DNA from: Kiritimatiellia bacterium
GTDB taxonomy: Bacteria > Verrucomicrobiota > Kiritimatiellia > UBA8416 > JAIOPI01
Assembly: GCA_047615735.1 (NCBI GenBank)
Contig: JBLHHU010000001.1
Span: 1 to 52,203, forward strand
DNA: 52,203 bases
Direction of reading: 5' to 3'
The position numbers and the translations under genes were made by a program. Positions within the stretch are counted from its first letter, which is position 1. Every line of letters starts with the position of its first letter. Shown in pieces: positions 1 through 52,203 of this stretch. The notes below the pieces were generated by a model. The model was not told the origin of the DNA. It saw only the letters and a program-made list of their open reading frames with translations, and did not search any database.

Positions 1-134
1 CTGCTATTCCGCTTGGAGTCCGGTGGGCCCCGCCGGCAGCAGTGCTTGAGCCTTTGCGTCCTTCGCGACCTTCTGTAAATGGGTTTAGATTTTGACGCTG
101 GAAGAGCTTAAGTTAGCGGCATTCGGGACAGACC
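1..134. repeat. Right half of a palindromic interspersed element (copy A, cut by the window edge); direct repeat of 13400-13534
   Basis: Hand alignment gives 121/134 identical to 13400-13534, with the first 61 nt identical. Contains the 30-mer CCTTTGCGTCCTTCGCGACCTTCTGTAAAT (51-80), also present at 13450-13479 and 16300-16329, and GGGACAGACC at 125-134. Confidence 0.85.
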
Positions 135-342
135 ATCAGAGCAAGAGGCGGGCAATGAATGACGGTGCCCGTCGGTAAGGTTTCACCGCACGATTACAAC
201 GACATCAAACGGATCTGTTCCAAAGAGAGCCCCGTATTGCGCACGGGATGTCTTCTGGGGGTGAAATGGCCGGTTTAAGCGTTGATAATAATAAATCTCG
301 GACTTAACTCATTGGGGAAGAACGATTTAAATAGGTTCGACT

Positions 343-394
343 CCGAAAGGTAAGCCCGAAAGGTAAGCCCGAAAGGTAAGCCCGAAAGGTAAGC
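343..394. repeat. Four perfect tandem copies of the 13-bp unit CCGAAAGGTAAGC
   Basis: Units read directly at 343-355, 356-368, 369-381 and 382-394. Intergenic, about 160 bp upstream of the ATG at 556. The unit length is not a multiple of 3. Confidence 0.95.
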
Positions 395-555
395 GTTTAG
401 AATACGAAAAATTTGCACTTAACCAATTAACGTAGAACGACTTACATGGTTTCGACCCCGAAGGGTACTTTTGGTGTTTTTTCGGTTCGATCATTGACTT
501 ACTGAAATAAGAGCCCCATGGTCGGTTTTTCCGAGCTCGGACCAACGAGGACATT

Positions 556-3500
556 ATGAAAATGACATCCAAGCAGTTTGTTTTTTGGCTAATTATGTAC
601 ACGTTGACTATGGGGGGTGGGGCGGTTATGTCTGCCTTTGCCGTTGCGCCCCCGCTCACCGAAGCGTTCTTTGCGGAAACCCTTCCTAGTGGGGCCCACT
701 GGGTCACTACCTCGTCACCTGAGGGGCGAATCGACATCGCTTACGATGATACTGATTCTACAACCCAGCTCGTTCCGCTCTCTATGCCTTCGCCTTCGAG
801 TCAGACAACTGCGGATCTCCACCGGGGGAATTATTACGCGTGCACTACCTCCGGCTCTTTGGTTTCGCAAGGAATTCATCTGGATCGGACCAATGCGGTG
901 AACGTCACTTTTTTCATGTATGAAAGTTCAACAGAAAATGGAACTTATACACTCTTGTCCTCCATCGCGGTAGTTGCGAGTATCGGGACTGGAATCGTAC
1001 AGTCGGCAGCGCTGAACATTCCAATGGTCAGCGGTAAATATTATTTACTCGGGGCTGCATGGGATGCCTCCGCCACCTATTATTACAAAGGGAACTTCCA
1101 CCCCCAGACGATGCCATTGGGTGACACGGTCGGGGGATACACGCTCAGTAGCGCGGCCGCGCCCGCGGCATCACTCGTTGGAAGTCCTTCTACGACGGCG
1201 TATCAACAGGAGGTCACGGTCTCGACCAATCGCGTGGTTCGAATGGACGATACAACCGCTGGGTCATTGACCTCGACCAATCAAATGGACCTGCTTCTGA
1301 ATCTCGAGGATTATACCGATGTGTCGCTAGAATTTCGTCATCGCCAATTAGGAGATGAAGTGCATGCGGGCGACGGCATTTTCTTGAGCGATGACGCCAC
1401 CACGTTCACGCGGGTGTACGATCTGGACTCGGCATCACCGGCCTGGCGGGACATCACGCTGGACCTCGACGCACTGGCCTCGAGCAATGGGCTCGCATTA
1501 ACGTCACAGAGTATCATTCGCTTCCAGCAGGTCGACGATGACGGCTGGCCGTCGGACGGACGGGAGTTCGACGACATTCTCGTTTATTCCGAGCCGGATC
1601 TGTTGTCGGACTCTGTGACATCAGGAGGTTCCTCTTCGATTAAAAAAACCTGGCGCGGATTTTCTTCTGCCAAAACGATTGCATTGAAGCATGACGTCAC
1701 CACCCGCACCGGAATCAGTGCGTTTTCCGAACCCTCGCTGGGATTCGGCTATCGGCTGAAGGATTCAGGCGGAATCGTTCGGCATTCGCAACTCAGCAGT
1801 ACCGCCTGGAACGTGGATGCCATGACGGTTCAAGCCGATACGCGCTTTCCGACGATGGCCATCCCTGGGGCCACCACGTTGCGCGGCCTTAACTATACCC
1901 TTCATGCAACGATCGACCCACAGACAAATGTAACCGAAGCACTGGAAAACAACAACGAAGCCATCATGGACGTGATGGTCAACCACTATTCGGGGTCGCT
2001 CTGGTTCGACAACATTGAGACCCCGATCCTCATCACCGATTGGGGTGTCCGTGTAGCCAATTCGCCCGTCGAGCACTGGATCACTGGAACCGGTTCGCTC
2101 GATGGCGAGGCCTTTGTCTTTGCCAATCTGAAGGTGGAGAAGACCCTGACCTCCCTCGACTACAGCCTTGCTGCAACTGATGCGACGATCATCAATGTAC
2201 CCATTTCGAGGCGCGACGTAGTTAACCGTGTCCATTTTTGGTATAATGGGGGGATTAATCTAAAACATCAGGGAGCCTATGCCGACATCAAGGTCTTGCT
2301 GCCTGCAGGGCTGGGGATTAGTACCACCTCGGCTACAGTGTTGGACCCGACGTATGTGTTCAGCAACCAGAAGCTTTCGCCGACGTTATATCCCTCTAAC
2401 ACGGTTACGAATGTGGGGACGTTTAATGTCGCGGAAGAAACTAAACCGCTACTCTACGACGTGGCAGACATAACATGGGATCCCACTGCGGGAACGTTCT
2501 CATTCGCTAAAACGGATGTAGTATTCGTGCGTGAACAAGAACTGGCGCATATGGAAGCCGAGGCCGCCAACTTCACGAACACGGTGGTGCAGGTGAAAAA
2601 ATCCAACGCGGCGTACTACCGAGGCGTGAGCTCTCTGGAAACGGATCCGCTCGTTGAGGTCGGCTTGAATGGCCAGGCCTTGTTAAGTACGCAGGTCAAG
2701 ATCGACTCAACCGAGATGACCGCTCATTTTCCCTACGGTGTGAGACAAGCGTGGAGCAACGGTTCGGTCTTCGTTATCTCTCAGGACCTGGTGAATAGCG
2801 CCTTGAGCCAGATGGACAGTCCCGCGGATATCGATGTTTTGTATGCCAGCGATTGTAACGAGGTGCTGGACTGTGCCGGAACCGTTGGCCCTATCAATAT
2901 CCCGACTCAGCCGAGCGGACATACCATCGCCAGCATGGATGGCGGGCTACGCACGCAGGTGAGCATCCCTGTCGGAGATGGCGATCTACAGTGGGGCACA
3001 CGTTGGGACAACTCGCCAACCCACACAACCGATGCGTTCGGTACCGGTGCGTTCTATATGCCCGGACACTTTATTCGCGGCGACCTTTCGTCATTCGATG
3101 TCACCGAAAATCGCGGCCCTTCCGAGATTCTGCTGAGCGGGATGCCCTCGAATCTAGCGCCGGCCATGGAGCGTCCGGGCTTAGCCAGCTACGCGGATGG
3201 CCTGGCGGACTATGCCGGGCTCAACTTGCGCGTGGGCTCCGATGGCGCATTGAACGGCGATTCCGTGCTTGGCGGATCCTCGCCGGGCGGGTGGCCACTC
3301 ACAGGGCGCTCGAAATACTACACCCGTCATTCCGGCGTGAGCGGCATCCATGAGGCGGTCTTTGGCCAATTCCCAACGCCCATAACCGTTTATGGCTATA
3401 ATTTCGATGTGTCTAATTTTGGTTTGTCTTACTTGTCCGGAACCCCTGAGGAGTCGCGCTTTAATGCTTCGGTGGATCTTCCGCAACCATCCGATATCAC

Positions 3501-6285
3501 GCTGGCTTTCGAAGAGCTGATGCTCGATTGCCTGGGCGAAATCGGAGACGCCGAACTGGCAAACAATGATTCTAAGAATCTGGCGTATTGGGATGCGGAT
3601 ATTCAGCCGCTGACCCTCTTTTTTGCCTCAACCGCCAGTAGCACTTGTACCAATTCTAATCGCAAGCTCTGCATGGGCTTGACGACGCACTGCGCGAATG
3701 TGGACCAAACGCTATCCGGAATTCTGGCCTTTCTCCCGGATGGCGATCTCGGCTCACCGGCCGATCAGATCGACGGTGTGCCTTCCCGGTTGGCCGTGCC
3801 CAACCGAATCGAACTGGCCGGTCCCGCGGACGAGACCTACTATTTCAATCCTGTTGCCATGCCGTATTACAACGACTATTCGCTCAGTGGCGATGCGCTG
3901 ACCGACCGCGGATGGATTAACTTCGCGGGCAACCTCGATGTCGCCTTTTTCAGCGACCTGCAAGTACAGTTTCACACCAGCGCCAGTACGAACAGCGCCA
4001 TTGCCAATATTTATATGATGGGCGGTTGGGAAAGTGCCGCGCAAACGTTTTTCAATAGTGATCCCGACGACTTTGATACCGAGAATGCAGGCTTCCCATC
4101 CGCGTCCCTAGCAAGCTATGGCGACTACCGTTCCCCGAGCAGCGACACCTATCGAACCCATGCTCTCCGAACGTGGCTGGGCGTGGTGGATTTCGACTAC
4201 CCCCTGGAATGGTCCTCTGCCTCCAAATCGTTCAAGTCTCCGGAGGAAGTGCATGTCGACCTGATGGTGATGAATGTCGAGCACCAGACCGATTACCTCA
4301 GCGCGGAGAATGCCGAAATCTCCTTCGGCGTGCAGTACGATGGACTACCGCAGGTCAACCTTGCCAACATGGCGTTTAATGCAATTGATGAAGCCACAGG
4401 CATGGCTTCCGCGTTTGGCGATGCTGTCGGCGATGCGGTCCGTGACACCATTGATTCCGGTGTCTCAGCCTTGGATGATACCCTCGCCGATGTGCCGGAA
4501 ATGCTGTTTGATCCGTTGTTTGAGAAAGTACTCGATCCTGTGATTGATGATTTCTACGAGATGCTGAACAACGCTTATATCGCAACGCCGGGTTCCAACT
4601 ATTACAGCACTGTGGTGACCCAATATATTCACGGGATAATCGGAGACCCCTACGGAAACGTGGATCACATCCTCAAGAACCTCGCCAACGGAACGGGTAT
4701 GGCCTCGGATATCGCCGATGAAATCGATGGTAATCTGGAACAGGTTGAAGCCCTTTTGAATGCCTTTGTCGGTATTGTTTCAGAAACAAACGGCGTCGCG
4801 CTTCCTGCTGCGCTTCCCGGTCTGCTCAATGTAGATGGTGGCGATTACGATGTTCTTGTGGATCTAGGGGTTGGCCTGCTCTCCGTGCTGGCGGACACGC
4901 TCTACGATTCTCTTAGCAGCACGATTGAAGCGGAACTCAACGGCGTTCTTTCTGAAGCGGCTCCGAGTTTAGAGGCGATTAGCGATATCATGCAGGAACT
5001 GCTTGTGGTTGTGGGTGATGTGCGAACCAGTCTGGCGGCGGCGGGATCCATGCTCGAGGAACTGGATGATATTCTTAATACCACGGCGTTGAACGACCCC
5101 CTTGGAGAACTCTCCCGCGAAATCGACCAATGGTTCGCCGCGCTGCCGACGGATGGCGCGACGTTTGATGAATATACGGCAGATGAGATCAAGCAGATGC
5201 TCCGGCAGAAAATCACAGATACCTTTTATGCCTCGGTTCCTTGTGCCGAGGTGCAGCAGGTGGTGCGCTCGCAGCTCTACGAAGTGGATGCCGCCATTCA
5301 GGAAACCATCGATAGCGCCTTCCAGCAGTTGAACAAAGCGCTGCGCGATATCGCTAGCGAATACTTGAACGGGATCGATGATTCGATAAACGATATGCTG
5401 GGCGATTTATCGAATATTATGGGTGCCGGACAGATCGACGGTTATGCGCATATTCGCCACGACACCCTCACGGAGCTACGCCTGGATGGCAAGTTCCAAT
5501 GGGAAGTTCCGGACGCGATGGAATTCAATGCCTATCTCATCATTAAGCAACTCGACTCTGATGCCGCCGGCGGTTGCGGCGTGGTGGGCGAAGTGTTGCC
5601 GGAAGTTACCGTTGGGACCGAAGGCTTCGGTATCTCCTGGCTGGAATCCAGCATCAAGGCCGACATCGCGGCCAAGTTCGCCTTCATGGTCGACGCCCAT
5701 GGCACGGTCGAACTGATCGGTCTGGCAGGATCGTTCGAATTGGTTGAAGGCGAAATTGGCTTTGACTCCTTTGGGATCACTGAATTCTATGCCGCGGTCG
5801 CACTGGGCCAACTGGAAAACTATCTTTCCGCGAACCTGCGCTGTTCCTTCACCAGCTATGAGGTCGAAGGAGGTGCCTTCTTCGGTAAAGCGTGCTCTCT
5901 CGATCCTTTCTCTTGGGATCCGGATGTACAGAGCGTCTTAGGCGACCCGCCTTTCACCGGGGTCTATGTCTATGGGGAAGGGTGGATGCCGATCGTCGAC
6001 TTCGGCTGCCTCTTCCAGGTGAAGGCTGGCGTGGGTGCGGGCATTTTTGCCTTCGTTGATGGACCGGTTGGCGGGAAAATCTTCCTTGGCGTGGAGGGTG
6101 AAGCGCTTTGTGTGGTCGGGGTTGCTGGCGAGGTTACTTTGGTGGGCCTGAAAGATGGAGATGATATGCGCATGACCGGCAAAGGGCGAATTTCCGGCCG
6201 TGTAGGCGCATGCCCATTTTGCGTCAAGTTTGGCAAAACGGTGACTCTCACCTATGACAATGGAAACTGGGACGCCGATTATTAA
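556..6285 (+). CDS. Giant secreted protein 1 (1909 aa), function unknown
   Basis: Uninterrupted 5.7-kb ORF with GAGG 5 nt upstream of the ATG. Signal-like N-terminus (FVFWLIMYTLTMGGGAVMSAFA). Long acidic helical stretch and a Gly/Val/Cys-rich C-terminus. No catalytic motif recognised. Confidence 0.85.
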   Translation: MKMTSKQFVFWLIMYTLTMGGGAVMSAFAVAPPLTEAFFAETLPSGAHWVTTSSPEGRIDIAYDDTDSTTQLVPLSMPSPSSQTTADLHRGNYYACTTSGSLVSQGIHLDRTNAVNVTFFMYESSTENGTYTLLSSIAVVASIGTGIVQSAALNIPMVSGKYYLLGAAWDASATYYYKGNFHPQTMPLGDTVGGYTLSSAAAPAASLVGSPSTTAYQQEVTVSTNRVVRMDDTTAGSLTSTNQMDLLLNLEDYTDVSLEFRHRQLGDEVHAGDGIFLSDDATTFTRVYDLDSASPAWRDITLDLDALASSNGLALTSQSIIRFQQVDDDGWPSDGREFDDILVYSEPDLLSDSVTSGGSSSIKKTWRGFSSAKTIALKHDVTTRTGISAFSEPSLGFGYRLKDSGGIVRHSQLSSTAWNVDAMTVQADTRFPTMAIPGATTLRGLNYTLHATIDPQTNVTEALENNNEAIMDVMVNHYSGSLWFDNIETPILITDWGVRVANSPVEHWITGTGSLDGEAFVFANLKVEKTLTSLDYSLAATDATIINVPISRRDVVNRVHFWYNGGINLKHQGAYADIKVLLPAGLGISTTSATVLDPTYVFSNQKLSPTLYPSNTVTNVGTFNVAEETKPLLYDVADITWDPTAGTFSFAKTDVVFVREQELAHMEAEAANFTNTVVQVKKSNAAYYRGVSSLETDPLVEVGLNGQALLSTQVKIDSTEMTAHFPYGVRQAWSNGSVFVISQDLVNSALSQMDSPADIDVLYASDCNEVLDCAGTVGPINIPTQPSGHTIASMDGGLRTQVSIPVGDGDLQWGTRWDNSPTHTTDAFGTGAFYMPGHFIRGDLSSFDVTENRGPSEILLSGMPSNLAPAMERPGLASYADGLADYAGLNLRVGSDGALNGDSVLGGSSPGGWPLTGRSKYYTRHSGVSGIHEAVFGQFPTPITVYGYNFDVSNFGLSYLSGTPEESRFNASVDLPQPSDITLAFEELMLDCLGEIGDAELANNDSKNLAYWDADIQPLTLFFASTASSTCTNSNRKLCMGLTTHCANVDQTLSGILAFLPDGDLGSPADQIDGVPSRLAVPNRIELAGPADETYYFNPVAMPYYNDYSLSGDALTDRGWINFAGNLDVAFFSDLQVQFHTSASTNSAIANIYMMGGWESAAQTFFNSDPDDFDTENAGFPSASLASYGDYRSPSSDTYRTHALRTWLGVVDFDYPLEWSSASKSFKSPEEVHVDLMVMNVEHQTDYLSAENAEISFGVQYDGLPQVNLANMAFNAIDEATGMASAFGDAVGDAVRDTIDSGVSALDDTLADVPEMLFDPLFEKVLDPVIDDFYEMLNNAYIATPGSNYYSTVVTQYIHGIIGDPYGNVDHILKNLANGTGMASDIADEIDGNLEQVEALLNAFVGIVSETNGVALPAALPGLLNVDGGDYDVLVDLGVGLLSVLADTLYDSLSSTIEAELNGVLSEAAPSLEAISDIMQELLVVVGDVRTSLAAAGSMLEELDDILNTTALNDPLGELSREIDQWFAALPTDGATFDEYTADEIKQMLRQKITDTFYASVPCAEVQQVVRSQLYEVDAAIQETIDSAFQQLNKALRDIASEYLNGIDDSINDMLGDLSNIMGAGQIDGYAHIRHDTLTELRLDGKFQWEVPDAMEFNAYLIIKQLDSDAAGGCGVVGEVLPEVTVGTEGFGISWLESSIKADIAAKFAFMVDAHGTVELIGLAGSFELVEGEIGFDSFGITEFYAAVALGQLENYLSANLRCSFTSYEVEGGAFFGKACSLDPFSWDPDVQSVLGDPPFTGVYVYGEGWMPIVDFGCLFQVKAGVGAGIFAFVDGPVGGKIFLGVEGEALCVVGVAGEVTLVGLKDGDDMRMTGKGRISGRVGACPFCVKFGKTVTLTYDNGNWDADY

Positions 6286-6304
6286 GATTCAACGAGAGAG
6301 AACT

Positions 6305-9300
6305 ATGATGAATTTGAATCCGAAGTGGATCATTGTCTGCGCGGCACTGGCTCTGGTGCAACCGTTGGCAGAGGCGCAGGACCAGGGCATAGGCGACATG
6401 ATGTTCACCGCCGGAACGGTGGCAACCGGTGCCGTGGGGGATGAATGGGGGTGGGTTCAGTGGATGGCCACGGATAGCTCGCTGCTCAAGGATCGTGCCA
6501 TGGATCTCTACATGAAGGATGGTCACATGCCTTCCACAAACCTATTTTCACTGAAGGGCGTGGCTCGTCAGGTCACCGATCCGCGAACGATCAGCCTGTT
6601 ATTGAGCCGCGGTGAAGCCCTCGGCGATGATTTGAGTATGTTGGAAATGTCGGTGGACTCGCTTTATGCCGGGGCGGAGCCCGTTGGTTCACTTTCGTTG
6701 GCAGAAAAGCTGGCCGCTCTAATCAGCGGTTCGCAGGACGATCCCGAGCTTTATCGGAATCTGGTATTGATGGGCCGTTCCCATTCGTCCGTCGCCATGA
6801 CGATTGGCCATGGTTTTTTCGCCCGAATTCCTTCGAGCGGATTTTCCACATTCGAAATTCGCGACCACGATACGAATGAAGTGATTGGCCGAGTGGTGTT
6901 GGAGGGTGGTGTGCCGATAGTACTCCCTGCTCCGGGCCCGATTGTGCTTGTCCCCGAAACAAGTCCCAAGGGAAATCTGAATATTCGCCTGCGCTGGGAT
7001 ATTCCCGACACGCTCAAGCGTGCTTCACTGCTTCAGTTCGGCTACAACCTCTATCGTATGGATCAGGACTTTGCTGGCGGTTTGGGCTTCGACACCACGC
7101 CGCCGACCGCCACCGAAATAGGGGGCTTGGTCTCCAATAATACGGAGGTAGTTCAGGTCAATCGCATGCCGATTTTGGTTGATGAAAATGCCCCCTGGTT
7201 TGCCGTGGATGATAACGAAGGGCTTTCCGGCGGAACGCCCTTTGAGGATGGAACGAACTACTACTATTTTGTCTCCGCGCTTGATCTGCTCGGGCGCGAC
7301 GGGGATCTTTCGGACGGATTCCAAACCTTCCCGTGCGACCGTTTCGCACCATCGGTTCCCTATGATGTGCGCACGCGCACCATTTCCGGTTATTCGAGCG
7401 GAACCAATACGCAATGGGTCGAGGTTTCGTGGGCGCATAATACCAATGACGCCGATACGGCGGGCTATTATGTCTACCGCCATACCAGCATGGCTGATAT
7501 GCAGAGCAACGCGGTCTCGGACGTCGCCAACCGCATCGCGGGTCCGATCAGTGTAACCAATGCCGTCCGAATGTATTATGAAGACCATTCGTTGACCTCC
7601 AATGACTGGAGTCGAACCTATTGGTATACCGTCCGCGCAGAAGATGACGCCAGTTGCGGCAGTAACCTTTCAGGCAATAGCGCCCCGGCCTATGGGCTCC
7701 TTAGAGACTGGGAAGGGCCACCTCTGGCCACCGGGGTCGTGGTGACCATTCAGGGCGAGATCCCCGAGACGACGTACCATTCAACCATTCCGCTGGGATC
7801 GCCAGATCCAGAGAATATCCGAATCATTTGCCAGCTAAAAAATCCAGGCCTTCCGATCGCCTGGGCACAGTTTGGTTGGCACGGCGGTGTCTATGGCGGC
7901 GCTGGGTCCGAAACGAATATCTATACATCCAGCAAGTTCTATTTTTCAGAGGGCATCGACAAGGTGGGAAAAGACGCTCTTATAAACACCCCGCCGGGTC
8001 AGAATGAAAGCTGGTTCACTTTCTACTGCCGCGTCGGTAGTTACGGTGGAGCGGTTAGCGAGTGGGCGCATTTTTCTGATGTTCCATCGGATAGCGTCAA
8101 ACGAAAATATACGTTTGAGGGCGATATTCGATTGGATGCAATTCTGATTCCAGGCGGGGCAACGGGGACGCTAGCGGGGCCCCATATCTGGGGCCCGGGA
8201 CCCACCAACATCAACCCGGTTTTGACCATTCCTGCAGTTGTTGGCGCCGAGACCGTGCGCGTCTACCGACGGGTGGATAATGGGCCTCGTACCTTAATTC
8301 ACCAAGGGGAGATGGATGAAATCCTGGGCGCCGTCATTACGGATTATACGGGCGGTTCAGTGAATGGCGGAAGCATTTGCTACTACTACCAGTTGTTCGA
8401 CGTACATGGAAATGCGGGGCCGATGGTGAATATTGGTTGTATCGCGATTGCTCCGCGAGTTGACCTGCCCACCCCCTTCCTTGAATCCATCGATTCAACT
8501 GGCACGGCGGTCTTATCGCCGGGCTTGGGTTTAGAATGGTTCTGTACCACGCCGGGTGTCGAACGTTTCGAAGTGGCTGTTGCATTGGATGAAAATGGAC
8601 CACCATCCACCTTTGGAACGCCGGGGTACGCGCTCGATGGGCTGGCCAATGATCTCGACGTGGTCGTTGAAGGGGTCACCAATACCTTGGACTTTGGTTT
8701 TTATCGTACCGGTCGTGTGGGCACGACGTTTGGCGTGGCAGGTTCGCCGCTGTTCTCGCTCAATAGCCTCGTTAGCTTGAATCGAAACTACACCGTCATG
8801 GTCCGCGCCATTGGTGTAGCCGGGACGCTGGGCCCATGGAGCAATGTTGAATCGTTCCGGTGGAATACCGTTCCGACCCTCGGGCCAGAAGTGCCGTGGC
8901 CAGCTCGGCCGATGCCGACCATTCAGTCTACCAAATTCCATGCCGATATGGAGGCGGTCTTCATTGATGGAAGCTATGTCTATAGCAATGGAATCGATCA
9001 TGTAGGAATCCGCATTGGCGAAATTCCTTCGAATAATAATGATGTGAATGAAATTGATCGCTTCGAACTTGAGCTTTATTACGTTGGCAATCCCATGGAC
9101 TACCTCTATGGCAACGCGGTGATGACCAACCAAACCGTTTTCCCCTGCGTACTTTATCGCTACCAATTGACGAACGACTTGTATCAGGCGGTGAGCGGTG
9201 ATGTAGCGCAGGTGTCGCCGTTGATGGAGGATATCGCCTACGCCGTCAATGGTGTCGTTGCCACCGTGTATGATCCATTCATTGGGATTAACAAAAAAGA

Positions 9301-9448
9301 GAACGAGGATCCGTCGTGGGGGATCTACCTGATTGATACGCAACCCGTGGTGCGTGGTGCACGCTATCAATATTTGCTAATGCGCTTTGATCAACAGACC
9401 AAGGAGCTGGATCGTGTTATTTCAGCTGGAACGGTCACAATTCCATAA
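6305..9448 (+). CDS. Giant secreted protein 2 (1047 aa) with FN3/Ig-like repeats, function unknown
   Basis: The ORF track opens at 6254, but the ATG at 6305 precedes a typical signal peptide (MMNLNPKWIIVCAALALVQPLAEAQ) and lies 19 nt after the upstream stop. FN3-like signatures are WVEVSW..YYVYR..YWYTVRAED and NYTVMVRAIG..GPWSN. Confidence 0.85.
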   Translation: MMNLNPKWIIVCAALALVQPLAEAQDQGIGDMMFTAGTVATGAVGDEWGWVQWMATDSSLLKDRAMDLYMKDGHMPSTNLFSLKGVARQVTDPRTISLLLSRGEALGDDLSMLEMSVDSLYAGAEPVGSLSLAEKLAALISGSQDDPELYRNLVLMGRSHSSVAMTIGHGFFARIPSSGFSTFEIRDHDTNEVIGRVVLEGGVPIVLPAPGPIVLVPETSPKGNLNIRLRWDIPDTLKRASLLQFGYNLYRMDQDFAGGLGFDTTPPTATEIGGLVSNNTEVVQVNRMPILVDENAPWFAVDDNEGLSGGTPFEDGTNYYYFVSALDLLGRDGDLSDGFQTFPCDRFAPSVPYDVRTRTISGYSSGTNTQWVEVSWAHNTNDADTAGYYVYRHTSMADMQSNAVSDVANRIAGPISVTNAVRMYYEDHSLTSNDWSRTYWYTVRAEDDASCGSNLSGNSAPAYGLLRDWEGPPLATGVVVTIQGEIPETTYHSTIPLGSPDPENIRIICQLKNPGLPIAWAQFGWHGGVYGGAGSETNIYTSSKFYFSEGIDKVGKDALINTPPGQNESWFTFYCRVGSYGGAVSEWAHFSDVPSDSVKRKYTFEGDIRLDAILIPGGATGTLAGPHIWGPGPTNINPVLTIPAVVGAETVRVYRRVDNGPRTLIHQGEMDEILGAVITDYTGGSVNGGSICYYYQLFDVHGNAGPMVNIGCIAIAPRVDLPTPFLESIDSTGTAVLSPGLGLEWFCTTPGVERFEVAVALDENGPPSTFGTPGYALDGLANDLDVVVEGVTNTLDFGFYRTGRVGTTFGVAGSPLFSLNSLVSLNRNYTVMVRAIGVAGTLGPWSNVESFRWNTVPTLGPEVPWPARPMPTIQSTKFHADMEAVFIDGSYVYSNGIDHVGIRIGEIPSNNNDVNEIDRFELELYYVGNPMDYLYGNAVMTNQTVFPCVLYRYQLTNDLYQAVSGDVAQVSPLMEDIAYAVNGVVATVYDPFIGINKKENEDPSWGIYLIDTQPVVRGARYQYLLMRFDQQTKELDRVISAGTVTIP

Positions 9449-9469
9449 TTTAAGAGTGGAGATCCTGTG

Positions 9470-12400
9470 ATGAAAAAAATATTCCTTTTGCTGCTTTTCT
9501 GCGGGGTACTTGGCTCTCACGCAGATTTTGTCTATCGATCCGGGACGTCGTTTCTGACGACGGGTGACCTGGATGGCGACGGGCGTTCGGATCTGGTGCT
9601 GGTGGACGGCTTAAACGCCACCGTGCGCGTTGGCTACCAACTTTCCGCCACGAACCTGACGTGGGCGGCTGCCCGCCCACTTGGTTTGGCTGAAGTGACG
9701 GACATAAACTGTGGGTCGGTTAAGTCTAACGCGTACGACTCGATCATTGCCACCGCTCCTACGCTCAACCGACTGAACATGTATAATGCAGGGTCCGCGA
9801 ACACGATCCTTTCCCCCGAAGCAATTTATATGAATGGAACGGGCCCGTATTCGCTGGCTACGCTGGATATCGGCGGGGTGGGGAATACCGCCCAGGATGA
9901 TATTGTTATCATCACCACGCTCAACGGAAGTAGCCCACACAAGATGGAATACATCCGCTCGCAAGGGACGTCGTTTAGCTCGCTGGGGAAGGTGGGAATT
10001 GGGTCGGCTTGGTGGCACCTTAATGCAATCGAATATGCGTTAGGGATAGAAGGGTTGGCGGTGGTCGATGCCCTTTCTTCTGGATTTCTTCGCATCTATG
10101 ATTTTTCTTCGGGTTCATACAGCAACAAGGCCTCCGTTTCTACGTCAGGGATCACTCAACCCCATTATGTTTCATTCCTATTGCCGTCGGGCGAAGCCCA
10201 TTTTGTACTTTGGGAAAAGGGAAGCTCCACCATTCGAACGACCACGCTAAAGAACGCAGGGGCCATCTATTCCTTTTCCTCGCTGTCGGACTACGACCTG
10301 CTCACCCCCGTGGATTCCATATTCCTCGTGCAAGGTGACGGAACGAACCGGCTCGCGGTGGTTTATTCGGGGGGATCCTCCGTGGGAATTTTTGATCACG
10401 ATGGCTCCGGTGCACCCATTTCCTTGCAAACCCTGGTCACGTTGCCGGGCGAACGGTTTGCCGGATTTCTTCCCCTCGATACCGATAACTTCATGGCACT
10501 CTCCTCTGGTTCCGGTGATCTGTCCGGTAGCATCACCGCCGATCAGCATCACTTTGCCGGCGGGCTATTTTCATCCGTTGGAACTGTTGCGCTTCCCGCC
10601 CCACCGCCCGGAGGAGGAGCGGCTAACGTGATGACCTTTGTCGGCGAACCTTTGGTCGACAGCGCGCCGCAACGACTGCAACTTCTACGGGCAGGGGACT
10701 GGTCGACCGCAGTGACGCTCGGCGTCGGGGTGCAGGCCACTTATGAAACGGATCGCGGCTGGGAGCAAGGTTTGGGGGACCCAACGGTTGGAGATCTAGG
10801 CTCCCCCGCGACGAATGCAGCCTATACACTCGACAACCAGTTTCATCGTGCAATTTCCATCCACAGCTTTGATGCCGCCCGCGGAGAAGAGGTCGCGGTG
10901 ATTCAAATTTCGCCCGATCCTGGGACCTATGGAACGTCGGTAGAGGTCTCTCTTTCGGCCACCCCAGCGTCCACACTGTATTATCGCCTGGATGCGTCCA
11001 GCGGCTGGAGCATCTACGCCGCTCCCTTTACAATTTTTGCCGATGTCAATGTACAGTACTATGCCCTTTCGGGGGCAAAGAATTCGATCATCCGATCCGC
11101 CGCCTATCGATTCAGCGATGCACCTTCCGATCTGGACTCCGATGGCGACGGCATTCCGGACTATGTTGAACTGGCCAACGGGCTCGACCCCGCTGAAAGC
11201 GGTCTTGATTCCGACGGTGACGGCTATTCGGACCTCGACGAATTATTGGCCGGAAGTTCCCCGACGAATGTCGCCGCAATTCCTCTCAGCAGCAATCGTG
11301 TTGAACGCGCCGCGGTCTACGATCAAGTCCTCACTCCGCGCGCCTACGACGGTATTGCCGATACCACCAAGAACAGTGCAATTGGGACGCAGGTTCGCCT
11401 CTTTTCTGCATCCGGCGCGCAGGTTGGATATGCCGAAACGACGAATCTCACCATCGCCGTAGCAAGCACCAATCCGGCCGCCATTTTTGAGGCCGTCGCG
11501 TTGTCGCTCGAGCCGCCATTCACCACAGCGCTTACTGAAACCCGTTTTGATGTCGACGGCACCTTTTCTGGCAATCAGTACGGCATTGAATTGCTCGGAA
11601 TTTATTTGCAGCCGGATCCCGATGCGATCAGCGTGGACTACGCCTATCAAGGCGGCGTGCTTGCCACGGAGGCCAGCGCTTGGTTGGCCGCCGCGCAGGA
11701 CGTCTACACCAACCAGGTACGAACCGTCCAAGTGGCCGACCTCAGCCTGACCAATACGGTCGCCGCCATGTTGGTGGAGCGCAAGCTCGCCAACCTGCTG
11801 CTGGACCGAGGCACGCTCACGAATGGATGGGTATCATTGTTTAAAGGCCGGCCGGGCGACGCCGCCATGCAAGGGCTGTCTTCGTCCGATATCCAATCGC
11901 TTGAAAACATAGGCTCCGGCAGCGAGCCCGCCTATCTCGTCCCGTCACTTGTCTTATCCATCTTCCAAGAGGTGCCTGCGTTGGCCGAACTGCTGGAACT
12001 CACACAGGATATCTACGACCTCCGTAGCGATTACGGTAGCGTCTCTAATAATGTCGGAAAATATCCATTGCCGGTCGATGTGCTGCGTTCGTTTCTCTAT
12101 ACGGGCGATGTGCACTCCAACTATCTAGCGCATGCCTCGATCAGTCCTGCCGAGGTGTCCCTTGCCTACGCTGAAGCCACCCAAACGCTCGCGCAAGTAA
12201 CGGCCCGACCGGTTGGTAGTTTTACGTTGCTCGTACGCTCAAACTCGTTTACGTCTACCTGCCCGGTGCTTTACACGCTCGGTGGAACCGCCAAGAGCCT
12301 CTATGTCGATTCCGGTAACGCGTTCCGCTTCCCGCTGACCTTTACCCTCCAGCCGGGTGCGGAAGTGAGTGTCGATGCGTTCACCGATCGGGATTGGAAT

Positions 12401-12856
12401 CTCTGCCCGGGTACCGACCCGCTGGAGGTCATTTCACTCGCGCTCACGGCAGTCCCGACGGCCTCCGGAATCGATGCGGATGGCAACTTGTTGCCGGACG
12501 CGTATGAAGAAATGTTTCTCGTCGGTAGTGGTGGGTTGGCGACCTCTGACCTCGACGGCGACGGGTGGAGCGATCTTCAGGAATATCTCGACGAAACCGA
12601 TCCCGACGATGCAACGCTACATGGCGTAGTCATAGCCGATCTCAGCCCGCCGGTCATTTCGCTAGACAGTTCCGACTTGTTGATCGATTGGCCGGAAGCC
12701 TATGCCGCTGATTTTATTTTTACCGTTGAGTACACCGAGGCCCTCAATTCGGATCCCTTTGTGGCAGATCAGGAACTGCCCATCGGCGACCTCGGCGTCA
12801 CACTCGACCTTGCCGCCGGCAAAAGCTTTTATCGCGTCATGATCCGCCTGCGGTAG
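9470..12856 (+). CDS. Giant secreted protein 3 (1128 aa) with FG-GAP/VCBS-like, Ig-like and thrombospondin-type-3-like Ca-binding repeats
   Basis: GGAG at 9458-9461 lies 8 nt before the ATG at 9470 (GTG at 9467 is an alternative start). Signal peptide MKKIFLLLLFCGVLGSHA. Motifs: DLDGDGRSDLVLVDG; ISPDPGTYGTSVEVSL..LYYRLD; DSDGDGIPDY; DSDGDGYSDLDE; DLDGDGWSDLQEY. Confidence 0.85.
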   Translation: MKKIFLLLLFCGVLGSHADFVYRSGTSFLTTGDLDGDGRSDLVLVDGLNATVRVGYQLSATNLTWAAARPLGLAEVTDINCGSVKSNAYDSIIATAPTLNRLNMYNAGSANTILSPEAIYMNGTGPYSLATLDIGGVGNTAQDDIVIITTLNGSSPHKMEYIRSQGTSFSSLGKVGIGSAWWHLNAIEYALGIEGLAVVDALSSGFLRIYDFSSGSYSNKASVSTSGITQPHYVSFLLPSGEAHFVLWEKGSSTIRTTTLKNAGAIYSFSSLSDYDLLTPVDSIFLVQGDGTNRLAVVYSGGSSVGIFDHDGSGAPISLQTLVTLPGERFAGFLPLDTDNFMALSSGSGDLSGSITADQHHFAGGLFSSVGTVALPAPPPGGGAANVMTFVGEPLVDSAPQRLQLLRAGDWSTAVTLGVGVQATYETDRGWEQGLGDPTVGDLGSPATNAAYTLDNQFHRAISIHSFDAARGEEVAVIQISPDPGTYGTSVEVSLSATPASTLYYRLDASSGWSIYAAPFTIFADVNVQYYALSGAKNSIIRSAAYRFSDAPSDLDSDGDGIPDYVELANGLDPAESGLDSDGDGYSDLDELLAGSSPTNVAAIPLSSNRVERAAVYDQVLTPRAYDGIADTTKNSAIGTQVRLFSASGAQVGYAETTNLTIAVASTNPAAIFEAVALSLEPPFTTALTETRFDVDGTFSGNQYGIELLGIYLQPDPDAISVDYAYQGGVLATEASAWLAAAQDVYTNQVRTVQVADLSLTNTVAAMLVERKLANLLLDRGTLTNGWVSLFKGRPGDAAMQGLSSSDIQSLENIGSGSEPAYLVPSLVLSIFQEVPALAELLELTQDIYDLRSDYGSVSNNVGKYPLPVDVLRSFLYTGDVHSNYLAHASISPAEVSLAYAEATQTLAQVTARPVGSFTLLVRSNSFTSTCPVLYTLGGTAKSLYVDSGNAFRFPLTFTLQPGAEVSVDAFTDRDWNLCPGTDPLEVISLALTAVPTASGIDADGNLLPDAYEEMFLVGSGGLATSDLDGDGWSDLQEYLDETDPDDATLHGVVIADLSPPVISLDSSDLLIDWPEAYAADFIFTVEYTEALNSDPFVADQELPIGDLGVTLDLAAGKSFYRVMIRLR

Positions 12857-13183
12857 ATGGCAATACCACATTCTTCGTGACGTTCTGGCGGGCGCTGACC
12901 TCCTTTGAGGCGGGAACGGCCGATTTTGCGGATTTTATCATTGGTGCAATCGTACACATCACGCTGCGACCACCCATACATTTGATAAGAGAGCCGCGAT
13001 GCACGCAGATTTCGAACTTTTCGGGACGTGAATGGAAAACGGATAGAAGGTCTGTCCCGTGTCTCTGTTTTCCGCTACGGATGAGATTCCGACAGCTTAT
13101 GGCGCCGCCAGTCGCATTTAATCGGTCTCGCCCCTCGATAACGAATACCCGGTCTTTCGGCCGAAGCGGTTCTCAACGAAAAA

Positions 13184-13534
13184 GGGACAGACCCGAATGC
13201 CGCTAACTTAAGCCATTCGCGCATGGTGACTACGGCACTGTTAAGAATTTTACAGAAGGTCGCAAAGGACACGAAGGAAAGAACCCTCCTTCGCGCTCCG
13301 CGCTACGGCGGGCAAGCCGGCGGAGCCCAGCCTGCCACGGCGTAGCCGCGAAGCGCGAAGACGGGCCGAGCTCCAATATTGGAGCGCTTGACCCTGTCCC
13401 TGCTATTCCGCTTGGAGTCCGGTGGGCCCCGCCGGCAGCAGTGCTTGAGCCTTTGCGTCCATCGCGACCTTCTGTAAATCGTATTAGAATTTGACGCTGG
13501 AACCCCTTAAGTTAGCGCCATTCTGGTCTGTCCC
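13184..13534. repeat. Complete copy (B) of a ~350-bp nested palindromic interspersed element
   Basis: Outer arms 13184-13212 and 13506-13534 are complementary at 27/29. Inner arms 13248-13276 and 13450-13479 are about 26/29. A perfect 16-bp palindrome GCTCCAATATTGGAGC sits at 13370-13385. The right half (13400-13534) repeats window positions 1-134. Confidence 0.85.
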
Positions 13535-13561
13535 TGTAATCGCGTGGGGCCGTCGTCGCGG

Positions 13562-14372
13562 TCACGGGTACAGCGCCGGATGCACCAGCTCGACGAAGTG
13601 TTGAGAATGTCGAACCCTGACCCTAATCGTCGTCGAAAGCCCCTGGTGGAGCCGGTGTCCATCGGCGTAATGTTTCGGGTAGATGTTCTCGTACTTTACC
13701 GACCACCAAAGCCTCTCAATAAATACGTTATCCAAGGCGCGGCCTCGGCCATCCATGCTGATTGGGATCTCACGTCCAAGCAGTTCTCCTGTGAACTCAC
13801 CGCTTGTGAACTGGGAGCCCTGATCTGAATTGAATATCTCCGGGCGGCTGTGGCACAGAGCTGCGAGCAGCGCCTGAATGCAAAACGAAGAGTCCATTGT
13901 GTTCGAGAGCTGCCAAGACAAGACATAGCGGCTGTACCACTCGATGACCGCAGCCAGATACATGTAGCCTTTCTTCATCGGCACGTATGTGATGTCGATA
14001 CTCCAAACCTGATTCACCCGCTCAATCTCCACATTACGCAGCAAATACGGGTATATCTTGTGCCCGGGGGCTGGCTTGCTGGTGTGAGGGCCAGGTGTGA
14101 GGGCCTGTATCCCCATCACGCGCATTAGCCGCTCAATGCGCTTGTGGTTCGCCATGTGCCCTTGGTCATGCAACCCAGTCCGTCATGCGCGGAGAACCGT
14201 ATTCAGGGCGCTTCAGGTACTGCTCATCGTTGAGGCGCATCAGCAACAGATCCTCGGGGTTCACCGGAACCGGGTTGTACTGTGCCGTGGAACGCGGGAT
14301 GCCTGCCAGTTGACATTGCCGACGCAGTGAGATCTGGTGGTCTTCCACGACCCAACTACGGCGCGTCGTCAA
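13562..14372 (-). pseudogene. IS3-family transposase OrfB (DDE/rve integrase), frame broken near 14166-14175
   Basis: The N-terminal piece ends ..RPEYGSPRMTDWVA-stop (stop at 14166-14168). The sequence continues in another frame as (L)HDQGHMANHKRIERLMR. DDE-type motifs present: WSIDITYV, FNSDQGSQFTS, ERLWWSVKYE. One single-base indel would restore a contiguous OrfB. Confidence 0.75.
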
Positions 14373-14380
14373 TGGCAGGC

Positions 14381-14665
14381 TTAGAGCTTTTTTTTAAGCC
14401 ACTGCAGATCCATCTGCAGCCTCCCAATTTGCTCGTAGAGTGGCGCTGTCAATTCCTCTTCGCTCTTGCCGCCGCCACGACTGCCGCTGGCGAAAAGATC
14501 TGCGGCATTGGACTGAAGAAGTTTCTTCCATGCGCAAATCTGGCTCTGGTGCACACGATGCTCAGACGAGAGCTGCGCAAGCGTCTTCACCCCTCTGATC
14601 GCGTCAAGCGCCACTTTTGCCTTGAAACTGTCCGAATGATTCTGTCTCTGTTTTCCCATTTGCAT
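14381..14665 (-). CDS. IS3-family transposase OrfA
   Basis: 94-aa ORF with a strong AAGGAGG upstream of the ATG at 14665. Typical OrfA tail ..LYEQIGRLQMDLQWLKKKL ending in the slippery run. Confidence 0.85.
   Translation of the reverse strand: MQMGKQRQNHSDSFKAKVALDAIRGVKTLAQLSSEHRVHQSQICAWKKLLQSNAADLFASGSRGGGKSEEELTAPLYEQIGRLQMDLQWLKKKL
14388..14395 (-). other. Programmed -1 ribosomal frameshift slippery run (A8 on the coding strand) at the orfA/orfB junction
   Basis: The coding strand reads CTT AAA AAA AAG CTC TAA. The OrfB frame is the -1 frame and opens immediately after a TAA that precedes the A-run, as in IS3-family elements. Confidence 0.7.
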
Positions 14666-14800
14666 CCTCCTTGACTACCATATTTCGGATGCAAACTCTC
14701 TCTTAAGGGGTGGCCGGATTTCGGGGGGAACCGCACTCGTCCTCGGAGCGCAGCGCAGCGACCGGCTTGTTTTTCGAGAACGAGGGACGAGGACGATGAA

Positions 14801-14829
14801 TTGACAGTAACCGTCTGCAGCCCTAGTGT
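14801..14829 (+). promoter_or_regulatory. Candidate sigma70-type promoter of the M20 peptidase gene
   Basis: TTGACA (14801-14806), a 17-bp spacer, then TAGTGT (14824-14829), about 50 nt upstream of the ATG at 14880. Motif match only. Confidence 0.35.
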
Positions 14830-14879
14830 CAGAGCGCTAAACAGGTGGTTTTAGCGTGTAAGTTTTATCAGGAGAGTAC

Positions 14880-16238
14880 ATGAGCGTTTTGGATGAGAGT
14901 TTCGAGACCGACAAAGAACGTATTTTAGAAGAATGGAAGACGCTGCTTTCATTTCCGAGCATCAGTACCGACAGCACGCATCACCCCGACTGTCTCGCTT
15001 GTGCCGATTGGCTTCGTGATCACTTGAACGGCATTGGCTTTCAGGCCGAACTCCTCGAAACGGACGGCAAACCTGTCGTTTTTGCTGAACGTCAAGGTGC
15101 CGAAAACGCGCCGACGATTCTGTTCTACGGCCATTACGATGTTCAGCCGGTCGACCCCGTTGACGCATGGGACAGCCCGCCATTCACACCGACGCTCGTC
15201 GATGGGCGTATGGTTGCGAGAGGTGCCCAAGACAACAAAGGACAGCACTTCTATGTGCTAAAAGCCCTTGAACATCTCATTAAGGCAGAGGCACTGACGC
15301 CAACCGTTAAAGTTTTCCTCGAAGGCGAAGAAGAATGCGGCAGCACGGGCATCACCGCCTGCATGCCGGGTTGGAAAGACAAACTCAAATCGGATATTCT
15401 GTTGGTCACCGACCTGGGCATGACGTCCCCCACCCAACCCACCTTGACGATGAGCCTGCGTGGCATCATCCACATGACCGTCGAACTATCGGGTCCGCGC
15501 ACCGACCTCCATTCTGGGATGCATGGCGGATTAGCCCCCAACCCTGCCACGGCTATGTGCCGTTTGCTTGCCTCCCTACACAACGACGACGGTAGCATTG
15601 CTGTTTCGAACTTTTACGACGGCATCCAGCCTATCAGCCCAACAGAGAAAACGCTCGCCGACGCGATGGCTTTTGACGTCGAAACATACAAACGCAACAC
15701 TGGCGTAGAACCAGTCGGCGGTGAAGCAGACAAAACACCTGTTGAACGTCTCGGACTCAGGCCTGCGCTGGATTGCAATGGTGTGCATAGTGGCTTTAAC
15801 GGCGAAGGTTCAAAAACCATCATCCCTGCACACGCGCGCGCGAAACTAACAGCACGTATTGCCGCTGGGCAGGATCCACAGACGTGCCTCGCTGCCCTCA
15901 TAAATCACCTGCATAGCCATTCACCCAAAGGCTTAACCCTGAAAATTTCAGACGAAGGTGTCGGCGGTGTCGGGCTGCGACTGGACCCAGCAAGCGAACT
16001 CATTTCACGAGGAAAAACGATCGCCGATACACTGACGGACAACGAGGCTGTTTACCGCTGGGAAGGTGCATCCATTCCCGTCATCGCCGATCTGGCTGCC
16101 GTCGCCGAAGCCGAGCCGCTCATGGTTGGATTCGGATGCGAAGAAGACAACATTCATGCACCCAACGAATCGTTCTCGATCGAACGCTTCCACATGGGAT
16201 ACACTTTCGCCAAACGCTTCTTCCAAAGTTTCGACTGA
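14880..16238 (+). CDS. M20-family metallopeptidase/dipeptidase
   Basis: AGGAGAG upstream of the ATG. Family motifs GHYDVQPV, ARGAQDNKG and EGEEECGS. Confidence 0.85.
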   Translation: MSVLDESFETDKERILEEWKTLLSFPSISTDSTHHPDCLACADWLRDHLNGIGFQAELLETDGKPVVFAERQGAENAPTILFYGHYDVQPVDPVDAWDSPPFTPTLVDGRMVARGAQDNKGQHFYVLKALEHLIKAEALTPTVKVFLEGEEECGSTGITACMPGWKDKLKSDILLVTDLGMTSPTQPTLTMSLRGIIHMTVELSGPRTDLHSGMHGGLAPNPATAMCRLLASLHNDDGSIAVSNFYDGIQPISPTEKTLADAMAFDVETYKRNTGVEPVGGEADKTPVERLGLRPALDCNGVHSGFNGEGSKTIIPAHARAKLTARIAAGQDPQTCLAALINHLHSHSPKGLTLKISDEGVGGVGLRLDPASELISRGKTIADTLTDNEAVYRWEGASIPVIADLAAVAEAEPLMVGFGCEEDNIHAPNESFSIERFHMGYTFAKRFFQSFD

Positions 16239-16240
16239 CA

Positions 16241-16334
16241 TTAAGAATTTCACAGAAGGGCGCGAAGGCCGGAAAGTCAAGACAGACGAGGAAGGCTGCC
16301 CTTTGCGTACTTCGCGACCTTCTGTAAATGATTT
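16241..16334. repeat. Short palindromic copy (C) of the TTCTGTAAAT/ATTTACAGAA repeat family; candidate bidirectional terminator between convergent genes
   Basis: The left arm TTAAGAATTTCACAGAAGGGCGCGAAGG pairs with the right arm containing the 30-mer CCTTTGCGTACTTCGCGACCTTCTGTAAAT (16300-16329). Sits between the M20 stop (16238) and the mutS stop (16334). Confidence 0.75.
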
Positions 16335-18835
16335 CAGGCGTCGAAGAGGTTCATTTGTGAATCGTCGGTTTTGACGCGGCGGGTGCGCTGACGAGCAAGT
16401 TTAGGCTGTCCAGCATCGCTCAGTTCGCCCTCTTCGAGGTTCGTTAGAATTTCTTTTGAGCGATCGATTACAGCCTGTGGCAATCCCGCCAGGCGAGCGA
16501 CTTGAATGCCGTAGCTTTTATCGGTTCCACCGCGAACGATCTTGCGTAAAAAAACAATCTGATCCGCACGCTCACGTACCTGCACGTTGTAGTTCTGGAC
16601 CCCTTCCATGGTCAGCGAAAGCTCGGTCAACTCGTGGTAGTGCGTTGCAAAGAGCGTCTTGGCCTTCACGCTGGATTCATTGTGGAGATATTCCGCAACC
16701 GCCCAGGCAATACTCAGCCCGTCAAACGTACTGGTCCCGCGGCCGATTTCATCCAGGACGATTAGACTGCGCTCTGTCGCATTGTTCAAAATGTTTGCGG
16801 TTTCCTGCATTTCGACAAGAAACGTACTGCGCCCACGCGCCAAATCATCGCTGGCGCCAACGCGCGTAAAGACGCGGTCGACGATGGAAATCTCAGCCTC
16901 ACGCGCAGGCACATACGACCCCATGTGTGCCATAACGACGATCACAGCAACTTGCCGAATGTAAGTTGATTTGCCGGCCATGTTGGGTCCCGTGATAATC
17001 GCCACTTGATCGCGCGTGCAATCCATCTCGGTGTCATTTGGGACAAAGCGCTCCGCCTCCGGCATTTGCTCAACCACAGGATGCCGCCCGTCTCGAATGC
17101 AAATACGATCCCCACTCGTCATCGTCGGCTTAACATAACGATAAACGAGGGCACGGTCGGCCAGTGACGCCACCACATCCAACGTGGCGACCGCATCAGC
17201 TGTGGTTTGAATCTGCTCGGCCACGGCCGAAACATGGTCACGCAAAGCGAGAAAAAGATCATATTCGAGTGCGACCGACTTATCCTGCGCGCCCATAATC
17301 GTCGTTTCGTATTCTTTGAGCTTCGGCGTCGAGAAACGCTCCGCATTGACCAGGGTCTGCTTGCGGTCATAGTTCTCGGGCGCTAAATGACTTTGCCCCT
17401 TGGAGATCTCAATGTAGTAGCCAAAGACTTTGTTATGGCGCACCTTGAGCGTTTTGATCCCAGTTCGCTCTTGTTCGCTCGTTTGGTAATTGGCCAACCA
17501 CTGACGGCCCTCGCCTGCTGCTTCACGCAGTTTATCGAGCTCGTCGTTATACCCCTGCCGAATGATATTGCCGTCCTTGATCGTGATCGGCGGTTCATCC
17601 GCGATGGCGTCGGCCAGCAACGTGACCAAGTCCGGGTTTGGGTGGATCCGTTCCGCGCAATCACGTAAAAACGCGGACGTGCTGCTAATAAACATCTCGC
17701 GAATGGTTGGCAGTTCTGCCAGCGAATGACCGATTAACTGGACGTCACGCGCATTGCCGCTTCCAGAGCTGACACGCACGACGAGTCGCTCCAAATCGCG
17801 AATTCCGGCCAATTCATCGCGCAGTCGCTGCAGAAGTGCCCGATCATCCACAAGCGCAGCCACGGCATCTTGACGCAACTGAATGCGATCAAGCTGGGCC
17901 AGTGGCTGCAAAATCCACTCACGCATTTTGCGTCCCCCCATCGGCGTGCGCGTTTCGTCTAACACACGGAGTAAACAGGGAACATTGCCAGCACCACGCG
18001 CGGGCACCAAATCAAGATTACGGCAAGTCGACTCGTCCAACATGACAAAATCGCTGGCATTGCGGACCTGCATGGAACGGACTTGGGTGACGTCCGCGCG
18101 CAGTGCGTCGCGTGCATGCACCAACAGGCCGCCCGCAGCACGTACAAGCGCACGCTCGTCATCGCAGCCGAAACCCGCAAGTGAGTGCACATTGAAATGC
18201 CGAATCAGCGCATCGTAGGCAGCACCCTGTTCGAAGTACCACTCCGGGCTTGATGTGACGTGGACGGCATGAAACTCGGCCAGCAATGAGCGCAAGTCGG
18301 GATCGTCTAGCTGATCCTCTGCCAGCAGGCATTCGGCAGGTGAATATCGGCGCAGACTATCGCGTAGCAATTCCGTATCCGCGTTACGTTCAGCCAAAAA
18401 AGCGCCGGTCGACAAATCAAGAAGCGCTAAACCGTACCCGTCACGATCTTTGCAAACGGCAGCCAGATATGTGTGCTCGTTTGAGGCGAGAATATTTTCT
18501 TCCAGAACGGATCCGGGCGTCACCACGCGCGTGACTTCACGTTTCACGATACCCTTGCTGGCCTTGGCGTCCTCGACTTGTTCGCAAATCGCCACCTTCT
18601 TACCCGCGCGTATCATCTTGGCGAGATAGCCTTCCAGGGCATGATAAGGCACCCCGCACATGGGCACGCTGTGGCGCTTCGTTAGCGAGACATCCAGAAT
18701 CGGCGCAGCCGCCTGAGCATCTTCGTAGAACATTTCATAGAAGTCCCCCAGTCGGAAAAAACAGATGACATCGTCGGGCAGTTCGGCCTTGATACGCCGG
18801 TACTGTATCATCATTGGTGTGTCAGGTGCTGCCAT
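16334..18835 (-). CDS. mutS: DNA mismatch repair protein MutS
   Basis: 833 aa. N-terminus TPMMIQYRRIK..FFRLGDFYEMFYEDA; Walker A GPNMAGKST; conserved DEIGRGTSTFDG. Confidence 0.97.
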   Translation of the reverse strand: MAAPDTPMMIQYRRIKAELPDDVICFFRLGDFYEMFYEDAQAAAPILDVSLTKRHSVPMCGVPYHALEGYLAKMIRAGKKVAICEQVEDAKASKGIVKREVTRVVTPGSVLEENILASNEHTYLAAVCKDRDGYGLALLDLSTGAFLAERNADTELLRDSLRRYSPAECLLAEDQLDDPDLRSLLAEFHAVHVTSSPEWYFEQGAAYDALIRHFNVHSLAGFGCDDERALVRAAGGLLVHARDALRADVTQVRSMQVRNASDFVMLDESTCRNLDLVPARGAGNVPCLLRVLDETRTPMGGRKMREWILQPLAQLDRIQLRQDAVAALVDDRALLQRLRDELAGIRDLERLVVRVSSGSGNARDVQLIGHSLAELPTIREMFISSTSAFLRDCAERIHPNPDLVTLLADAIADEPPITIKDGNIIRQGYNDELDKLREAAGEGRQWLANYQTSEQERTGIKTLKVRHNKVFGYYIEISKGQSHLAPENYDRKQTLVNAERFSTPKLKEYETTIMGAQDKSVALEYDLFLALRDHVSAVAEQIQTTADAVATLDVVASLADRALVYRYVKPTMTSGDRICIRDGRHPVVEQMPEAERFVPNDTEMDCTRDQVAIITGPNMAGKSTYIRQVAVIVVMAHMGSYVPAREAEISIVDRVFTRVGASDDLARGRSTFLVEMQETANILNNATERSLIVLDEIGRGTSTFDGLSIAWAVAEYLHNESSVKAKTLFATHYHELTELSLTMEGVQNYNVQVRERADQIVFLRKIVRGGTDKSYGIQVARLAGLPQAVIDRSKEILTNLEEGELSDAGQPKLARQRTRRVKTDDSQMNLFDA

Positions 18836-18935
18836 GAGATCTATACTTCATTCAAGAGTCGCAAAATTGGTTCAAACGTTGATCAACGATCAGATCCTAC
18901 TTTAGTGAATCAGATCAAAATTCCGATGCGAAATT

Positions 18936-19814
18936 TCAAGCATCGCCATTTTCTACACCCGCCAAAAAAGCTGTGATGCGAACCCAAGCCTCTGGACTTA
19001 TCGCTTCTGGTCGACTGCTTTCGTCAAGCCCCAGTGATGTTAACAAGGCCGCGAATTGTGGCAATCGTGATGCATCCCAGTCAGTATATCGCTTCAATAT
19101 CGTCCCAATCTGTTTACGACGCTGCGAAAAAGCATGTTTCGTAAACCCATAAAACATTTGGGCATGCTCGGCAACCAAAGGTGCATTGTCGTGTCTTTCG
19201 AGCCCCGCAATGGCCGATTCCACATCCGGCGGCGGCCAGAAACAGCGCGCGCCAATCCGGTGTTCCAGGCGCGTCGCGTATGCCTGCTGGGCCCACACGC
19301 TCAACAAACCGTAGGCCGACGTGCCCGCTGCTGCGCAGATTCGCTGCGCCACTTCGCGTTGGAGGGTCACGACAATACGGTCGGGTCTGTATTGCGACTG
19401 AATCATGGCAACCAACATACGCGTCCCCGACGAATAGGGTAAATTCGCGACCACTTTTCGAATGCGAAAATCACCATTCGGATCAAACAGGGTGTCAAAA
19501 TCCTGGTCAAGACCGTCGCCATGTATCAGCGTAAGCTCAGGCGTGTCGCAGAATCGCTTCGCCAGAAATGCATGCAACTTCCGATCCAACTCAACGGCAT
19601 GAACCTGCGCACCCGCGCCAAGCAGGGCTTCGGTCAAGATGCCAAGACCCGGTCCAATTTCGAGAACGTGATCGCCTTGGCCAACATCTGCCCGCTCAAT
19701 CGAAATGCGAGAGACGTTGCGGTCGATCAAGAAATTCTGACCAAGGCGAGTACTTGGACGTATGCCCAATTCCGTCAATGCGGCGCGTACCTCTGAAGGA
19801 CTGCCCGTGTTCAC
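18936..19814 (-). CDS. rsmA: 16S rRNA (adenine1518/1519-N6)-dimethyltransferase RsmA/KsgA
   Basis: LGQNFLIDRNV plus SAM-binding VLEIGPGLGILT. The GTG start overlaps the upstream stop (GTGA). Confidence 0.93.
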   Translation of the reverse strand: MNTGSPSEVRAALTELGIRPSTRLGQNFLIDRNVSRISIERADVGQGDHVLEIGPGLGILTEALLGAGAQVHAVELDRKLHAFLAKRFCDTPELTLIHGDGLDQDFDTLFDPNGDFRIRKVVANLPYSSGTRMLVAMIQSQYRPDRIVVTLQREVAQRICAAAGTSAYGLLSVWAQQAYATRLEHRIGARCFWPPPDVESAIAGLERHDNAPLVAEHAQMFYGFTKHAFSQRRKQIGTILKRYTDWDASRLPQFAALLTSLGLDESSRPEAISPEAWVRITAFLAGVENGDA

Positions 19815-20821
19815 TGTTTTGCGTCGAAAACCTTGACGTATGCCGTGGCTCGCAAACGATTAACCCAAGACACGTAAAGCTCATCGGAAGCCTTCATACG
19901 AAGTTCACGCTCAATTAACGGTTGCACTGTTTCGAAGGAGGCATCGGTCTCTTGTTTGGAATCGACCAAATGCATAATGTAAAACACGCCGTCGGCGTGA
20001 ACAATGCCACTCGTTTGTCCGTTCTCGAGTTTGAGCAACGTTTCGCGCAGAACAGGACGGACCAGATGCGCTTTTACCCAACCCCAGTCACCACCAGATT
20101 CGGCGCGCTTGTCATCTGAAATCTCTGTGGCCACATCCGCAAAAGCCTCGCCAGCCACGATTCGGTCATGCGCAACCTGTGCACGCTGACGTGCATCAGC
20201 AAGATTACCCTCTTTAGGTGCGACCTGAATCATGCTGACACGATACATTGGGGGCACACGATACTTATCGAGGTTTTCTTCAAACTGCTGATGCACCGCA
20301 AGAGGTGACACTTCAACATTCTGTTCGACAAAATTGCTGCGCATCATGGCAACAATCATCCGATCCTCAAATCCCTTCTCCCACGTTTCAAACGTCTGAT
20401 CTTCTTTGACCAGAATATCCAGAAGTGCGCTGCGGTCACCATCGTAGCGATCGACGATGTGTTGTTGAACGCGCTGTTCGAGAACCCACGGCGGCAGTTT
20501 GGCATCACCGGCTTTGTACGCATCCAGAACGAGGAAACGTTCAATGAGCGACTCCAATGCACGTTCGTAGGTATGGCGAAGCTGTACCTGCAAGGCCTGG
20601 CCCTTAAAGTTTGCCATCAATTGAGGGCGAACACTCTCAACCACCTCAAGAACCTCACCGATTGTCACGATGTGCTTGTTAACGTGTGCAGCCACACCAT
20701 CAACAACCATCGCGTCCTGCGAACGCGACGTTACAGGTAAAAGCAGTGTCGTTCCAAAAATCAACAGCACGGACGCTTGACTGGCGAACGGCCGCCACAA
20801 CGTATATATAGAATGTATCAT
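19811..20821 (-). CDS. SurA/PpiC-type peptidyl-prolyl isomerase (periplasmic chaperone-like)
   Basis: Signal-like N-terminus after the ATG at 20821 (the ORF track opens at GTG 20848). Parvulin motif GGDWGWV and SurA-N-like helical region. Confidence 0.8.
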   Translation of the reverse strand: MIHSIYTLWRPFASQASVLLIFGTTLLLPVTSRSQDAMVVDGVAAHVNKHIVTIGEVLEVVESVRPQLMANFKGQALQVQLRHTYERALESLIERFLVLDAYKAGDAKLPPWVLEQRVQQHIVDRYDGDRSALLDILVKEDQTFETWEKGFEDRMIVAMMRSNFVEQNVEVSPLAVHQQFEENLDKYRVPPMYRVSMIQVAPKEGNLADARQRAQVAHDRIVAGEAFADVATEISDDKRAESGGDWGWVKAHLVRPVLRETLLKLENGQTSGIVHADGVFYIMHLVDSKQETDASFETVQPLIERELRMKASDELYVSWVNRLRATAYVKVFDAKQ

Positions 20822-20998
20822 GTTTACGTTCCAAGCGTGGGCCAGCACGAAATGGCTTCATGCGGGTTTCGAGAAAAAATCACAAAATCAGTCGCAGCCC
20901 AAATAATTAACCCTGTCTCTACGTAGAACAGTGTATAAAGGGAAACTTCCCGTCAACCGATTTGACACATAACGAACAGGAAAGGTATAGTTGGCCCC

Positions 20999-21685
20999 AT
21001 GATGAAGCAAGTAAATACCCTATACGCGTTAATGACAGCGAGCGTCCTCCTTGGAGGCGCCATGCTCTGGAACGGTTGCGAAACAGAATCCGTCTCAGAC
21101 CAAAAAGTGACCATAAGCCCCTCCTCCTCGCGACTGGCCATTAATCAAGTTTTGGAACTCATCGCCTCGGGTGGCTTTGAATACACATGGAGCCTTGAAG
21201 ACGAGACTATTGGTACCCTTTCCACAAGAAAAGGACCACGCACAGTCTATACCGCTCGTGTCAACCCTGGCACCAACGCTGCAGCTACCGCTATCAGCTT
21301 ACAAACCGTGACGGTCACATCTACCGTCTCGTCAGGCGGAAGTACCAACGGCGTGACCTCAGGTTTACAGGCAAGCGCTATAGCGACGATTGAACACGTC
21401 CCCGTCCCAAGCGGCAGTCCAGACGCCGTTGCGCTCTCAGCCACCCCCAGTTCGGCCGCTTTCGATGTCGGCGTAGATGTCGGCGATTCAGTCAGCTTCA
21501 CAGCCAGCGGTGGTACCGGCTCCTATGTATGGAGCATATCATCTGAGGCCTTCGGATTCATCTCGAACAAAAGTGGCTCGCAAACAACGTATTCGTATAC
21601 GGAGACGACAGGGGCCACTGGAACAATTATCATTTCGGTGACCTCAGGCGGCGAAACGTTCCGCGTTAATGTCACCCATTTCTAG
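20999..21685 (+). CDS. Secreted (possibly lipid-anchored) protein with two Ig-like repeats
   Basis: Signal-like N-terminus ending ..LWNGC (non-canonical lipobox). Two similar modules (..ASGGFEYTWSL.., ..ASGGTGSYVWSI..). Confidence 0.7.
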   Translation: MMKQVNTLYALMTASVLLGGAMLWNGCETESVSDQKVTISPSSSRLAINQVLELIASGGFEYTWSLEDETIGTLSTRKGPRTVYTARVNPGTNAAATAISLQTVTVTSTVSSGGSTNGVTSGLQASAIATIEHVPVPSGSPDAVALSATPSSAAFDVGVDVGDSVSFTASGGTGSYVWSISSEAFGFISNKSGSQTTYSYTETTGATGTIIISVTSGGETFRVNVTHF

Positions 21686-21728
21686 CGGCTCCCCCATTAA
21701 GCGGGAACCACCTGGCGTCGACCATCGT

Positions 21729-22523
21729 ATGCACATCACCAGCCTGAGCAACCCGCGCATTAAGCGGGTCGTCAAATTGCGCCAACGATCGCACCGTGAC
21801 GCCCTCGACCGTATGCTGGTCGAAGGGTTTCGTGAAATCCAGCGCGCCGCACAAAACAACTATGCCTTTGAAGAAGTCTTTTTTTGCGAAACACTTTTTC
21901 TTGGATCAAACGAAATGCAGTTGCTTGATCAGTGCGCCGCCAACGGCGCCGAACTGGTTTCTTGCACCAAGGATGTTTTCAGCAAAATGTCCTACCGTGA
22001 TCGCCCGGACGGCATGCTTGGTGTTGGCCCACAACTCAAACGACGCCTGGACGATTTATCAACAGACGGCCCGCATCTGATTGTCATCGCCGAAGCCATC
22101 GAAAAACCCGGCAACCTCGGCACCATCCTTCGATCCGCAGATGCTGTTGGTGCCACGGCCGTTCTCGTCTGTGACCGTTGTACGGACCTCAGCAACCCGA
22201 ACGTGGTTCGCGCCAGTGTCGGAACATTATTCCACGTACCGGTGGTCGAAACGACCACCCAGGACGCACTTGCATGGCTGCGTGCAAACGACATCAAGAT
22301 TGTGGCAACCAGCCCGGACGCCGATGCGTACTACACCCAAACGGACGTCAGCGGGAACGTTGCCGTGGTGATGGGCACGGAACAGTATGGATTGACCGAC
22401 ACTTGGCTCAAGGAAAGCGATGTGGCCGTAAAAATCCCAATGCTGGGTCAGGCAGACTCGCTAAACGTGGCCGCAGCAACAACGATCTTACTCTACGAAG
22501 TCATCCGCCAACGCGGCGCGTAA
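21729..22523 (+). CDS. TrmH/SpoU-family RNA 2'-O-methyltransferase
   Basis: SpoU motifs IEKPGNLGTILRSADAVGA and IPMLGQADSLNVAAA. The ATG at 21729 (MHITSLSNPRIK) is preferred over the track start at 21669, which overlaps the upstream gene. Confidence 0.88.
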   Translation: MHITSLSNPRIKRVVKLRQRSHRDALDRMLVEGFREIQRAAQNNYAFEEVFFCETLFLGSNEMQLLDQCAANGAELVSCTKDVFSKMSYRDRPDGMLGVGPQLKRRLDDLSTDGPHLIVIAEAIEKPGNLGTILRSADAVGATAVLVCDRCTDLSNPNVVRASVGTLFHVPVVETTTQDALAWLRANDIKIVATSPDADAYYTQTDVSGNVAVVMGTEQYGLTDTWLKESDVAVKIPMLGQADSLNVAAATTILLYEVIRQRGA

Positions 22524-22540
22524 GCACGAATCAGCGTACT

Positions 22541-22927
22541 TCAAAACAGCGGATCTTTTTCTTCCTCAGGTGCCGCCCGCTTAAACGACGCACATGTATC
22601 CAAGGCATCCACATCTTTGCGATGCAGGGTGCACCATTGCGTGAACGGATTTTGGAGATAGTTCTGACAATGCCGACAGTTACGTGTATCCGCATCGTCG
22701 TCAAAAACATCAGGCGTCTTGGACTTGTCCGCTTCTGAAAAAATGGCAGCAGCGCCGCCTGACTTGAATGGAACGTCTGCCTCATCCACATACGCATGCC
22801 CACAGGCCATACAGGACAGGCTTTCGCCAACCTTTGTGAAGCCTTCATAGACAGGCTCACGCCGCAGCAAACTTTCCTCGCCGCAGGCAACACAGATGAT
22901 TTCGAGTGGGTTCGACATAATCAGCAT
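22541..22927 (-). CDS. Cys-rich zinc-ribbon protein, function unknown
   Basis: CVACG..CMACG and CRHC..C..C cysteine pairs. The track start at 22936 is TTG; ATG codons lie at 22927 and 22918. Confidence 0.6.
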   Translation of the reverse strand: MLIMSNPLEIICVACGEESLLRREPVYEGFTKVGESLSCMACGHAYVDEADVPFKSGGAAAIFSEADKSKTPDVFDDDADTRNCRHCQNYLQNPFTQWCTLHRKDVDALDTCASFKRAAPEEEKDPLF

Positions 22928-23106
22928 GTTGCACAATTGACGCCTGCGCCGTCAATGCGTTCTAACGCCATACCCAATGTCGCCTAAAGCCGTTGCATAC
23001 AACGCTCCATGATTGACGAAGCCGGAGGCTTGGCGTAGCGTTCTGACTTGCACCGAAAGCAATGCCAACAGTAACCATCCATGACCGCAAACAACCATCC
23101 AACGCC

Positions 23107-23724
23107 ATGTTAAAGATAGGAATCATTGGTTCAGGAAAAGGCTCGAATGCCCTTTCCATTTTCGAGGCGATCGACAATGGCGCGCTCAAGGCCGAAGTCG
23201 CCATTGTCCTGTCTGACGTTGACGGTGCAGGCATTCTGGACCATGCAAATCAACGCGGCATTCCTGCACAGTACATCAGCGGCGCGCCCTTCAAGACAAA
23301 GCTGGATGGCGAAGCACAACAACACTACATCGACGTTCTGCGTGAACACGATGTTGACGTGATCGCTCTGGCGGGCTTCATGCGAATCGTAAAAAAAGAT
23401 CTGCTTGCCGCATTCCCCAACCGCGTGCTCAACATTCACCCCGCCCTGCTGCCCGCCTTCCCGGGCATGCACAGTTGGAAGCAAGCCCTCGACTATGGGG
23501 CCAAAGTCGCTGGGTGCACAATCCACTTCGTTGACGCAGGAACGGACACGGGTCCTATTATTATACAGCGCAGCGTACCCATTCTGGAAGATGACGATGC
23601 AGGCAGCCTACATGCGCGCATACAAGCCCAGGAACACGCGATCTATCCCGAAGCGCTTCAGTTGATTGCCGACAATCGATTGCGCATCGAAGGTCGTCGC
23701 GTTTTTATCGATTCACCCTCCTAG
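23107..23724 (+). CDS. purN: Phosphoribosylglycinamide formyltransferase
   Basis: IGIIGSGKGSN..HPALLPAFPG..GCTIHFVDAGTDTGPIIIQ. The ATG at 23107 gives the canonical N-terminus (the track opens at 23062). Confidence 0.92.
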   Translation: MLKIGIIGSGKGSNALSIFEAIDNGALKAEVAIVLSDVDGAGILDHANQRGIPAQYISGAPFKTKLDGEAQQHYIDVLREHDVDVIALAGFMRIVKKDLLAAFPNRVLNIHPALLPAFPGMHSWKQALDYGAKVAGCTIHFVDAGTDTGPIIIQRSVPILEDDDAGSLHARIQAQEHAIYPEALQLIADNRLRIEGRRVFIDSPS

Positions 23725-23744
23725 TCCGTATTTAGGTTTCACCC

Positions 23745-25586
23745 ATGTTTGATGCAGACCCTACCGCGATGAACGACCAGAGTTTCGTCCCACCGATGCT
23801 CTCCGTCAAAACAGGCCATGGCACCGCTACGAAAGACGAGTTTTGGCTCGACGAAAACATTCCCTGCCGTAGCGCATGTCCGGCAAAAACGGATATCCCA
23901 GGTTATCTCGAGGCCATCTATCGCGGAGACCACGACGAAGCCTATCGCATAAACCTGCGTGACAATGTTTTCCCGGCGATTCTCGGGCGCGTGTGCTCAC
24001 GCCCCTGCGAGGATGCCTGCCGACATGGATGGGAGGGCTTAGGCGATTCCGTCGCCATCTGTTTCTCAAAACGATCGGCCGGCGATTTCAACACCTCCGA
24101 GCGCGTCGTGCTCGACCCCATCTTTCCCTCAAGCGGCAAACGCGTCGCGATCATCGGTAGCGGCCCCGCGGGGCTCGCCGCGGCACGCAATCTCGCCTTA
24201 CTCGGCCACACATGCACTGTTTTTGAAAAACATGAACGTCCGGGTGGCATGCTCAACCAGGGCATCCCTGAATTTCGTCTGCCGCGTGATATTATCGAAC
24301 GTGAAATCGACCAGGTTCGACAACAGGGCGTCGACATTCGCTGCGGCGTAACCATCGGCGAGGACATCACGTTGGAAGCGCTGTTAGCAGACCATGACGC
24401 CGTCATCATGGCGGCCGGCACCTTACGACCCAATATGCTTTCCATGTCCGGCGACGAGGCCCAAGGCGTCGCCCACGGCCTTCCTTGGTTACTGGATGCC
24501 AATGAACACCATAATGCCATCATTGGAAAATCCGTGCTCGTCATTGGAGGGGGCTTCACCGCTATGGACTGCGCGCGCACGGCCGAACGCCTGCAACGTG
24601 AGACTGTTTCATCAGAAGAAACAAGCGTGCGTGTGTGCTACCGCCGCTCACAAAACGAAATGCTTGTCACGCCCGGCGAAGTCGAAGAACTTGAAAATGA
24701 ATCCATCCCAATGGAATTCATGGTCAGCCCACAAGCATACGACGTCAGCGACGATGACGCCGTCAAGGGCATGCATTTCACGCGAACGACGCTCGGCGAA
24801 CCGGATGACAGCGGTCGACGCCGCCCCCTACCCGTCCCGGGCAGTGCATTCACGCACCCTGCAGACACCGTTCTCCTTGCGACAGGACAATTTCCCGATA
24901 CGTCATGGATCGATGAAGCGCTCCGGCCCGACCTGGTCAACACCGAACAATGGGTCAAGTCCGAAACGAGCCACGACACCGCGATCCCAAAACTTTTTGT
25001 GGCCGGCGACTTTTCAACGGGCGCCACGACATTGATCGACGCCATTGGTCATGCCAAGACGACAGCTCGTAACGTGGATGCATTCCTAATGGGAGAGGTT
25101 CGCCTCATCGACACGGCGTTGGTCGCCGATAGTCGCACAGCACCACGCGCACGCAAACTTGATGCCATTGAACGCGTCGACATGCCAACGCTACCTATTT
25201 TGTCGCGCGCATTTGCGGCCGAAGTCGAGACCGGTTATGAGGCTGACGCCTCCGTGACGGAGGCCTCGCGTTGCTATCTCTGTCATTACAAATACGAAAT
25301 CGACAATTCACGCTGCATTAAATGTGATCAATGCATCCAGGTGATGCCCCGCCCCAATTGCATTTCCAGAATAAACGCGTTAACGACAGATGCCGATGGC
25401 ATCGTCACAGGGATCGAAGAGCAAAAGGGCGCGATTGACTACAACGCCGAGTACTTCATCAATCAGGCAGAGTGCATACGCTGTAACGCTTGCCTAGAAG
25501 TCTGCCCGACAGAATGCATCACGGTTCAAAAAGTGTCCGGATGCGTCAAAGCGGTCACGCCTCCCGACCAAGACGCGTACCTCTAG
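23745..25586 (+). CDS. GltD-like NAD(P)H-dependent FAD oxidoreductase fused to a 2x[4Fe-4S] ferredoxin domain
   Basis: N-terminal Fe-S motif CRSACPAKTDIPGY, dinucleotide fold RVAIIGSGPAGLAAA, C-terminal CIKCDQCIQV and CIRCNACLEVCP. Confidence 0.85.
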   Translation: MFDADPTAMNDQSFVPPMLSVKTGHGTATKDEFWLDENIPCRSACPAKTDIPGYLEAIYRGDHDEAYRINLRDNVFPAILGRVCSRPCEDACRHGWEGLGDSVAICFSKRSAGDFNTSERVVLDPIFPSSGKRVAIIGSGPAGLAAARNLALLGHTCTVFEKHERPGGMLNQGIPEFRLPRDIIEREIDQVRQQGVDIRCGVTIGEDITLEALLADHDAVIMAAGTLRPNMLSMSGDEAQGVAHGLPWLLDANEHHNAIIGKSVLVIGGGFTAMDCARTAERLQRETVSSEETSVRVCYRRSQNEMLVTPGEVEELENESIPMEFMVSPQAYDVSDDDAVKGMHFTRTTLGEPDDSGRRRPLPVPGSAFTHPADTVLLATGQFPDTSWIDEALRPDLVNTEQWVKSETSHDTAIPKLFVAGDFSTGATTLIDAIGHAKTTARNVDAFLMGEVRLIDTALVADSRTAPRARKLDAIERVDMPTLPILSRAFAAEVETGYEADASVTEASRCYLCHYKYEIDNSRCIKCDQCIQVMPRPNCISRINALTTDADGIVTGIEEQKGAIDYNAEYFINQAECIRCNACLEVCPTECITVQKVSGCVKAVTPPDQDAYL

Positions 25587-25638
25587 ACTGTCGCGACGTA
25601 AGCGTTAAGCGAAGAACAGAGGGTTTCCTTACCAAAAG

Positions 25639-25714
25639 GCTCGACGGAGTCTCGTGCTCCAGGGAGCATTCAGAACAGGTCGTCGTTCTGATGGAGTTCG
25701 AGACTCCGTCGAGC
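25639..25714. terminator. Hairpin between convergent genes (candidate bidirectional terminator)
   Basis: Perfect 16-bp arms GCTCGACGGAGTCTCG (25639-25654) and CGAGACTCCGTCGAGC (25699-25714), with an inner 6-bp stem CAGAAC/GTTCTG. Lies between the stops at 25586 and 25722. Confidence 0.55.
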
Positions 25715-25721
25715 TTCTTTG

Positions 25722-26912
25722 CTACGGATGCGCGGTGACCGCGACGCGCTTTGTCAATTGGGTGACACCCTCCGCAAATTGCTCAGGTGGAATCAACAAA
25801 CTTAGCACCAGATGCGATGTGTCTGCGAAACCGAAGAGCGTACCCGGATCCACGAGTACACCATCTTTCTCAAGCAGCGCATGACATAGCGTGACGTCGT
25901 CGATGACGCGCGGAATTCGTACCAGCGCCGACCAGCCACCGTCGATGTTCAGACAATCGACGTCAAACACGTCTTTTAAATATGCGTAGTTCACCTGGAT
26001 GCGCTGCATGATGTCCTTCTGAATCAAGGTACGCTCTGACAAGCATGTCGGTAACGCGGCTTGAATCGGTCCATTGACCGACAAAAAGGTATCAGCAATC
26101 ACCTCAAGACGTTTACAGGCATGTTCGACGTCGTCTTGCGGTCCAGACACAACGATCCACGATAGCTTCATCTGCGGAAGCGCCAGAACTTTAGAAATAC
26201 CACTAAGCGTAAAGGTCAAGATTTCGGATTCTGCCGCACTGGACTGGCGTCCCAGAGCGGATGGATCGAAGAGATAATCTGCGAAGACTTCGTCCGAAAT
26301 TAACGCAAACGAATGCGCATGCGCCAATTGAACAAGTTCCTGCCACTCCTCCCGCCGCACAACAGACCCCGTTGGATTGTTCGGCGAGATGGAGACCAAG
26401 GCGCGCAGCCCCTCCGCAACGCCCGCACGCAGGGCCTCAACATCGAGCCACCAACGCCCATCGTAATGCAAAGGATAACGCCATAATTTGACATCCGACA
26501 GGTCTGCCAGATAATCAAGCAACGGATAGCTTGGTGCAGGAACCGCGACACGCTCGCCAACGTTGACCAGCAAACGGAATAGCCAGACGTAGGCTTCGCT
26601 GGTGCTTGAGGTCAGGAAAATGTGTTCAGGATCAACGTCGCAACCGACGTCAGCATAATAGGCAGAAACAGCCTCACGTGCTTGAAGCAATCCGCGCGCA
26701 TCGGGTTGATACGACGTGTTCGTGCCCATTGCATCTAGCTTGTCCCACGCTTTGGATGAATCAAATCCACATTGCGTCGGATTGCTGATCGTCAGATCAT
26801 TTAGCGCACGACCCGAGCGCTGCGCGGCCGCCACCGCATCACTGATCGCGTTTGTCTGCAAATTCCAGGATGTTCGATCTGTAAACATATTGCCTTTGTG
26901 CAAGCATGTCAT
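25722..26912 (-). CDS. Class I/II PLP-dependent aminotransferase
   Basis: SPNNPTGS and SGISKVLALPQMKLSW (PLP lysine context). An alternative ATG lies at 26888. Confidence 0.88.
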   Translation of the reverse strand: MTCLHKGNMFTDRTSWNLQTNAISDAVAAAQRSGRALNDLTISNPTQCGFDSSKAWDKLDAMGTNTSYQPDARGLLQAREAVSAYYADVGCDVDPEHIFLTSSTSEAYVWLFRLLVNVGERVAVPAPSYPLLDYLADLSDVKLWRYPLHYDGRWWLDVEALRAGVAEGLRALVSISPNNPTGSVVRREEWQELVQLAHAHSFALISDEVFADYLFDPSALGRQSSAAESEILTFTLSGISKVLALPQMKLSWIVVSGPQDDVEHACKRLEVIADTFLSVNGPIQAALPTCLSERTLIQKDIMQRIQVNYAYLKDVFDVDCLNIDGGWSALVRIPRVIDDVTLCHALLEKDGVLVDPGTLFGFADTSHLVLSLLIPPEQFAEGVTQLTKRVAVTAHP

Positions 26913-26994
26913 TTAAAGTACTGGGATCGCATATGCAGCCATACGCGATCGGCCAAGTAAACATCAATAACGGGTTTCAATTCAACGGATTAAG

Positions 26995-27345
26995 ATGACG
27001 ACACCAGCGAAGACCGAAAACGAACTAGATCTTTCACCCGAAGCGCGAGGCTTCCACAGAGTCGCCACGGTCGATGAAATCCCTACGGATCGTGGTTTCC
27101 GCGTGAAGATCGAAAACAAACACATCGCTATCTTCAAAGTGGAAAAAAAGATCTACGCCATTAATGCGCTGTGTCCGCACGCAGGCGCGTTCTTGGACAT
27201 GGGCTACATGAACGAACACTCGGTCATTTGCCCGATGCACGGTTGGGATTTCGACGTTCGATCGGGTGAATCACCCACCTACGGCATCTCGACAACCTGC
27301 TACGACACCTGTGTCGAAGGTGATGCGGTCTACGTCAAACCCTGA
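26995..27345 (+). CDS. Rieske [2Fe-2S] domain protein (NirD-like small subunit)
   Basis: CPHAG..(17)..CPMHGWDF, i.e. the C-x-H ... C-x-x-H Rieske ligands. Confidence 0.85.
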   Translation: MTTPAKTENELDLSPEARGFHRVATVDEIPTDRGFRVKIENKHIAIFKVEKKIYAINALCPHAGAFLDMGYMNEHSVICPMHGWDFDVRSGESPTYGISTTCYDTCVEGDAVYVKP

Positions 27346-27420
27346 ACGGCCGGTTGGCAAGGCAAACGAATCTAAGCTATTTTTTTTCGACATTGCGCTG
27401 GTCGTACCGCTCGTTCCATG

Positions 27421-27612
27421 AGGGGCCATTTCCCCACTCGTCGCAAGCTCCTCGCTCGAGAAAAGGCCCTACCTCAGAGGCGATCACCACACAAGCGGTT
27501 AGATGTGTTTGACCTGGCTGGCCCCACCCTTTGGACGTGCAGGGAGAACCTGCTGAGCTAGTAGGGCCTTTTCTCGAGCGAGGAGCTTGCGACGAGTGGG
27601 GAAATGGCCCCT
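27421..27612. repeat. Perfect 52-bp inverted repeat with an 88-bp spacer
   Basis: 27421-27472 is the exact reverse complement of 27561-27612, checked base by base. Lies between convergent genes. The ORF track shows the mirrored peptide VGPFLERGACDEWGNGP on both strands. Confidence 0.95.
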
Positions 27613-27709
27613 TCGCTGGCCCCCGCTTCCTCAATGCCCCGCCAGCCCCACCCACTCAGGCCTTGGCCAAGGCCAATAGGAGCCTGCCCTGCGCAGTTTG
27701 GCCGCGTCG

Positions 27710-28159
27710 CTACGTGCGCAGTCCTGGCAGGACGTAGAGCATCCAGAAGACGAGTACGCCTGTCGCCGAAACGTAGACCCACACCGGCCACACAATACGC
27801 ATCAGGCGAGCGTGCCTGGCCCAGAATTCACGACGGGCCAGCCAGTAGCCACGCAAGATAAAGGGCACCATTAAGACGGCTAGCAGTATGTGTGGCAGCA
27901 GGACGGCCAAATAGACCTTGTAGGTCCAGTCCTCTTTGAGCGGATAAGGCGTCGAACCGTGTAGACCGTGATTGTAAAGATACACGGTCAGAAACAAGCC
28001 GGATGAGGTCAACGCCGCGGTCATGCAGCGTTGATGACGTTTACGATTCTTGTTGCGAATGGCAAGGTAGCCAGCGATCAGCAGAATCGTACTCAGCGCA
28101 TTCAACGTTGTCGAAATACAATGATACAGGTTCGGCTGTGGCAGAATGACGTCAGGCAT
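27710..28159 (-). CDS. DUF420-family membrane protein (cytochrome oxidase assembly-associated)
   Basis: Four hydrophobic segments with conserved His pattern (..KRHQRCM.., ..LLPHILLA.., ..WARHARL..). The ATG at 28159 overlaps the SCO stop by 8 nt. Confidence 0.6.
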   Translation of the reverse strand: MPDVILPQPNLYHCISTTLNALSTILLIAGYLAIRNKNRKRHQRCMTAALTSSGLFLTVYLYNHGLHGSTPYPLKEDWTYKVYLAVLLPHILLAVLMVPFILRGYWLARREFWARHARLMRIVWPVWVYVSATGVLVFWMLYVLPGLRT

Positions 28160-28781
28160 CGGGGTTCTCCAGTAGATAGCGTGCATCTTTTTTCAGTTTC
28201 GCCATGGCATCATCATCCGTAGCGTCATAGTAGCCACGAATGTTTGCACGACGATCGACGAGTACAAAATGTGTCGAATGATTGAGCGGTTCTTCGGGGC
28301 TGCCGATTTTAAGCCCTTCGACGGAGAGTCGCTTGATATCCTCTATCGGCCCGGTCAAAAATTGCCAATTCTTGTGATTCGCTCGGTGCTTCTGCGCAAA
28401 GTCTTTAAGGACCGCAGGCGTATCGTAAGTCGGGTTGATGGATATGGAGACAAACGTGAGGCCACTCTTGCTAGGCAACGCCTTTTGCAGTTTTGACGTC
28501 TGCTCCATCATGATCGGGCAGGTTGTCGCACAGGTCGTGAAGACAAAATCAGCAACCCAGACTTTCCCTGTCAGATTTTGCAATCCGAAGGCTTGGGCGT
28601 TGGCATTGGTTAACGTAAAGGCTGGGACACTATTCGCAGATGAAAGCCGCTTCGAACGCACACCCGTGGCAGTGTCTTGCATCATGTCGTACATCATTTT
28701 CAGCGCGGCCACGACGAGCATGGTCACGAAAACCAGTACGGCAAGCGCAACGGAGGTTTTGTGCGGCATGGGAATCTCCAA
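28152..28781 (-). CDS. SCO1/SenC-family copper chaperone (thioredoxin fold)
   Basis: N-terminal membrane anchor, C-x-x-x-C motif FTTCATTCP and distal His (HSTHFVLVD). Confidence 0.85.
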   Translation of the reverse strand: MEIPMPHKTSVALAVLVFVTMLVVAALKMMYDMMQDTATGVRSKRLSSANSVPAFTLTNANAQAFGLQNLTGKVWVADFVFTTCATTCPIMMEQTSKLQKALPSKSGLTFVSISINPTYDTPAVLKDFAQKHRANHKNWQFLTGPIEDIKRLSVEGLKIGSPEEPLNHSTHFVLVDRRANIRGYYDATDDDAMAKLKKDARYLLENPDA

Positions 28782-28808
28782 ACGAAAGTGGCGCGCTAGG
28801 CCTTTCGG

Positions 28809-29675
28809 TTATATCAACGCGTCGACGATAATACCCACGAGCAACAGAGGGAGGTAGTAGACCGTGGCCTTGAGCATACACAAGGCTGACGCCCGTGAGC
28901 GGTTCCGCATGACAGGAACGGACAATGCAACCAGTACCAGACCAGCAACAAGTGCCGTCCAGAAGTAGACCTGACTGGTCATGCCCCAATACGTCGGCAA
29001 AAGTGATACAGGCACGAGCACGAGCGTTCCGAGGATAACGCCGATCCCCGTCCGCGTCCCGTCATCATTGAGCGAGAGCATCTTGAAGCCGGCGCCAGCG
29101 TAGTCGTCCTTGTACATCCATGCGATGGCGTAGACATGCGGATGTTGCCAAACGAAAAGAATCGCGAAAAGAAGCCACGGTTCGACGCCCAGTTGACCGT
29201 GCGCAGCCGCCCAACCGACAAGTGGCGGAATGGCGCCGGGAATGGCGCCGAGGGTCGTGTTCACGGAGGACACGCGTTTCATGGGCGTATAAACCAACAC
29301 ATAGAGGAAGTCGGACATTAAAACGAGAAACGCCGTCAGCAGGTTAACCTGTGACCAGACGATAACAATGCCGCTGATGATGAGCCACATGCCGAACGCC
29401 AACGCCTGCGCGGGTTTCAGTTCACCTGTGGAAAGCGGTCGGTTGCGCGTACGCGGCATTTTGGCGTCCTGATCCCGTTCGAGCACGTGGTTCAACACCA
29501 GGCCTCCGGAAGCCGTCAGGGCGGTACCAATCATGGTCATCACAAAGGCGTAAATCATGCCTTCCGGGCGCCCATGTTGGATACAACTGAGCACAAAACC
29601 CCAAACGGTCGTAATCAGCACCATGAAAACGATGCGTGGCCGGGTCATTGAGAAATATGTCTTAATTAGCTTCAT
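28809..29675 (-). CDS. ctaB: Protoheme IX farnesyltransferase (heme O synthase)
   Basis: UbiA-type polytopic protein with MKLIKTYFSMTRPRIV..; the ATG at 29675 forms an ATGA overlap with the ctaA stop. Confidence 0.88.
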   Translation of the reverse strand: MKLIKTYFSMTRPRIVFMVLITTVWGFVLSCIQHGRPEGMIYAFVMTMIGTALTASGGLVLNHVLERDQDAKMPRTRNRPLSTGELKPAQALAFGMWLIISGIVIVWSQVNLLTAFLVLMSDFLYVLVYTPMKRVSSVNTTLGAIPGAIPPLVGWAAAHGQLGVEPWLLFAILFVWQHPHVYAIAWMYKDDYAGAGFKMLSLNDDGTRTGIGVILGTLVLVPVSLLPTYWGMTSQVYFWTALVAGLVLVALSVPVMRNRSRASALCMLKATVYYLPLLLVGIIVDALI

Positions 29676-30712
29676 GATTGGGGCTTCAATAAAGGCGAGG
29701 ATGTTACCCTCAGGAACAGGAGAACGCAAGTCCCGAGAATGGCTGCGCCTGTGACAACGTGTAATGTTGTTATTAATGGGCCCTTATTTGACAATACGGT
29801 AAAAATCCCAAGAAACAGCGCCAACACAACCAGGGCATCGAGTACAGCAATGGCACCCTGAATACGTTGCCCACCAAGGCGCAGACGACGCGCTTTATGG
29901 GTTAAAAAGATCACTGAAACCAGTATCAGCAGGGCGACTGTTCGATGCATCAAGTGAATCAATATTTGATAGGACTGAACAGGATCGTCTGCCGAAAACG
30001 GAGCACCATGCAATTCGGCGGCATCCGTACGCCAGGCCTTCACCCATTCGACTGCGTCGGCGTCAATACGAGGCAACCACTGGCCCGTCATTGTAGGAAA
30101 ATCGGGAACAGCCACCCCACCCTGTTGCTTGATATCATGGCGCATGGTAGCCGCTAGAACGAGCTGGAAGGCGACAAGAAACAAGGTCAGCAGGACCATC
30201 TTCCGCAGAGGTTGACCGGGCGCGCCCTCGTTTGTTTCCGAGGCCCGCAATGTACGTTCGCGTGACAACTCGAAGGCCAACACGATATTGAGACAGAAGA
30301 AAATTTGTGCAAGCACGCCGTGAAAGACAGATACGGGTACAGGCAGCAAGTATTTGACCGTCATGCCACCCAAAATGCCCTGAACAACAACCGCGGCCAA
30401 GCTCCCCATGGCAAGATAGCGAACACGTCGGCGTGTATTTTTGATCAACACCCAAAGCGTCATCGCAAGCACGAGGATGCCAAGAATAGAGGCCACGATA
30501 CGGTGAAAATGTTCATAGAATATACCGCCGCGCCACATCGAAAAAGGGAGTTCCCACATGTGGTACCCAAAAGAACTGGGCCAGTCCGGCACCGAAAGGC
30601 CGACGTTCTTGGTGGTCACGACAGCCCCGAGACCAATTAAGACCAAGGTCAGCGCGCAAATGAGTTTCGAAAAAATGGAAAGGCCGGGTGAATAAAAGGT
30701 TCGGTTGCTCAT
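29672..30712 (-). CDS. ctaA: Heme A synthase (COX15/CtaA family)
   Basis: Polytopic protein with paired His motifs (EHFHRIVA, HLMHRTVA). The ATG at 30712 (MSNRTFYSPG) is preferred over the track start at 30805. Confidence 0.82.
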   Translation of the reverse strand: MSNRTFYSPGLSIFSKLICALTLVLIGLGAVVTTKNVGLSVPDWPSSFGYHMWELPFSMWRGGIFYEHFHRIVASILGILVLAMTLWVLIKNTRRRVRYLAMGSLAAVVVQGILGGMTVKYLLPVPVSVFHGVLAQIFFCLNIVLAFELSRERTLRASETNEGAPGQPLRKMVLLTLFLVAFQLVLAATMRHDIKQQGGVAVPDFPTMTGQWLPRIDADAVEWVKAWRTDAAELHGAPFSADDPVQSYQILIHLMHRTVALLILVSVIFLTHKARRLRLGGQRIQGAIAVLDALVVLALFLGIFTVLSNKGPLITTLHVVTGAAILGTCVLLFLRVTSSPLLKPQS

Positions 30713-30883
30713 ATATCGAATCCGTAAAATCTCACATTTCAATGCACTGGATGAGCCGCTGCACAAATGATTTAACAGGCTTGCCAGACAATATTCAGTC
30801 ATCAAGCATCATTTCAGAGCCGCATAGAATCAAGTCAAATCGGGGGGGAAATACGCTGCGATTAGAAAAACCCGCAAAACGGG

Positions 30884-31621
30884 CTATCGACGTGTCGTAT
30901 AAGTCACGTTGGCGGTGCCTTTGCCATCCAAAACGGTGACCTTTGTGCTGCGCGCGCCTAGCAGCTCTTGCCATGTTTCGATGACGTACGCGCCATCAGG
31001 CAGGCCCGAAATGGAAAAAGTCCCGTTCGTACCCGTGACTTGGAAAAAGGGATGGTCGACCGCTCCCACGAAAGCGCGCTCCCAGCGATGATCGTCAGAC
31101 TTCACCTTTGCCATCACTTCAGGGGCAAGAAACGTATAGGCAGGACTAGACTGGCCCGCCTTGAGCGCATGCGTGAACGCGGGAGAGTGTCGTGAAACAC
31201 AATGGACATTGAGGACAATCGTATCGTTGTTTTGGAACAGAACCGGTTGGCCGACACGCACGCCGACGACATGTGGGGAAAAGAGACAGCCTTCACGCGT
31301 TATCACCAAGGGCGCCGTCGGCACAGAATGAGGACCTTTCGGTGCCCCGGATTTGACGTAGACAAAAATATTGGCGAGCGGATGCTTACCGTTCTCCCCT
31401 TTACCATGCACAAACATCTCATCAGGGACTGGTTTTGCATGGCAGGACTCACAATAGGGATCGCTCGACATATTGAGCAACTGCTCTGGGCGCGGTTTAC
31501 CATCAAAATGCACGACGCCGGAAATGGTGCCCGCTTGTGCACGGAGTCCCCAAAGACCGAGCCACAAAATCAATACGTATGAAAAACCTATCCGTGATTT
31601 CATCATGCTCCCAGTACGCAA
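30884..31621 (-). CDS. Secreted protein with CarboxypepD_reg-like and cupredoxin-like segments, function unknown
   Basis: Signal peptide, then GTISGVVHFDG.., FSPHVVGVRVGQPVLFQNND.. and ..GTFSISGLPDGAYVIETWQE. Confidence 0.6.
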   Translation of the reverse strand: MRTGSMMKSRIGFSYVLILWLGLWGLRAQAGTISGVVHFDGKPRPEQLLNMSSDPYCESCHAKPVPDEMFVHGKGENGKHPLANIFVYVKSGAPKGPHSVPTAPLVITREGCLFSPHVVGVRVGQPVLFQNNDTIVLNVHCVSRHSPAFTHALKAGQSSPAYTFLAPEVMAKVKSDDHRWERAFVGAVDHPFFQVTGTNGTFSISGLPDGAYVIETWQELLGARSTKVTVLDGKGTANVTYTTRR

Positions 31622-31721
31622 ACGCTATCACGATGCTGAATCAACCGAAACACATTTTCGTGTAGACAGTACTCAGGCCAGAATACAAAGTCGCTTACCT
31701 AAACATAGAAAGAGGCGTTAA

Positions 31722-31900
31722 CACCACGAAGGACGCGAAGACCACGAAGTGGTTAACTGAAGGGTAATGGCTTGCTAAACACCATGTACATTTTTCGCCG
31801 ACGCCTATTGAATGTGGCCGTGAGAAACATTGATCTCTACCAAGGAAGTGGAACTATCCAATGCTTCAGATCCTTCGTGCATTTCGTGCTCTTCGTGGTG
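31722..31900. repeat. Imperfect 28-bp inverted repeat built from ACGAAG heptad-like words
   Basis: CACCACGAAGGACGCGAAGACCACGAAG (31722-31749) versus CTTCGTGCATTTCGTGCTCTTCGTGGTG (31873-31900), about 22/28 complementary. The right arm abuts the stop codon at 31902. Confidence 0.75.
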
Positions 31901-31901
31901 A

Positions 31902-32849
31902 TTACAACATCTCCCTTTTGGTTAAATCGTTCACGGCTGCATGAAATTCAGGAAACCTAAATTGGAACCCTTGCGCGAGAAGCCTTGTCGGGACGACGTT
32001 GCGGCTCTTGAGAATCAGTTCAGTCTCGGTGCGCATGAAAAGGGCGCCAATTTCAAGCAACCAGCGCGGTGCAGGGAGTCCGATCTTGAGACCGACCATT
32101 GAGCGCAGGGTTTTCATCATACCGGCATTCGTCAGCGGATTCGGTGCGCACACGTTGTAGACGCCGTGCGCGTCTTCATTAGCCACGAGCCATTCTGTGA
32201 TACGGCAGTAGTCGTCGATGTGGAGCCACGACACAAACTGTCTTCCACCCGCTTGTGCGCCTCCCAATCCTTTGCGCGCAAGACAGCCAAGCACGTCAAA
32301 CGCGGTTCCCGGTTCGTTGGCCATGACGATCGCCGTACGCTGTACGACTTGTCGCACACCCGGACAGGCGGCTTTAAAAAACGCAGCCTCCCAGCGTTGC
32401 GCGATTTCGACAGCGAACGCATCCTTTACGCTCGGCGTCGCACCAATTTCACCGTCCTCACCATGAGGTGGGCCGAGCGTATGTTTGTAGATGGTTGCCG
32501 TGCTGGAGTTAATCCATACCGGAGGTGGCGCGTGGCTATTGGCAACGGATTCGCCAAGAATGTGTGTTGACGCGATGCGCGACGTCATCATGGTTTCCTT
32601 GTTCGCCGCGTTGTAGCGACAATTGACGGATCGTCCGGTGAGGTTAATCAGCACGGCTGCCCCGTCGAGTTCACACGCCCAGGGTCCAGCAGTTTGCGCA
32701 TCCCACTGAACGGCGCGTGCGTGCGGCCCAACCGCTGCGCCACGTGTCAGAACGACGACATCGTAATGCGGCGCGAAATGGGCCGCCAGGTTCCGGCCGA
32801 GAAAGCCGGAACCCCCAGCGATGACCATGCGTTTCCTTTGTCCATTCAC
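31902..32849 (-). CDS. YfcH/TIGR01777-type NAD-dependent epimerase-like protein (SDR plus DUF1731-like C-terminus)
   Basis: Rossmann motif VIAGGSGFLGRNL. The GTG at 32849 forms a GTGA overlap with the upstream stop. An alternative ATG lies at 32828. Confidence 0.8.
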   Translation of the reverse strand: MNGQRKRMVIAGGSGFLGRNLAAHFAPHYDVVVLTRGAAVGPHARAVQWDAQTAGPWACELDGAAVLINLTGRSVNCRYNAANKETMMTSRIASTHILGESVANSHAPPPVWINSSTATIYKHTLGPPHGEDGEIGATPSVKDAFAVEIAQRWEAAFFKAACPGVRQVVQRTAIVMANEPGTAFDVLGCLARKGLGGAQAGGRQFVSWLHIDDYCRITEWLVANEDAHGVYNVCAPNPLTNAGMMKTLRSMVGLKIGLPAPRWLLEIGALFMRTETELILKSRNVVPTRLLAQGFQFRFPEFHAAVNDLTKREML

Positions 32850-33250
32850 AAGAGACCCGCTGCCGCAAAGATGAACACCTGATACGTGAACACCGCAGTT
32901 AACCCGTGATACCCAACGCGATAGAAGCCGCGGTCGAGATATCCCGTTGGATCATAATAGAACAACTGAAACATCAGGCGTACGCCCCAGAAGAACGCGA
33001 CGAAAAAGCAAAGCGCTTTCGTCAGTGGTGTTCCCGCGAGCATTTCATCTGCATAAACAATGCACATGCCACCAATAGACAGGATCATAATGCAGATATA
33101 AAGTGCATAAACTTTGAAGATCTGTGCCTGAAGCTTCGGCAGCTTTGGCATATTCGTCTTCCAGTCTAACACGATCGGCAAAATGCCCGCCGCGATCAGA
33201 ACCCCGAGTTGCAGGATCCCGCCAATCACCATGAACTTAGAAAAGTCCAT
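32846..33250 (-). CDS. Small integral membrane protein, function unknown
   Basis: The ATG at 33250 is preceded by AAGGAGG. Four hydrophobic segments. The longer track ORF (to 33379) would overlap the upstream gene. Confidence 0.65.
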   Translation of the reverse strand: MDFSKFMVIGGILQLGVLIAAGILPIVLDWKTNMPKLPKLQAQIFKVYALYICIMILSIGGMCIVYADEMLAGTPLTKALCFFVAFFWGVRLMFQLFYYDPTGYLDRGFYRVGYHGLTAVFTYQVFIFAAAGLL

Positions 33251-33270
33251 TTTGTTTTCCTCCTTTTTGT

Positions 33271-34470
33271 TTAGCGCGTTGCCATAAACGACATCATCGG
33301 CAACACAACATTGTTCAAGAATGGCTGATGCAGCAGCAGCGGCAACGGCCCCAACAGAAAGACGTAAGCCAGCATGCACTGCTGTAGCGCGCTTGTTTTC
33401 AGGCGACGCTCAAGCATGCACGCCGCGCCTTGGATCAAGAAATACAGCGTGGGCAATCCGTAACCGCCGCGTGCAGGAAGCGATATCATGAGATCGTGCA
33501 ACAGCCCCGACGCCAGAAACACCGCCACGAGCCCAAGCGTACTTCCCCAGCGCTTACGCACAGGCCGAAACACCAGCACATGCGCCATATCACGAAAGGC
33601 TAGATTCCAACGCCTGCTCCAGAAATCCAACAGACCTGTCGCAAGGAGCGGCCGGTTCATGATCGGGAGCACCTCACGACCAGCACGGCGCCACGCGAAA
33701 GCGATCAGTTCGAAAGCGCCGAAGTGTAGCGTGAGCATGGTTCCGAATAGCGCTAGCGGAACGCTCCAAACGGTTCCATGCAGAAATCGCGACCACCAGA
33801 ACAGGCAACTCAAACCCAACGCGAGTTTAACGACCGCAATGCCCCACGGCTTGCAGCCCTCCGTGCGTGCCAGCGGAGCGCGCTCCATAAACGCACCAGG
33901 ATCTAAGCCTGGCCAAAGCAAGAGATACGCGGCGGTGTCACGTCGTCCCATTGGCACGCGCCCCTGATTGTAAGTCAACATCTTCAGCACGAGGAACACC
34001 GCTAAAGCGAGTACCCACATGAACACCCAAGCAGGTAGTTTCGCATAGGACAACCAAAGCGGCAGCGAGGCCAGCAGCGCAGGCGCAGCAACCGTCAACA
34101 GCGTTGTCTGCGTGGTTTGCAAGCGGCAGCTATGGGCATACCGGTTGGCTGCAAATTTGAGATATGCGCGATCGCATACCACCTTGAGTCGTCGTGTTTC
34201 GCTCAGTGGCGCTATCCAGCGAAGCCACCAAATGCGACGCATCAGATAGCGAACCGCCTCGGGTCCACCAATGATGGATCCTTCAGACGTGATCACTTTC
34301 ATTTCCGTCATCGATGGGTCGATCTGCATGCCAAGCTTCAGCTGAATGGCTGGATCCTGCATCGGCTTGAAGTTGAAATGTCTTCGGTTCAAATTGCATT
34401 TCAAAAAGCGAACGCCACGACGACAAATGCCGCAGGATCCGTCATAACAAATAATGGCTCTAATTTTCAT
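33271..34470 (-). CDS. Fusion of a DUF393 (DCC thiol-disulfide oxidoreductase-like) domain with an MBOAT_2/wax-synthase-like membrane acyltransferase
   Basis: N-terminus IICYDGSCGICRRGVRFL (DUF393 CxxC). Membrane part with FWSRRWNLAFRD and SGLLHD. The ATG at 34470 is preferred over the track start at 34563. Confidence 0.7.
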   Translation of the reverse strand: MKIRAIICYDGSCGICRRGVRFLKCNLNRRHFNFKPMQDPAIQLKLGMQIDPSMTEMKVITSEGSIIGGPEAVRYLMRRIWWLRWIAPLSETRRLKVVCDRAYLKFAANRYAHSCRLQTTQTTLLTVAAPALLASLPLWLSYAKLPAWVFMWVLALAVFLVLKMLTYNQGRVPMGRRDTAAYLLLWPGLDPGAFMERAPLARTEGCKPWGIAVVKLALGLSCLFWWSRFLHGTVWSVPLALFGTMLTLHFGAFELIAFAWRRAGREVLPIMNRPLLATGLLDFWSRRWNLAFRDMAHVLVFRPVRKRWGSTLGLVAVFLASGLLHDLMISLPARGGYGLPTLYFLIQGAACMLERRLKTSALQQCMLAYVFLLGPLPLLLHQPFLNNVVLPMMSFMATR

Positions 34471-34478
34471 TCGTCTGT

Positions 34479-34500
34479 AATTTCTGTAGCAACAGAAATT
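34479..34500. promoter_or_regulatory. Palindrome AATTTCTGT-AGCA-ACAGAAATT; candidate GbsR-type operator upstream of the DUF393-MBOAT gene
   Basis: Perfect 9-bp arms, 8 nt upstream of the ATG at 34470. Shares the core TTTCTGT-N4-ACAGAA with the palindrome at 35077-35092. Confidence 0.45.
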
Positions 34501-34528
34501 CTCCTGCAAAAAAACACCCCACAAAAAA

Positions 34529-35059
34529 TCAACGCTTAATACCCAACATGGCCTGCAATCCACTTCCCATTCTAGCCAGCTTCTTTATGGCAGGACTGGG
34601 CAATTTCGATGTGTGTTCATAAAGGTTGACCATGGTCTGAATGAATTCATCCAGATCCTCGAGGCGTTTCAAGGTATGCGCATTCTCGGTTTCATTCTTA
34701 CGGGCTTCTCGAATGCACGCTGATACGACTTCGATCGTAGGATCAATTTCTCGACGCTTGCGTTCCTCGAGAATGATTTCGAACAGTTCCCAGGGATCGG
34801 TGAATGATTCGAAATGGTCGCGACGATCGCCCAGTTGATGAACAATCTTGATGATGCGCCATCCCTGAAGTTCTCTAAGGCTGTTGCTAACGTTTGACCG
34901 AGCCACAGACAGTGTTTCCGCAATCTGCTCAGCATTCATGGCTTCTGGCGCCAAATACAGCAAGGCATGAATCTGGGCGACGGTTCGATTGATCCCCCAT
35001 CGATTGCCCATTTCGCCCCAGTGTAGGATAAACTTCTGTTCTATGTCTGTAAGCTGCAT
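34529..35059 (-). CDS. GbsR/MarR-type winged-helix transcriptional regulator
   Basis: FILHWGEMGNRWGINRTVAQIHALLY..SVARSNVSNSLRELQGW. ATG at 35059 (the track start at 35062 is TTG). Confidence 0.82.
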   Translation of the reverse strand: MQLTDIEQKFILHWGEMGNRWGINRTVAQIHALLYLAPEAMNAEQIAETLSVARSNVSNSLRELQGWRIIKIVHQLGDRRDHFESFTDPWELFEIILEERKRREIDPTIEVVSACIREARKNETENAHTLKRLEDLDEFIQTMVNLYEHTSKLPSPAIKKLARMGSGLQAMLGIKR

Positions 35060-35076
35060 CAAAGTCTTTCTTTCGT

Positions 35077-35092
35077 TTCTGTAATTACAGAA
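35077..35092. promoter_or_regulatory. Perfect 16-bp palindrome TTCTGTAATTACAGAA; candidate autoregulatory operator of the GbsR-type gene
   Basis: Lies 18 nt upstream of the regulator ATG, in the 313-bp divergent intergenic region. Same half-sites as 34479-34500. Confidence 0.45.
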
Positions 35093-35372
35093 TTACAAAA
35101 AAAGAGACGCGGCGCAATACCTTTATCATTAAAATTGGAAAAGTTTTGTCTGAGGTGGAACTGAGACCCCAAATTGCCGTTTAACAAAATTGAACGTTTG
35201 CCGATCTGCCTGAAGAAACCAATACTCACCAATCCGAGCTTCAACGCGCACTCGCTTGCAGCGTAGAGGGTACCCGCCGTAGGCGCTATTTTTGCTTGTA
35301 CTACATCCTCTCCCCAGTAGACTTTCTTCGGTTACGATTGTACTAACCACAACAGTAACAAAGGAACCCATT

Positions 35373-36044
35373 ATGAAGAACCGTAACACTGCATACCTGA
35401 CGATGGGATTACTCGCTTTTGCTGGCCTGACGGTTACGCAAGCCGCGCCACTGCAGCTGAGTATCTTTGATCCTATTGCCTTACAATCATCTGATACCGA
35501 CATCAGCGGCATTCGACTCAACCTCATCTACGCCAAGAACGCAAACGTCACGGGCTTCGATTTGGGATTGGCCAACAAAACGACCGGCAATGTTAAGGGA
35601 ATCCAACTTGGTGCGCTGAACTGCGTGGAGGGTGATGTCAACGGCCTTCAGTACGGTTTTCTAGCAAACCACGCCGGCGGTGATGCTTCCGGAGTCCAAC
35701 AAGCCTGGTTGGTGAATTGCGTCGCAGGCAATGTTACAGGTGCACAGATGGCCGGCATTCTCAACAAAGTCAACGGTGACGTCGCGGGCGTCCAAGGTGC
35801 TTTGATCAATTGGCCTACAGGCGCACTGACGGGCGTGCAGTTCGGTGGCCTGAACTGTGCTGGATCCGTTGAAGGCGTTCAGCTTGGCGTGCTCAATCAC
35901 TCTGCAAGCGTTGATGGTCTCCAGGTGGGTCTGTTCAATTGCGCCAATGAACTCATGGGCATCCAGATTGGTCTGCTCAACCGTGTCGGTTCGCGCGACG
36001 TTCTCGCTGGCGGCCTTCTCCCCTTCGTCAACGCAGCCTGGTAA
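35373..36044 (+). CDS. Secreted repeat protein with about ten ~15-aa V-x-G-[IVL]-Q-x-G-x-[LI]-N repeats (solenoid-like)
   Basis: The ATG at 35373 is preceded by AAAGGAA. Signal peptide MKNRNTAYLTMGLLAFAGLTVTQA. Repeats include VKGIQLGALN, VNGLQYGFLAN, VEGVQLGVLN, VDGLQVGLFN and LMGIQIGLLN. Confidence 0.75.
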   Translation: MKNRNTAYLTMGLLAFAGLTVTQAAPLQLSIFDPIALQSSDTDISGIRLNLIYAKNANVTGFDLGLANKTTGNVKGIQLGALNCVEGDVNGLQYGFLANHAGGDASGVQQAWLVNCVAGNVTGAQMAGILNKVNGDVAGVQGALINWPTGALTGVQFGGLNCAGSVEGVQLGVLNHSASVDGLQVGLFNCANELMGIQIGLLNRVGSRDVLAGGLLPFVNAAW

Positions 36045-36073
36045 AACGCACCGTCATACAATCGGTATTATAC

Positions 36074-36106
36074 GAAAGGGAACCTCTCGGGGTTCCCTTT
36101 CTTTTT
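36074..36106 (+). terminator. Rho-independent terminator
   Basis: GAAAGGGAACC (36074-36084), loop TCTCGG, GGTTCCCTTTC (36091-36101), then TTTTT (36102-36106), 30 nt after the stop at 36044. Confidence 0.75.
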
Positions 36107-36138
36107 AGCGACTAATAAACCAACGCGTGAAGGTTACG

Positions 36139-36672
36139 CTACTTCAAGGTTCCGGGCTCAATCAAAGACACGTGGCCATCCATGAATACGCCCAGCGCTT
36201 TTCCGCAATGGCGGTAATTGAGAAGTGTTTCGCCTTCCTGCATCCAGCCCAACTGCCCGATCCCGCCGCCCGCTACGACGATACGGTCCGTATCCACCTT
36301 GAGTGCGGTTGCGTTCTTGCGGAGGTAACGGATCGCAGACTTGGCGTCTTTCACGCATTCAAGCGGAACGGCGATCTTGTCGCGATCGCGCAAACGATAA
36401 TCCACCGACGCCGCGATCATGCCGCGACGGGCCCAATAGCGACAATCCGGATAGTGCCAACTGGCGTCACCCGCATTCCAACTACCGCCATGAAAAACCA
36501 CGAACGTTGAAAATTGATTGCCGCTTTCATAGTCGGCAGGCAGAAAGACGGACATCTGAAGATCCTTGCCATCGACCGATTTGTAGGTCCACATCGCGTC
36601 GGGATCTGAAGCGGCGTATGCCGTGTTCAGCAAGAGCAAACAAAGTAGATATAAACATCTCATCCGATTCAC
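36139..36672 (-). CDS. Degenerate alpha/beta-hydrolase (esterase-like) fragment with an H-X9-DG-like tail; possible gene remnant or fusion
   Basis: Signal peptide, then FVVFHGGSWNAGD..VDYRL..DRIVVAGG. The nucleophile elbow reads GGGIG (no Ser) and the ORF ends at 177 aa with ..RHCGKALGVFMDGHVSLI (H, 9 residues, DG). Confidence 0.5.
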   Translation of the reverse strand: MNRMRCLYLLCLLLLNTAYAASDPDAMWTYKSVDGKDLQMSVFLPADYESGNQFSTFVVFHGGSWNAGDASWHYPDCRYWARRGMIAASVDYRLRDRDKIAVPLECVKDAKSAIRYLRKNATALKVDTDRIVVAGGGIGQLGWMQEGETLLNYRHCGKALGVFMDGHVSLIEPGTLK

Positions 36673-36693
36673 TCCAACGTTCAGTATTCTACA

Positions 36694-39093
36694 CTAAGCC
36701 GTCACAACATCAGACGGTCGGTTTGGACGGGTCAGTGAGCCGTCGATAAGCGTCACGACATCCGCATCAAGCGTCACCGAGACCTGCCGTTGCGCGCCGA
36801 ACGGCAAAAACACGTCGACCGTCTGCGACGTACCCATTGAGCACAGCTCAACACGCAGCTCGCTCTGATCCACACACCACGTTATAGCCACGCGCACACC
36901 GCCGCGCGCCATCATACCTTTGACCGAGCCGCGAGGCCACTTCGCGGGCAGCGCGGGTAGAATAGAAATCTGACCGGGCAGCGAAAAGAGGAGCATCTCC
37001 TGCACCGCTGCCGTCCAGCCCATGTTGGCGTCGATCTGAAACGGCGCCCATGCCATATCCACACCGATACCCATGTTTCGCCAACCGTTGTGCGTCGTAT
37101 AGAAATTATTGGTGATGCAAGAACGCGCCAGCAGGTCCATACATTCCAGAGCACGATCCCCTTCGTGTAAACGTGCGAACACGCTGGCCATATGTGCCAA
37201 CGACCATCCGGTCTGTTCGCTAATCCCAATCGTCAGTCTTTTTAGGACGGACACTTCAAAGGCAGCGAACAGTTCAGGATCAGATGTGCGTGTCACCTCG
37301 GTTCCTGGAAAGATCGGATACACATGCGACAGATGGCGATGATGATTATTGTCGTCAAAGGCAGGATGCATCCACTCTTGCACCGAACCATCCTCGTTCA
37401 ACGCATAAGCGGGAATTCGGGTGAGCATCTTACGCCATTTAGGAATCTCTTGCGCGTAAACACCGGCCACTTCCGCACCCGCAATGAGGTGTGTCAGCGA
37501 TTCTTTGGCCAGGGCGAAATCCATGGTCGCGTTGATCGTGGTTGGCATACGCGACCCCATGCCCTCGCCATCCCAATAGTTTCCAGGCGTATTCTCGGGC
37601 GAGTTGGATGGCGAACTTACAAATAGACCGTCGTCGCCAATTGTAAAGAAGTCTTCATAGAATAGCGCGGTCTCCCGCAGGAACGGCAGCGCGCGTTCGC
37701 GCAGAAAGGCAAGATCTCCTGTGTATAGATAATAGTCATAGTAATGCTGCGCGACCCATGCCGCGCCACCGGTCCAGGCGATGATGTGAGGCGCAATGGT
37801 CTTAAGCAAACCCGACCTGGGTTCCGTAGGCGCTGGCACAAAAATACCGCGACACGCGAAGAGTTTCTGCGCATTCTCCCGAAAATCATCCATCAGGCCA
37901 TCGAAATAGTCGAAGACAGGCAGCGTGGTCTCGGCCAGTCCACCAGCAAGGGCCTGCCAATAGATCATCGGCAGGTTCACGTTCACCATATGGAACGTCC
38001 AGCACCCGCGGTAAGAACCGGACCACTTACCATGCAACGGACATGGCTTTCCACCTGAACGTGAACTTGAAATAAGCAGATATCGCCCATAGGCCCACAT
38101 CTTCTCAACCAATTCCGTCGACGCTTCTCCCTGATAGGCATCCAGCAACAGTTCTTCGTTGCAGTGTTCGTGCGCAGAAGCGTCACCACCCAAGTCGAGT
38201 GCCACACTGCGAAAAAGGTCGCCATGCTCAGCCGCATGTGGCGCGAGCAGGGTGGCATAATTCATCTCAAACGTATCGAGCGAACGCTTCAACTCGCCCC
38301 AGGCGGCGTGGCGTTCATCCTGAACGAAGAGCTTCACGACAATAACCGCATGGGCCGCACCTTCAATGTGTAACCCATCATCACGTACCGAGAGGACTGG
38401 CGGTTCAGCGCCTGCGTGCGAAAAAGGAAGGATTCGCGCAACGGCACCAAAGTCCGTTCCATCGTCGTTACGCGCGGCATAACAAATCATACCCGCCGCG
38501 TCACTCATCACCTCGAGATCAACGGGCAAAGGAACACTCACGCCATGAATGTTATGCACATCCGCGCGCTCATGAAGGTCAAGGGCCAGATCCATCACCA
38601 GCGGTCCATCAGCGCACGAGACCTGCATGACAACGACATCGTCCGTTCGAGACACGAACAGAGACCGCTTGTACGACGCATCCCCATCCATCCACGTGAC
38701 GCACACCTCCCCGGTTTCCATATCAAGTGTACGACGGTACTTTTTGAAGCCTTTACGAACCGGCATTGAAATTTTCAGGTCACCCAATGGAAGCGGCGAC
38801 CCCATCTGAGGAGCGTATCCGCGCCGCTTCAATTCGTCCGCGATGATTCGATCAGCAGATTCTGCCTGCCCCGTATCAAGAAGCCGTCGCACCTCGGGCA
38901 ATTTAGAACTGACATCAGGGAGTTCAGGAGTCACCGCGCCATGCCAAAGATCCTCGTGCGTTAAAAGGATCTTTTCGTCATGAACCGCACCATATACGGC
39001 AGCCCCGATCGTCCCGTTTCCTGAAGGTAGCGCGTCGCGCCATTTCGCCCCCCACCAGGAAGCTGGCGTTTTCATGTTAAGTTTAGTTTTCAT
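36694..39093 (-). CDS. Glycoside hydrolase family 95 (alpha-L-fucosidase-like)
   Basis: N-terminus WWGAKWRDALPSGNGTIGAAVYG..LTHEDLWHG, typical of GH95, and about 800 aa long. The start is uncertain (ATG 39093 or 39075, GTG 39129). Confidence 0.85.
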   Translation of the reverse strand: MKTKLNMKTPASWWGAKWRDALPSGNGTIGAAVYGAVHDEKILLTHEDLWHGAVTPELPDVSSKLPEVRRLLDTGQAESADRIIADELKRRGYAPQMGSPLPLGDLKISMPVRKGFKKYRRTLDMETGEVCVTWMDGDASYKRSLFVSRTDDVVVMQVSCADGPLVMDLALDLHERADVHNIHGVSVPLPVDLEVMSDAAGMICYAARNDDGTDFGAVARILPFSHAGAEPPVLSVRDDGLHIEGAAHAVIVVKLFVQDERHAAWGELKRSLDTFEMNYATLLAPHAAEHGDLFRSVALDLGGDASAHEHCNEELLLDAYQGEASTELVEKMWAYGRYLLISSSRSGGKPCPLHGKWSGSYRGCWTFHMVNVNLPMIYWQALAGGLAETTLPVFDYFDGLMDDFRENAQKLFACRGIFVPAPTEPRSGLLKTIAPHIIAWTGGAAWVAQHYYDYYLYTGDLAFLRERALPFLRETALFYEDFFTIGDDGLFVSSPSNSPENTPGNYWDGEGMGSRMPTTINATMDFALAKESLTHLIAGAEVAGVYAQEIPKWRKMLTRIPAYALNEDGSVQEWMHPAFDDNNHHRHLSHVYPIFPGTEVTRTSDPELFAAFEVSVLKRLTIGISEQTGWSLAHMASVFARLHEGDRALECMDLLARSCITNNFYTTHNGWRNMGIGVDMAWAPFQIDANMGWTAAVQEMLLFSLPGQISILPALPAKWPRGSVKGMMARGGVRVAITWCVDQSELRVELCSMGTSQTVDVFLPFGAQRQVSVTLDADVVTLIDGSLTRPNRPSDVVTA

Positions 39094-39258
39094 ATAAGTA
39101 TCAACAATTTTTGCATTTAAGCATAACACAAAAAGATATACAAGTAGTTACATATCGTTATGAAACCATTTTTCTTCTATTACAATTGACAATGCATGCC
39201 CTGCATGACTAGCTGAATTGGTGAACGGGAATATACAGGGCATATAAGGGGAAGCACC

Positions 39259-40290
39259 GTGAAGAAATCAAATGAACGCGTTACAATGAAGTCAATCGCC
39301 GAGGAAGCCGGCGTGACGCTGACGACTGTATCGCGCATTCTTAATCAAAAGGGCGATAAATACGCTCCCGCGACCAAGGACAAAATTTTCGCCATCGCGA
39401 AACGCCTCAAATACCGCCCCAACGCCCTCGTCCTAGGCATGCAAAGCGGTATCACGCACACCGCTGGCGTCATGATTCCGACCGACAGCCAATTCTACGC
39501 CCAGCTTGTCGCGGGCATCCACGCTCGTTTTCATGAGAACGATACCATCATGTTGCTGAGCTGGAACCCAGCATTCAAGACCGACAAAGACGATCAACAG
39601 GAACGACACATTATTCATCAACTTCTCGATCGACGCGTCGACGGCATCATCCTGCGCCCCGGTAATGAACATTGCGAACGCTCCTATTTTGAAGAAATCT
39701 GGGACCGCGGCGTACCGTTCATCACCGTGGACCGAGAGATGGCAGAAACAGTCACCGATTTCGTTGGTACGGACGACCTCGTCGTGGGTCACGAGGCGGC
39801 AAAACACCTGCTCGGTTTAGGGCATCAACGCGTGCTTTTTCTAGGTGACAGCCCTGAGGTGAGTACCTCGCAACGACGCGAAGACGGATTTCGAAAAGTT
39901 TTCAGCGAAGCCCCTCACGCCTCCTGCCAATGCCTAAATTTTGACAACGGTGACGGCGAAGTTGCCCTTCTTGAGATCTTACGGTCCAAAGAGCGTCCCA
40001 CCGCAATTTTTGCTTACAACGACCCTATTGCTGAACACGCGGGAAACATGATTCTTCAAGAAGGACTCAAGGTTCCTGATGACATCTCACTGATGGGATG
40101 CGGCAATCAGCCCACTGGAACCTTCCCGTTTTTGATAACGACCTTCGACCAGCAGCCGTTTCTCGTTGGTAGAGCCGCTGCAGAGCTTTATCTCGAACGT
40201 GTCGACAAGAAGAGCACGACAAGTGTACGGCGCGAACTGATCCCCGCGAAACTCATCCAGCGCAGCTCAACCGCAGCGCCTCATAAGTAA
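39259..40290 (+). CDS. LacI-family transcriptional regulator
   Basis: HTH VTMKSIAEEAGVTLTTVSRILNQ plus a periplasmic-binding-fold C-terminus. The GTG at 39259 is preceded by AAGGGG. An alternative ATG lies at 39286. Confidence 0.88.
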   Translation: MKKSNERVTMKSIAEEAGVTLTTVSRILNQKGDKYAPATKDKIFAIAKRLKYRPNALVLGMQSGITHTAGVMIPTDSQFYAQLVAGIHARFHENDTIMLLSWNPAFKTDKDDQQERHIIHQLLDRRVDGIILRPGNEHCERSYFEEIWDRGVPFITVDREMAETVTDFVGTDDLVVGHEAAKHLLGLGHQRVLFLGDSPEVSTSQRREDGFRKVFSEAPHASCQCLNFDNGDGEVALLEILRSKERPTAIFAYNDPIAEHAGNMILQEGLKVPDDISLMGCGNQPTGTFPFLITTFDQQPFLVGRAAAELYLERVDKKSTTSVRRELIPAKLIQRSSTAAPHK

Positions 40291-40380
40291 GTCATTTCTG
40301 GCAAGCAAGCCCCTACCCAACCGACCGCTACAGTTGGTTACTGTTCTACATCGTAAATAGAGTTAAATAGGAACAACCCT

Positions 40381-41733
40381 ATGCCACCCATCAGTCGACG
40401 CCGTTTCATAAAGACGTCTGCAGCCGTCGCGGGCACATTTTCTCTGCCCTCGTTCTCAATCGGGAAACCGGGCGAGTCTGCCAATAGCAAGGTGAATGCG
40501 GCCGTCATCGGTGCGGGGGGCATGGGGAGCTATGCGACCCAGCAAGCCGCGCAAGAGAACTTCATTTCAATCTGCGATGTTGACGAAAACCGTGCCGCAC
40601 GTGCGTTCAAAAATAATCCCAACGTACCGCGATACAAAGATTTCCGGGTCATGCTTGATAAGCACGACAAAGAGATCGATGCGGTATCCATTTCGACACC
40701 CGATCACACCCATTTCGCTGCGGCTATGGCGGCAATGGAACGCGGCAAGCACGTTTTCGTCCAGAAACCAATGGCGCACAATATATGGCAGCTTCGCGCT
40801 CTTCGTCGGGCCGCAAAGAAGTACAACGTCATCACGCAAATGGGGAACCAAGGCCACACCTTTGAAGGTATGCGAAGAATAAAAGAATGGGTGGATGCGG
40901 ATATCATCGGCGATGTGACAGAAGTCATAACATGGACCAATCGCCCCAAAGCGCCCTGGTTCGTCCCCCCTGAGTCTTTCCCACCCGCGACGACGGATGT
41001 GCCTGCCACGCTGGACTGGGATCTATGGCACGGGCCCGTCGAAATGAAACCCTACAGCCCCATCTACACACCAACCCGCTGGCGTGGATGGTGGGACTAC
41101 GGATGCGGTTCACTCGGCGATATCGGGTGCCACACCTTTGATGCCCCCTTCTGGGTACTCGGCCTCGGGTCGCCCACCCGAGTAGAGGTCGATCGAATAG
41201 AACCACCGGGATCTGGGTTCATTCCCATGAGCTCCGTCATCACGTATCACTTCCCCGCACGCGGCGCAAAACCGCCTGTTACACTAAAGTGGTTTGAGAA
41301 AGGCTACGACGTGCCGATGCCAAAACGTTGGGATGAAAACAAAGCGCTTCACAGCGAGGGCGGAATGTACATGGAAGGAAGTAAGGAAACGCTCTACCAT
41401 GCCGGCATGCGACCAAAGAGTCCCCAGATCACGCCGAACGCTCGCTTCATGGACGCCAAACCAAAACTGGCAGAGCTCGAACGCCTGCCCAAAGCCGTTG
41501 GTGGCCCGATCGAGGAATGGTACCACGCCATCAAAGGCGGACCAGCACCCGGCTCAAACTTCGACTATGCGGCACCCCTCACCGAAATGGTCCTTCTCGG
41601 TGTGCTCGCACAGCGCAGCGGCAAGACCATCGAGTGGGACGCAGAGCAGATGAAGGTCAAGGGCCAACCTGAATTCGATGCCCTAATCAAAGAACCGACC
41701 CGCGACGGTTGGGCCTATGGAGAAGGGGTCTAA
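40381..41733 (+). CDS. Tat-exported Gfo/Idh/MocA-family NAD-dependent oxidoreductase (GH109-like architecture)
   Basis: Twin-arginine signal ISRRRFIKTSAAVAG and Rossmann motif VIGAGGMGS. Confidence 0.85.
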   Translation: MPPISRRRFIKTSAAVAGTFSLPSFSIGKPGESANSKVNAAVIGAGGMGSYATQQAAQENFISICDVDENRAARAFKNNPNVPRYKDFRVMLDKHDKEIDAVSISTPDHTHFAAAMAAMERGKHVFVQKPMAHNIWQLRALRRAAKKYNVITQMGNQGHTFEGMRRIKEWVDADIIGDVTEVITWTNRPKAPWFVPPESFPPATTDVPATLDWDLWHGPVEMKPYSPIYTPTRWRGWWDYGCGSLGDIGCHTFDAPFWVLGLGSPTRVEVDRIEPPGSGFIPMSSVITYHFPARGAKPPVTLKWFEKGYDVPMPKRWDENKALHSEGGMYMEGSKETLYHAGMRPKSPQITPNARFMDAKPKLAELERLPKAVGGPIEEWYHAIKGGPAPGSNFDYAAPLTEMVLLGVLAQRSGKTIEWDAEQMKVKGQPEFDALIKEPTRDGWAYGEGV

Positions 41734-41748
41734 GCACACCACCTCGGA

Positions 41749-42085
41749 GATCCACGCGCTGGCGCGCGCGGCTACGCATTGATCCTCGCCAATCCTAATC
41801 GCACTCTCCTCATCCCCCGCAGCGAACTTGTGAGCAACTGGCTTCCCGGAGGGAAGCAGCGAAGCGGCAATCCAGCCGGAGGCGGCTCCGCCGGGATATG
41901 CGATTGAGAGAGTGCGATTAGGATTGGCGACACAGCTCATATTCCTTTGTCTTCAGCGTCCTATCTAAATGCGAGGACTGTCTACTTTTTCCGGGCAGGG
42001 TCAAGATCCACGCGCTGGCGCGCGCAGCTACGTGGAATCTCGCCGTGGCTCGTCTCCCGTAGCCGCCTGCGCCAGCAGGTGGATC
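41749..42085. repeat. Cluster of palindromic repeats (mosaic, BIME-like) between convergent genes
   Basis: The 28-mer GATCCACGCGCTGGCGCGCGCGGCTACG (41749-41776) is repeated directly at 42005-42032 (27/28) and in inverted form at 42058-42085 (about 22/28). A perfect 23-bp IR, TCGCCAATCCTAATCGCACTCTC (41786-41808), pairs with 41908-41930. Confidence 0.85.
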
Positions 42086-42129
42086 ATCTCATTCTAAGAG
42101 CCACACCCCAGACAGAATAGTATCCTGAT

Positions 42130-43605
42130 TCATTTGATATCCTTGGGTCTCACGATGCCCACGGTGAGCGTCACGGGTTTTCCGTGGGAGGTCAACGCGG
42201 ATGCCAGTTCGAATCCGTTGGGTGCTTCCCGATAAACAAAGCAACCGCTTCCGAACGGGTCCACAGATTTATCCGCCGCCGTGGTACCCAACCGCACAAT
42301 ATCGATAGCAGTCGTCAGCATCTGGCGGCGAACCTGTACGACGTCTGCCCGCTTCCGAGCACCGGAAATATTGGGGAGCAACTGCCTGGTAAGCGCATTG
42401 CCCAGGGCAATCTCTTCCTCGAAATCAGCCTGCCATTGCCGGAACGCATCGTAGGGAAGGCTGACCGCTTCGACCAAGCGTCCAAAATCTGCGCTGGTTT
42501 CGTGAATCATAGCAAGTGGGGATACGCCGGCATCACCGGCGCTCTCCAACAGCTCTTTCGCCATATCAGGACCAAAAACCTTGGCAAGCGTTTCCTCCGA
42601 CACATGAAAATCCAAAGCAACAAGTTGCCTTGACCGAAGTTCCACGAGCGTCGCGCGACCGTCCTTGATGAGAACCGCCTCCTCGCGTTCATAGTCTGCA
42701 GAAACCAATTCGACACCGCGTTTCTTCTGACCCAGTTTCAAGAAGAAACTGTCACCGCCCTTCGTCTCCAACCCGATCTGGATAGGTAAGCCTCCAATTT
42801 CAATGATGGCACACACGCTCAGTTCGTCGGCTAGAGAACGCTCACGAGATAGTGTCGCATCGCTTGTTGCGTCGCTACCGTCTGTTAGACGTGCCCGTGA
42901 CGCGTGCGTGCGTCCGAGCTGGTCCTCTTCCATGTCTTGCCGAATCCTTTTTATAAACCAATCGACACCAAGCGTCTTCTCCATTGCGACGGCGGAGCGG
43001 AGGTCCCCCCCCGCAGGGCTATTCCCCCATTGATCCGCCAGAGACGCCAGAGCCTCATCGGAAAGATCGAGAAGATGCCGGGCTAGCGCGTCAACGACTC
43101 TGCTCTCCAAGGCGTACTCCACCAAGAGGGAAATAAGGGGGCCGTCTCTCCCCGTGTGGCGTGCCGCAGCCAAGGCCGCGAATTGGTCCTTCAGAAATGC
43201 GTTAGGCCTGTGCGGCAGCTGCGCTTCGGCATGCCGTTGGGCCATGACGACTAAATCCCGAATTGGGCCGAGGTGCGTCAGCTTGGTGTTGAAACCGTCT
43301 TCCTCCCATGGCAGCCCCCAATGGGCGTCCGGGATGCTTGCAGCGCTGTACAGGAGCTGAAGACTGGGCTCCATGCTCTGCAACCACTCGGAATGACGAT
43401 CACCCACAGACGCGGCAGCATCTCGCAGCCAGGTCTTCTGCTCTTGCGTAAACTGGGGCATGCGTTCAATAGCCTGGCGCAAAACGGTCGCCGCATTGCT
43501 GACGGTTCCGAGCGGCTCCTGGGCCTGCAACCCCGGCAGCATCAGCAACGGGCCCGATAGCATCAGAACGATATATAGCGTCTTATTCAAAACGTGTCTC
43601 ATCAC
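42130..43605 (-). CDS. Secreted hypothetical protein (491 aa)
   Basis: Long ORF with signal peptide MMRHVLNKTLYIVLMLSGPLLMLPGLQAQ. No motif recognised. Confidence 0.7.
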   Translation of the reverse strand: MMRHVLNKTLYIVLMLSGPLLMLPGLQAQEPLGTVSNAATVLRQAIERMPQFTQEQKTWLRDAAASVGDRHSEWLQSMEPSLQLLYSAASIPDAHWGLPWEEDGFNTKLTHLGPIRDLVVMAQRHAEAQLPHRPNAFLKDQFAALAAARHTGRDGPLISLLVEYALESRVVDALARHLLDLSDEALASLADQWGNSPAGGDLRSAVAMEKTLGVDWFIKRIRQDMEEDQLGRTHASRARLTDGSDATSDATLSRERSLADELSVCAIIEIGGLPIQIGLETKGGDSFFLKLGQKKRGVELVSADYEREEAVLIKDGRATLVELRSRQLVALDFHVSEETLAKVFGPDMAKELLESAGDAGVSPLAMIHETSADFGRLVEAVSLPYDAFRQWQADFEEEIALGNALTRQLLPNISGARKRADVVQVRRQMLTTAIDIVRLGTTAADKSVDPFGSGCFVYREAPNGFELASALTSHGKPVTLTVGIVRPKDIK

Positions 43606-43730
43606 TCAGCTGAGCATTCTGGTCCATTTTCAGACCGGCACCCTGTCCCCACTTGCCGAAACCGCTGGTTGCATAGACGGCGTCTTTGAGAATATTACGT
43701 CGTTTCATTTTTAACATGCTCCATGCACTG

Positions 43731-45305
43731 CTAATTCTGGGCCCAAGGAAGACCATTCCACCATATAGCGCCGCCATGATTCTCTTGTGGTGTCCCAGGG
43801 GTCGAGCGACCTTTTTCAATATATCCCCGAAGTGTAGCGGTCAGGTCTTTGACAGTCTCGGGATGGTCCGTGACCAGATTGTTTGTCTCCTTGGGATCTA
43901 CAGAAAGGTCATAGAGCTGTCGTTTTGGAAAGCCCTGCTTTAGTGCCGCGCCATCCTTCGGATCGCTCCACCCCCCAGACCCAGCTGAATACTGGAGCTT
44001 CCATTTGCCTTTACGCACAACAAAAACGCCGGAGACAGAATGGCAAATCACAGCCTCATGCAGAGGGACGTTTGTGTCCTCTTCGTTTAATGCAGGCATC
44101 AGACTCACGCTGTCTTCTGCGGATGTATCAGGAAGCCGAACGCCTACGGCATCGGCGCAGGTCGCCATGATATCCACCAATGAAATGGTTTGGTCTGATT
44201 TGCTGCCGGGCTTAATGTGTCCAGGCCAACGCACGATAAACGGGACACGATGCCCGCCTTCAAACGCATCGGCTTTCATGCCGCGCCAGTGATTCTGCAA
44301 ATCCGTCTCTTTCTCCCTGAGTTGATTGAAGTTGCACTTGGGGGACGTTCCGTTGTCTGAGGTAAAGATCAGCAGCGTGTTGTCAGCAATACCCTGATCT
44401 TGCAGGGCCTTCATGATCTGTCCGACACACCAGTCGGTCTGCATGAGCAAGTCGGCGTAGCGGTTGATCTCGCTTTTCCCCTGGAACGCTTTCGAGGGAG
44501 CAATCGGGGTGTGCGGGGACGTCAGAGGAAAATAGAGGAAAAAGGGCTTCTTCTTTCCCGCGTGCTGATGAATGTATTCGACGCTCTTCTGGGTGATGCG
44601 GGGCAATACAGCCTCAAGCTCCCACCCCTCCACGCCAATTCCCCCGCCGGAGTGGTAGTGAGAAGCGAAAGAAAGCTGTGTATTTGGCACGCCCAGCATG
44701 TTGCCGTTTTCAATCCAGACAAAAGGCTGCCAATTCGGGACATCATCACCGAAAGCGTAATCGAACCCACAGCCGGCAGGACCTCCTTCGACTTTTCCAT
44801 GAAAATCAATTTCTTTCATATGGGTGGTGAAGCCACCACCTTTCTTAGGCCAGTTCCATCCCAGATGCCACTTACCGATACAGGCCGTATGGTATCCATA
44901 TGACTTGAGCATGCTTGGCAAAGTTAGGCGACCGTCTTCAATCAGCGGAGGCTTCCATTGTCCTACAATTCCTCGTTTAAGACTGCTTCGCCAGGAATAC
45001 CTACCCGTCAACACGCCATAGCGCGTTGGCGAACAGACGGATGAACCGGAGTGGGCATCCGTAAAATGCATTCCCTGTCCGAGCAACGCGTCTAGGTGAG
45101 GCGTGGGAATCCCTGATTTGTCATTGAGGGCTTGCACCGAATCGATTCCCATGTCGTCCGCGAGAATCAGAACAATATTTGGATTCGACAAGCTCACCAC
45201 AGGTGGCTTACGCGTAGATTTTTCCGGAGCGGCTGTAACACCATGGGTCAGCATGCATACGACTACCGCAACACATTTTACTTTTAGAAACACGAGTCGT
45301 TTCAT
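43731..45305 (-). CDS. Sulfatase (arylsulfatase A family)
   Basis: Signal peptide, PNIVLILADDMG and formylglycine motif CSPTRYGVLTGRY. Confidence 0.92.
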   Translation of the reverse strand: MKRLVFLKVKCVAVVVCMLTHGVTAAPEKSTRKPPVVSLSNPNIVLILADDMGIDSVQALNDKSGIPTPHLDALLGQGMHFTDAHSGSSVCSPTRYGVLTGRYSWRSSLKRGIVGQWKPPLIEDGRLTLPSMLKSYGYHTACIGKWHLGWNWPKKGGGFTTHMKEIDFHGKVEGGPAGCGFDYAFGDDVPNWQPFVWIENGNMLGVPNTQLSFASHYHSGGGIGVEGWELEAVLPRITQKSVEYIHQHAGKKKPFFLYFPLTSPHTPIAPSKAFQGKSEINRYADLLMQTDWCVGQIMKALQDQGIADNTLLIFTSDNGTSPKCNFNQLREKETDLQNHWRGMKADAFEGGHRVPFIVRWPGHIKPGSKSDQTISLVDIMATCADAVGVRLPDTSAEDSVSLMPALNEEDTNVPLHEAVICHSVSGVFVVRKGKWKLQYSAGSGGWSDPKDGAALKQGFPKRQLYDLSVDPKETNNLVTDHPETVKDLTATLRGYIEKGRSTPGTPQENHGGAIWWNGLPWAQN

Positions 45306-45365
45306 TCTATTTCCCTATGTTTGAAGTCTTGGTTCAAAGACTTATCCTATTTCGCTCTTCACTTC

Positions 45366-45465
45366 TTTTTTGACAGGATTAACAAGATTTACAGGATGTT
45401 GTTCAGAAAACCCTGTTCGGTCACTACCGATTCAATCCTGCTTATCCTGTAAATCCCGTCAAAAA
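45366..45465. repeat. Imperfect ~30-bp inverted repeat built from ACAGGAT words
   Basis: TTTTTGACAGGATTAACAAGATTTACAGGAT (45366-45397) versus ATCCTGCTTATCCTGTAAATCCCGTCAAAAA (45435-45465). ATTTACAGGAT/ATCCTGTAAAT pair perfectly. Lies just downstream of the SGNH gene stop. Confidence 0.75.
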
Positions 45466-45493
45466 CAGTCCTGTTAGTACCATGTTCTTCTGT

Positions 45494-46288
45494 TCATTCC
45501 TGCGGCCAGCGCGCGCAAACTTGCTGCAGCCAGTGCCGGGCGATCAATTCATGCCCCTGCGGGAGGGGGTGAACGCCATCCCACATCCAGTGCCCGGGCG
45601 TCACCGCCTTGGCGGCTTCATCGAAAATGTCCTGGGTCTTGATGTGCACGGCGTCGTATTCCTTGGCCAGCTTGGCGACGACCACGCGCAGCTTGTCCGT
45701 GGCGTCGCGACGAAACGCATAAGCCCGTTTGTCGGTCAGCCCCCCGGTCGGCAGCACAAAGGGATCCAGCAGCACCAGCCGCAACTCAGGATTGGCCTTT
45801 CGGCTGGCATCCAGAATGAAACGATAGTCGGCTTCAAAAGCGGCAGGCGTGACGCTGTGTTCAGGGTTCCTTAAGCCCTGCCCCGCATCATTGGTTCCAA
45901 CAAGAATACTCAGGAGGTCAGGTTTCATGTCAATGGCATCGGCTTGCCAACGCTTACGGAGCTGCGCAACCGCATTTCCGCTGTGACCGCGATTATAAAA
46001 ATCCAGCTTCGCTTCGGGCATCTCGACACCCAACCGCGCTGCGAGCAGATACACGTAACTGTGGCCAAGGTAGTGATTACGATCACTCTCCTTACGTCCC
46101 CATTTCATATCGGTAATCGAGTCCCCTTGAAACAGCAGGCGACTGCCTGTCTTGAAGGCAGGTAAGCGGTATTCGTACCCACCGAACCCAGGTGCGCTGA
46201 CTGGGGACGGATCTGCTTCAGCTGAAATCGAAAGCATGAATGCCCCAACCGCCAGGAAGCTCATCATCATTGTGCGTCGATTTTTCAT
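45494..46288 (-). CDS. SGNH/GDSL hydrolase (esterase)
   Basis: The ATG at 46288 is preceded by AAAGGA. Signal peptide, block I LLFQGDSITD and block V DGVHP. Confidence 0.88.
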   Translation of the reverse strand: MKNRRTMMMSFLAVGAFMLSISAEADPSPVSAPGFGGYEYRLPAFKTGSRLLFQGDSITDMKWGRKESDRNHYLGHSYVYLLAARLGVEMPEAKLDFYNRGHSGNAVAQLRKRWQADAIDMKPDLLSILVGTNDAGQGLRNPEHSVTPAAFEADYRFILDASRKANPELRLVLLDPFVLPTGGLTDKRAYAFRRDATDKLRVVVAKLAKEYDAVHIKTQDIFDEAAKAVTPGHWMWDGVHPLPQGHELIARHWLQQVCARWPQE

Positions 46289-46328
46289 TATGTAATCCTT
46301 TTGAAAATCCCAATTCACGCGCCCCTGC

Positions 46329-49244
46329 CTATTCTACCGAACTTATAGGGAGCTTGTTTTCAGCGGCCGATGCTTCCTGCGAGCTTACTGCACTTGGCGT
46401 GATGTTAGCGAGAGCGGCTTCGATCGTTGTGGCTACGAGTCTTGCTTGAAGGGTCTTTCCTTCATCGCCGTAGTGGACGTTGTCAGGCCCCCGCTGATAC
46501 TGGGCCCGGTTTCCAGCAAATGGTGTGTAGAGGTCATTGATGTCTACGCCGTGTTTTTTCATGACGGCGAGGGCGACGTCACGAAACGCCTTTGCGCGTT
46601 CTTCCGTGATGACGATCTCCACCTTTTTCTCAGGGCCAACACAGGGCGGTGTGGTCAACGCGAAAATCAACTTGGCCTCGGTGGCCTTGATCTTGGTGAC
46701 GATTTGGTCGAGGTTGGCTGCGTATGATTCAGGGGTTGCTTTCTGCACCTGCGACCAGCCATACCAATCCCAGAGCCCGAAATTGAAGTGGATCAGGTCC
46801 CAGTCACTGTTACCGAGCCATGTGTCGATGCGCTCAACCCCAACGGCGGAATACTGGCAGTTGCCTTTGACGCGGTGGACATTCGCTTTTCCGGAAAGGA
46901 GCTTTCTGACGCCAGCCGTGTAGCCGATCGAGATTGAATCTCCGATGATCAATACTCTGGCAAGGGCGGGGTCATCTTCAGGATTCGCAAAAGGGTCCAG
47001 AAAAGGGTCACCGCTACCAGCCCTTTTCCTGTTCTGCGAAACCTTTACGCCGGCCATCAAATACGCATCGGCCCAGCTGGCATGATCGCCCCCCTTACCG
47101 TTTCCTGCATCCGTGACCACCAAGGTCAATTCCTTGGCGCCAGCCACAGACATATCGAGCGCTTCGGCCTTGTAGCCCGCGCTGCTAATTTTGCTGCTGG
47201 CGAACACCTCTTTCCCGTCCACCAGAATCTTCATTTCCAGCAGACCTTTGTGAGCATCATCCGGCCCGGGAACGACGTGGAATGCCGCAAACTGCCCGTT
47301 CAGCGGAAAGGTGATTACGGATTTCGCATGAACACCTAAACCGCGGGCGTACTTTTTGCCGCCCACGCTCAAGGGTTTGCCCTCAACGCCTTTGTCATTC
47401 AGCACGCGCCAGAAACTCTCAACATAACTCGCCGCCTCTTTGGTCAGATACGTTTTGCCATCCTTGTCGGCTTTGGGCAGGGCAGAGGTCTTGGCGTCCG
47501 GAACCGTCCACTCGAATTGGGCGAGAACCACCTTGGTGATATCCGAACCCTTGCTCGGTTTGAACGCGATGTTTTTTACGTCTGCCCAATCTGCCAACGT
47601 CGCCCCATTGGACTGCTTTAACTGTGTGGCTTTTATCGTCATGCGTTGCCACACATCTGACGCAGTAATGTCGATCTCGGTCGTAAAGCCACCGTTTACT
47701 TTGAGCGCCAGCGTTTGCGGCTGGGTGCAGTAGAACTTAAAGCTCAGGTCCGCGCCACGCGGTGCTCTCCATTTAGGATCAGAGAATTGGCCGCTACTGG
47801 TTCCACGGTGGTTGTCAATGGGACGAAACCCGCTGATCCCCCCTACCCCTTCAGCAGGCGCGGCATGGCTCCAGCGGTCAGCACCACCCGGGAGTGCATC
47901 AGACGTCGTATCCGTCGCCACCGCATTGCCAAGTTCGGAGGGGATCACCGCCTCAAAGTCAGATGACACCACGCTGTCATTGTCGTAGCGAATGTTGGCA
48001 TAGGAAAAGACGTAGTCATCGACGTTCATGACAGGCAGTTTTGCGATCCAGGTATCCCCTTTGCGCTCGGCCTTCACATCGCGCCAGTAGCGTTCAATGT
48101 TGTTGGCCGCCTTCAGGCACTGATACACATGCAGTTCTTTGATCCGCTCAGGATCCGCAGGGGTCAGGAGAAATTCCGGAACGCCTGCGGCATCGAGTTT
48201 GATCTCCGACGTCGGACGCGCCGGCCAGAAATGATCTTTCTTGAGAACGTGCTTCTCCAACCAGAGTTTGCAGTCATCGCCAAGCTTGTCTGTGTTGTGA
48301 TGCCCGCGCGCCTGTACCGCAAAATCCCACGGCACATCGGGTCTGAACATCTCGAAGGTCTGGCCCGCACGTTCGTGCCCGCCGTGATGATCATTCGAAC
48401 CGTTCAGCCACAGACTGGCAGCGGTGATATACGGCGCATGCGCCTGGGGAGCGACTGCGGAGAGAAAGAGCGCTTCACCCGGGCTTGGTGTCGGTTCAAG
48501 AGAAGGTACCTGGTACTTCCATAGCCCTCGCGTCCGATAATACTCAATCCAGCCAATACCGAAATACGCCACTGTCGCCTTAACCCGCGGATCCATTCCA
48601 AGATTCCACATAATCGTCCCACCATAGGAGAATCCCTTGGCGCCGAGGCGATCGGGGTCGACCTCTTTCTGGGCGAGCAAGTAGCTCACCACACGCCGCT
48701 GAATCGCGTTCCAGAGGTAGTGCGAGGTCTGTGTCGGGGCGGTCACGAAGCTCCCGTCAGGCATCTTCGAGTAGATCAGACTGCACCCGTACTCCTTGGC
48801 GTTCATATTACCGTGGCATAGGGAAGGCGGGTATTTGGTGTGGTGAGGTCGCTCTCTGATTCCCGAATAGTCGTGCGCCATGACCGCCCAACCGTCGTTT
48901 ACGTAGGCATTGTCGATTGCCGGTCGGCCCATCCAACCATGTACGTTCATCAGGCCCGGCGCATTCTTAGCACCCGCTTTGACCGCATACGTGCAGAAAA
49001 CACGTATCTCGGTGCCATTAACGTAGGCGCTGATATACGACTCGCGGGTATAGATCCCGGCCTCCGTTTTCTCGTCGATAATCTCCTCGTTAAAGTCTCC
49101 CGCATCCGGATCGAAATCCTTCCAGATGTCTGGCGGTGTCGGTAGCGTCGAGGTGGCGGCCGAACTTATGGCAATGCTCAACTGTGACAAACTCAGTAGC
49201 ACCAGCATGACGACACGTTGCTTTGCGCTATTCAGAACATTCAT
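46329..49244 (-). CDS. Three-module secreted carbohydrate esterase: alpha/beta-hydrolase + NPCBM-like binding module + SGNH hydrolase
   Basis: G-x-S-x-G as GFSYGG in the N-terminal part. NPCBM-like ..KYARGLGVHAKSVITF..GGDHASWADAYL. C-terminal RVLIIGDSISIGY and DNVHY. Confidence 0.82.
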   Translation of the reverse strand: MNVLNSAKQRVVMLVLLSLSQLSIAISSAATSTLPTPPDIWKDFDPDAGDFNEEIIDEKTEAGIYTRESYISAYVNGTEIRVFCTYAVKAGAKNAPGLMNVHGWMGRPAIDNAYVNDGWAVMAHDYSGIRERPHHTKYPPSLCHGNMNAKEYGCSLIYSKMPDGSFVTAPTQTSHYLWNAIQRRVVSYLLAQKEVDPDRLGAKGFSYGGTIMWNLGMDPRVKATVAYFGIGWIEYYRTRGLWKYQVPSLEPTPSPGEALFLSAVAPQAHAPYITAASLWLNGSNDHHGGHERAGQTFEMFRPDVPWDFAVQARGHHNTDKLGDDCKLWLEKHVLKKDHFWPARPTSEIKLDAAGVPEFLLTPADPERIKELHVYQCLKAANNIERYWRDVKAERKGDTWIAKLPVMNVDDYVFSYANIRYDNDSVVSSDFEAVIPSELGNAVATDTTSDALPGGADRWSHAAPAEGVGGISGFRPIDNHRGTSSGQFSDPKWRAPRGADLSFKFYCTQPQTLALKVNGGFTTEIDITASDVWQRMTIKATQLKQSNGATLADWADVKNIAFKPSKGSDITKVVLAQFEWTVPDAKTSALPKADKDGKTYLTKEAASYVESFWRVLNDKGVEGKPLSVGGKKYARGLGVHAKSVITFPLNGQFAAFHVVPGPDDAHKGLLEMKILVDGKEVFASSKISSAGYKAEALDMSVAGAKELTLVVTDAGNGKGGDHASWADAYLMAGVKVSQNRKRAGSGDPFLDPFANPEDDPALARVLIIGDSISIGYTAGVRKLLSGKANVHRVKGNCQYSAVGVERIDTWLGNSDWDLIHFNFGLWDWYGWSQVQKATPESYAANLDQIVTKIKATEAKLIFALTTPPCVGPEKKVEIVITEERAKAFRDVALAVMKKHGVDINDLYTPFAGNRAQYQRGPDNVHYGDEGKTLQARLVATTIEAALANITPSAVSSQEASAAENKLPISSVE

Positions 49245-49313
49245 TCATGTTTTCCTCGTTCAATTAGGTCGGCAAGCAGCGGATTCCCGTCCAAACGGGT
49301 ATCACGTATCTCC

Positions 49314-51536
49314 CTACCATTTCCCCAGCGGTAAACTATTCAGATCGGCAAGACTCGCTTCTGAGACCTGTCCATCAAACGCGCGAATCGCATGACGCAA
49401 ATTCCGAATCGCTACCGCATAAAGTTTATCGTCAACAGGTTCTTTGCAGGTTGCCCGAGCCGCTTTAAGTGAATTCTGCAATGCATCCGTCGGCACCCCT
49501 TTTGCCTTCAATGCTTTGCGCGCCTGGTGCCCAACCTTAATCAGAGAAAGCAACCCGGGCCGGTAAGCAAAACCATCTGCAAGAAACGTTGAAACCGGAC
49601 CGTCGATGCGGCATTCGCCCCCCACTGGCGGAACGGGTTCCGAATAGATGAGGAAGTTGTTTTCATCGACCAGACAGAAGATGCCGTGCGTCATTCCCGG
49701 AGGCGCGACCGCCTCCACGCGTCCTTCCTGCAACTGGGCTGGTGCCTTGACCCACTCCTCCAACCTCGGCGCACGGAATTTAAGTTCAGTACCACCGTTC
49801 AGGCTATACAGCAGAAAGGCCTTCTTCACCGGCGCCGTGTCCGTGGCCTTAAACGTCGCCCAGAGCCGCATTTTCTCACTACCCATACCCGTTACGACAG
49901 GAACATCCTTCTTTCCAGGAAGCGGGGTCGACGAATCTGGATTCAAATACGGCACCCGTGCATCGTGCTGCGCCATCCAGTCACTCAAGCTGGTCAAAAG
50001 TTGCTGCGTCACTTCGGGGTGTTCGTCCACAAGGTTGTTCTGCTCGCCGAGATCTTGATCAAGTTTGAACAGCTGCAGGTCCGGCGCTTCGGTCAATCCG
50101 GGCCCGGTGTTTTTCATCAGCTTCCACGGTCCTCTACGAATCACAGAGAACGATTTATTGTCGGCCGGATGATGCCAAAAGAGGGAATCCCGATCCGAAC
50201 CTTCCGTTGAATGAGCGGTCGTGGTCTCTCCTTTCAAAACAGGAAGAATGTTAGCGCCATCCAGCTCCAACGAATCGTCCGGCGCCATGCCCCCCATGGC
50301 CATGAAGGTAGGAAACAAATCCAGAAGGTGCACCGGGGTGTCGATATTCACCCGGCCGCCCGCAATGCCGGGGCCCATCACAATCATTGGGATGCGCACC
50401 CCGCCCTCGTACATCCAGGACTTGCCCTCCCGCAGCGGCGCGTTGTCGGTCACTTTTTCAAAGGTCTTTTTCCCGTCCAGCCCCTTCCACGTCGCCAGCC
50501 GCTGAGCGCCGCCATTGTCGGAACTGATGATCAAGTAAGTATTGTCGATCAACTTGTGCCCGGGATTACGCGGATCATCAATTGCCTCCAGCGTTTTAAC
50601 GACTTCCCCCACCATCCAGTCCACCGAATCCACCATGCTGGCGTAATACGGATTGTTAAGTCCGGCTGCATCAGGATCCGCAATCGAGCCGGGGTCGGTG
50701 GGAAAATCGATGCCAAGCTTCTTGCAGTAGTGTGCCAGCCGTTTGCGGTCGCGGGTCATGATCGGCCCATGCACCAGCTTAGGGCAGAAATTCAAGAAGA
50801 AGGGCTGGTCCTTGCGCCCCACCTTATTCAGCCAGCGCAATGAAATATCGGTCAGACTGTCGTAGGGACGCTCGTCCTCCAACAAGGGAAGAAACAACGG
50901 ATTGTCGAAATCTTTCAGGCGGTCCTTTGGCTGTGCAAAGATTCCCTCCTTATTGTTGATCTTCTTATCCTTGGGATCGACGATCTCCGTGTCATTGTAG
51001 ACATGCCCTTCGCCAAACGAGAAATCAAAGCCCAGCTGCAGAGGATTCGGTACCATATTCTCACCACAGACATGCCATTTGCCAACATGAGCAGTCGTAT
51101 AACCGGCTTTTTTCAAGACGCGGGGAATGATGATGCCTTTCGGGTCAAGGCGAGCCGAATAAAATGGATTCAACTCCGGACGTGATCCCCACGCCCGGGG
51201 CATCCGACTGCCTTTCACATGGTATACCCCGTTCTTAACCCCGAACTTCCCAGAGAGATAGGCAGCCCTGGAGGGTGAACAGGTCGGCGACGGCGAGTAG
51301 GCCTGCATGAATTGTATCCCCTTGGATGCCACCCGATCAATATTGGGCGTTTCATAAAACGAGTCCTCGCCATGCAGCTTCTCGTAATAGCAATTCACAT
51401 CCTGCCAACCCAGATCATCCACTAGAATGTGAACAATATTCGGCTTTGGTGCCGCTGCCGCAAAACAGGCCCCTCCAACCACACTCAACATGAAAATACA
51501 GATCAATTTCTTCATAAACATTCGTTTTCTAATCAC
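49314..51536 (-). CDS. Sulfatase with a ~250-aa C-terminal extension
   Basis: PNIVHILVDDLGWQD and formylglycine motif CSPSRAAYLSGK. GTG start at 51536, alternative ATG at 51515. Confidence 0.92.
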   Translation of the reverse strand: MIRKRMFMKKLICIFMLSVVGGACFAAAAPKPNIVHILVDDLGWQDVNCYYEKLHGEDSFYETPNIDRVASKGIQFMQAYSPSPTCSPSRAAYLSGKFGVKNGVYHVKGSRMPRAWGSRPELNPFYSARLDPKGIIIPRVLKKAGYTTAHVGKWHVCGENMVPNPLQLGFDFSFGEGHVYNDTEIVDPKDKKINNKEGIFAQPKDRLKDFDNPLFLPLLEDERPYDSLTDISLRWLNKVGRKDQPFFLNFCPKLVHGPIMTRDRKRLAHYCKKLGIDFPTDPGSIADPDAAGLNNPYYASMVDSVDWMVGEVVKTLEAIDDPRNPGHKLIDNTYLIISSDNGGAQRLATWKGLDGKKTFEKVTDNAPLREGKSWMYEGGVRIPMIVMGPGIAGGRVNIDTPVHLLDLFPTFMAMGGMAPDDSLELDGANILPVLKGETTTAHSTEGSDRDSLFWHHPADNKSFSVIRRGPWKLMKNTGPGLTEAPDLQLFKLDQDLGEQNNLVDEHPEVTQQLLTSLSDWMAQHDARVPYLNPDSSTPLPGKKDVPVVTGMGSEKMRLWATFKATDTAPVKKAFLLYSLNGGTELKFRAPRLEEWVKAPAQLQEGRVEAVAPPGMTHGIFCLVDENNFLIYSEPVPPVGGECRIDGPVSTFLADGFAYRPGLLSLIKVGHQARKALKAKGVPTDALQNSLKAARATCKEPVDDKLYAVAIRNLRHAIRAFDGQVSEASLADLNSLPLGKW

Positions 51537-51540
51537 AGCA

Positions 51541-51619
51541 TCCTGCTCCCGTTCTTAATCGTAATCGTAATCATAATCTCACCCGCGATTACGATTACGA
51601 GCAGGATTATGATTAAGAA
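51541..51619 (-). terminator. Imperfect palindrome of AATCGT/AATCAT words immediately downstream of a sulfatase stop codon (terminator-like)
   Basis: TCCTGCTC..TTCTTAATCGTAATCGTAATCATAATC is complementary, in several registers, to GATTACGATTACGAGCAGGATTATGATTAAGAA. It starts 1 nt after the stop at 51620-51622. Confidence 0.5.
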
Positions 51620-52203
51620 TTAGATACAACCGCTCCCCGGTCGCGTCGGATACCCTGGCAGCGAACGACTAAAATCTTCAATCTGACCCGTCAGCATGCG
51701 CGCCAGGTCGGATTTGTCGGCGATCAGGTTCCGCGACTGGCTCTCGTCGGTGTACGTATCGTAGAGCGCCTGCAGGCCGCTCACGGGATTGTGCAGCAGC
51801 ATGTACTCTTCGTGGCGGATGCCGAGCATGGGCCAACCGTCAACATGCTCGTCATTGCCCCGGCAATCGGCATTGCGCCATTCCCACATCATGGGCAGGC
51901 CCCGCTCAAATTCCTTGCCGTGCAGCGCGTCGAGCGCACTGACGCCATCCGGCGAAAAACGTCGTGGCATGTCGATACCCGCCGCATCCATAAAAGTCGG
52001 CGCCATATCGACGGCCGAGATCCACGTATCGTCATTCACCTGGCCAACCGGTGTGTGCCCCGGCCAGCGCACAATGAACGGCACACGGATGCCGCCATCA
52101 TAGAGCTGCCCCTTGTGACCGCGCATGTTGAACACACTGCCGTCGAATCCATGCTCCAGATTTTCGAGATTCGGACCGTTGTCGCTGGAGAAAACGATCA
52201 GCG
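51620..52203 (-). CDS. Sulfatase, C-terminal part (5' end beyond the window edge)
   Basis: The frame stays open to position 52203 (..LIVFSSDNGPNLENLEHGFDGSVFNMRGHKGQLYDGGIRVPFIVRWPG..). The track M at 52135 is an internal GTG. Confidence 0.88.
   Translation of the reverse strand, partial: LIVFSSDNGPNLENLEHGFDGSVFNMRGHKGQLYDGGIRVPFIVRWPGHTPVGQVNDDTWISAVDMAPTFMDAAGIDMPRRFSPDGVSALDALHGKEFERGLPMMWEWRNADCRGNDEHVDGWPMLGIRHEEYMLLHNPVSGLQALYDTYTDESQSRNLIADKSDLARMLTGQIEDFSRSLPGYPTRPGSGCI

Follow-up and report, generated by a model that had tools for sequence, protein, structure and literature searches.

ERIC/IRU and Correia elements and MITEs belong to a size class similar to that of the element described here; they have long terminal inverted repeats, do not code for protein and lie in intergenic DNA. 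Repeats of the MITE type show length variants that result from internal indels, they are accompanied by a target duplication and their presence varies between strains. The PATEs, which are derived from IS200/IS605, insert 3' of a fixed target of 4-5 nt that stays at the left flank, and the insertion sequences IS1397 and ISKpn1 insert next to or into REP-type repeats. ISPpu9 inserts into REPs (PMC8450116). In the REPINs, the mobile unit is composed of two inverted repeats that form one hairpin; such units occur in tens to hundreds of extragenic copies, and the transposase is present in about one copy (PMC3337134, PMC5581495). Our comparison with REPINs, BIMEs and RAYTs is based on Bertels & Rainey (PMC3116915, PMC3337134) and on PMC5581495.

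The window, i.e. the whole stretch of DNA that was analysed, is a complete contig of 52,203 bp. The direct repeats that the initial annotation had reported on both sides of an operon of giant genes are real: positions 1-134 and 13400-13533 were aligned without gaps in the same orientation with 121 of 134 nt identical, the first 61 nt matching throughout (61/61) and the remaining 73 nt less well (60/73; blastn E 1.7e-49). An inverted copy of this sequence at 13183-13285 had gone unremarked. The left part of the upstream copy (copy A) could not be seen from the window and was found on contig L001, a longer contig of the same strain, where positions 4618-19102 correspond to window 1-14485 at 99.99% identity and the copy extends for 228 nt further leftwards. 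When L001 4390-4744 was compared with window 13172-13526, a match of 96% was obtained. Each 134-mer is the right arm of an imperfect palindrome of 350-360 nt.

In copy A (A_full), the right arm occupies positions 1-124 on the plus strand, and the left arm and the centre (228 nt) are at L001 4389-4617. The right arm is followed by the right-end boundary motif at 125-141 (plus strand), which reads as the 10-mer GGGACAGACC and then ATCAGAG. The same 10-mer is found at the left end of A_full (L001 4402-4411), so that site A carries a direct 10-nt duplication. Copy B is complete in the window (13184-13534, plus strand) as an imperfect palindrome of 351 nt, in which the 10-mer GGGACAGACC (13184-13193), the left arm, a GC-rich centre, the right arm (13400-13524) and the inverted 10-mer GGTCTGTCCC (13525-13534) follow each other. 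A_full and copy B are identical at 286 of 289 nt and then at 60 of 73, and the right arm of copy A agreed with the resident copy of the relatives at 132 of 134 nt.

The DNA fold of copy B was calculated to -100.5 kcal/mol (z -8.6), and every examined copy folds into one long hairpin with arms of about 100 nt and ends that read GAATGSCRCTAASTTAAGC and GCTTAASTTAGYGSCATTC. The element measures 260-390 nt across the copies, the length variants differing by internal stem-loops gained or lost, and contains only short and inconsistent ORFs. The 95 predicted pairs are mostly kept over 7 copies, and 4 of these pairs show double (compensatory) changes, which is too sparse to argue for selection on the structure. 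Rfam gave no credible match, either for the whole window at the gathering threshold or for the upstream region at E ≤ 10, and the promoter and terminator scans gave no informative signal.

The possibility of a repeat-induced assembly break at position 1 was borne out by the independent contig L002, which ends at exactly that base. Contig ends inside element copies were observed in four assemblies, in copy A for the window, L002 and L028 (the end of the latter being 31 nt further in than the other two) and in the downstream copy for L003. Position 1 is therefore an assembly break; the contig starts inside a copy because short-read assemblers break there. A 13-bp tandem repeat, CCGAAAGGTAAGC, is present in four copies at 343-394 (plus strand) and is polymorphic. 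From the shared start to gene 1, L002 lacks 13 nt, which would agree with three tandem copies; the 97% relatives have one copy, and L003 starts inside the tandem repeat.

Six to eight copies of the element were examined, and the family counts given here rest on these. Around the operon there are three copies upstream and one downstream (13184-13534); upstream of window position 1, L001 carries A_full, the abutting copy A2 and a shorter copy C. Two more copies at unrelated loci, on contigs L031 and L032, were reached via a protein-database search with concatenated ORFs derived from the element (3 matches). A short hairpin relative at 16243-16337 (plus strand) contains the inner parts of both arms only, with a 31/32-nt match to the right arm; it fills the gap between the convergent genes for an M20 peptidase and mutS and has a DNA fold of -23 kcal/mol (z -5.1). 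The element is a dispersed non-coding repeat from an uncultured lineage of the Kiritimatiellia with at least six insertion sites in the DNA reached. The copies are mosaics of one another, which shows that recombination among them has happened, and nested, tandem and truncated forms occur. The tandem junction of A2 and A_full is unlike the outcome expected from a second insertion at the same target. When the GTDB representative genomes were searched with a 20-mer of the left-arm core, the 12 matches included no element copy and consisted of 20-37 nt in generic GAAGG-rich hairpins of unrelated phyla. A 20-mer of the element centre gave two chance matches only in a metagenome contig collection, and two 21-mers of the element had no match in viral contigs.

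The ends of the element always abut the 10-mer GGGACAGRCC, which lies within the longer motif CTGATGGYCTGTCCCTT; this boundary motif comprises 17 nt and has, by inspection, no dyad symmetry. A solo boundary motif (GAAGGTCTGTCCCGTG) was found at 13041-13062 on the plus strand, and the relatives have it too. The 10-11-mer is directly duplicated at both sides of A_full, R and C and is also direct in the L032 copy, such that three to four of the six copies have a direct duplication of 10-11 nt. At copy B and in L031, the 10-mers are inverted and not direct. Simple insertion does not predict such inverted 10-mers, and a second step is therefore needed, e.g. recombination between copies.

Comparison of the strains revealed filled and empty sites. 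Copy C is absent from L024, which has TGATGGCCTGTCCCTTTTG at the empty site. Its filled counterpart is TGA-TGGCCTGTCCC-(260 nt)-TGGCCTGTCCC-TTTTG, with the 11-nt TGGCCTGTCCC duplicated as against a single occurrence in L024. In six contigs from strains of 97.5-98.7% identity (L025-L030), the operon is present and both the downstream copy and the IS3 are absent; the homology of these relatives to the window stops at 13173. At their copy B site, the unoccupied motif reads AAGGGACAAGCCTTCTGAGCAAG, and compared with this empty allele, the filled allele has an extra CAACGAAA and two substitutions, so this was not a clean insertion. Motifs are intact and unoccupied in the close strains exactly at the sites where this strain has copies C and B, and at the upstream site the relatives have one copy versus two in tandem here.

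The IS3 copy reported right after the repeat was confirmed as an IS3-family element at 13536-14735 on the minus strand, with matches to rve, HTH_21 and HTH_Tnp_1, which abuts the outer end of copy B. It has an orfA of about 94 aa and then an A8G slippery site; its orfB is broken into parts of 60 aa and 197 aa, compared with 285 aa in the cluster relatives. A search for its terminal inverted repeats and target duplication gave none that was convincing, its ends are unrelated to those of the element, and a look-up of its OrfB returned matches on the same contigs only. The right junction of the IS3 differs between assemblies, with M20 next to it in the window and fn3 in L002; in L033, M20 is joined to the RAYT array. 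Four other assemblies match the window only from 14736 rightwards; at this junction point, two contigs start, and L033 and L034 continue leftwards into motif arrays. L033 leads from 14736 to a RAYT-like Y1 transposase gene in place of the IS3, and the join 14735/14736 of the window is reproduced by no other assembly. The best explanation is that the downstream copy B sits at a strain-specific rearrangement point.

Between the repeats, the initial annotation had listed a tandem repeat, three long ORFs and a non-coding stretch, and this inventory was reproduced with 543 nt of non-coding DNA (12857-13399), except that the last 216 nt are the left arm and the centre of the downstream element, which had not been seen. 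The three-gene operon lies at 556-12856 on the plus strand with ORFs at 556-6285, 6254/6305-9448 and 9467/9470-12856, encoding proteins of 1909, 1047 and 1128 aa. All three have N-terminal signal peptides and almost no Pfam matches; a tRNA-Gln call inside gene 1 by the tRNA scan was judged spurious. Four Kiritimatiellales/Pontiellaceae genomes contain the operon as a conserved unit of three genes (46-67% identity) that is not flanked by repeats, and there are about 25 full-length homologues with gradually falling identity. An accessory origin found no support in the GC content and the tetranucleotide usage, which are no different from the rest of the contig; as the tetranucleotide correlations are low for all 12-kb pieces (0.25-0.5), they show only the absence of an anomaly. 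Both the MutS of the window and the operon point to Kiritimatiellia. This MutS clusters at ≥90% identity with Kiritimatiellia MutS and two sulfatase genes fit that phylum, by which a cross-phylum transfer, considered for the NCBI label 'Promineifilaceae' on the MAG with L033, was rejected. When the window ORFs were compared by tblastn with the four Kiritimatiellales loci, no shared housekeeping genes were found, hence there is no calibration of the divergence. The operon is best explained as vertically inherited, with the spacers around it having accumulated repeats and an IS3.

L033 and the window belong to one genome: from window 14736 on, they are 99.99% identical for 9.5 kb. The Y1_Tnp gene of L033 at 6237-7241 encodes a protein of 334 aa that matched Pfam Y1_Tnp with 52.9 bits (cut-off 23). 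The best NCBIfam match was the REP-associated tyrosine transposase (REP_Tyr_transpos) with 59.3 bits, below the cut-off of 80 (E 3.6e-16), and the IS200 score was 30 bits. The protein contains the motifs HFH and YIDLNPVRAGLV; a PDB sequence search with it gave no match, and its cluster has 4 members, some of them on 42-kb contigs. Motif arrays flank the gene in opposite orientations, at L033 6082-6144 upstream and 7434-7856 downstream, and one more array, at 4112-4201, lies in front of a truncated second copy of the gene. The units near the Y1 gene are 29 nt long upstream (three and two copies) and about 58 nt downstream (six copies), and every one carries CTGATG(G/A)CCTGTCCCT. These 29-nt and 58-nt units fold like shuffled sequences (z -0.6 and +0.2) and are not palindromic; at the L033 locus, the Y1 gene is flanked by such arrays only and by no full element. 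A XerC/XerD-like integrase of 421 aa is found between two motif arrays in L033. It apparently belongs to an insertion into a duplicated 5' fragment of the Y1 gene, and its 90% cluster holds one protein only.

Taken together, we give a probability of about 0.7 to the reading that the 134-nt repeats are the right arms of a MITE/REPIN-like hairpin repeat rather than the borders of a cassette, explanation included. The part of it that concerns the nature of the repeat, namely a dispersed non-coding element that was recently mobile or recombining and is no cassette border, is very probably correct. The element would be mobilised in trans, now or recently, into the boundary motif. The likeliest candidate enzyme is the RAYT-like Y1 (HUH) transposase of 334 aa encoded in this genome, with arrays of the motif flanking its gene on both sides in inverted orientation, although we place its role as the driver at slightly below even odds. 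Following the IS200/IS605-REPIN model, the left flank and the right end would both be cut 3' of the 10-mer. A copy inserted again 3' of a different 10-mer would then show an apparent duplication, and its excision would leave an intact motif behind. Only tentatively do we propose an active REPIN-like system outside the Proteobacteria, in which a long RAYT-like Y1 protein may cut 3' of GGGACAGRCC and thereby move a conserved 350-nt hairpin, as either strand, into a 17-nt motif that is not palindromic.

The initial annotation had favoured repeats that border an accessory cassette, from which homologous recombination would excise, duplicate or exchange the operon. The copies are direct and have 289 nt in common at 99% identity, ample for RecA-dependent recombination; the mosaic copies and the one tandem pair indicate that recombination among copies occurs, and the IS3 and the synteny break adjoin the downstream copy. 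However, the operon is found in every contig of the lineage with or without the downstream copy, and the same upstream DNA lies next to it wherever this was assembled (L024, L025 and L028); differences are confined to the DNA beyond copy B. In the lineage contigs, the operon was found neither deleted nor duplicated. As the repeat is a member of a dispersed family, and the three-gene unit in the four Kiritimatiellales genomes lacks it, the delimited cassette is not supported; the graded fall in identity, the inconspicuous composition and the agreement of MutS and operon on Kiritimatiellia also speak against it, and we regard it as very improbable. Barely more probable is a functional host sequence, i.e. 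a structured RNA or DNA that serves as terminator, mRNA stabiliser or regulator and that was spread by duplication and kept by selection without being mobile. The very stable fold with its mostly kept pairs would suit this, as would the short derivative between convergent genes, which resembles a bidirectional terminator. Against it, Rfam gave no match, the covariation is too sparse to show structural selection, copies are present or absent between near-identical strains, nested, tandem and truncated copies occur, and the boundary motif and the duplication are hallmarks of insertion.

Two other explanations accept insertion and assign it to a different enzyme. The duplicated 10-mer could be the core site of a tyrosine recombinase such as the XerD-like integrase, with the attL and attR cores at the two sides and the inverted cores produced by inversion. 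Site-specific recombination typically leaves a shared core with specific flanks and now and then an inverted core, and the 421-aa integrase between the two arrays of L033 would be at hand. Tyrosine recombinase sites usually show dyad symmetry, which the motif lacks, the integrase may be a passenger within the insertion and its cluster is limited to a single protein; we consider this unlikely. Somewhat better, though still doubtful, is a classical MITE of a DDE transposon, with terminal inverted repeats (GAATGSCRCTAASTTAAGC) recognised in trans and a 10-11-bp target duplication with a strong preference for GGGACAGRCC. The small size, the terminal inverted repeats, the missing ORF, a clean empty site and the direct duplication in three to four of the six copies argue for it. 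Yet about 150 kb of related contigs contained no autonomous element with these ends, those of the IS3 being unrelated, and the 10-mers are inverted at two copies. The strict target and the target arrays around the Y1 gene fit the Y1 model better. Integron attC sites were rejected for want of a neighbouring intI and because they are much smaller than the elements, and so were CRISPR or prophage att sites, for which there are no supporting genes.

The reading as hairpin repeats implies that the operon of giant genes is no mobile cassette bounded by repeats and that position 1 is an assembly artefact; the repeats are best explained as selfish or structural intergenic DNA. They form an undescribed family of intergenic repeats from a poorly studied phylum. 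Together with the IS3, they break up MAG assemblies and lead to ambiguous joins. Natural filled and empty sites, a sharp boundary motif and a nearby candidate enzyme are a rare combination for REP-type elements, whose movement so far has mostly been inferred, and this family would allow a direct biochemical test. If the REPIN-like system is indeed active, the chemistry of its transposition and the part that it plays in local rearrangements could be worked out directly from natural populations.

Compared with MITEs, ERIC and Correia elements, the element shares the size, the arms, the intergenic site, the length variants, the duplication and the variability between strains. It differs from the MITEs in a far more specific target and in that about 150 kb of related contigs yielded no autonomous partner IS with matching ends. 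With the PATEs, it has in common the proposed mobilisation in trans by a Y1 enzyme (enzyme family: PMC6006769), the insertion 3' of a fixed target and the importance of secondary structure, whereas its target has at least 10 nt, it is one long palindrome instead of two different subterminal hairpins, and its mechanism is a proposal. The IS3-family element exactly at the outer end of copy B recalls the REP-targeting insertion sequences, but a single such junction was seen, the IS is degenerate and a target duplication was not identifiable.

From the REPINs, the element is set apart by its boundary motif, which is non-palindromic and 17 nt long while REPs are imperfect palindromes of 20-40 nt, and by a conserved hairpin body of 260-390 nt in place of a doublet of about 90 nt with a free spacer. 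Its motif is direct in most copies and resembles a target duplication of 10-11 nt. Motif arrays instead of whole elements flank the Y1 gene; its product has 334 aa, about twice the 170 aa or so of the RAYTs, and falls short of the NCBIfam cut-off, and the host belongs to the Kiritimatiellia and not to the Proteobacteria. The two systems are connected by intergenic elements without coding capacity that form long hairpins and occur as singlets, doublets and tandem or nested clusters with excision/insertion polymorphism. In addition, there is a Y1/HUH gene with RAYT-type motifs, apparently low in copy number and located on long contigs, with the family motif inverted on both flanks.

The 134-nt direct repeats at positions 1-134 and 13400-13533 are identical at 121 of 134 positions (61/61 in the leading 61 nt, 60/73 in the trailing 73 nt), and chance similarity cannot account for them since blastn gave an E value of 1.7e-49. 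The initial annotation, which proposed them as borders of a possibly accessory, excisable cassette, had described the sequence correctly throughout. Between the repeats lie a 13-bp tandem repeat in four copies (343-394), three long genes (556-6285, 6305-9448 and 9470-12856) and 543 nt of non-coding DNA, and an IS3-family element (13536-14735) follows directly after the downstream repeat, copy B. In copy B, the 134-mer makes up just the right arm of a longer imperfect palindrome, and its inverted counterpart lies at 13183-13285. As single-stranded DNA, the region 13170-13550 folds with -100.5 kcal/mol, compared with -64.9 ± 4.2 kcal/mol for shuffled sequences (z -8.6). The M20 peptidase and mutS genes are convergent, and a short third relative is found between them (16243-16337, fold z -5.1).

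The sequence left of position 1, which was to be sought according to the initial annotation, was recovered in the contig L001. It was retrieved through the exact protein sequence of gene 1 and adds 4,617 nt upstream. L001 contains A_full (4389-4748), the complete element whose right arm is the upstream repeat, a second copy A2 adjoining it (4095-4388) and a shorter copy C 1.1 kb upstream of A2 (2738-3021). From the left arm through the centre to nucleotide 61 of the right arm, A_full and B are identical at 286 of 289 positions; in the final 73 nt they match at 60. Since the similarity spans both arms and the centre, the true direct repeat is about 360 nt long rather than 134 nt. The fallback explanation, a repeat-induced assembly break at position 1, was confirmed by the contig ends. 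The window is an entire 52,203-bp contig, L002 from another sample stops at the same base, and L028 ends 31 nt further in. L003 starts within the 13-bp tandem repeat and ends within the left arm of copy B, and the end of L001 falls within the IS3 element.

For gene 1, about 25 full-length homologues with 28-96% identity were found, the named ones all from Kiritimatiellales or Pontiellaceae, and gene 3 shows the same pattern. The three genes occur together in four genomes of these groups (gene-1 identity 67, 60, 55 and 46%), where their order and sizes are kept, the neighbours are unlike in each case and neither flanking repeats nor the element were found at the operon. GC content is uniform along the window, and in tetranucleotide usage the operon is as similar to the remainder of the contig as parts of that remainder are to one another. 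A mobile operon bordered by repeats is thus not supported, because the operon is conserved without them and its composition is flat. The operon is a lineage-typical module and apparently vertically inherited. All three proteins (about 1900, 1050 and 1130 aa) have signal peptides and are essentially without Pfam domains, with weak CHB_HEX_C_1 and TSP3 matches in gene 3 only. The tandem repeat, CCGAAAGGTAAGC in four copies, lies about 160 nt before gene 1 and varies in copy number; L002 is 13 nt shorter from the common start to gene 1, which fits three copies, and the 97% relatives have one (L025, ~905-925). A tRNA-Gln(CTG) called by ARAGORN within the coding region of gene 1 (5678-5754) is almost certainly a false positive. 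For the operon itself the finding is ordinary, and the interest, which is modest, attaches to the repeat family.

Two extra copies were found via ORFs that gene callers had laid across them, both in unrelated gene contexts: L031 8984-9266 and L032 1374-1700, the latter adjoining an epimerase gene at its stop codon. In an alignment of seven copies, the arms are about 100 nt long and the ends read GAATGSCRCTAASTTAAGC... and ...GCTTAASTTAGYGSCATTC. The centre is GC-rich and differs by whole stem-loops, so that the total length varies from 260 to ~390 nt. One consensus hairpin of 95 pairs fits all seven, with compensatory changes in 4 of the 95. No Rfam match and no consistent ORF across the copies were found. 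The element was absent from the GTDB representatives (one genome per species), the JGI metagenome collection scanned and IMG/VR, and by these searches it appears confined to this lineage. Its inner stem resembles hairpins of periodic 9-nt CACGAAGGN-type units, which a genome scan found in intergenic DNA of the unrelated Kapaibacterium, Phenylobacterium and Planctomycetaceae (L006, L008, L009, L013, L014). A second intergenic repeat family is present at 27421-27472 and 27561-27612, as a perfect inverted repeat of 52 nt whose arms are separated by 88 nt. One of these arms recurs with 98% identity at another locus of a related strain (L025 16016-16066), adjoining the 10-mer GGGACGGGCC.

Every element end is abutted by the 10-mer GGGACAGRCC or its complement GGYCTGTCCC. 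At A_full and the relatives' resident copy R it is directly repeated (AAAAA-GGGACAGACC-[element]-GGGACAGACC-ATCAGAG), and copy C is flanked as TGA-TGGCCTGTCCC-[260 nt]-TGGCCTGTCCC-TTTTG. At the exact position of copy C, L024 from a 96.6% identical strain has the empty site TGATGGCCTGTCCCTTTTG; an additional 11-nt tandem duplication (CTTTTGTTTCC) is seen there. Directly upstream of the operon, the L024 strain and L025 have a single copy, whereas L001 has two. L024 299-716 contains upstream nested or truncated copies missing from the window's strain, for example a short copy interrupted by an inverted copy without its left arm. The proposed comparison of close strains also spoke against a cassette: six contigs (L025-L030, strains 97.5-98.7% identical) have the operon without copy B. 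Their homology to the window stops at 13173, some 10 nt short of copy B, and from there the contigs continue into other genes, e.g. an APH/EcKL-type kinase and an inositol monophosphatase. Both the element and IS3 are missing there, and the breakpoint has the vacant motif AAGGGACAAGCCTTCTGAGCAAG. Judged from these filled and empty sites, the element is gained and lost among very close strains, always at one motif, for which the consensus is CTGATGGYCTGTCCCTT, and with a duplication of 10-11 nt. We regard the repeats as a non-coding element that is dispersed and was recently mobile or recombining (probability about 0.85). They belong to a MITE/REPIN-like family, previously undescribed, in which filled and empty sites occur naturally and for which a RAYT-like driver is plausible.

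Several features do not fit simple insertion. The two 10-mers are inverted rather than direct at copy B and L031, and the filled allele of site B differs from the empty one by an additional CAACGAAA and two substitutions. A_full and B share a preceding 20-nt sequence, CAACGAAAAAGGGACAGACC, and the right arm of A2 is truncated at the A2/A_full junction. Besides insertion, these sequence features point to recombination or conversion among copies. Copy B may be a recombinant joint, because it is located exactly at a strain-specific synteny break. The adjoining IS3 element ends with ...CCGCA at 14735. Inverted repeats and a target duplication were looked for at 13536-14735 and none were identified. 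Its orfB is split into parts of 60 and 197 aa; proteins of its 90% cluster have 285 aa and are found on many short contigs. The right neighbour is an M20 peptidase in the window and an fn3-domain gene in L002, and no other assembly reproduces the IS3-M20 join. The IS3 element is thus multi-copy and the pivot of either a real rearrangement or a misassembly. Since four assemblies break or diverge exactly at 14735/14736 (L033 7857, L034 78, L035 1, L036 1), the window contig may be chimeric or a minority structural variant.

When the context of the M20 peptidase was looked up, these four assemblies matched the window solely from 14736 rightwards. Two begin at that base, and L033 and L034 extend leftwards into tandem arrays instead of IS3, with a 334-aa Y1_Tnp gene beyond the arrays in L033. 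In L033, array 1 (three 29-nt units, AAAAATTCCAAGGGACAGGCCATCAGGAA) is followed in turn by a Y1 gene duplicate truncated to 72 aa, a XerD-like integrase, array 2 (two AAAAATTCCAAGGGACAGGCCATCAGGAA 29-mers), the intact Y1 gene and, in opposite orientation, array 3 (six units of ~58 nt, each with GCTGATGACCTGTCCCTATTTC). The segment 4071-6240, where the truncated 5' duplicate with its own upstream motif array is followed by the 421-aa integrase, looks like an integrase-bearing insertion that interrupted one of the Y1 copies at its HUH codons. The MAG with L033 is labelled 'Candidatus Promineifilaceae' (Chloroflexota) at NCBI (MFT7487622.1, MFT7487620.1). This is probably a binning error, because the window MutS is at least 90% identical to a Kiritimatiellia-labelled MutS and the operon homologues are all from Kiritimatiellales; the label is thus no evidence for a transfer. 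Two sulfatase-family genes (43731-45305, 49314-51536) and a glycoside 3-dehydrogenase-like gene (40381-41733) in the window are consistent with a polysaccharide-degrading Kiritimatiellia lifestyle.

The Y1 protein scores above the Pfam Y1_Tnp cut-off and contains HFH and the tyrosine motif YIDLNPVRAGLV. Its top NCBIfam match is 'REP-associated tyrosine transposase' with 59 bits (E 3.6e-16), under the 80-bit cut-off. One motif is common to the L033 arrays, the bounds of every element copy and the empty sites. Because this motif flanks the Y1 gene in the manner of a RAYT, we tentatively infer that the Y1 enzyme might mobilise the element, although at slightly less than even odds. By analogy with IS200/IS605 enzymes at their short target, cutting would take place 3' of the 10-mer both in the left flank and at the right end of the element. 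This would account for the specific choice of target, for the apparent duplication and for the empty sites being intact. Possible other drivers of the movement are the neighbouring XerD-like integrase and an unseen DDE transposase. With regard to the Y1 enzyme, the known signature of RAYT/REPIN systems is a Y1 transposase flanked by its own repeat in inverted orientation (PMC3337134, PMC5581495). The L033 array units differ in that they are not palindromic and lie outside the canonical REP definition, but the Y1 gene is likewise placed between motif arrays of opposite orientation.

Follow-up and report, generated by a model that had tools for sequence, protein, structure and literature searches.

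Locus and Gene Organization

The window analyzed here, the whole 52,203-nucleotide stretch of a contig from a Kiritimatiellia bacterium, contains three co-directional genes on the forward strand at positions 556–6285, 6305–9448, and 9470–12,856, whose products of 1909, 1047, and 1128 residues we refer to as P1, P2, and P3. The gap between P1 and P2 is 19 nt and that between P2 and P3 is 21 nt, and the sizes, orientation and spacing given in the original prediction, which was made from the sequence alone, match these coordinates exactly. The P1 ORF begins with ATG. The longest frame for P2 starts at 6254 and the ATG at 6305 is favored by the N-termini of its homologs (MMNLNPKW.., MRKLNQKW..), a choice from which the length of 1047 residues and the 19-nt gap follow. 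P3 has two start candidates, GTG at 9467 and ATG at 9470 (1128 residues, 21-nt gap). A Shine-Dalgarno-like site is present for each gene, those preceding the two internal starts being purine-rich (GAGAGAG before 6305 and GGAG before 9467/9470). Each of the three ORFs has dozens to hundreds of full-length homologs, which excludes their being chance ORFs, and each product is strongly acidic, with a net charge of −157 for P1, −55 for P2, and −79 for P3. From this arrangement the genes would be co-transcribed, probably translationally coupled, and their products exported by the Sec route.

The locus was predicted to be bracketed by a 134-bp direct repeat and an IS3 element, with housekeeping genes downstream, and all of these were found. 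The repeat is a short dispersed one (positions 1–134, with a copy of 90% identity at 13,400–13,533), parts of which also occur near 13,190–13,265 (inverted) and 16,310–16,330; a fragment of an IS3-type transposase, comprising rve and the end of HTH_21, lies on the reverse strand at 13,562–14,173; and the downstream genes encode an M20 peptidase, MutS, an rRNA adenine dimethylase and a PPIase. The bracket is incidental to the three genes, as elsewhere these are found in different neighborhoods without a recurrent flanking gene.

Conservation and Distribution of the Cassette

Far from being a local oddity, the three genes make up a cassette whose conservation is strict. It had been proposed that co-occurrence of all three genes in the same order be sought in other PVC genomes, and in an unbiased set of GTDB species genomes the order P1-P2-P3 is kept at 56 of 57 informative loci, that is, loci with enough flanking sequence to judge all three genes. 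Considered pairwise, P1 lies upstream of P2 at 60 of 61 loci and P3 downstream of P2 at 64 of 65. The spacing in other genomes ranges from 4-nt overlaps to gaps of 34 nt, several genomes have two to three paralogous cassettes, and no neighbor gene recurs beside the cassette across the genomes compared, the flanks differing from genome to genome.

A pattern-based genome scan matched the cassette in at least 176 GTDB species genomes, a count that is a lower bound and from which the cassette is clearly not universal. Its taxonomic span covers the Kiritimatiellota and many orders of Verrucomicrobiota, and 71 of the best 80 loci of the scan have taxon labels of one of these two phyla. P1 has ~26 full-length homologs (25–96% identity), and 617 clusters at 50% identity match its last 1200 residues; for P2 there are at least 132 homologs and for P3 26 close ones. 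Cultured carriers include Pontiella agarivorans, Oceanipulchritudo coccoides, and the Pontiellaceae/Kiritimatiellota isolates B1224, B12219, and B1221, and with carriers in culture, genetics, cryo-ET and binding assays can be applied directly to the question of what the cassette does. To our knowledge, P1, P2, and P3 are labeled "hypothetical" in every database.

Domain Organization of P1

The signal peptide of P1 (residues 1–29, positions 556–642, with cleavage between ..SAFA and VAPP as read from the sequence) is followed by a variable N-terminal head (residues 30–476, positions 643–1983), in which the family is least conserved. Column identity is 12–35% in the head vs. 40–70% in the conserved core, and BLAST alignments of P1 with its Verrucomicrobiota homologs begin only at residues ~390–630. 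Within the head are a jelly-roll-like module (residues ~220–345, positions 1213–1590) and, at residues 418–476, a CARDB-like Ig module with a weak Pfam-type match. The jelly-roll-like segment, previously noted for its ending ..DDILVY, is a real module, as it is 37–45% identical to a triplicated module of P0027, a Bacteroidota-type Sortilin/BNR protein that, being T9SS-sorted, should be located at the surface or secreted. In other members of the P1 family the head region has LamG, MAM, HYR, beta-helix or He_PIG domains instead, with LamG, MAM and Toxin_R_bind_N each being carried in the head of single members.

C-terminal to the head is a highly conserved β-rich core (residues 477–1265, positions 1984–4350), of which residues 710–1265 were modeled by AF2 as β-rich with a pLDDT of mostly 80–90. 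The two parts that follow were modeled with low confidence (pLDDT 40–75). An acidic domain at residues 1270–1615 (positions 4363–5400) is predicted to be a bundle of long helices; it has a net charge of −51, is negative in every family member, and its profile matches to coiled coils, apolipoproteins and Cry6Aa are compositional only. The Cys/Gly-rich C-terminal domain (residues 1620–1909, positions 5413–6282) is a predicted antiparallel β-meander of ~16 long amphipathic strands. Coevolution analysis of 243 sequences by mfDCA supported all 14 consecutive strand pairings, and the scores for closure between strand 1 and strand 15/16 were at background. As coevolution thus gives no support to a closed monomeric 16-strand barrel, an outer-membrane anchor via the P1 C-terminus is at most a possibility. 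Six near-invariant cysteines in this domain (72 sequences), including those of a CPFC motif, suggest the presence of disulfides, and the protein ends in a conserved W-D-[VA]-D-[FY] motif.

No convincing relative of the P1 core, taken at ~1400 residues, was identified in Pfam, NCBIfam, PDB-sequence or Foldseek searches, and neither the P1 C-terminal domain nor ten diverse C-terminal domains had a Pfam match even at E ≤ 10. It is feasible that a catalytic or transport role resides within these ~1400 residues, since they are without a recognizable relative.

Domain Organization of P2 and P3

P2 consists of a signal peptide (residues 1–24), an N-terminal α/β domain with a helical insert (residues ~30–215) and a run of FN3/Ig-like β-sandwiches (residues ~227–1045). 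It has no match to a Pfam or NCBIfam family, and its AF2 model has a mean pLDDT of 87. Foldseek matched the model to titin/MyBP-C, gp130, the leptin receptor, α2-macroglobulin MG domains, a mastigoneme and bacterial adhesin rods, so that the repeated FN3-like signatures reported earlier for P2 correspond to a string of such sandwiches and, as modeled, the protein is an array resembling receptor ectodomains and adhesin rods. A bacterial α2-macroglobulin was considered for P2 and rejected: the likeness is to generic MG/FN3-like sandwiches, with TM-scores of ~0.1, and there are no A2M Pfam domains.

The N-terminal region of P3 (residues 19–430, positions 9524–10,759) has a DLDGDGRSD motif at residues 33–41, weak FG-GAP and FG-GAP_3 Pfam matches and, by profile self-alignment, weak internal repeats of ~50 residues; it probably forms a β-propeller. 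The FG-GAP/VCBS-like character ascribed to P3 in the original prediction is accordingly backed to the extent of these weak matches. Firmer was the chitobiase/hexosaminidase-C-like Ig module, which we located at residues 482–539 (positions 10,913–11,086; CHB_HEX_C_1, E = 2.5e-6) and which passes the Pfam gathering cut-off (27.8 bits vs. 22). Two blocks of TSP3-type calcium-binding repeats are present, the first at residues ~551–600 (positions 11,120–11,269; DLDSDGDG and DSDGDG motifs), with columns that are invariant in the P3 alignment, and the second at residues ~1002–1045 (DLDGDG motif at residue 1027), which together with a C-terminal β domain occupies positions 12,473–12,853. TSP3-like repeats had also been predicted, and the motifs and the detection of TSP3_bac in 20 of 23 aligned P3 sequences uphold them, although TSP3_bac falls below the cut-off in the P3 of this locus. 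Between the two blocks lies a conserved central region of one or more domains (residues ~610–1000, positions 11,297–12,469), of unassigned fold and with no Pfam or PDB-profile match. A few residues before its end P3 has a conserved F-[YF]-R-[LV] motif. P3 was also considered as an Amuc_1099 family pilus-like system protein (NF042425); the match scored 30 bits against a cut-off of 50 and covered 36 residues (1023–1058) of Asp-rich TSP3-like motif only.

Export and Searches for Known Systems

All three proteins have hydrophobic N-termini with A-x-A-type cleavage sites (Sec/SPI), and the hydrophobic h-region recurs in most homologs (24/26 for P1, 99/118 for P2, 22/26 for P3), in keeping with the signal-like N-termini seen earlier. 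No lipobox or transmembrane helix was identified in any of them. The original prediction described the proteins as secreted, which these signal peptides support as regards Sec export across the inner membrane, whereas a final location in the periplasm, in the outer membrane or at the surface is a further step of interpretation. The C-termini of P1 and P3 are conserved yet unlike known sorting domains, and Pfam and NCBIfam searches for T9SS, PEP-CTERM, LPXTG and T1SS-RTX sorting returned no Por_Secre_tail, PEP-CTERM, Gram_pos_anchor or HemolysinCabind match; the absence of a PEP-CTERM, LPXTG or T9SS CTD motif noted from the letters alone is thereby borne out. As no outer-membrane secretion signal, and so no route across the outer membrane, was identified for the cassette proteins, a complex formed by them could equally be periplasmic.

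Searches of Pfam, NCBIfam, PHROGs, PADLOC and PDB-sequence with single sequences and profiles matched no characterized system, nor did Foldseek searches with the two AF2 models by fold. In the ~4100 residues of P1, P2, and P3, Pfam and NCBIfam identified no catalytic, ATPase or transporter domain, in agreement with the earlier failure to recognize such motifs, and the only link to phage or defense systems (PHROGs, PADLOC, phages or plasmids) was a PHROG match of 19 bits, which falls on the TSP3 motif. The profile and structure searches that had been put forward as a check thus gave no full-length match to a known system, and together with the conserved synteny they support the prediction of an operon of three exported giant proteins without assignable function.

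Interpretation of the Cassette

Our tentatively preferred interpretation is that P1, P2, and P3 form a calcium-dependent, envelope-associated binding complex. We infer complex formation, surface location, calcium dependence and binding function, with synteny as the sole pointer to a physical interaction. In this interpretation the three proteins would assemble into one non-enzymatic, calcium-stabilized cell-envelope complex, most likely on or attached to the outer surface, which would bind an outside target such as a polymer, a particle or another cell. P1 would present a lectin/jelly-roll head that varies between lineages, carried on a conserved scaffold made up of the β-rich core, the acidic helical bundle and the disulfide-rich amphipathic β-meander, the last of which would be an attachment or assembly module; P2 would be a rigid FN3/Ig rod or spacer; and P3, with its putative integrin-α-like propeller and TSP3 repeats, would bridge the complex or bind ligand. 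The make-up of the proteins is of an extracytoplasmic, binding type (the P2 array, the P3 modules, the acidity and the P1 cysteines), which we count in favor of this reading. We also count in its favor the close spacing and fixed order of the genes, which speak for one functional unit, the Sec signal peptides in most members of the three families, the variable P1 head on a constant scaffold, the paralogous cassettes of several genomes, and the lack of a catalytic, ATPase or transporter domain in the Pfam and NCBIfam searches.

We consider it unlikely that the cassette is a periplasmic or inter-membrane structural or lipid-handling complex, in which P1 would be lipid-transfer-like (vitellogenin/ApoB or AsmA/TamB-type) and P2 and P3 periplasmic scaffolds. 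ApoB100 was the only PDB match below E = 1e-3 in the Foldseek search with P1 residues 710–1909 (E = 2.3e-5, probability 0.82), and lipovitellin, honeybee vitellogenin and the ApoB β-barrel came next. However, with TM-scores of 0.05–0.12 and rmsd of 38–57 Å, these matches reflect the order of secondary-structure types and no superposable fold. The broad P1 profile also picked apolipoproteins A-I, A-IV and E and apolipophorin-III in the helical domain (E ~4e-3 to 6e-2), but such matches are the typical compositional ones of long helices, and the acidity of this domain in every member is unlike lipid-binding class-A helices. The long amphipathic strands, arranged as an up-and-down meander for which closure found no support, and the lack of a detected outer-membrane secretion signal would suit a lipid-handling role; the variable lectin-like head, the TSP3/FG-GAP modules and the paralogous cassettes suit ligand binding over housekeeping lipid transport, and there was no Vitellogenin_N, AsmA or MCE Pfam match.

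The large acidic, calcium-binding, Sec-exported and non-enzymatic proteins of Ig/FN3 and β-rich domains, and their broad conservation within two related phyla, could also be those of a surface coat, an S-layer-like or fiber-forming assembly that serves envelope architecture over ligand binding. That seems quite unlikely to us, as divergent copies per genome and the variable P1 head point to diversified specificity, the cassette is clearly not universal among the species genomes scanned, even though the count of 176 is a lower bound, and Pfam and NCBIfam searches revealed no domain known to anchor S-layers, SLH included. Very unlikely, in our judgment, is a secreted multi-component toxin or antagonism complex, in which P1 would combine a head for receptor binding with a helical/β module that inserts into membranes, and P2 and P3 would be its partners in delivery or binding. 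Compatible with it are the co-encoding of three large subunits, a receptor-binding-type variable head and several paralogs per genome, together with a weak profile match between the helical domain and the ClyA-type toxin Cry6Aa (E = 5e-4) and weak Foldseek matches to leukocidin and gasdermin, but these last two have a probability of ≤0.08. No RHS/YD, SpvB, TcA, MACPF, aerolysin or toxin-effector domain was found, PADLOC and PHROGs gave nothing, and no small immunity-like gene recurs adjoining the cassette; furthermore, the core is highly conserved in both phyla and shows none of the hypervariability at the C-terminal tip by which polymorphic toxins are typically marked, and all three proteins have Sec signal peptides, unlike Tc subunits.

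The binding complex that we prefer agrees with the original proposal of an uncharacterized extracellular or surface multiprotein apparatus, for which the conserved synteny and the lack of a matching known system argue, its location being the interpretive part. A stronger version, in which the cassette is a previously undescribed envelope/surface apparatus specific to the Verrucomicrobiota and Kiritimatiellota and the ~1400-residue P1 core a new architecture, we regard as possible but doubtful. Both phyla play a major part in degrading complex and sulfated polysaccharides in the ocean, in soil and in the gut, and little is known of their envelope biology. The cassette might be the missing non-SusCD machinery with which these specialists in polysaccharides capture or take up large glycans, or it might be a bacterial analog of large lipid-binding proteins. 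That ~12 kb of coding sequence is maintained intact and ordered across two phyla, sometimes in multiple copies, indicates that it must do something important. What is newly defined here is the cassette itself, its domain map, the variable head and conserved core of P1, and its cultured carriers; should the P1 core turn out to embody a new fold or principle of assembly, a new class of bacterial surface/envelope machinery would be added.

Comparison with Known Systems

Several known systems resemble the cassette in part. The order of β-rich, helical and amphipathic β-sheet regions in P1 is that of large lipid transfer proteins (ApoB100, vitellogenin/lipovitellin); P1 had no Vitellogenin_N or other signal of this family, and the Foldseek match to ApoB100 had a TM-score of 0.12 and an rmsd of 57 Å. 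Like a Type V autotransporter, P1 starts with a signal peptide and a large N-terminal "passenger," continues with a helical segment, and finishes with a next-neighbor antiparallel β domain that has an aromatic end. Assignment as Type Va was rejected, as there was no Autotransporter (PF03797), ShlB or POTRA match at E ≤ 10 and ~16 strands are predicted vs. 12; Foldseek matches of P1 to outer-membrane barrels had TM-scores of ≤0.31, and the P1 C-terminal domain differs further in its six conserved cysteines.

The Tc (ABC) toxins TcA/TcB/TcC are likewise three very large proteins in a row, with a β-propeller in one and helical and β receptor-binding parts in another. Pfam and NCBIfam identified no RHS/YD, SpvB, VRP1, TcdA_TcdB_pore, TcA or TcB match in P1, P2, P3 or their homologs, no Tc chain was among the listed top 50 Foldseek matches of the P1 and P2 models, and Tc subunits are without Sec signal peptides, whereas P1, P2, P3 and most homologs have cleavable ones. 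P3 joins TSP3 repeats and FG-GAP motifs, as do the Myxococcus TSP3/integrin-like proteins CglD (a gliding-motility lipoprotein) and MtsD (cell cohesion), but it has no VWA domain or lipobox and its genomic partners differ. It was rejected as a member of either family, since it scored 31.3 bits vs. 800 for MtsD (NF047639) and 15.9 vs. 400 for CglD (NF033765) over 36–49 residues, only in the TSP3 block at ~551–600.

Large adhesins, such as the ice-binding/RTX "large adhesion proteins" and the grappling-hook fiber GhpA, have tandem β-sandwich rods that match the P2 model (6xi3, 9fls), and the variable jelly-roll/lectin-type head of P1, the acidity of the proteins and their calcium-binding motifs add to the likeness. 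The P1 core has no counterpart in them, and they are single giant polypeptides that pass through the T1SS or T9SS with RTX or CTD signals, whereas the cassette encodes three separate proteins, each with its own Sec signal.

Gene layout and export signals

Positions 556-12856 of this complete 52,203-bp contig, from a metagenome-assembled 'Kiritimatiellia bacterium', are filled by three plus-strand ORFs: P1 (556-6285, 1909 aa), P2 (6305-9448, ATG start, 1047 aa) and P3 (9470-12856, ATG start, 1128 aa; a GTG lies at 9467). Their database entries (MFT5239044-46) are each named 'hypothetical protein.' The longest frame for P2 opens at 6254, and its start was placed at 6305 because the N-termini of homologues agree with that position. 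The intergenic gaps are 19 and 21 nt, with a purine-rich Shine-Dalgarno-like stretch ahead of each internal start. The co-directional arrangement and hydrophobic signal-like N-termini of the original prediction were both borne out. All three proteins open with a positively charged n-region followed by a hydrophobic h-region and a cleavage site of A-x-A type, read from the sequence as falling between SAFA and VAPP in P1, LAEA and QDQG in P2, and GSHA and DFVY in P3. The signal-peptide feature recurs in homologues of P1 (24 of 26), P2 (99 of 118) and P3 (22 of 26). Neither a lipobox nor additional transmembrane helices were found in P1, P2, or P3. All three proteins are very acidic, and comparison of the families by hhalign gave no homology among them. 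The signal peptides indicate that all three products are exported by Sec, and their predicted domain content is non-enzymatic and of an extracytoplasmic type.

The 5' leader contains ~4 copies of a tandem 12-mer, CCGAAAGGTAAG (345-395), at a distance of ~160 nt from the start of P1. A tRNA-Gln(CTG) called by ARAGORN inside the P1 coding sequence (5678-5754, plus strand) is probably a false positive, there being no Rfam tRNA at the gathering threshold.

Conservation of the three-gene cassette

Approximately 26 full-length homologues of P1 were identified (25-96% identity), all from Kiritimatiellales/Pontiellaceae-type sources, along with 26 homologues of P3 and more than 132 of P2, the last extending to Puniceicoccales/Oceanipulchritudo. 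Around each of five distant homologues the three large genes recur in unchanged order, set in unrelated surroundings and with spacings between a 4-nt overlap and 34 nt. A scan of GTDB with P2-derived patterns, using one genome per species, found a relative in 176 species; the best 80 loci were fetched and all of their ORFs compared by BLAST with P1, P2, and P3 of the window. In this comparison P1 is directly upstream of P2 in 60 of the 61 loci with room for it, P3 is directly downstream of P2 in 64/65, and the complete ordered triad is present in 56/57. The exceptions are an ORF-merging artefact and one inserted gene between P1 and P2; the latter, in a Pontiellaceae MAG (locus L008, 1423-7797), is a surface-type gene of 2124 aa that encodes an InlB B-repeat-like Flg_new_2 domain and is the sole clear break of the triad that we saw.

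Seventy-one of the best 80 loci are labeled Kiritimatiellota or Verrucomicrobiota and include Limisphaerales, Pedosphaera, Opitutales, Puniceicoccaceae, Coraliomargaritaceae, Verrucomicrobiaceae, and Akkermansiaceae. The other nine are an unlabeled metagenome chromosome and eight MAG contigs whose different labels may reflect binning errors. Searched exhaustively with HMMER, the last 1200 residues of P1 matched 617 representatives of 50%-identity clusters at E<=1e-3 (392 at E<=1e-30); in full-length matches the aligned part is the C-terminus of a ~1750-2100-aa, occasionally longer, protein. From these data we conclude that the cassette is an obligatorily linked three-gene unit restricted to two sister phyla. 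Paralogous copies occur in several genomes, as at least seven hold two or three loci.

Clustering of all flanking ORFs at the ~80 loci gave no recurrent accessory gene (secretin, chaperone, regulator, or immunity gene), leading us to consider the cassette self-contained; the most frequent flanking gene, a LuxR/GerE-type regulator, is found at six loci. Some of the distant loci have more elaborate arrangements. In L006 (GCA_964423555.1, 13633-23636) P3 is enlarged to 1744 aa and followed by a HEAT-repeat protein and a >1600-aa protein; in L004 a 372-aa gene (8886-10004) lies between P1 and P2; and in L053 a P1 homologue comes right after P3, which suggests tandem cassettes.

Flanking sequences

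A 134-nt direct repeat, which the original prediction had paired with an IS3 element as bracketing the locus, is present at 1-134 and 13400-13533 (90% identity). Two inverted partial copies (~13190-13265) lie a short way before the second full copy, and a short direct partial copy is found near 16.3 kb (~16310-16330); because of these additional copies, the repeat looks like a short dispersed (REP/MITE-like) element and not simply the ends of an IS3. That the contig starts inside one repeat copy probably explains the assembly break. The IS3-type transposase ORF (13562-14173, minus strand) is likewise present and is probably a decayed fragment and not an active IS, since it has only 203 aa, comprising the rve core and the last ~28 residues of HTH_21. 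The downstream genes are, as anticipated, housekeeping genes (M20 peptidase, MutS, rRNA adenine dimethylase, PPIase), with two rRNA methylases and an aminotransferase farther along. At the far contig end, not adjoining the cassette, minus-strand genes encode a GH95 fucosidase-type enzyme (36694-39129), an NPCBM/GDSL protein (46329-49244) and a sulfatase (49314-51536), a set that typifies the way Kiritimatiellales live on sulfated polysaccharides. We considered whether the cassette is mobile-element cargo and rejected this: it is flanked by a short repeat and an IS3 fragment, but no plasmid or phage relatives of it were found, and it is inherited with the lineage.

P1 has a variable head and a conserved core

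Column identity in the P1 family is 12-35% over the first ~450 residues and 40-70% in the later part, and BLAST alignments to Verrucomicrobiota homologues begin only at residues ~390-630. The head of P1 contains a jelly-roll-like module (residues ~220-345, nt 1213-1590) ending in FDDILVYS, which is 37-45% identical to a module found in three tandem copies in the Sortilin/BNR protein P0027, which carries a T9SS sorting domain at its C-terminus. There is no Pfam family for this module; it is a candidate for a new family of carbohydrate- or ligand-binding modules. A weak CARDB-like Ig signal is also present, and at the same head position other members have LamG, MAM, HYR, beta-helix, or He_PIG domains. 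In P1, an invariant scaffold bears a lectin-like head that varies.

The scaffold was modeled with AF2 (residues 710-1909, 26-sequence alignment, mean pLDDT 68). The model is β-rich and confident over residues 710-1265 (pLDDT mostly 80-90). Residues 1270-1615 form long helices of low confidence that are strongly acidic (net -51, and acidic in every homologue), and residues 1620-1909 form ~16 antiparallel strands, which are long and amphipathic (pLDDT 50-75). Mean-field DCA of 243 domains (Neff 188) provided an independent test of the C-terminal domain: 14/14 consecutive strand pairs coevolve, with scores of 12.5-29 vs. 9.2±1.3 for non-neighboring pairs, confirming an up-and-down meander. For strand 1 paired with strand 15 or 16, scores stayed at background (8.0-9.6), so that a closed monomeric barrel is unsupported. 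Pfam had no match to the domain even at E<=10. Across 72 sequences from both phyla there are six near-invariant cysteines, C1674, C1780, C1818, C1852, and the pair in C1886-P-F-C1889 (a CxxC motif, window 6211-6222), which could form disulfide bonds or a metal or redox site, and the conserved end of the protein is W-D-[VA]-D-[FY]. An outer-membrane β-barrel anchor is a candidate, given the arrangement of the strands, their amphipathicity, and the aromatic residue at the terminus; however, coevolution gave no barrel closure and six conserved cysteines are unusual for outer-membrane barrels.

A Foldseek search of P1 710-1909 against the PDB had a sole match below 1e-3, ApoB100 (E=2.3e-5), followed by lipovitellin and vitellogenin and, after these, weak matches to outer-membrane barrels, GFP, and BAR domains; no TM-score exceeds 0.31, and the same query had no match in BFVD. 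The ApoB/vitellogenin matches were discounted as evidence of homology, as these structures are not superposable (TM-scores <=0.12). The P1 profile matched PDB sequences only in the helical segment (coiled-coil mimics, Cry6Aa, ZorA, apolipoproteins), and we take these matches to be compositional.

P2 and P3 are modular proteins

The model of P2 (64-sequence alignment, mean pLDDT 87) shows an α/β domain at the N-terminus (residues ~30-215), interrupted by a helical insert, and then a run of β-sandwiches to the C-terminus. Foldseek matched it, with E-values of 1e-13 to 1e-6, to tandem FN3/Ig arrays, including titin/MyBP-C, gp130, leptin receptor, α2-macroglobulin MG domains, mastigoneme, GhpA grappling hook, and a bacterial large adhesin; these are generic rod architectures without an enzymatic domain. 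P3, from its sequence, has a CHB_HEX_C Ig-like module scoring over the Pfam cut-off, two blocks of TSP3-type Asp-rich repeats (present in 20/23 aligned sequences), and ~400 conserved residues without a match and a C-terminal β domain. Its N-terminal region has the FG-GAP calcium motif DLDGDGRSD and a weak ~50-residue periodicity, which would be consistent with a propeller. The modules originally predicted were recovered for the P1 jelly-roll-like segment, the FN3-like repeats of P2, and P3, where the FG-GAP signal is weak.

An R-G-D tripeptide at P1 841-843 (window 3076-3084) lies within YMPGHFIRGD, a motif conserved among the P1 proteins of Kiritimatiellales, and FG-GAP motifs of integrin-α-like type occur in the partner P3. 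This pairing is probably a coincidence, as only the G-D is conserved in the wider P1 family.

Proposed role and comparison with known systems

Conservatively, the cassette encodes multi-domain exported binding or structural proteins whose function we infer. Our tentative preference is for P1, P2, and P3 forming one envelope complex, probably surface-exposed, in which the P1 head would bind a ligand, P2 would be a spacer rod, P3 a calcium-dependent propeller/TSP3 connector, and the Cys-rich amphipathic meander of P1 a module for attachment or assembly. A periplasmic or lipid-handling complex is rather unlikely; in its favor are the likenesses to ApoB/vitellogenin and to apolipoproteins, together with the amphipathic sheet being open, and against it the failure of the ApoB/vitellogenin structures to superpose on P1. 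A surface coat or fibre we consider improbable, and a secreted toxin-like complex slightly more so, the analogy to Tc toxins having been ruled out by the lack of RHS or TcA domains and the presence of signal peptides. What likelihood is left falls to some other function altogether, the P1 core being big enough to hide an unrecognized activity.

The earlier reading of the locus as an uncharacterized multiprotein apparatus is supported by the synteny it called for, which is all but perfect, and by the lack of a known match, with the function inferred; that the apparatus is categorically new is possible, on balance doubtful. Literature searches turned up neither a description of such a cassette in Verrucomicrobiota/Kiritimatiellota nor relevant expression evidence. 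It is a robust, phylum-scale, wholly uncharacterized cassette whose hosts are ecologically important and include cultured carriers such as Pontiella agarivorans and Oceanipulchritudo coccoides.

Single-sequence and profile searches (Pfam, NCBIfam, PHROGs, PADLOC, PDB sequences) identified, in agreement with the original prediction, no characterized relatives of P1, P2, or P3, only generic modules, and Foldseek found none with the models of P1 710-1909 and P2. Short sub-threshold matches to the Amuc_1099 pilus-like system, MtsD, and CglD are confined to the Asp-rich repeat, and these systems were ruled out. The predicted lack of anchoring motifs also held: no T9SS, PEP-CTERM, LPXTG, or RTX sorting signal was found. 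The cassette differs from autotransporters in having no barrel domain of their type, from Tc toxins in having no RHS, TcA, or SpvB domains, from large lipid transfer proteins in having no LLTP module, and from α2-macroglobulins in having no A2M thioester domain. It is to modular FN3/Ig adhesins and to TSP3/integrin-like envelope proteins that the cassette is similar in its parts.
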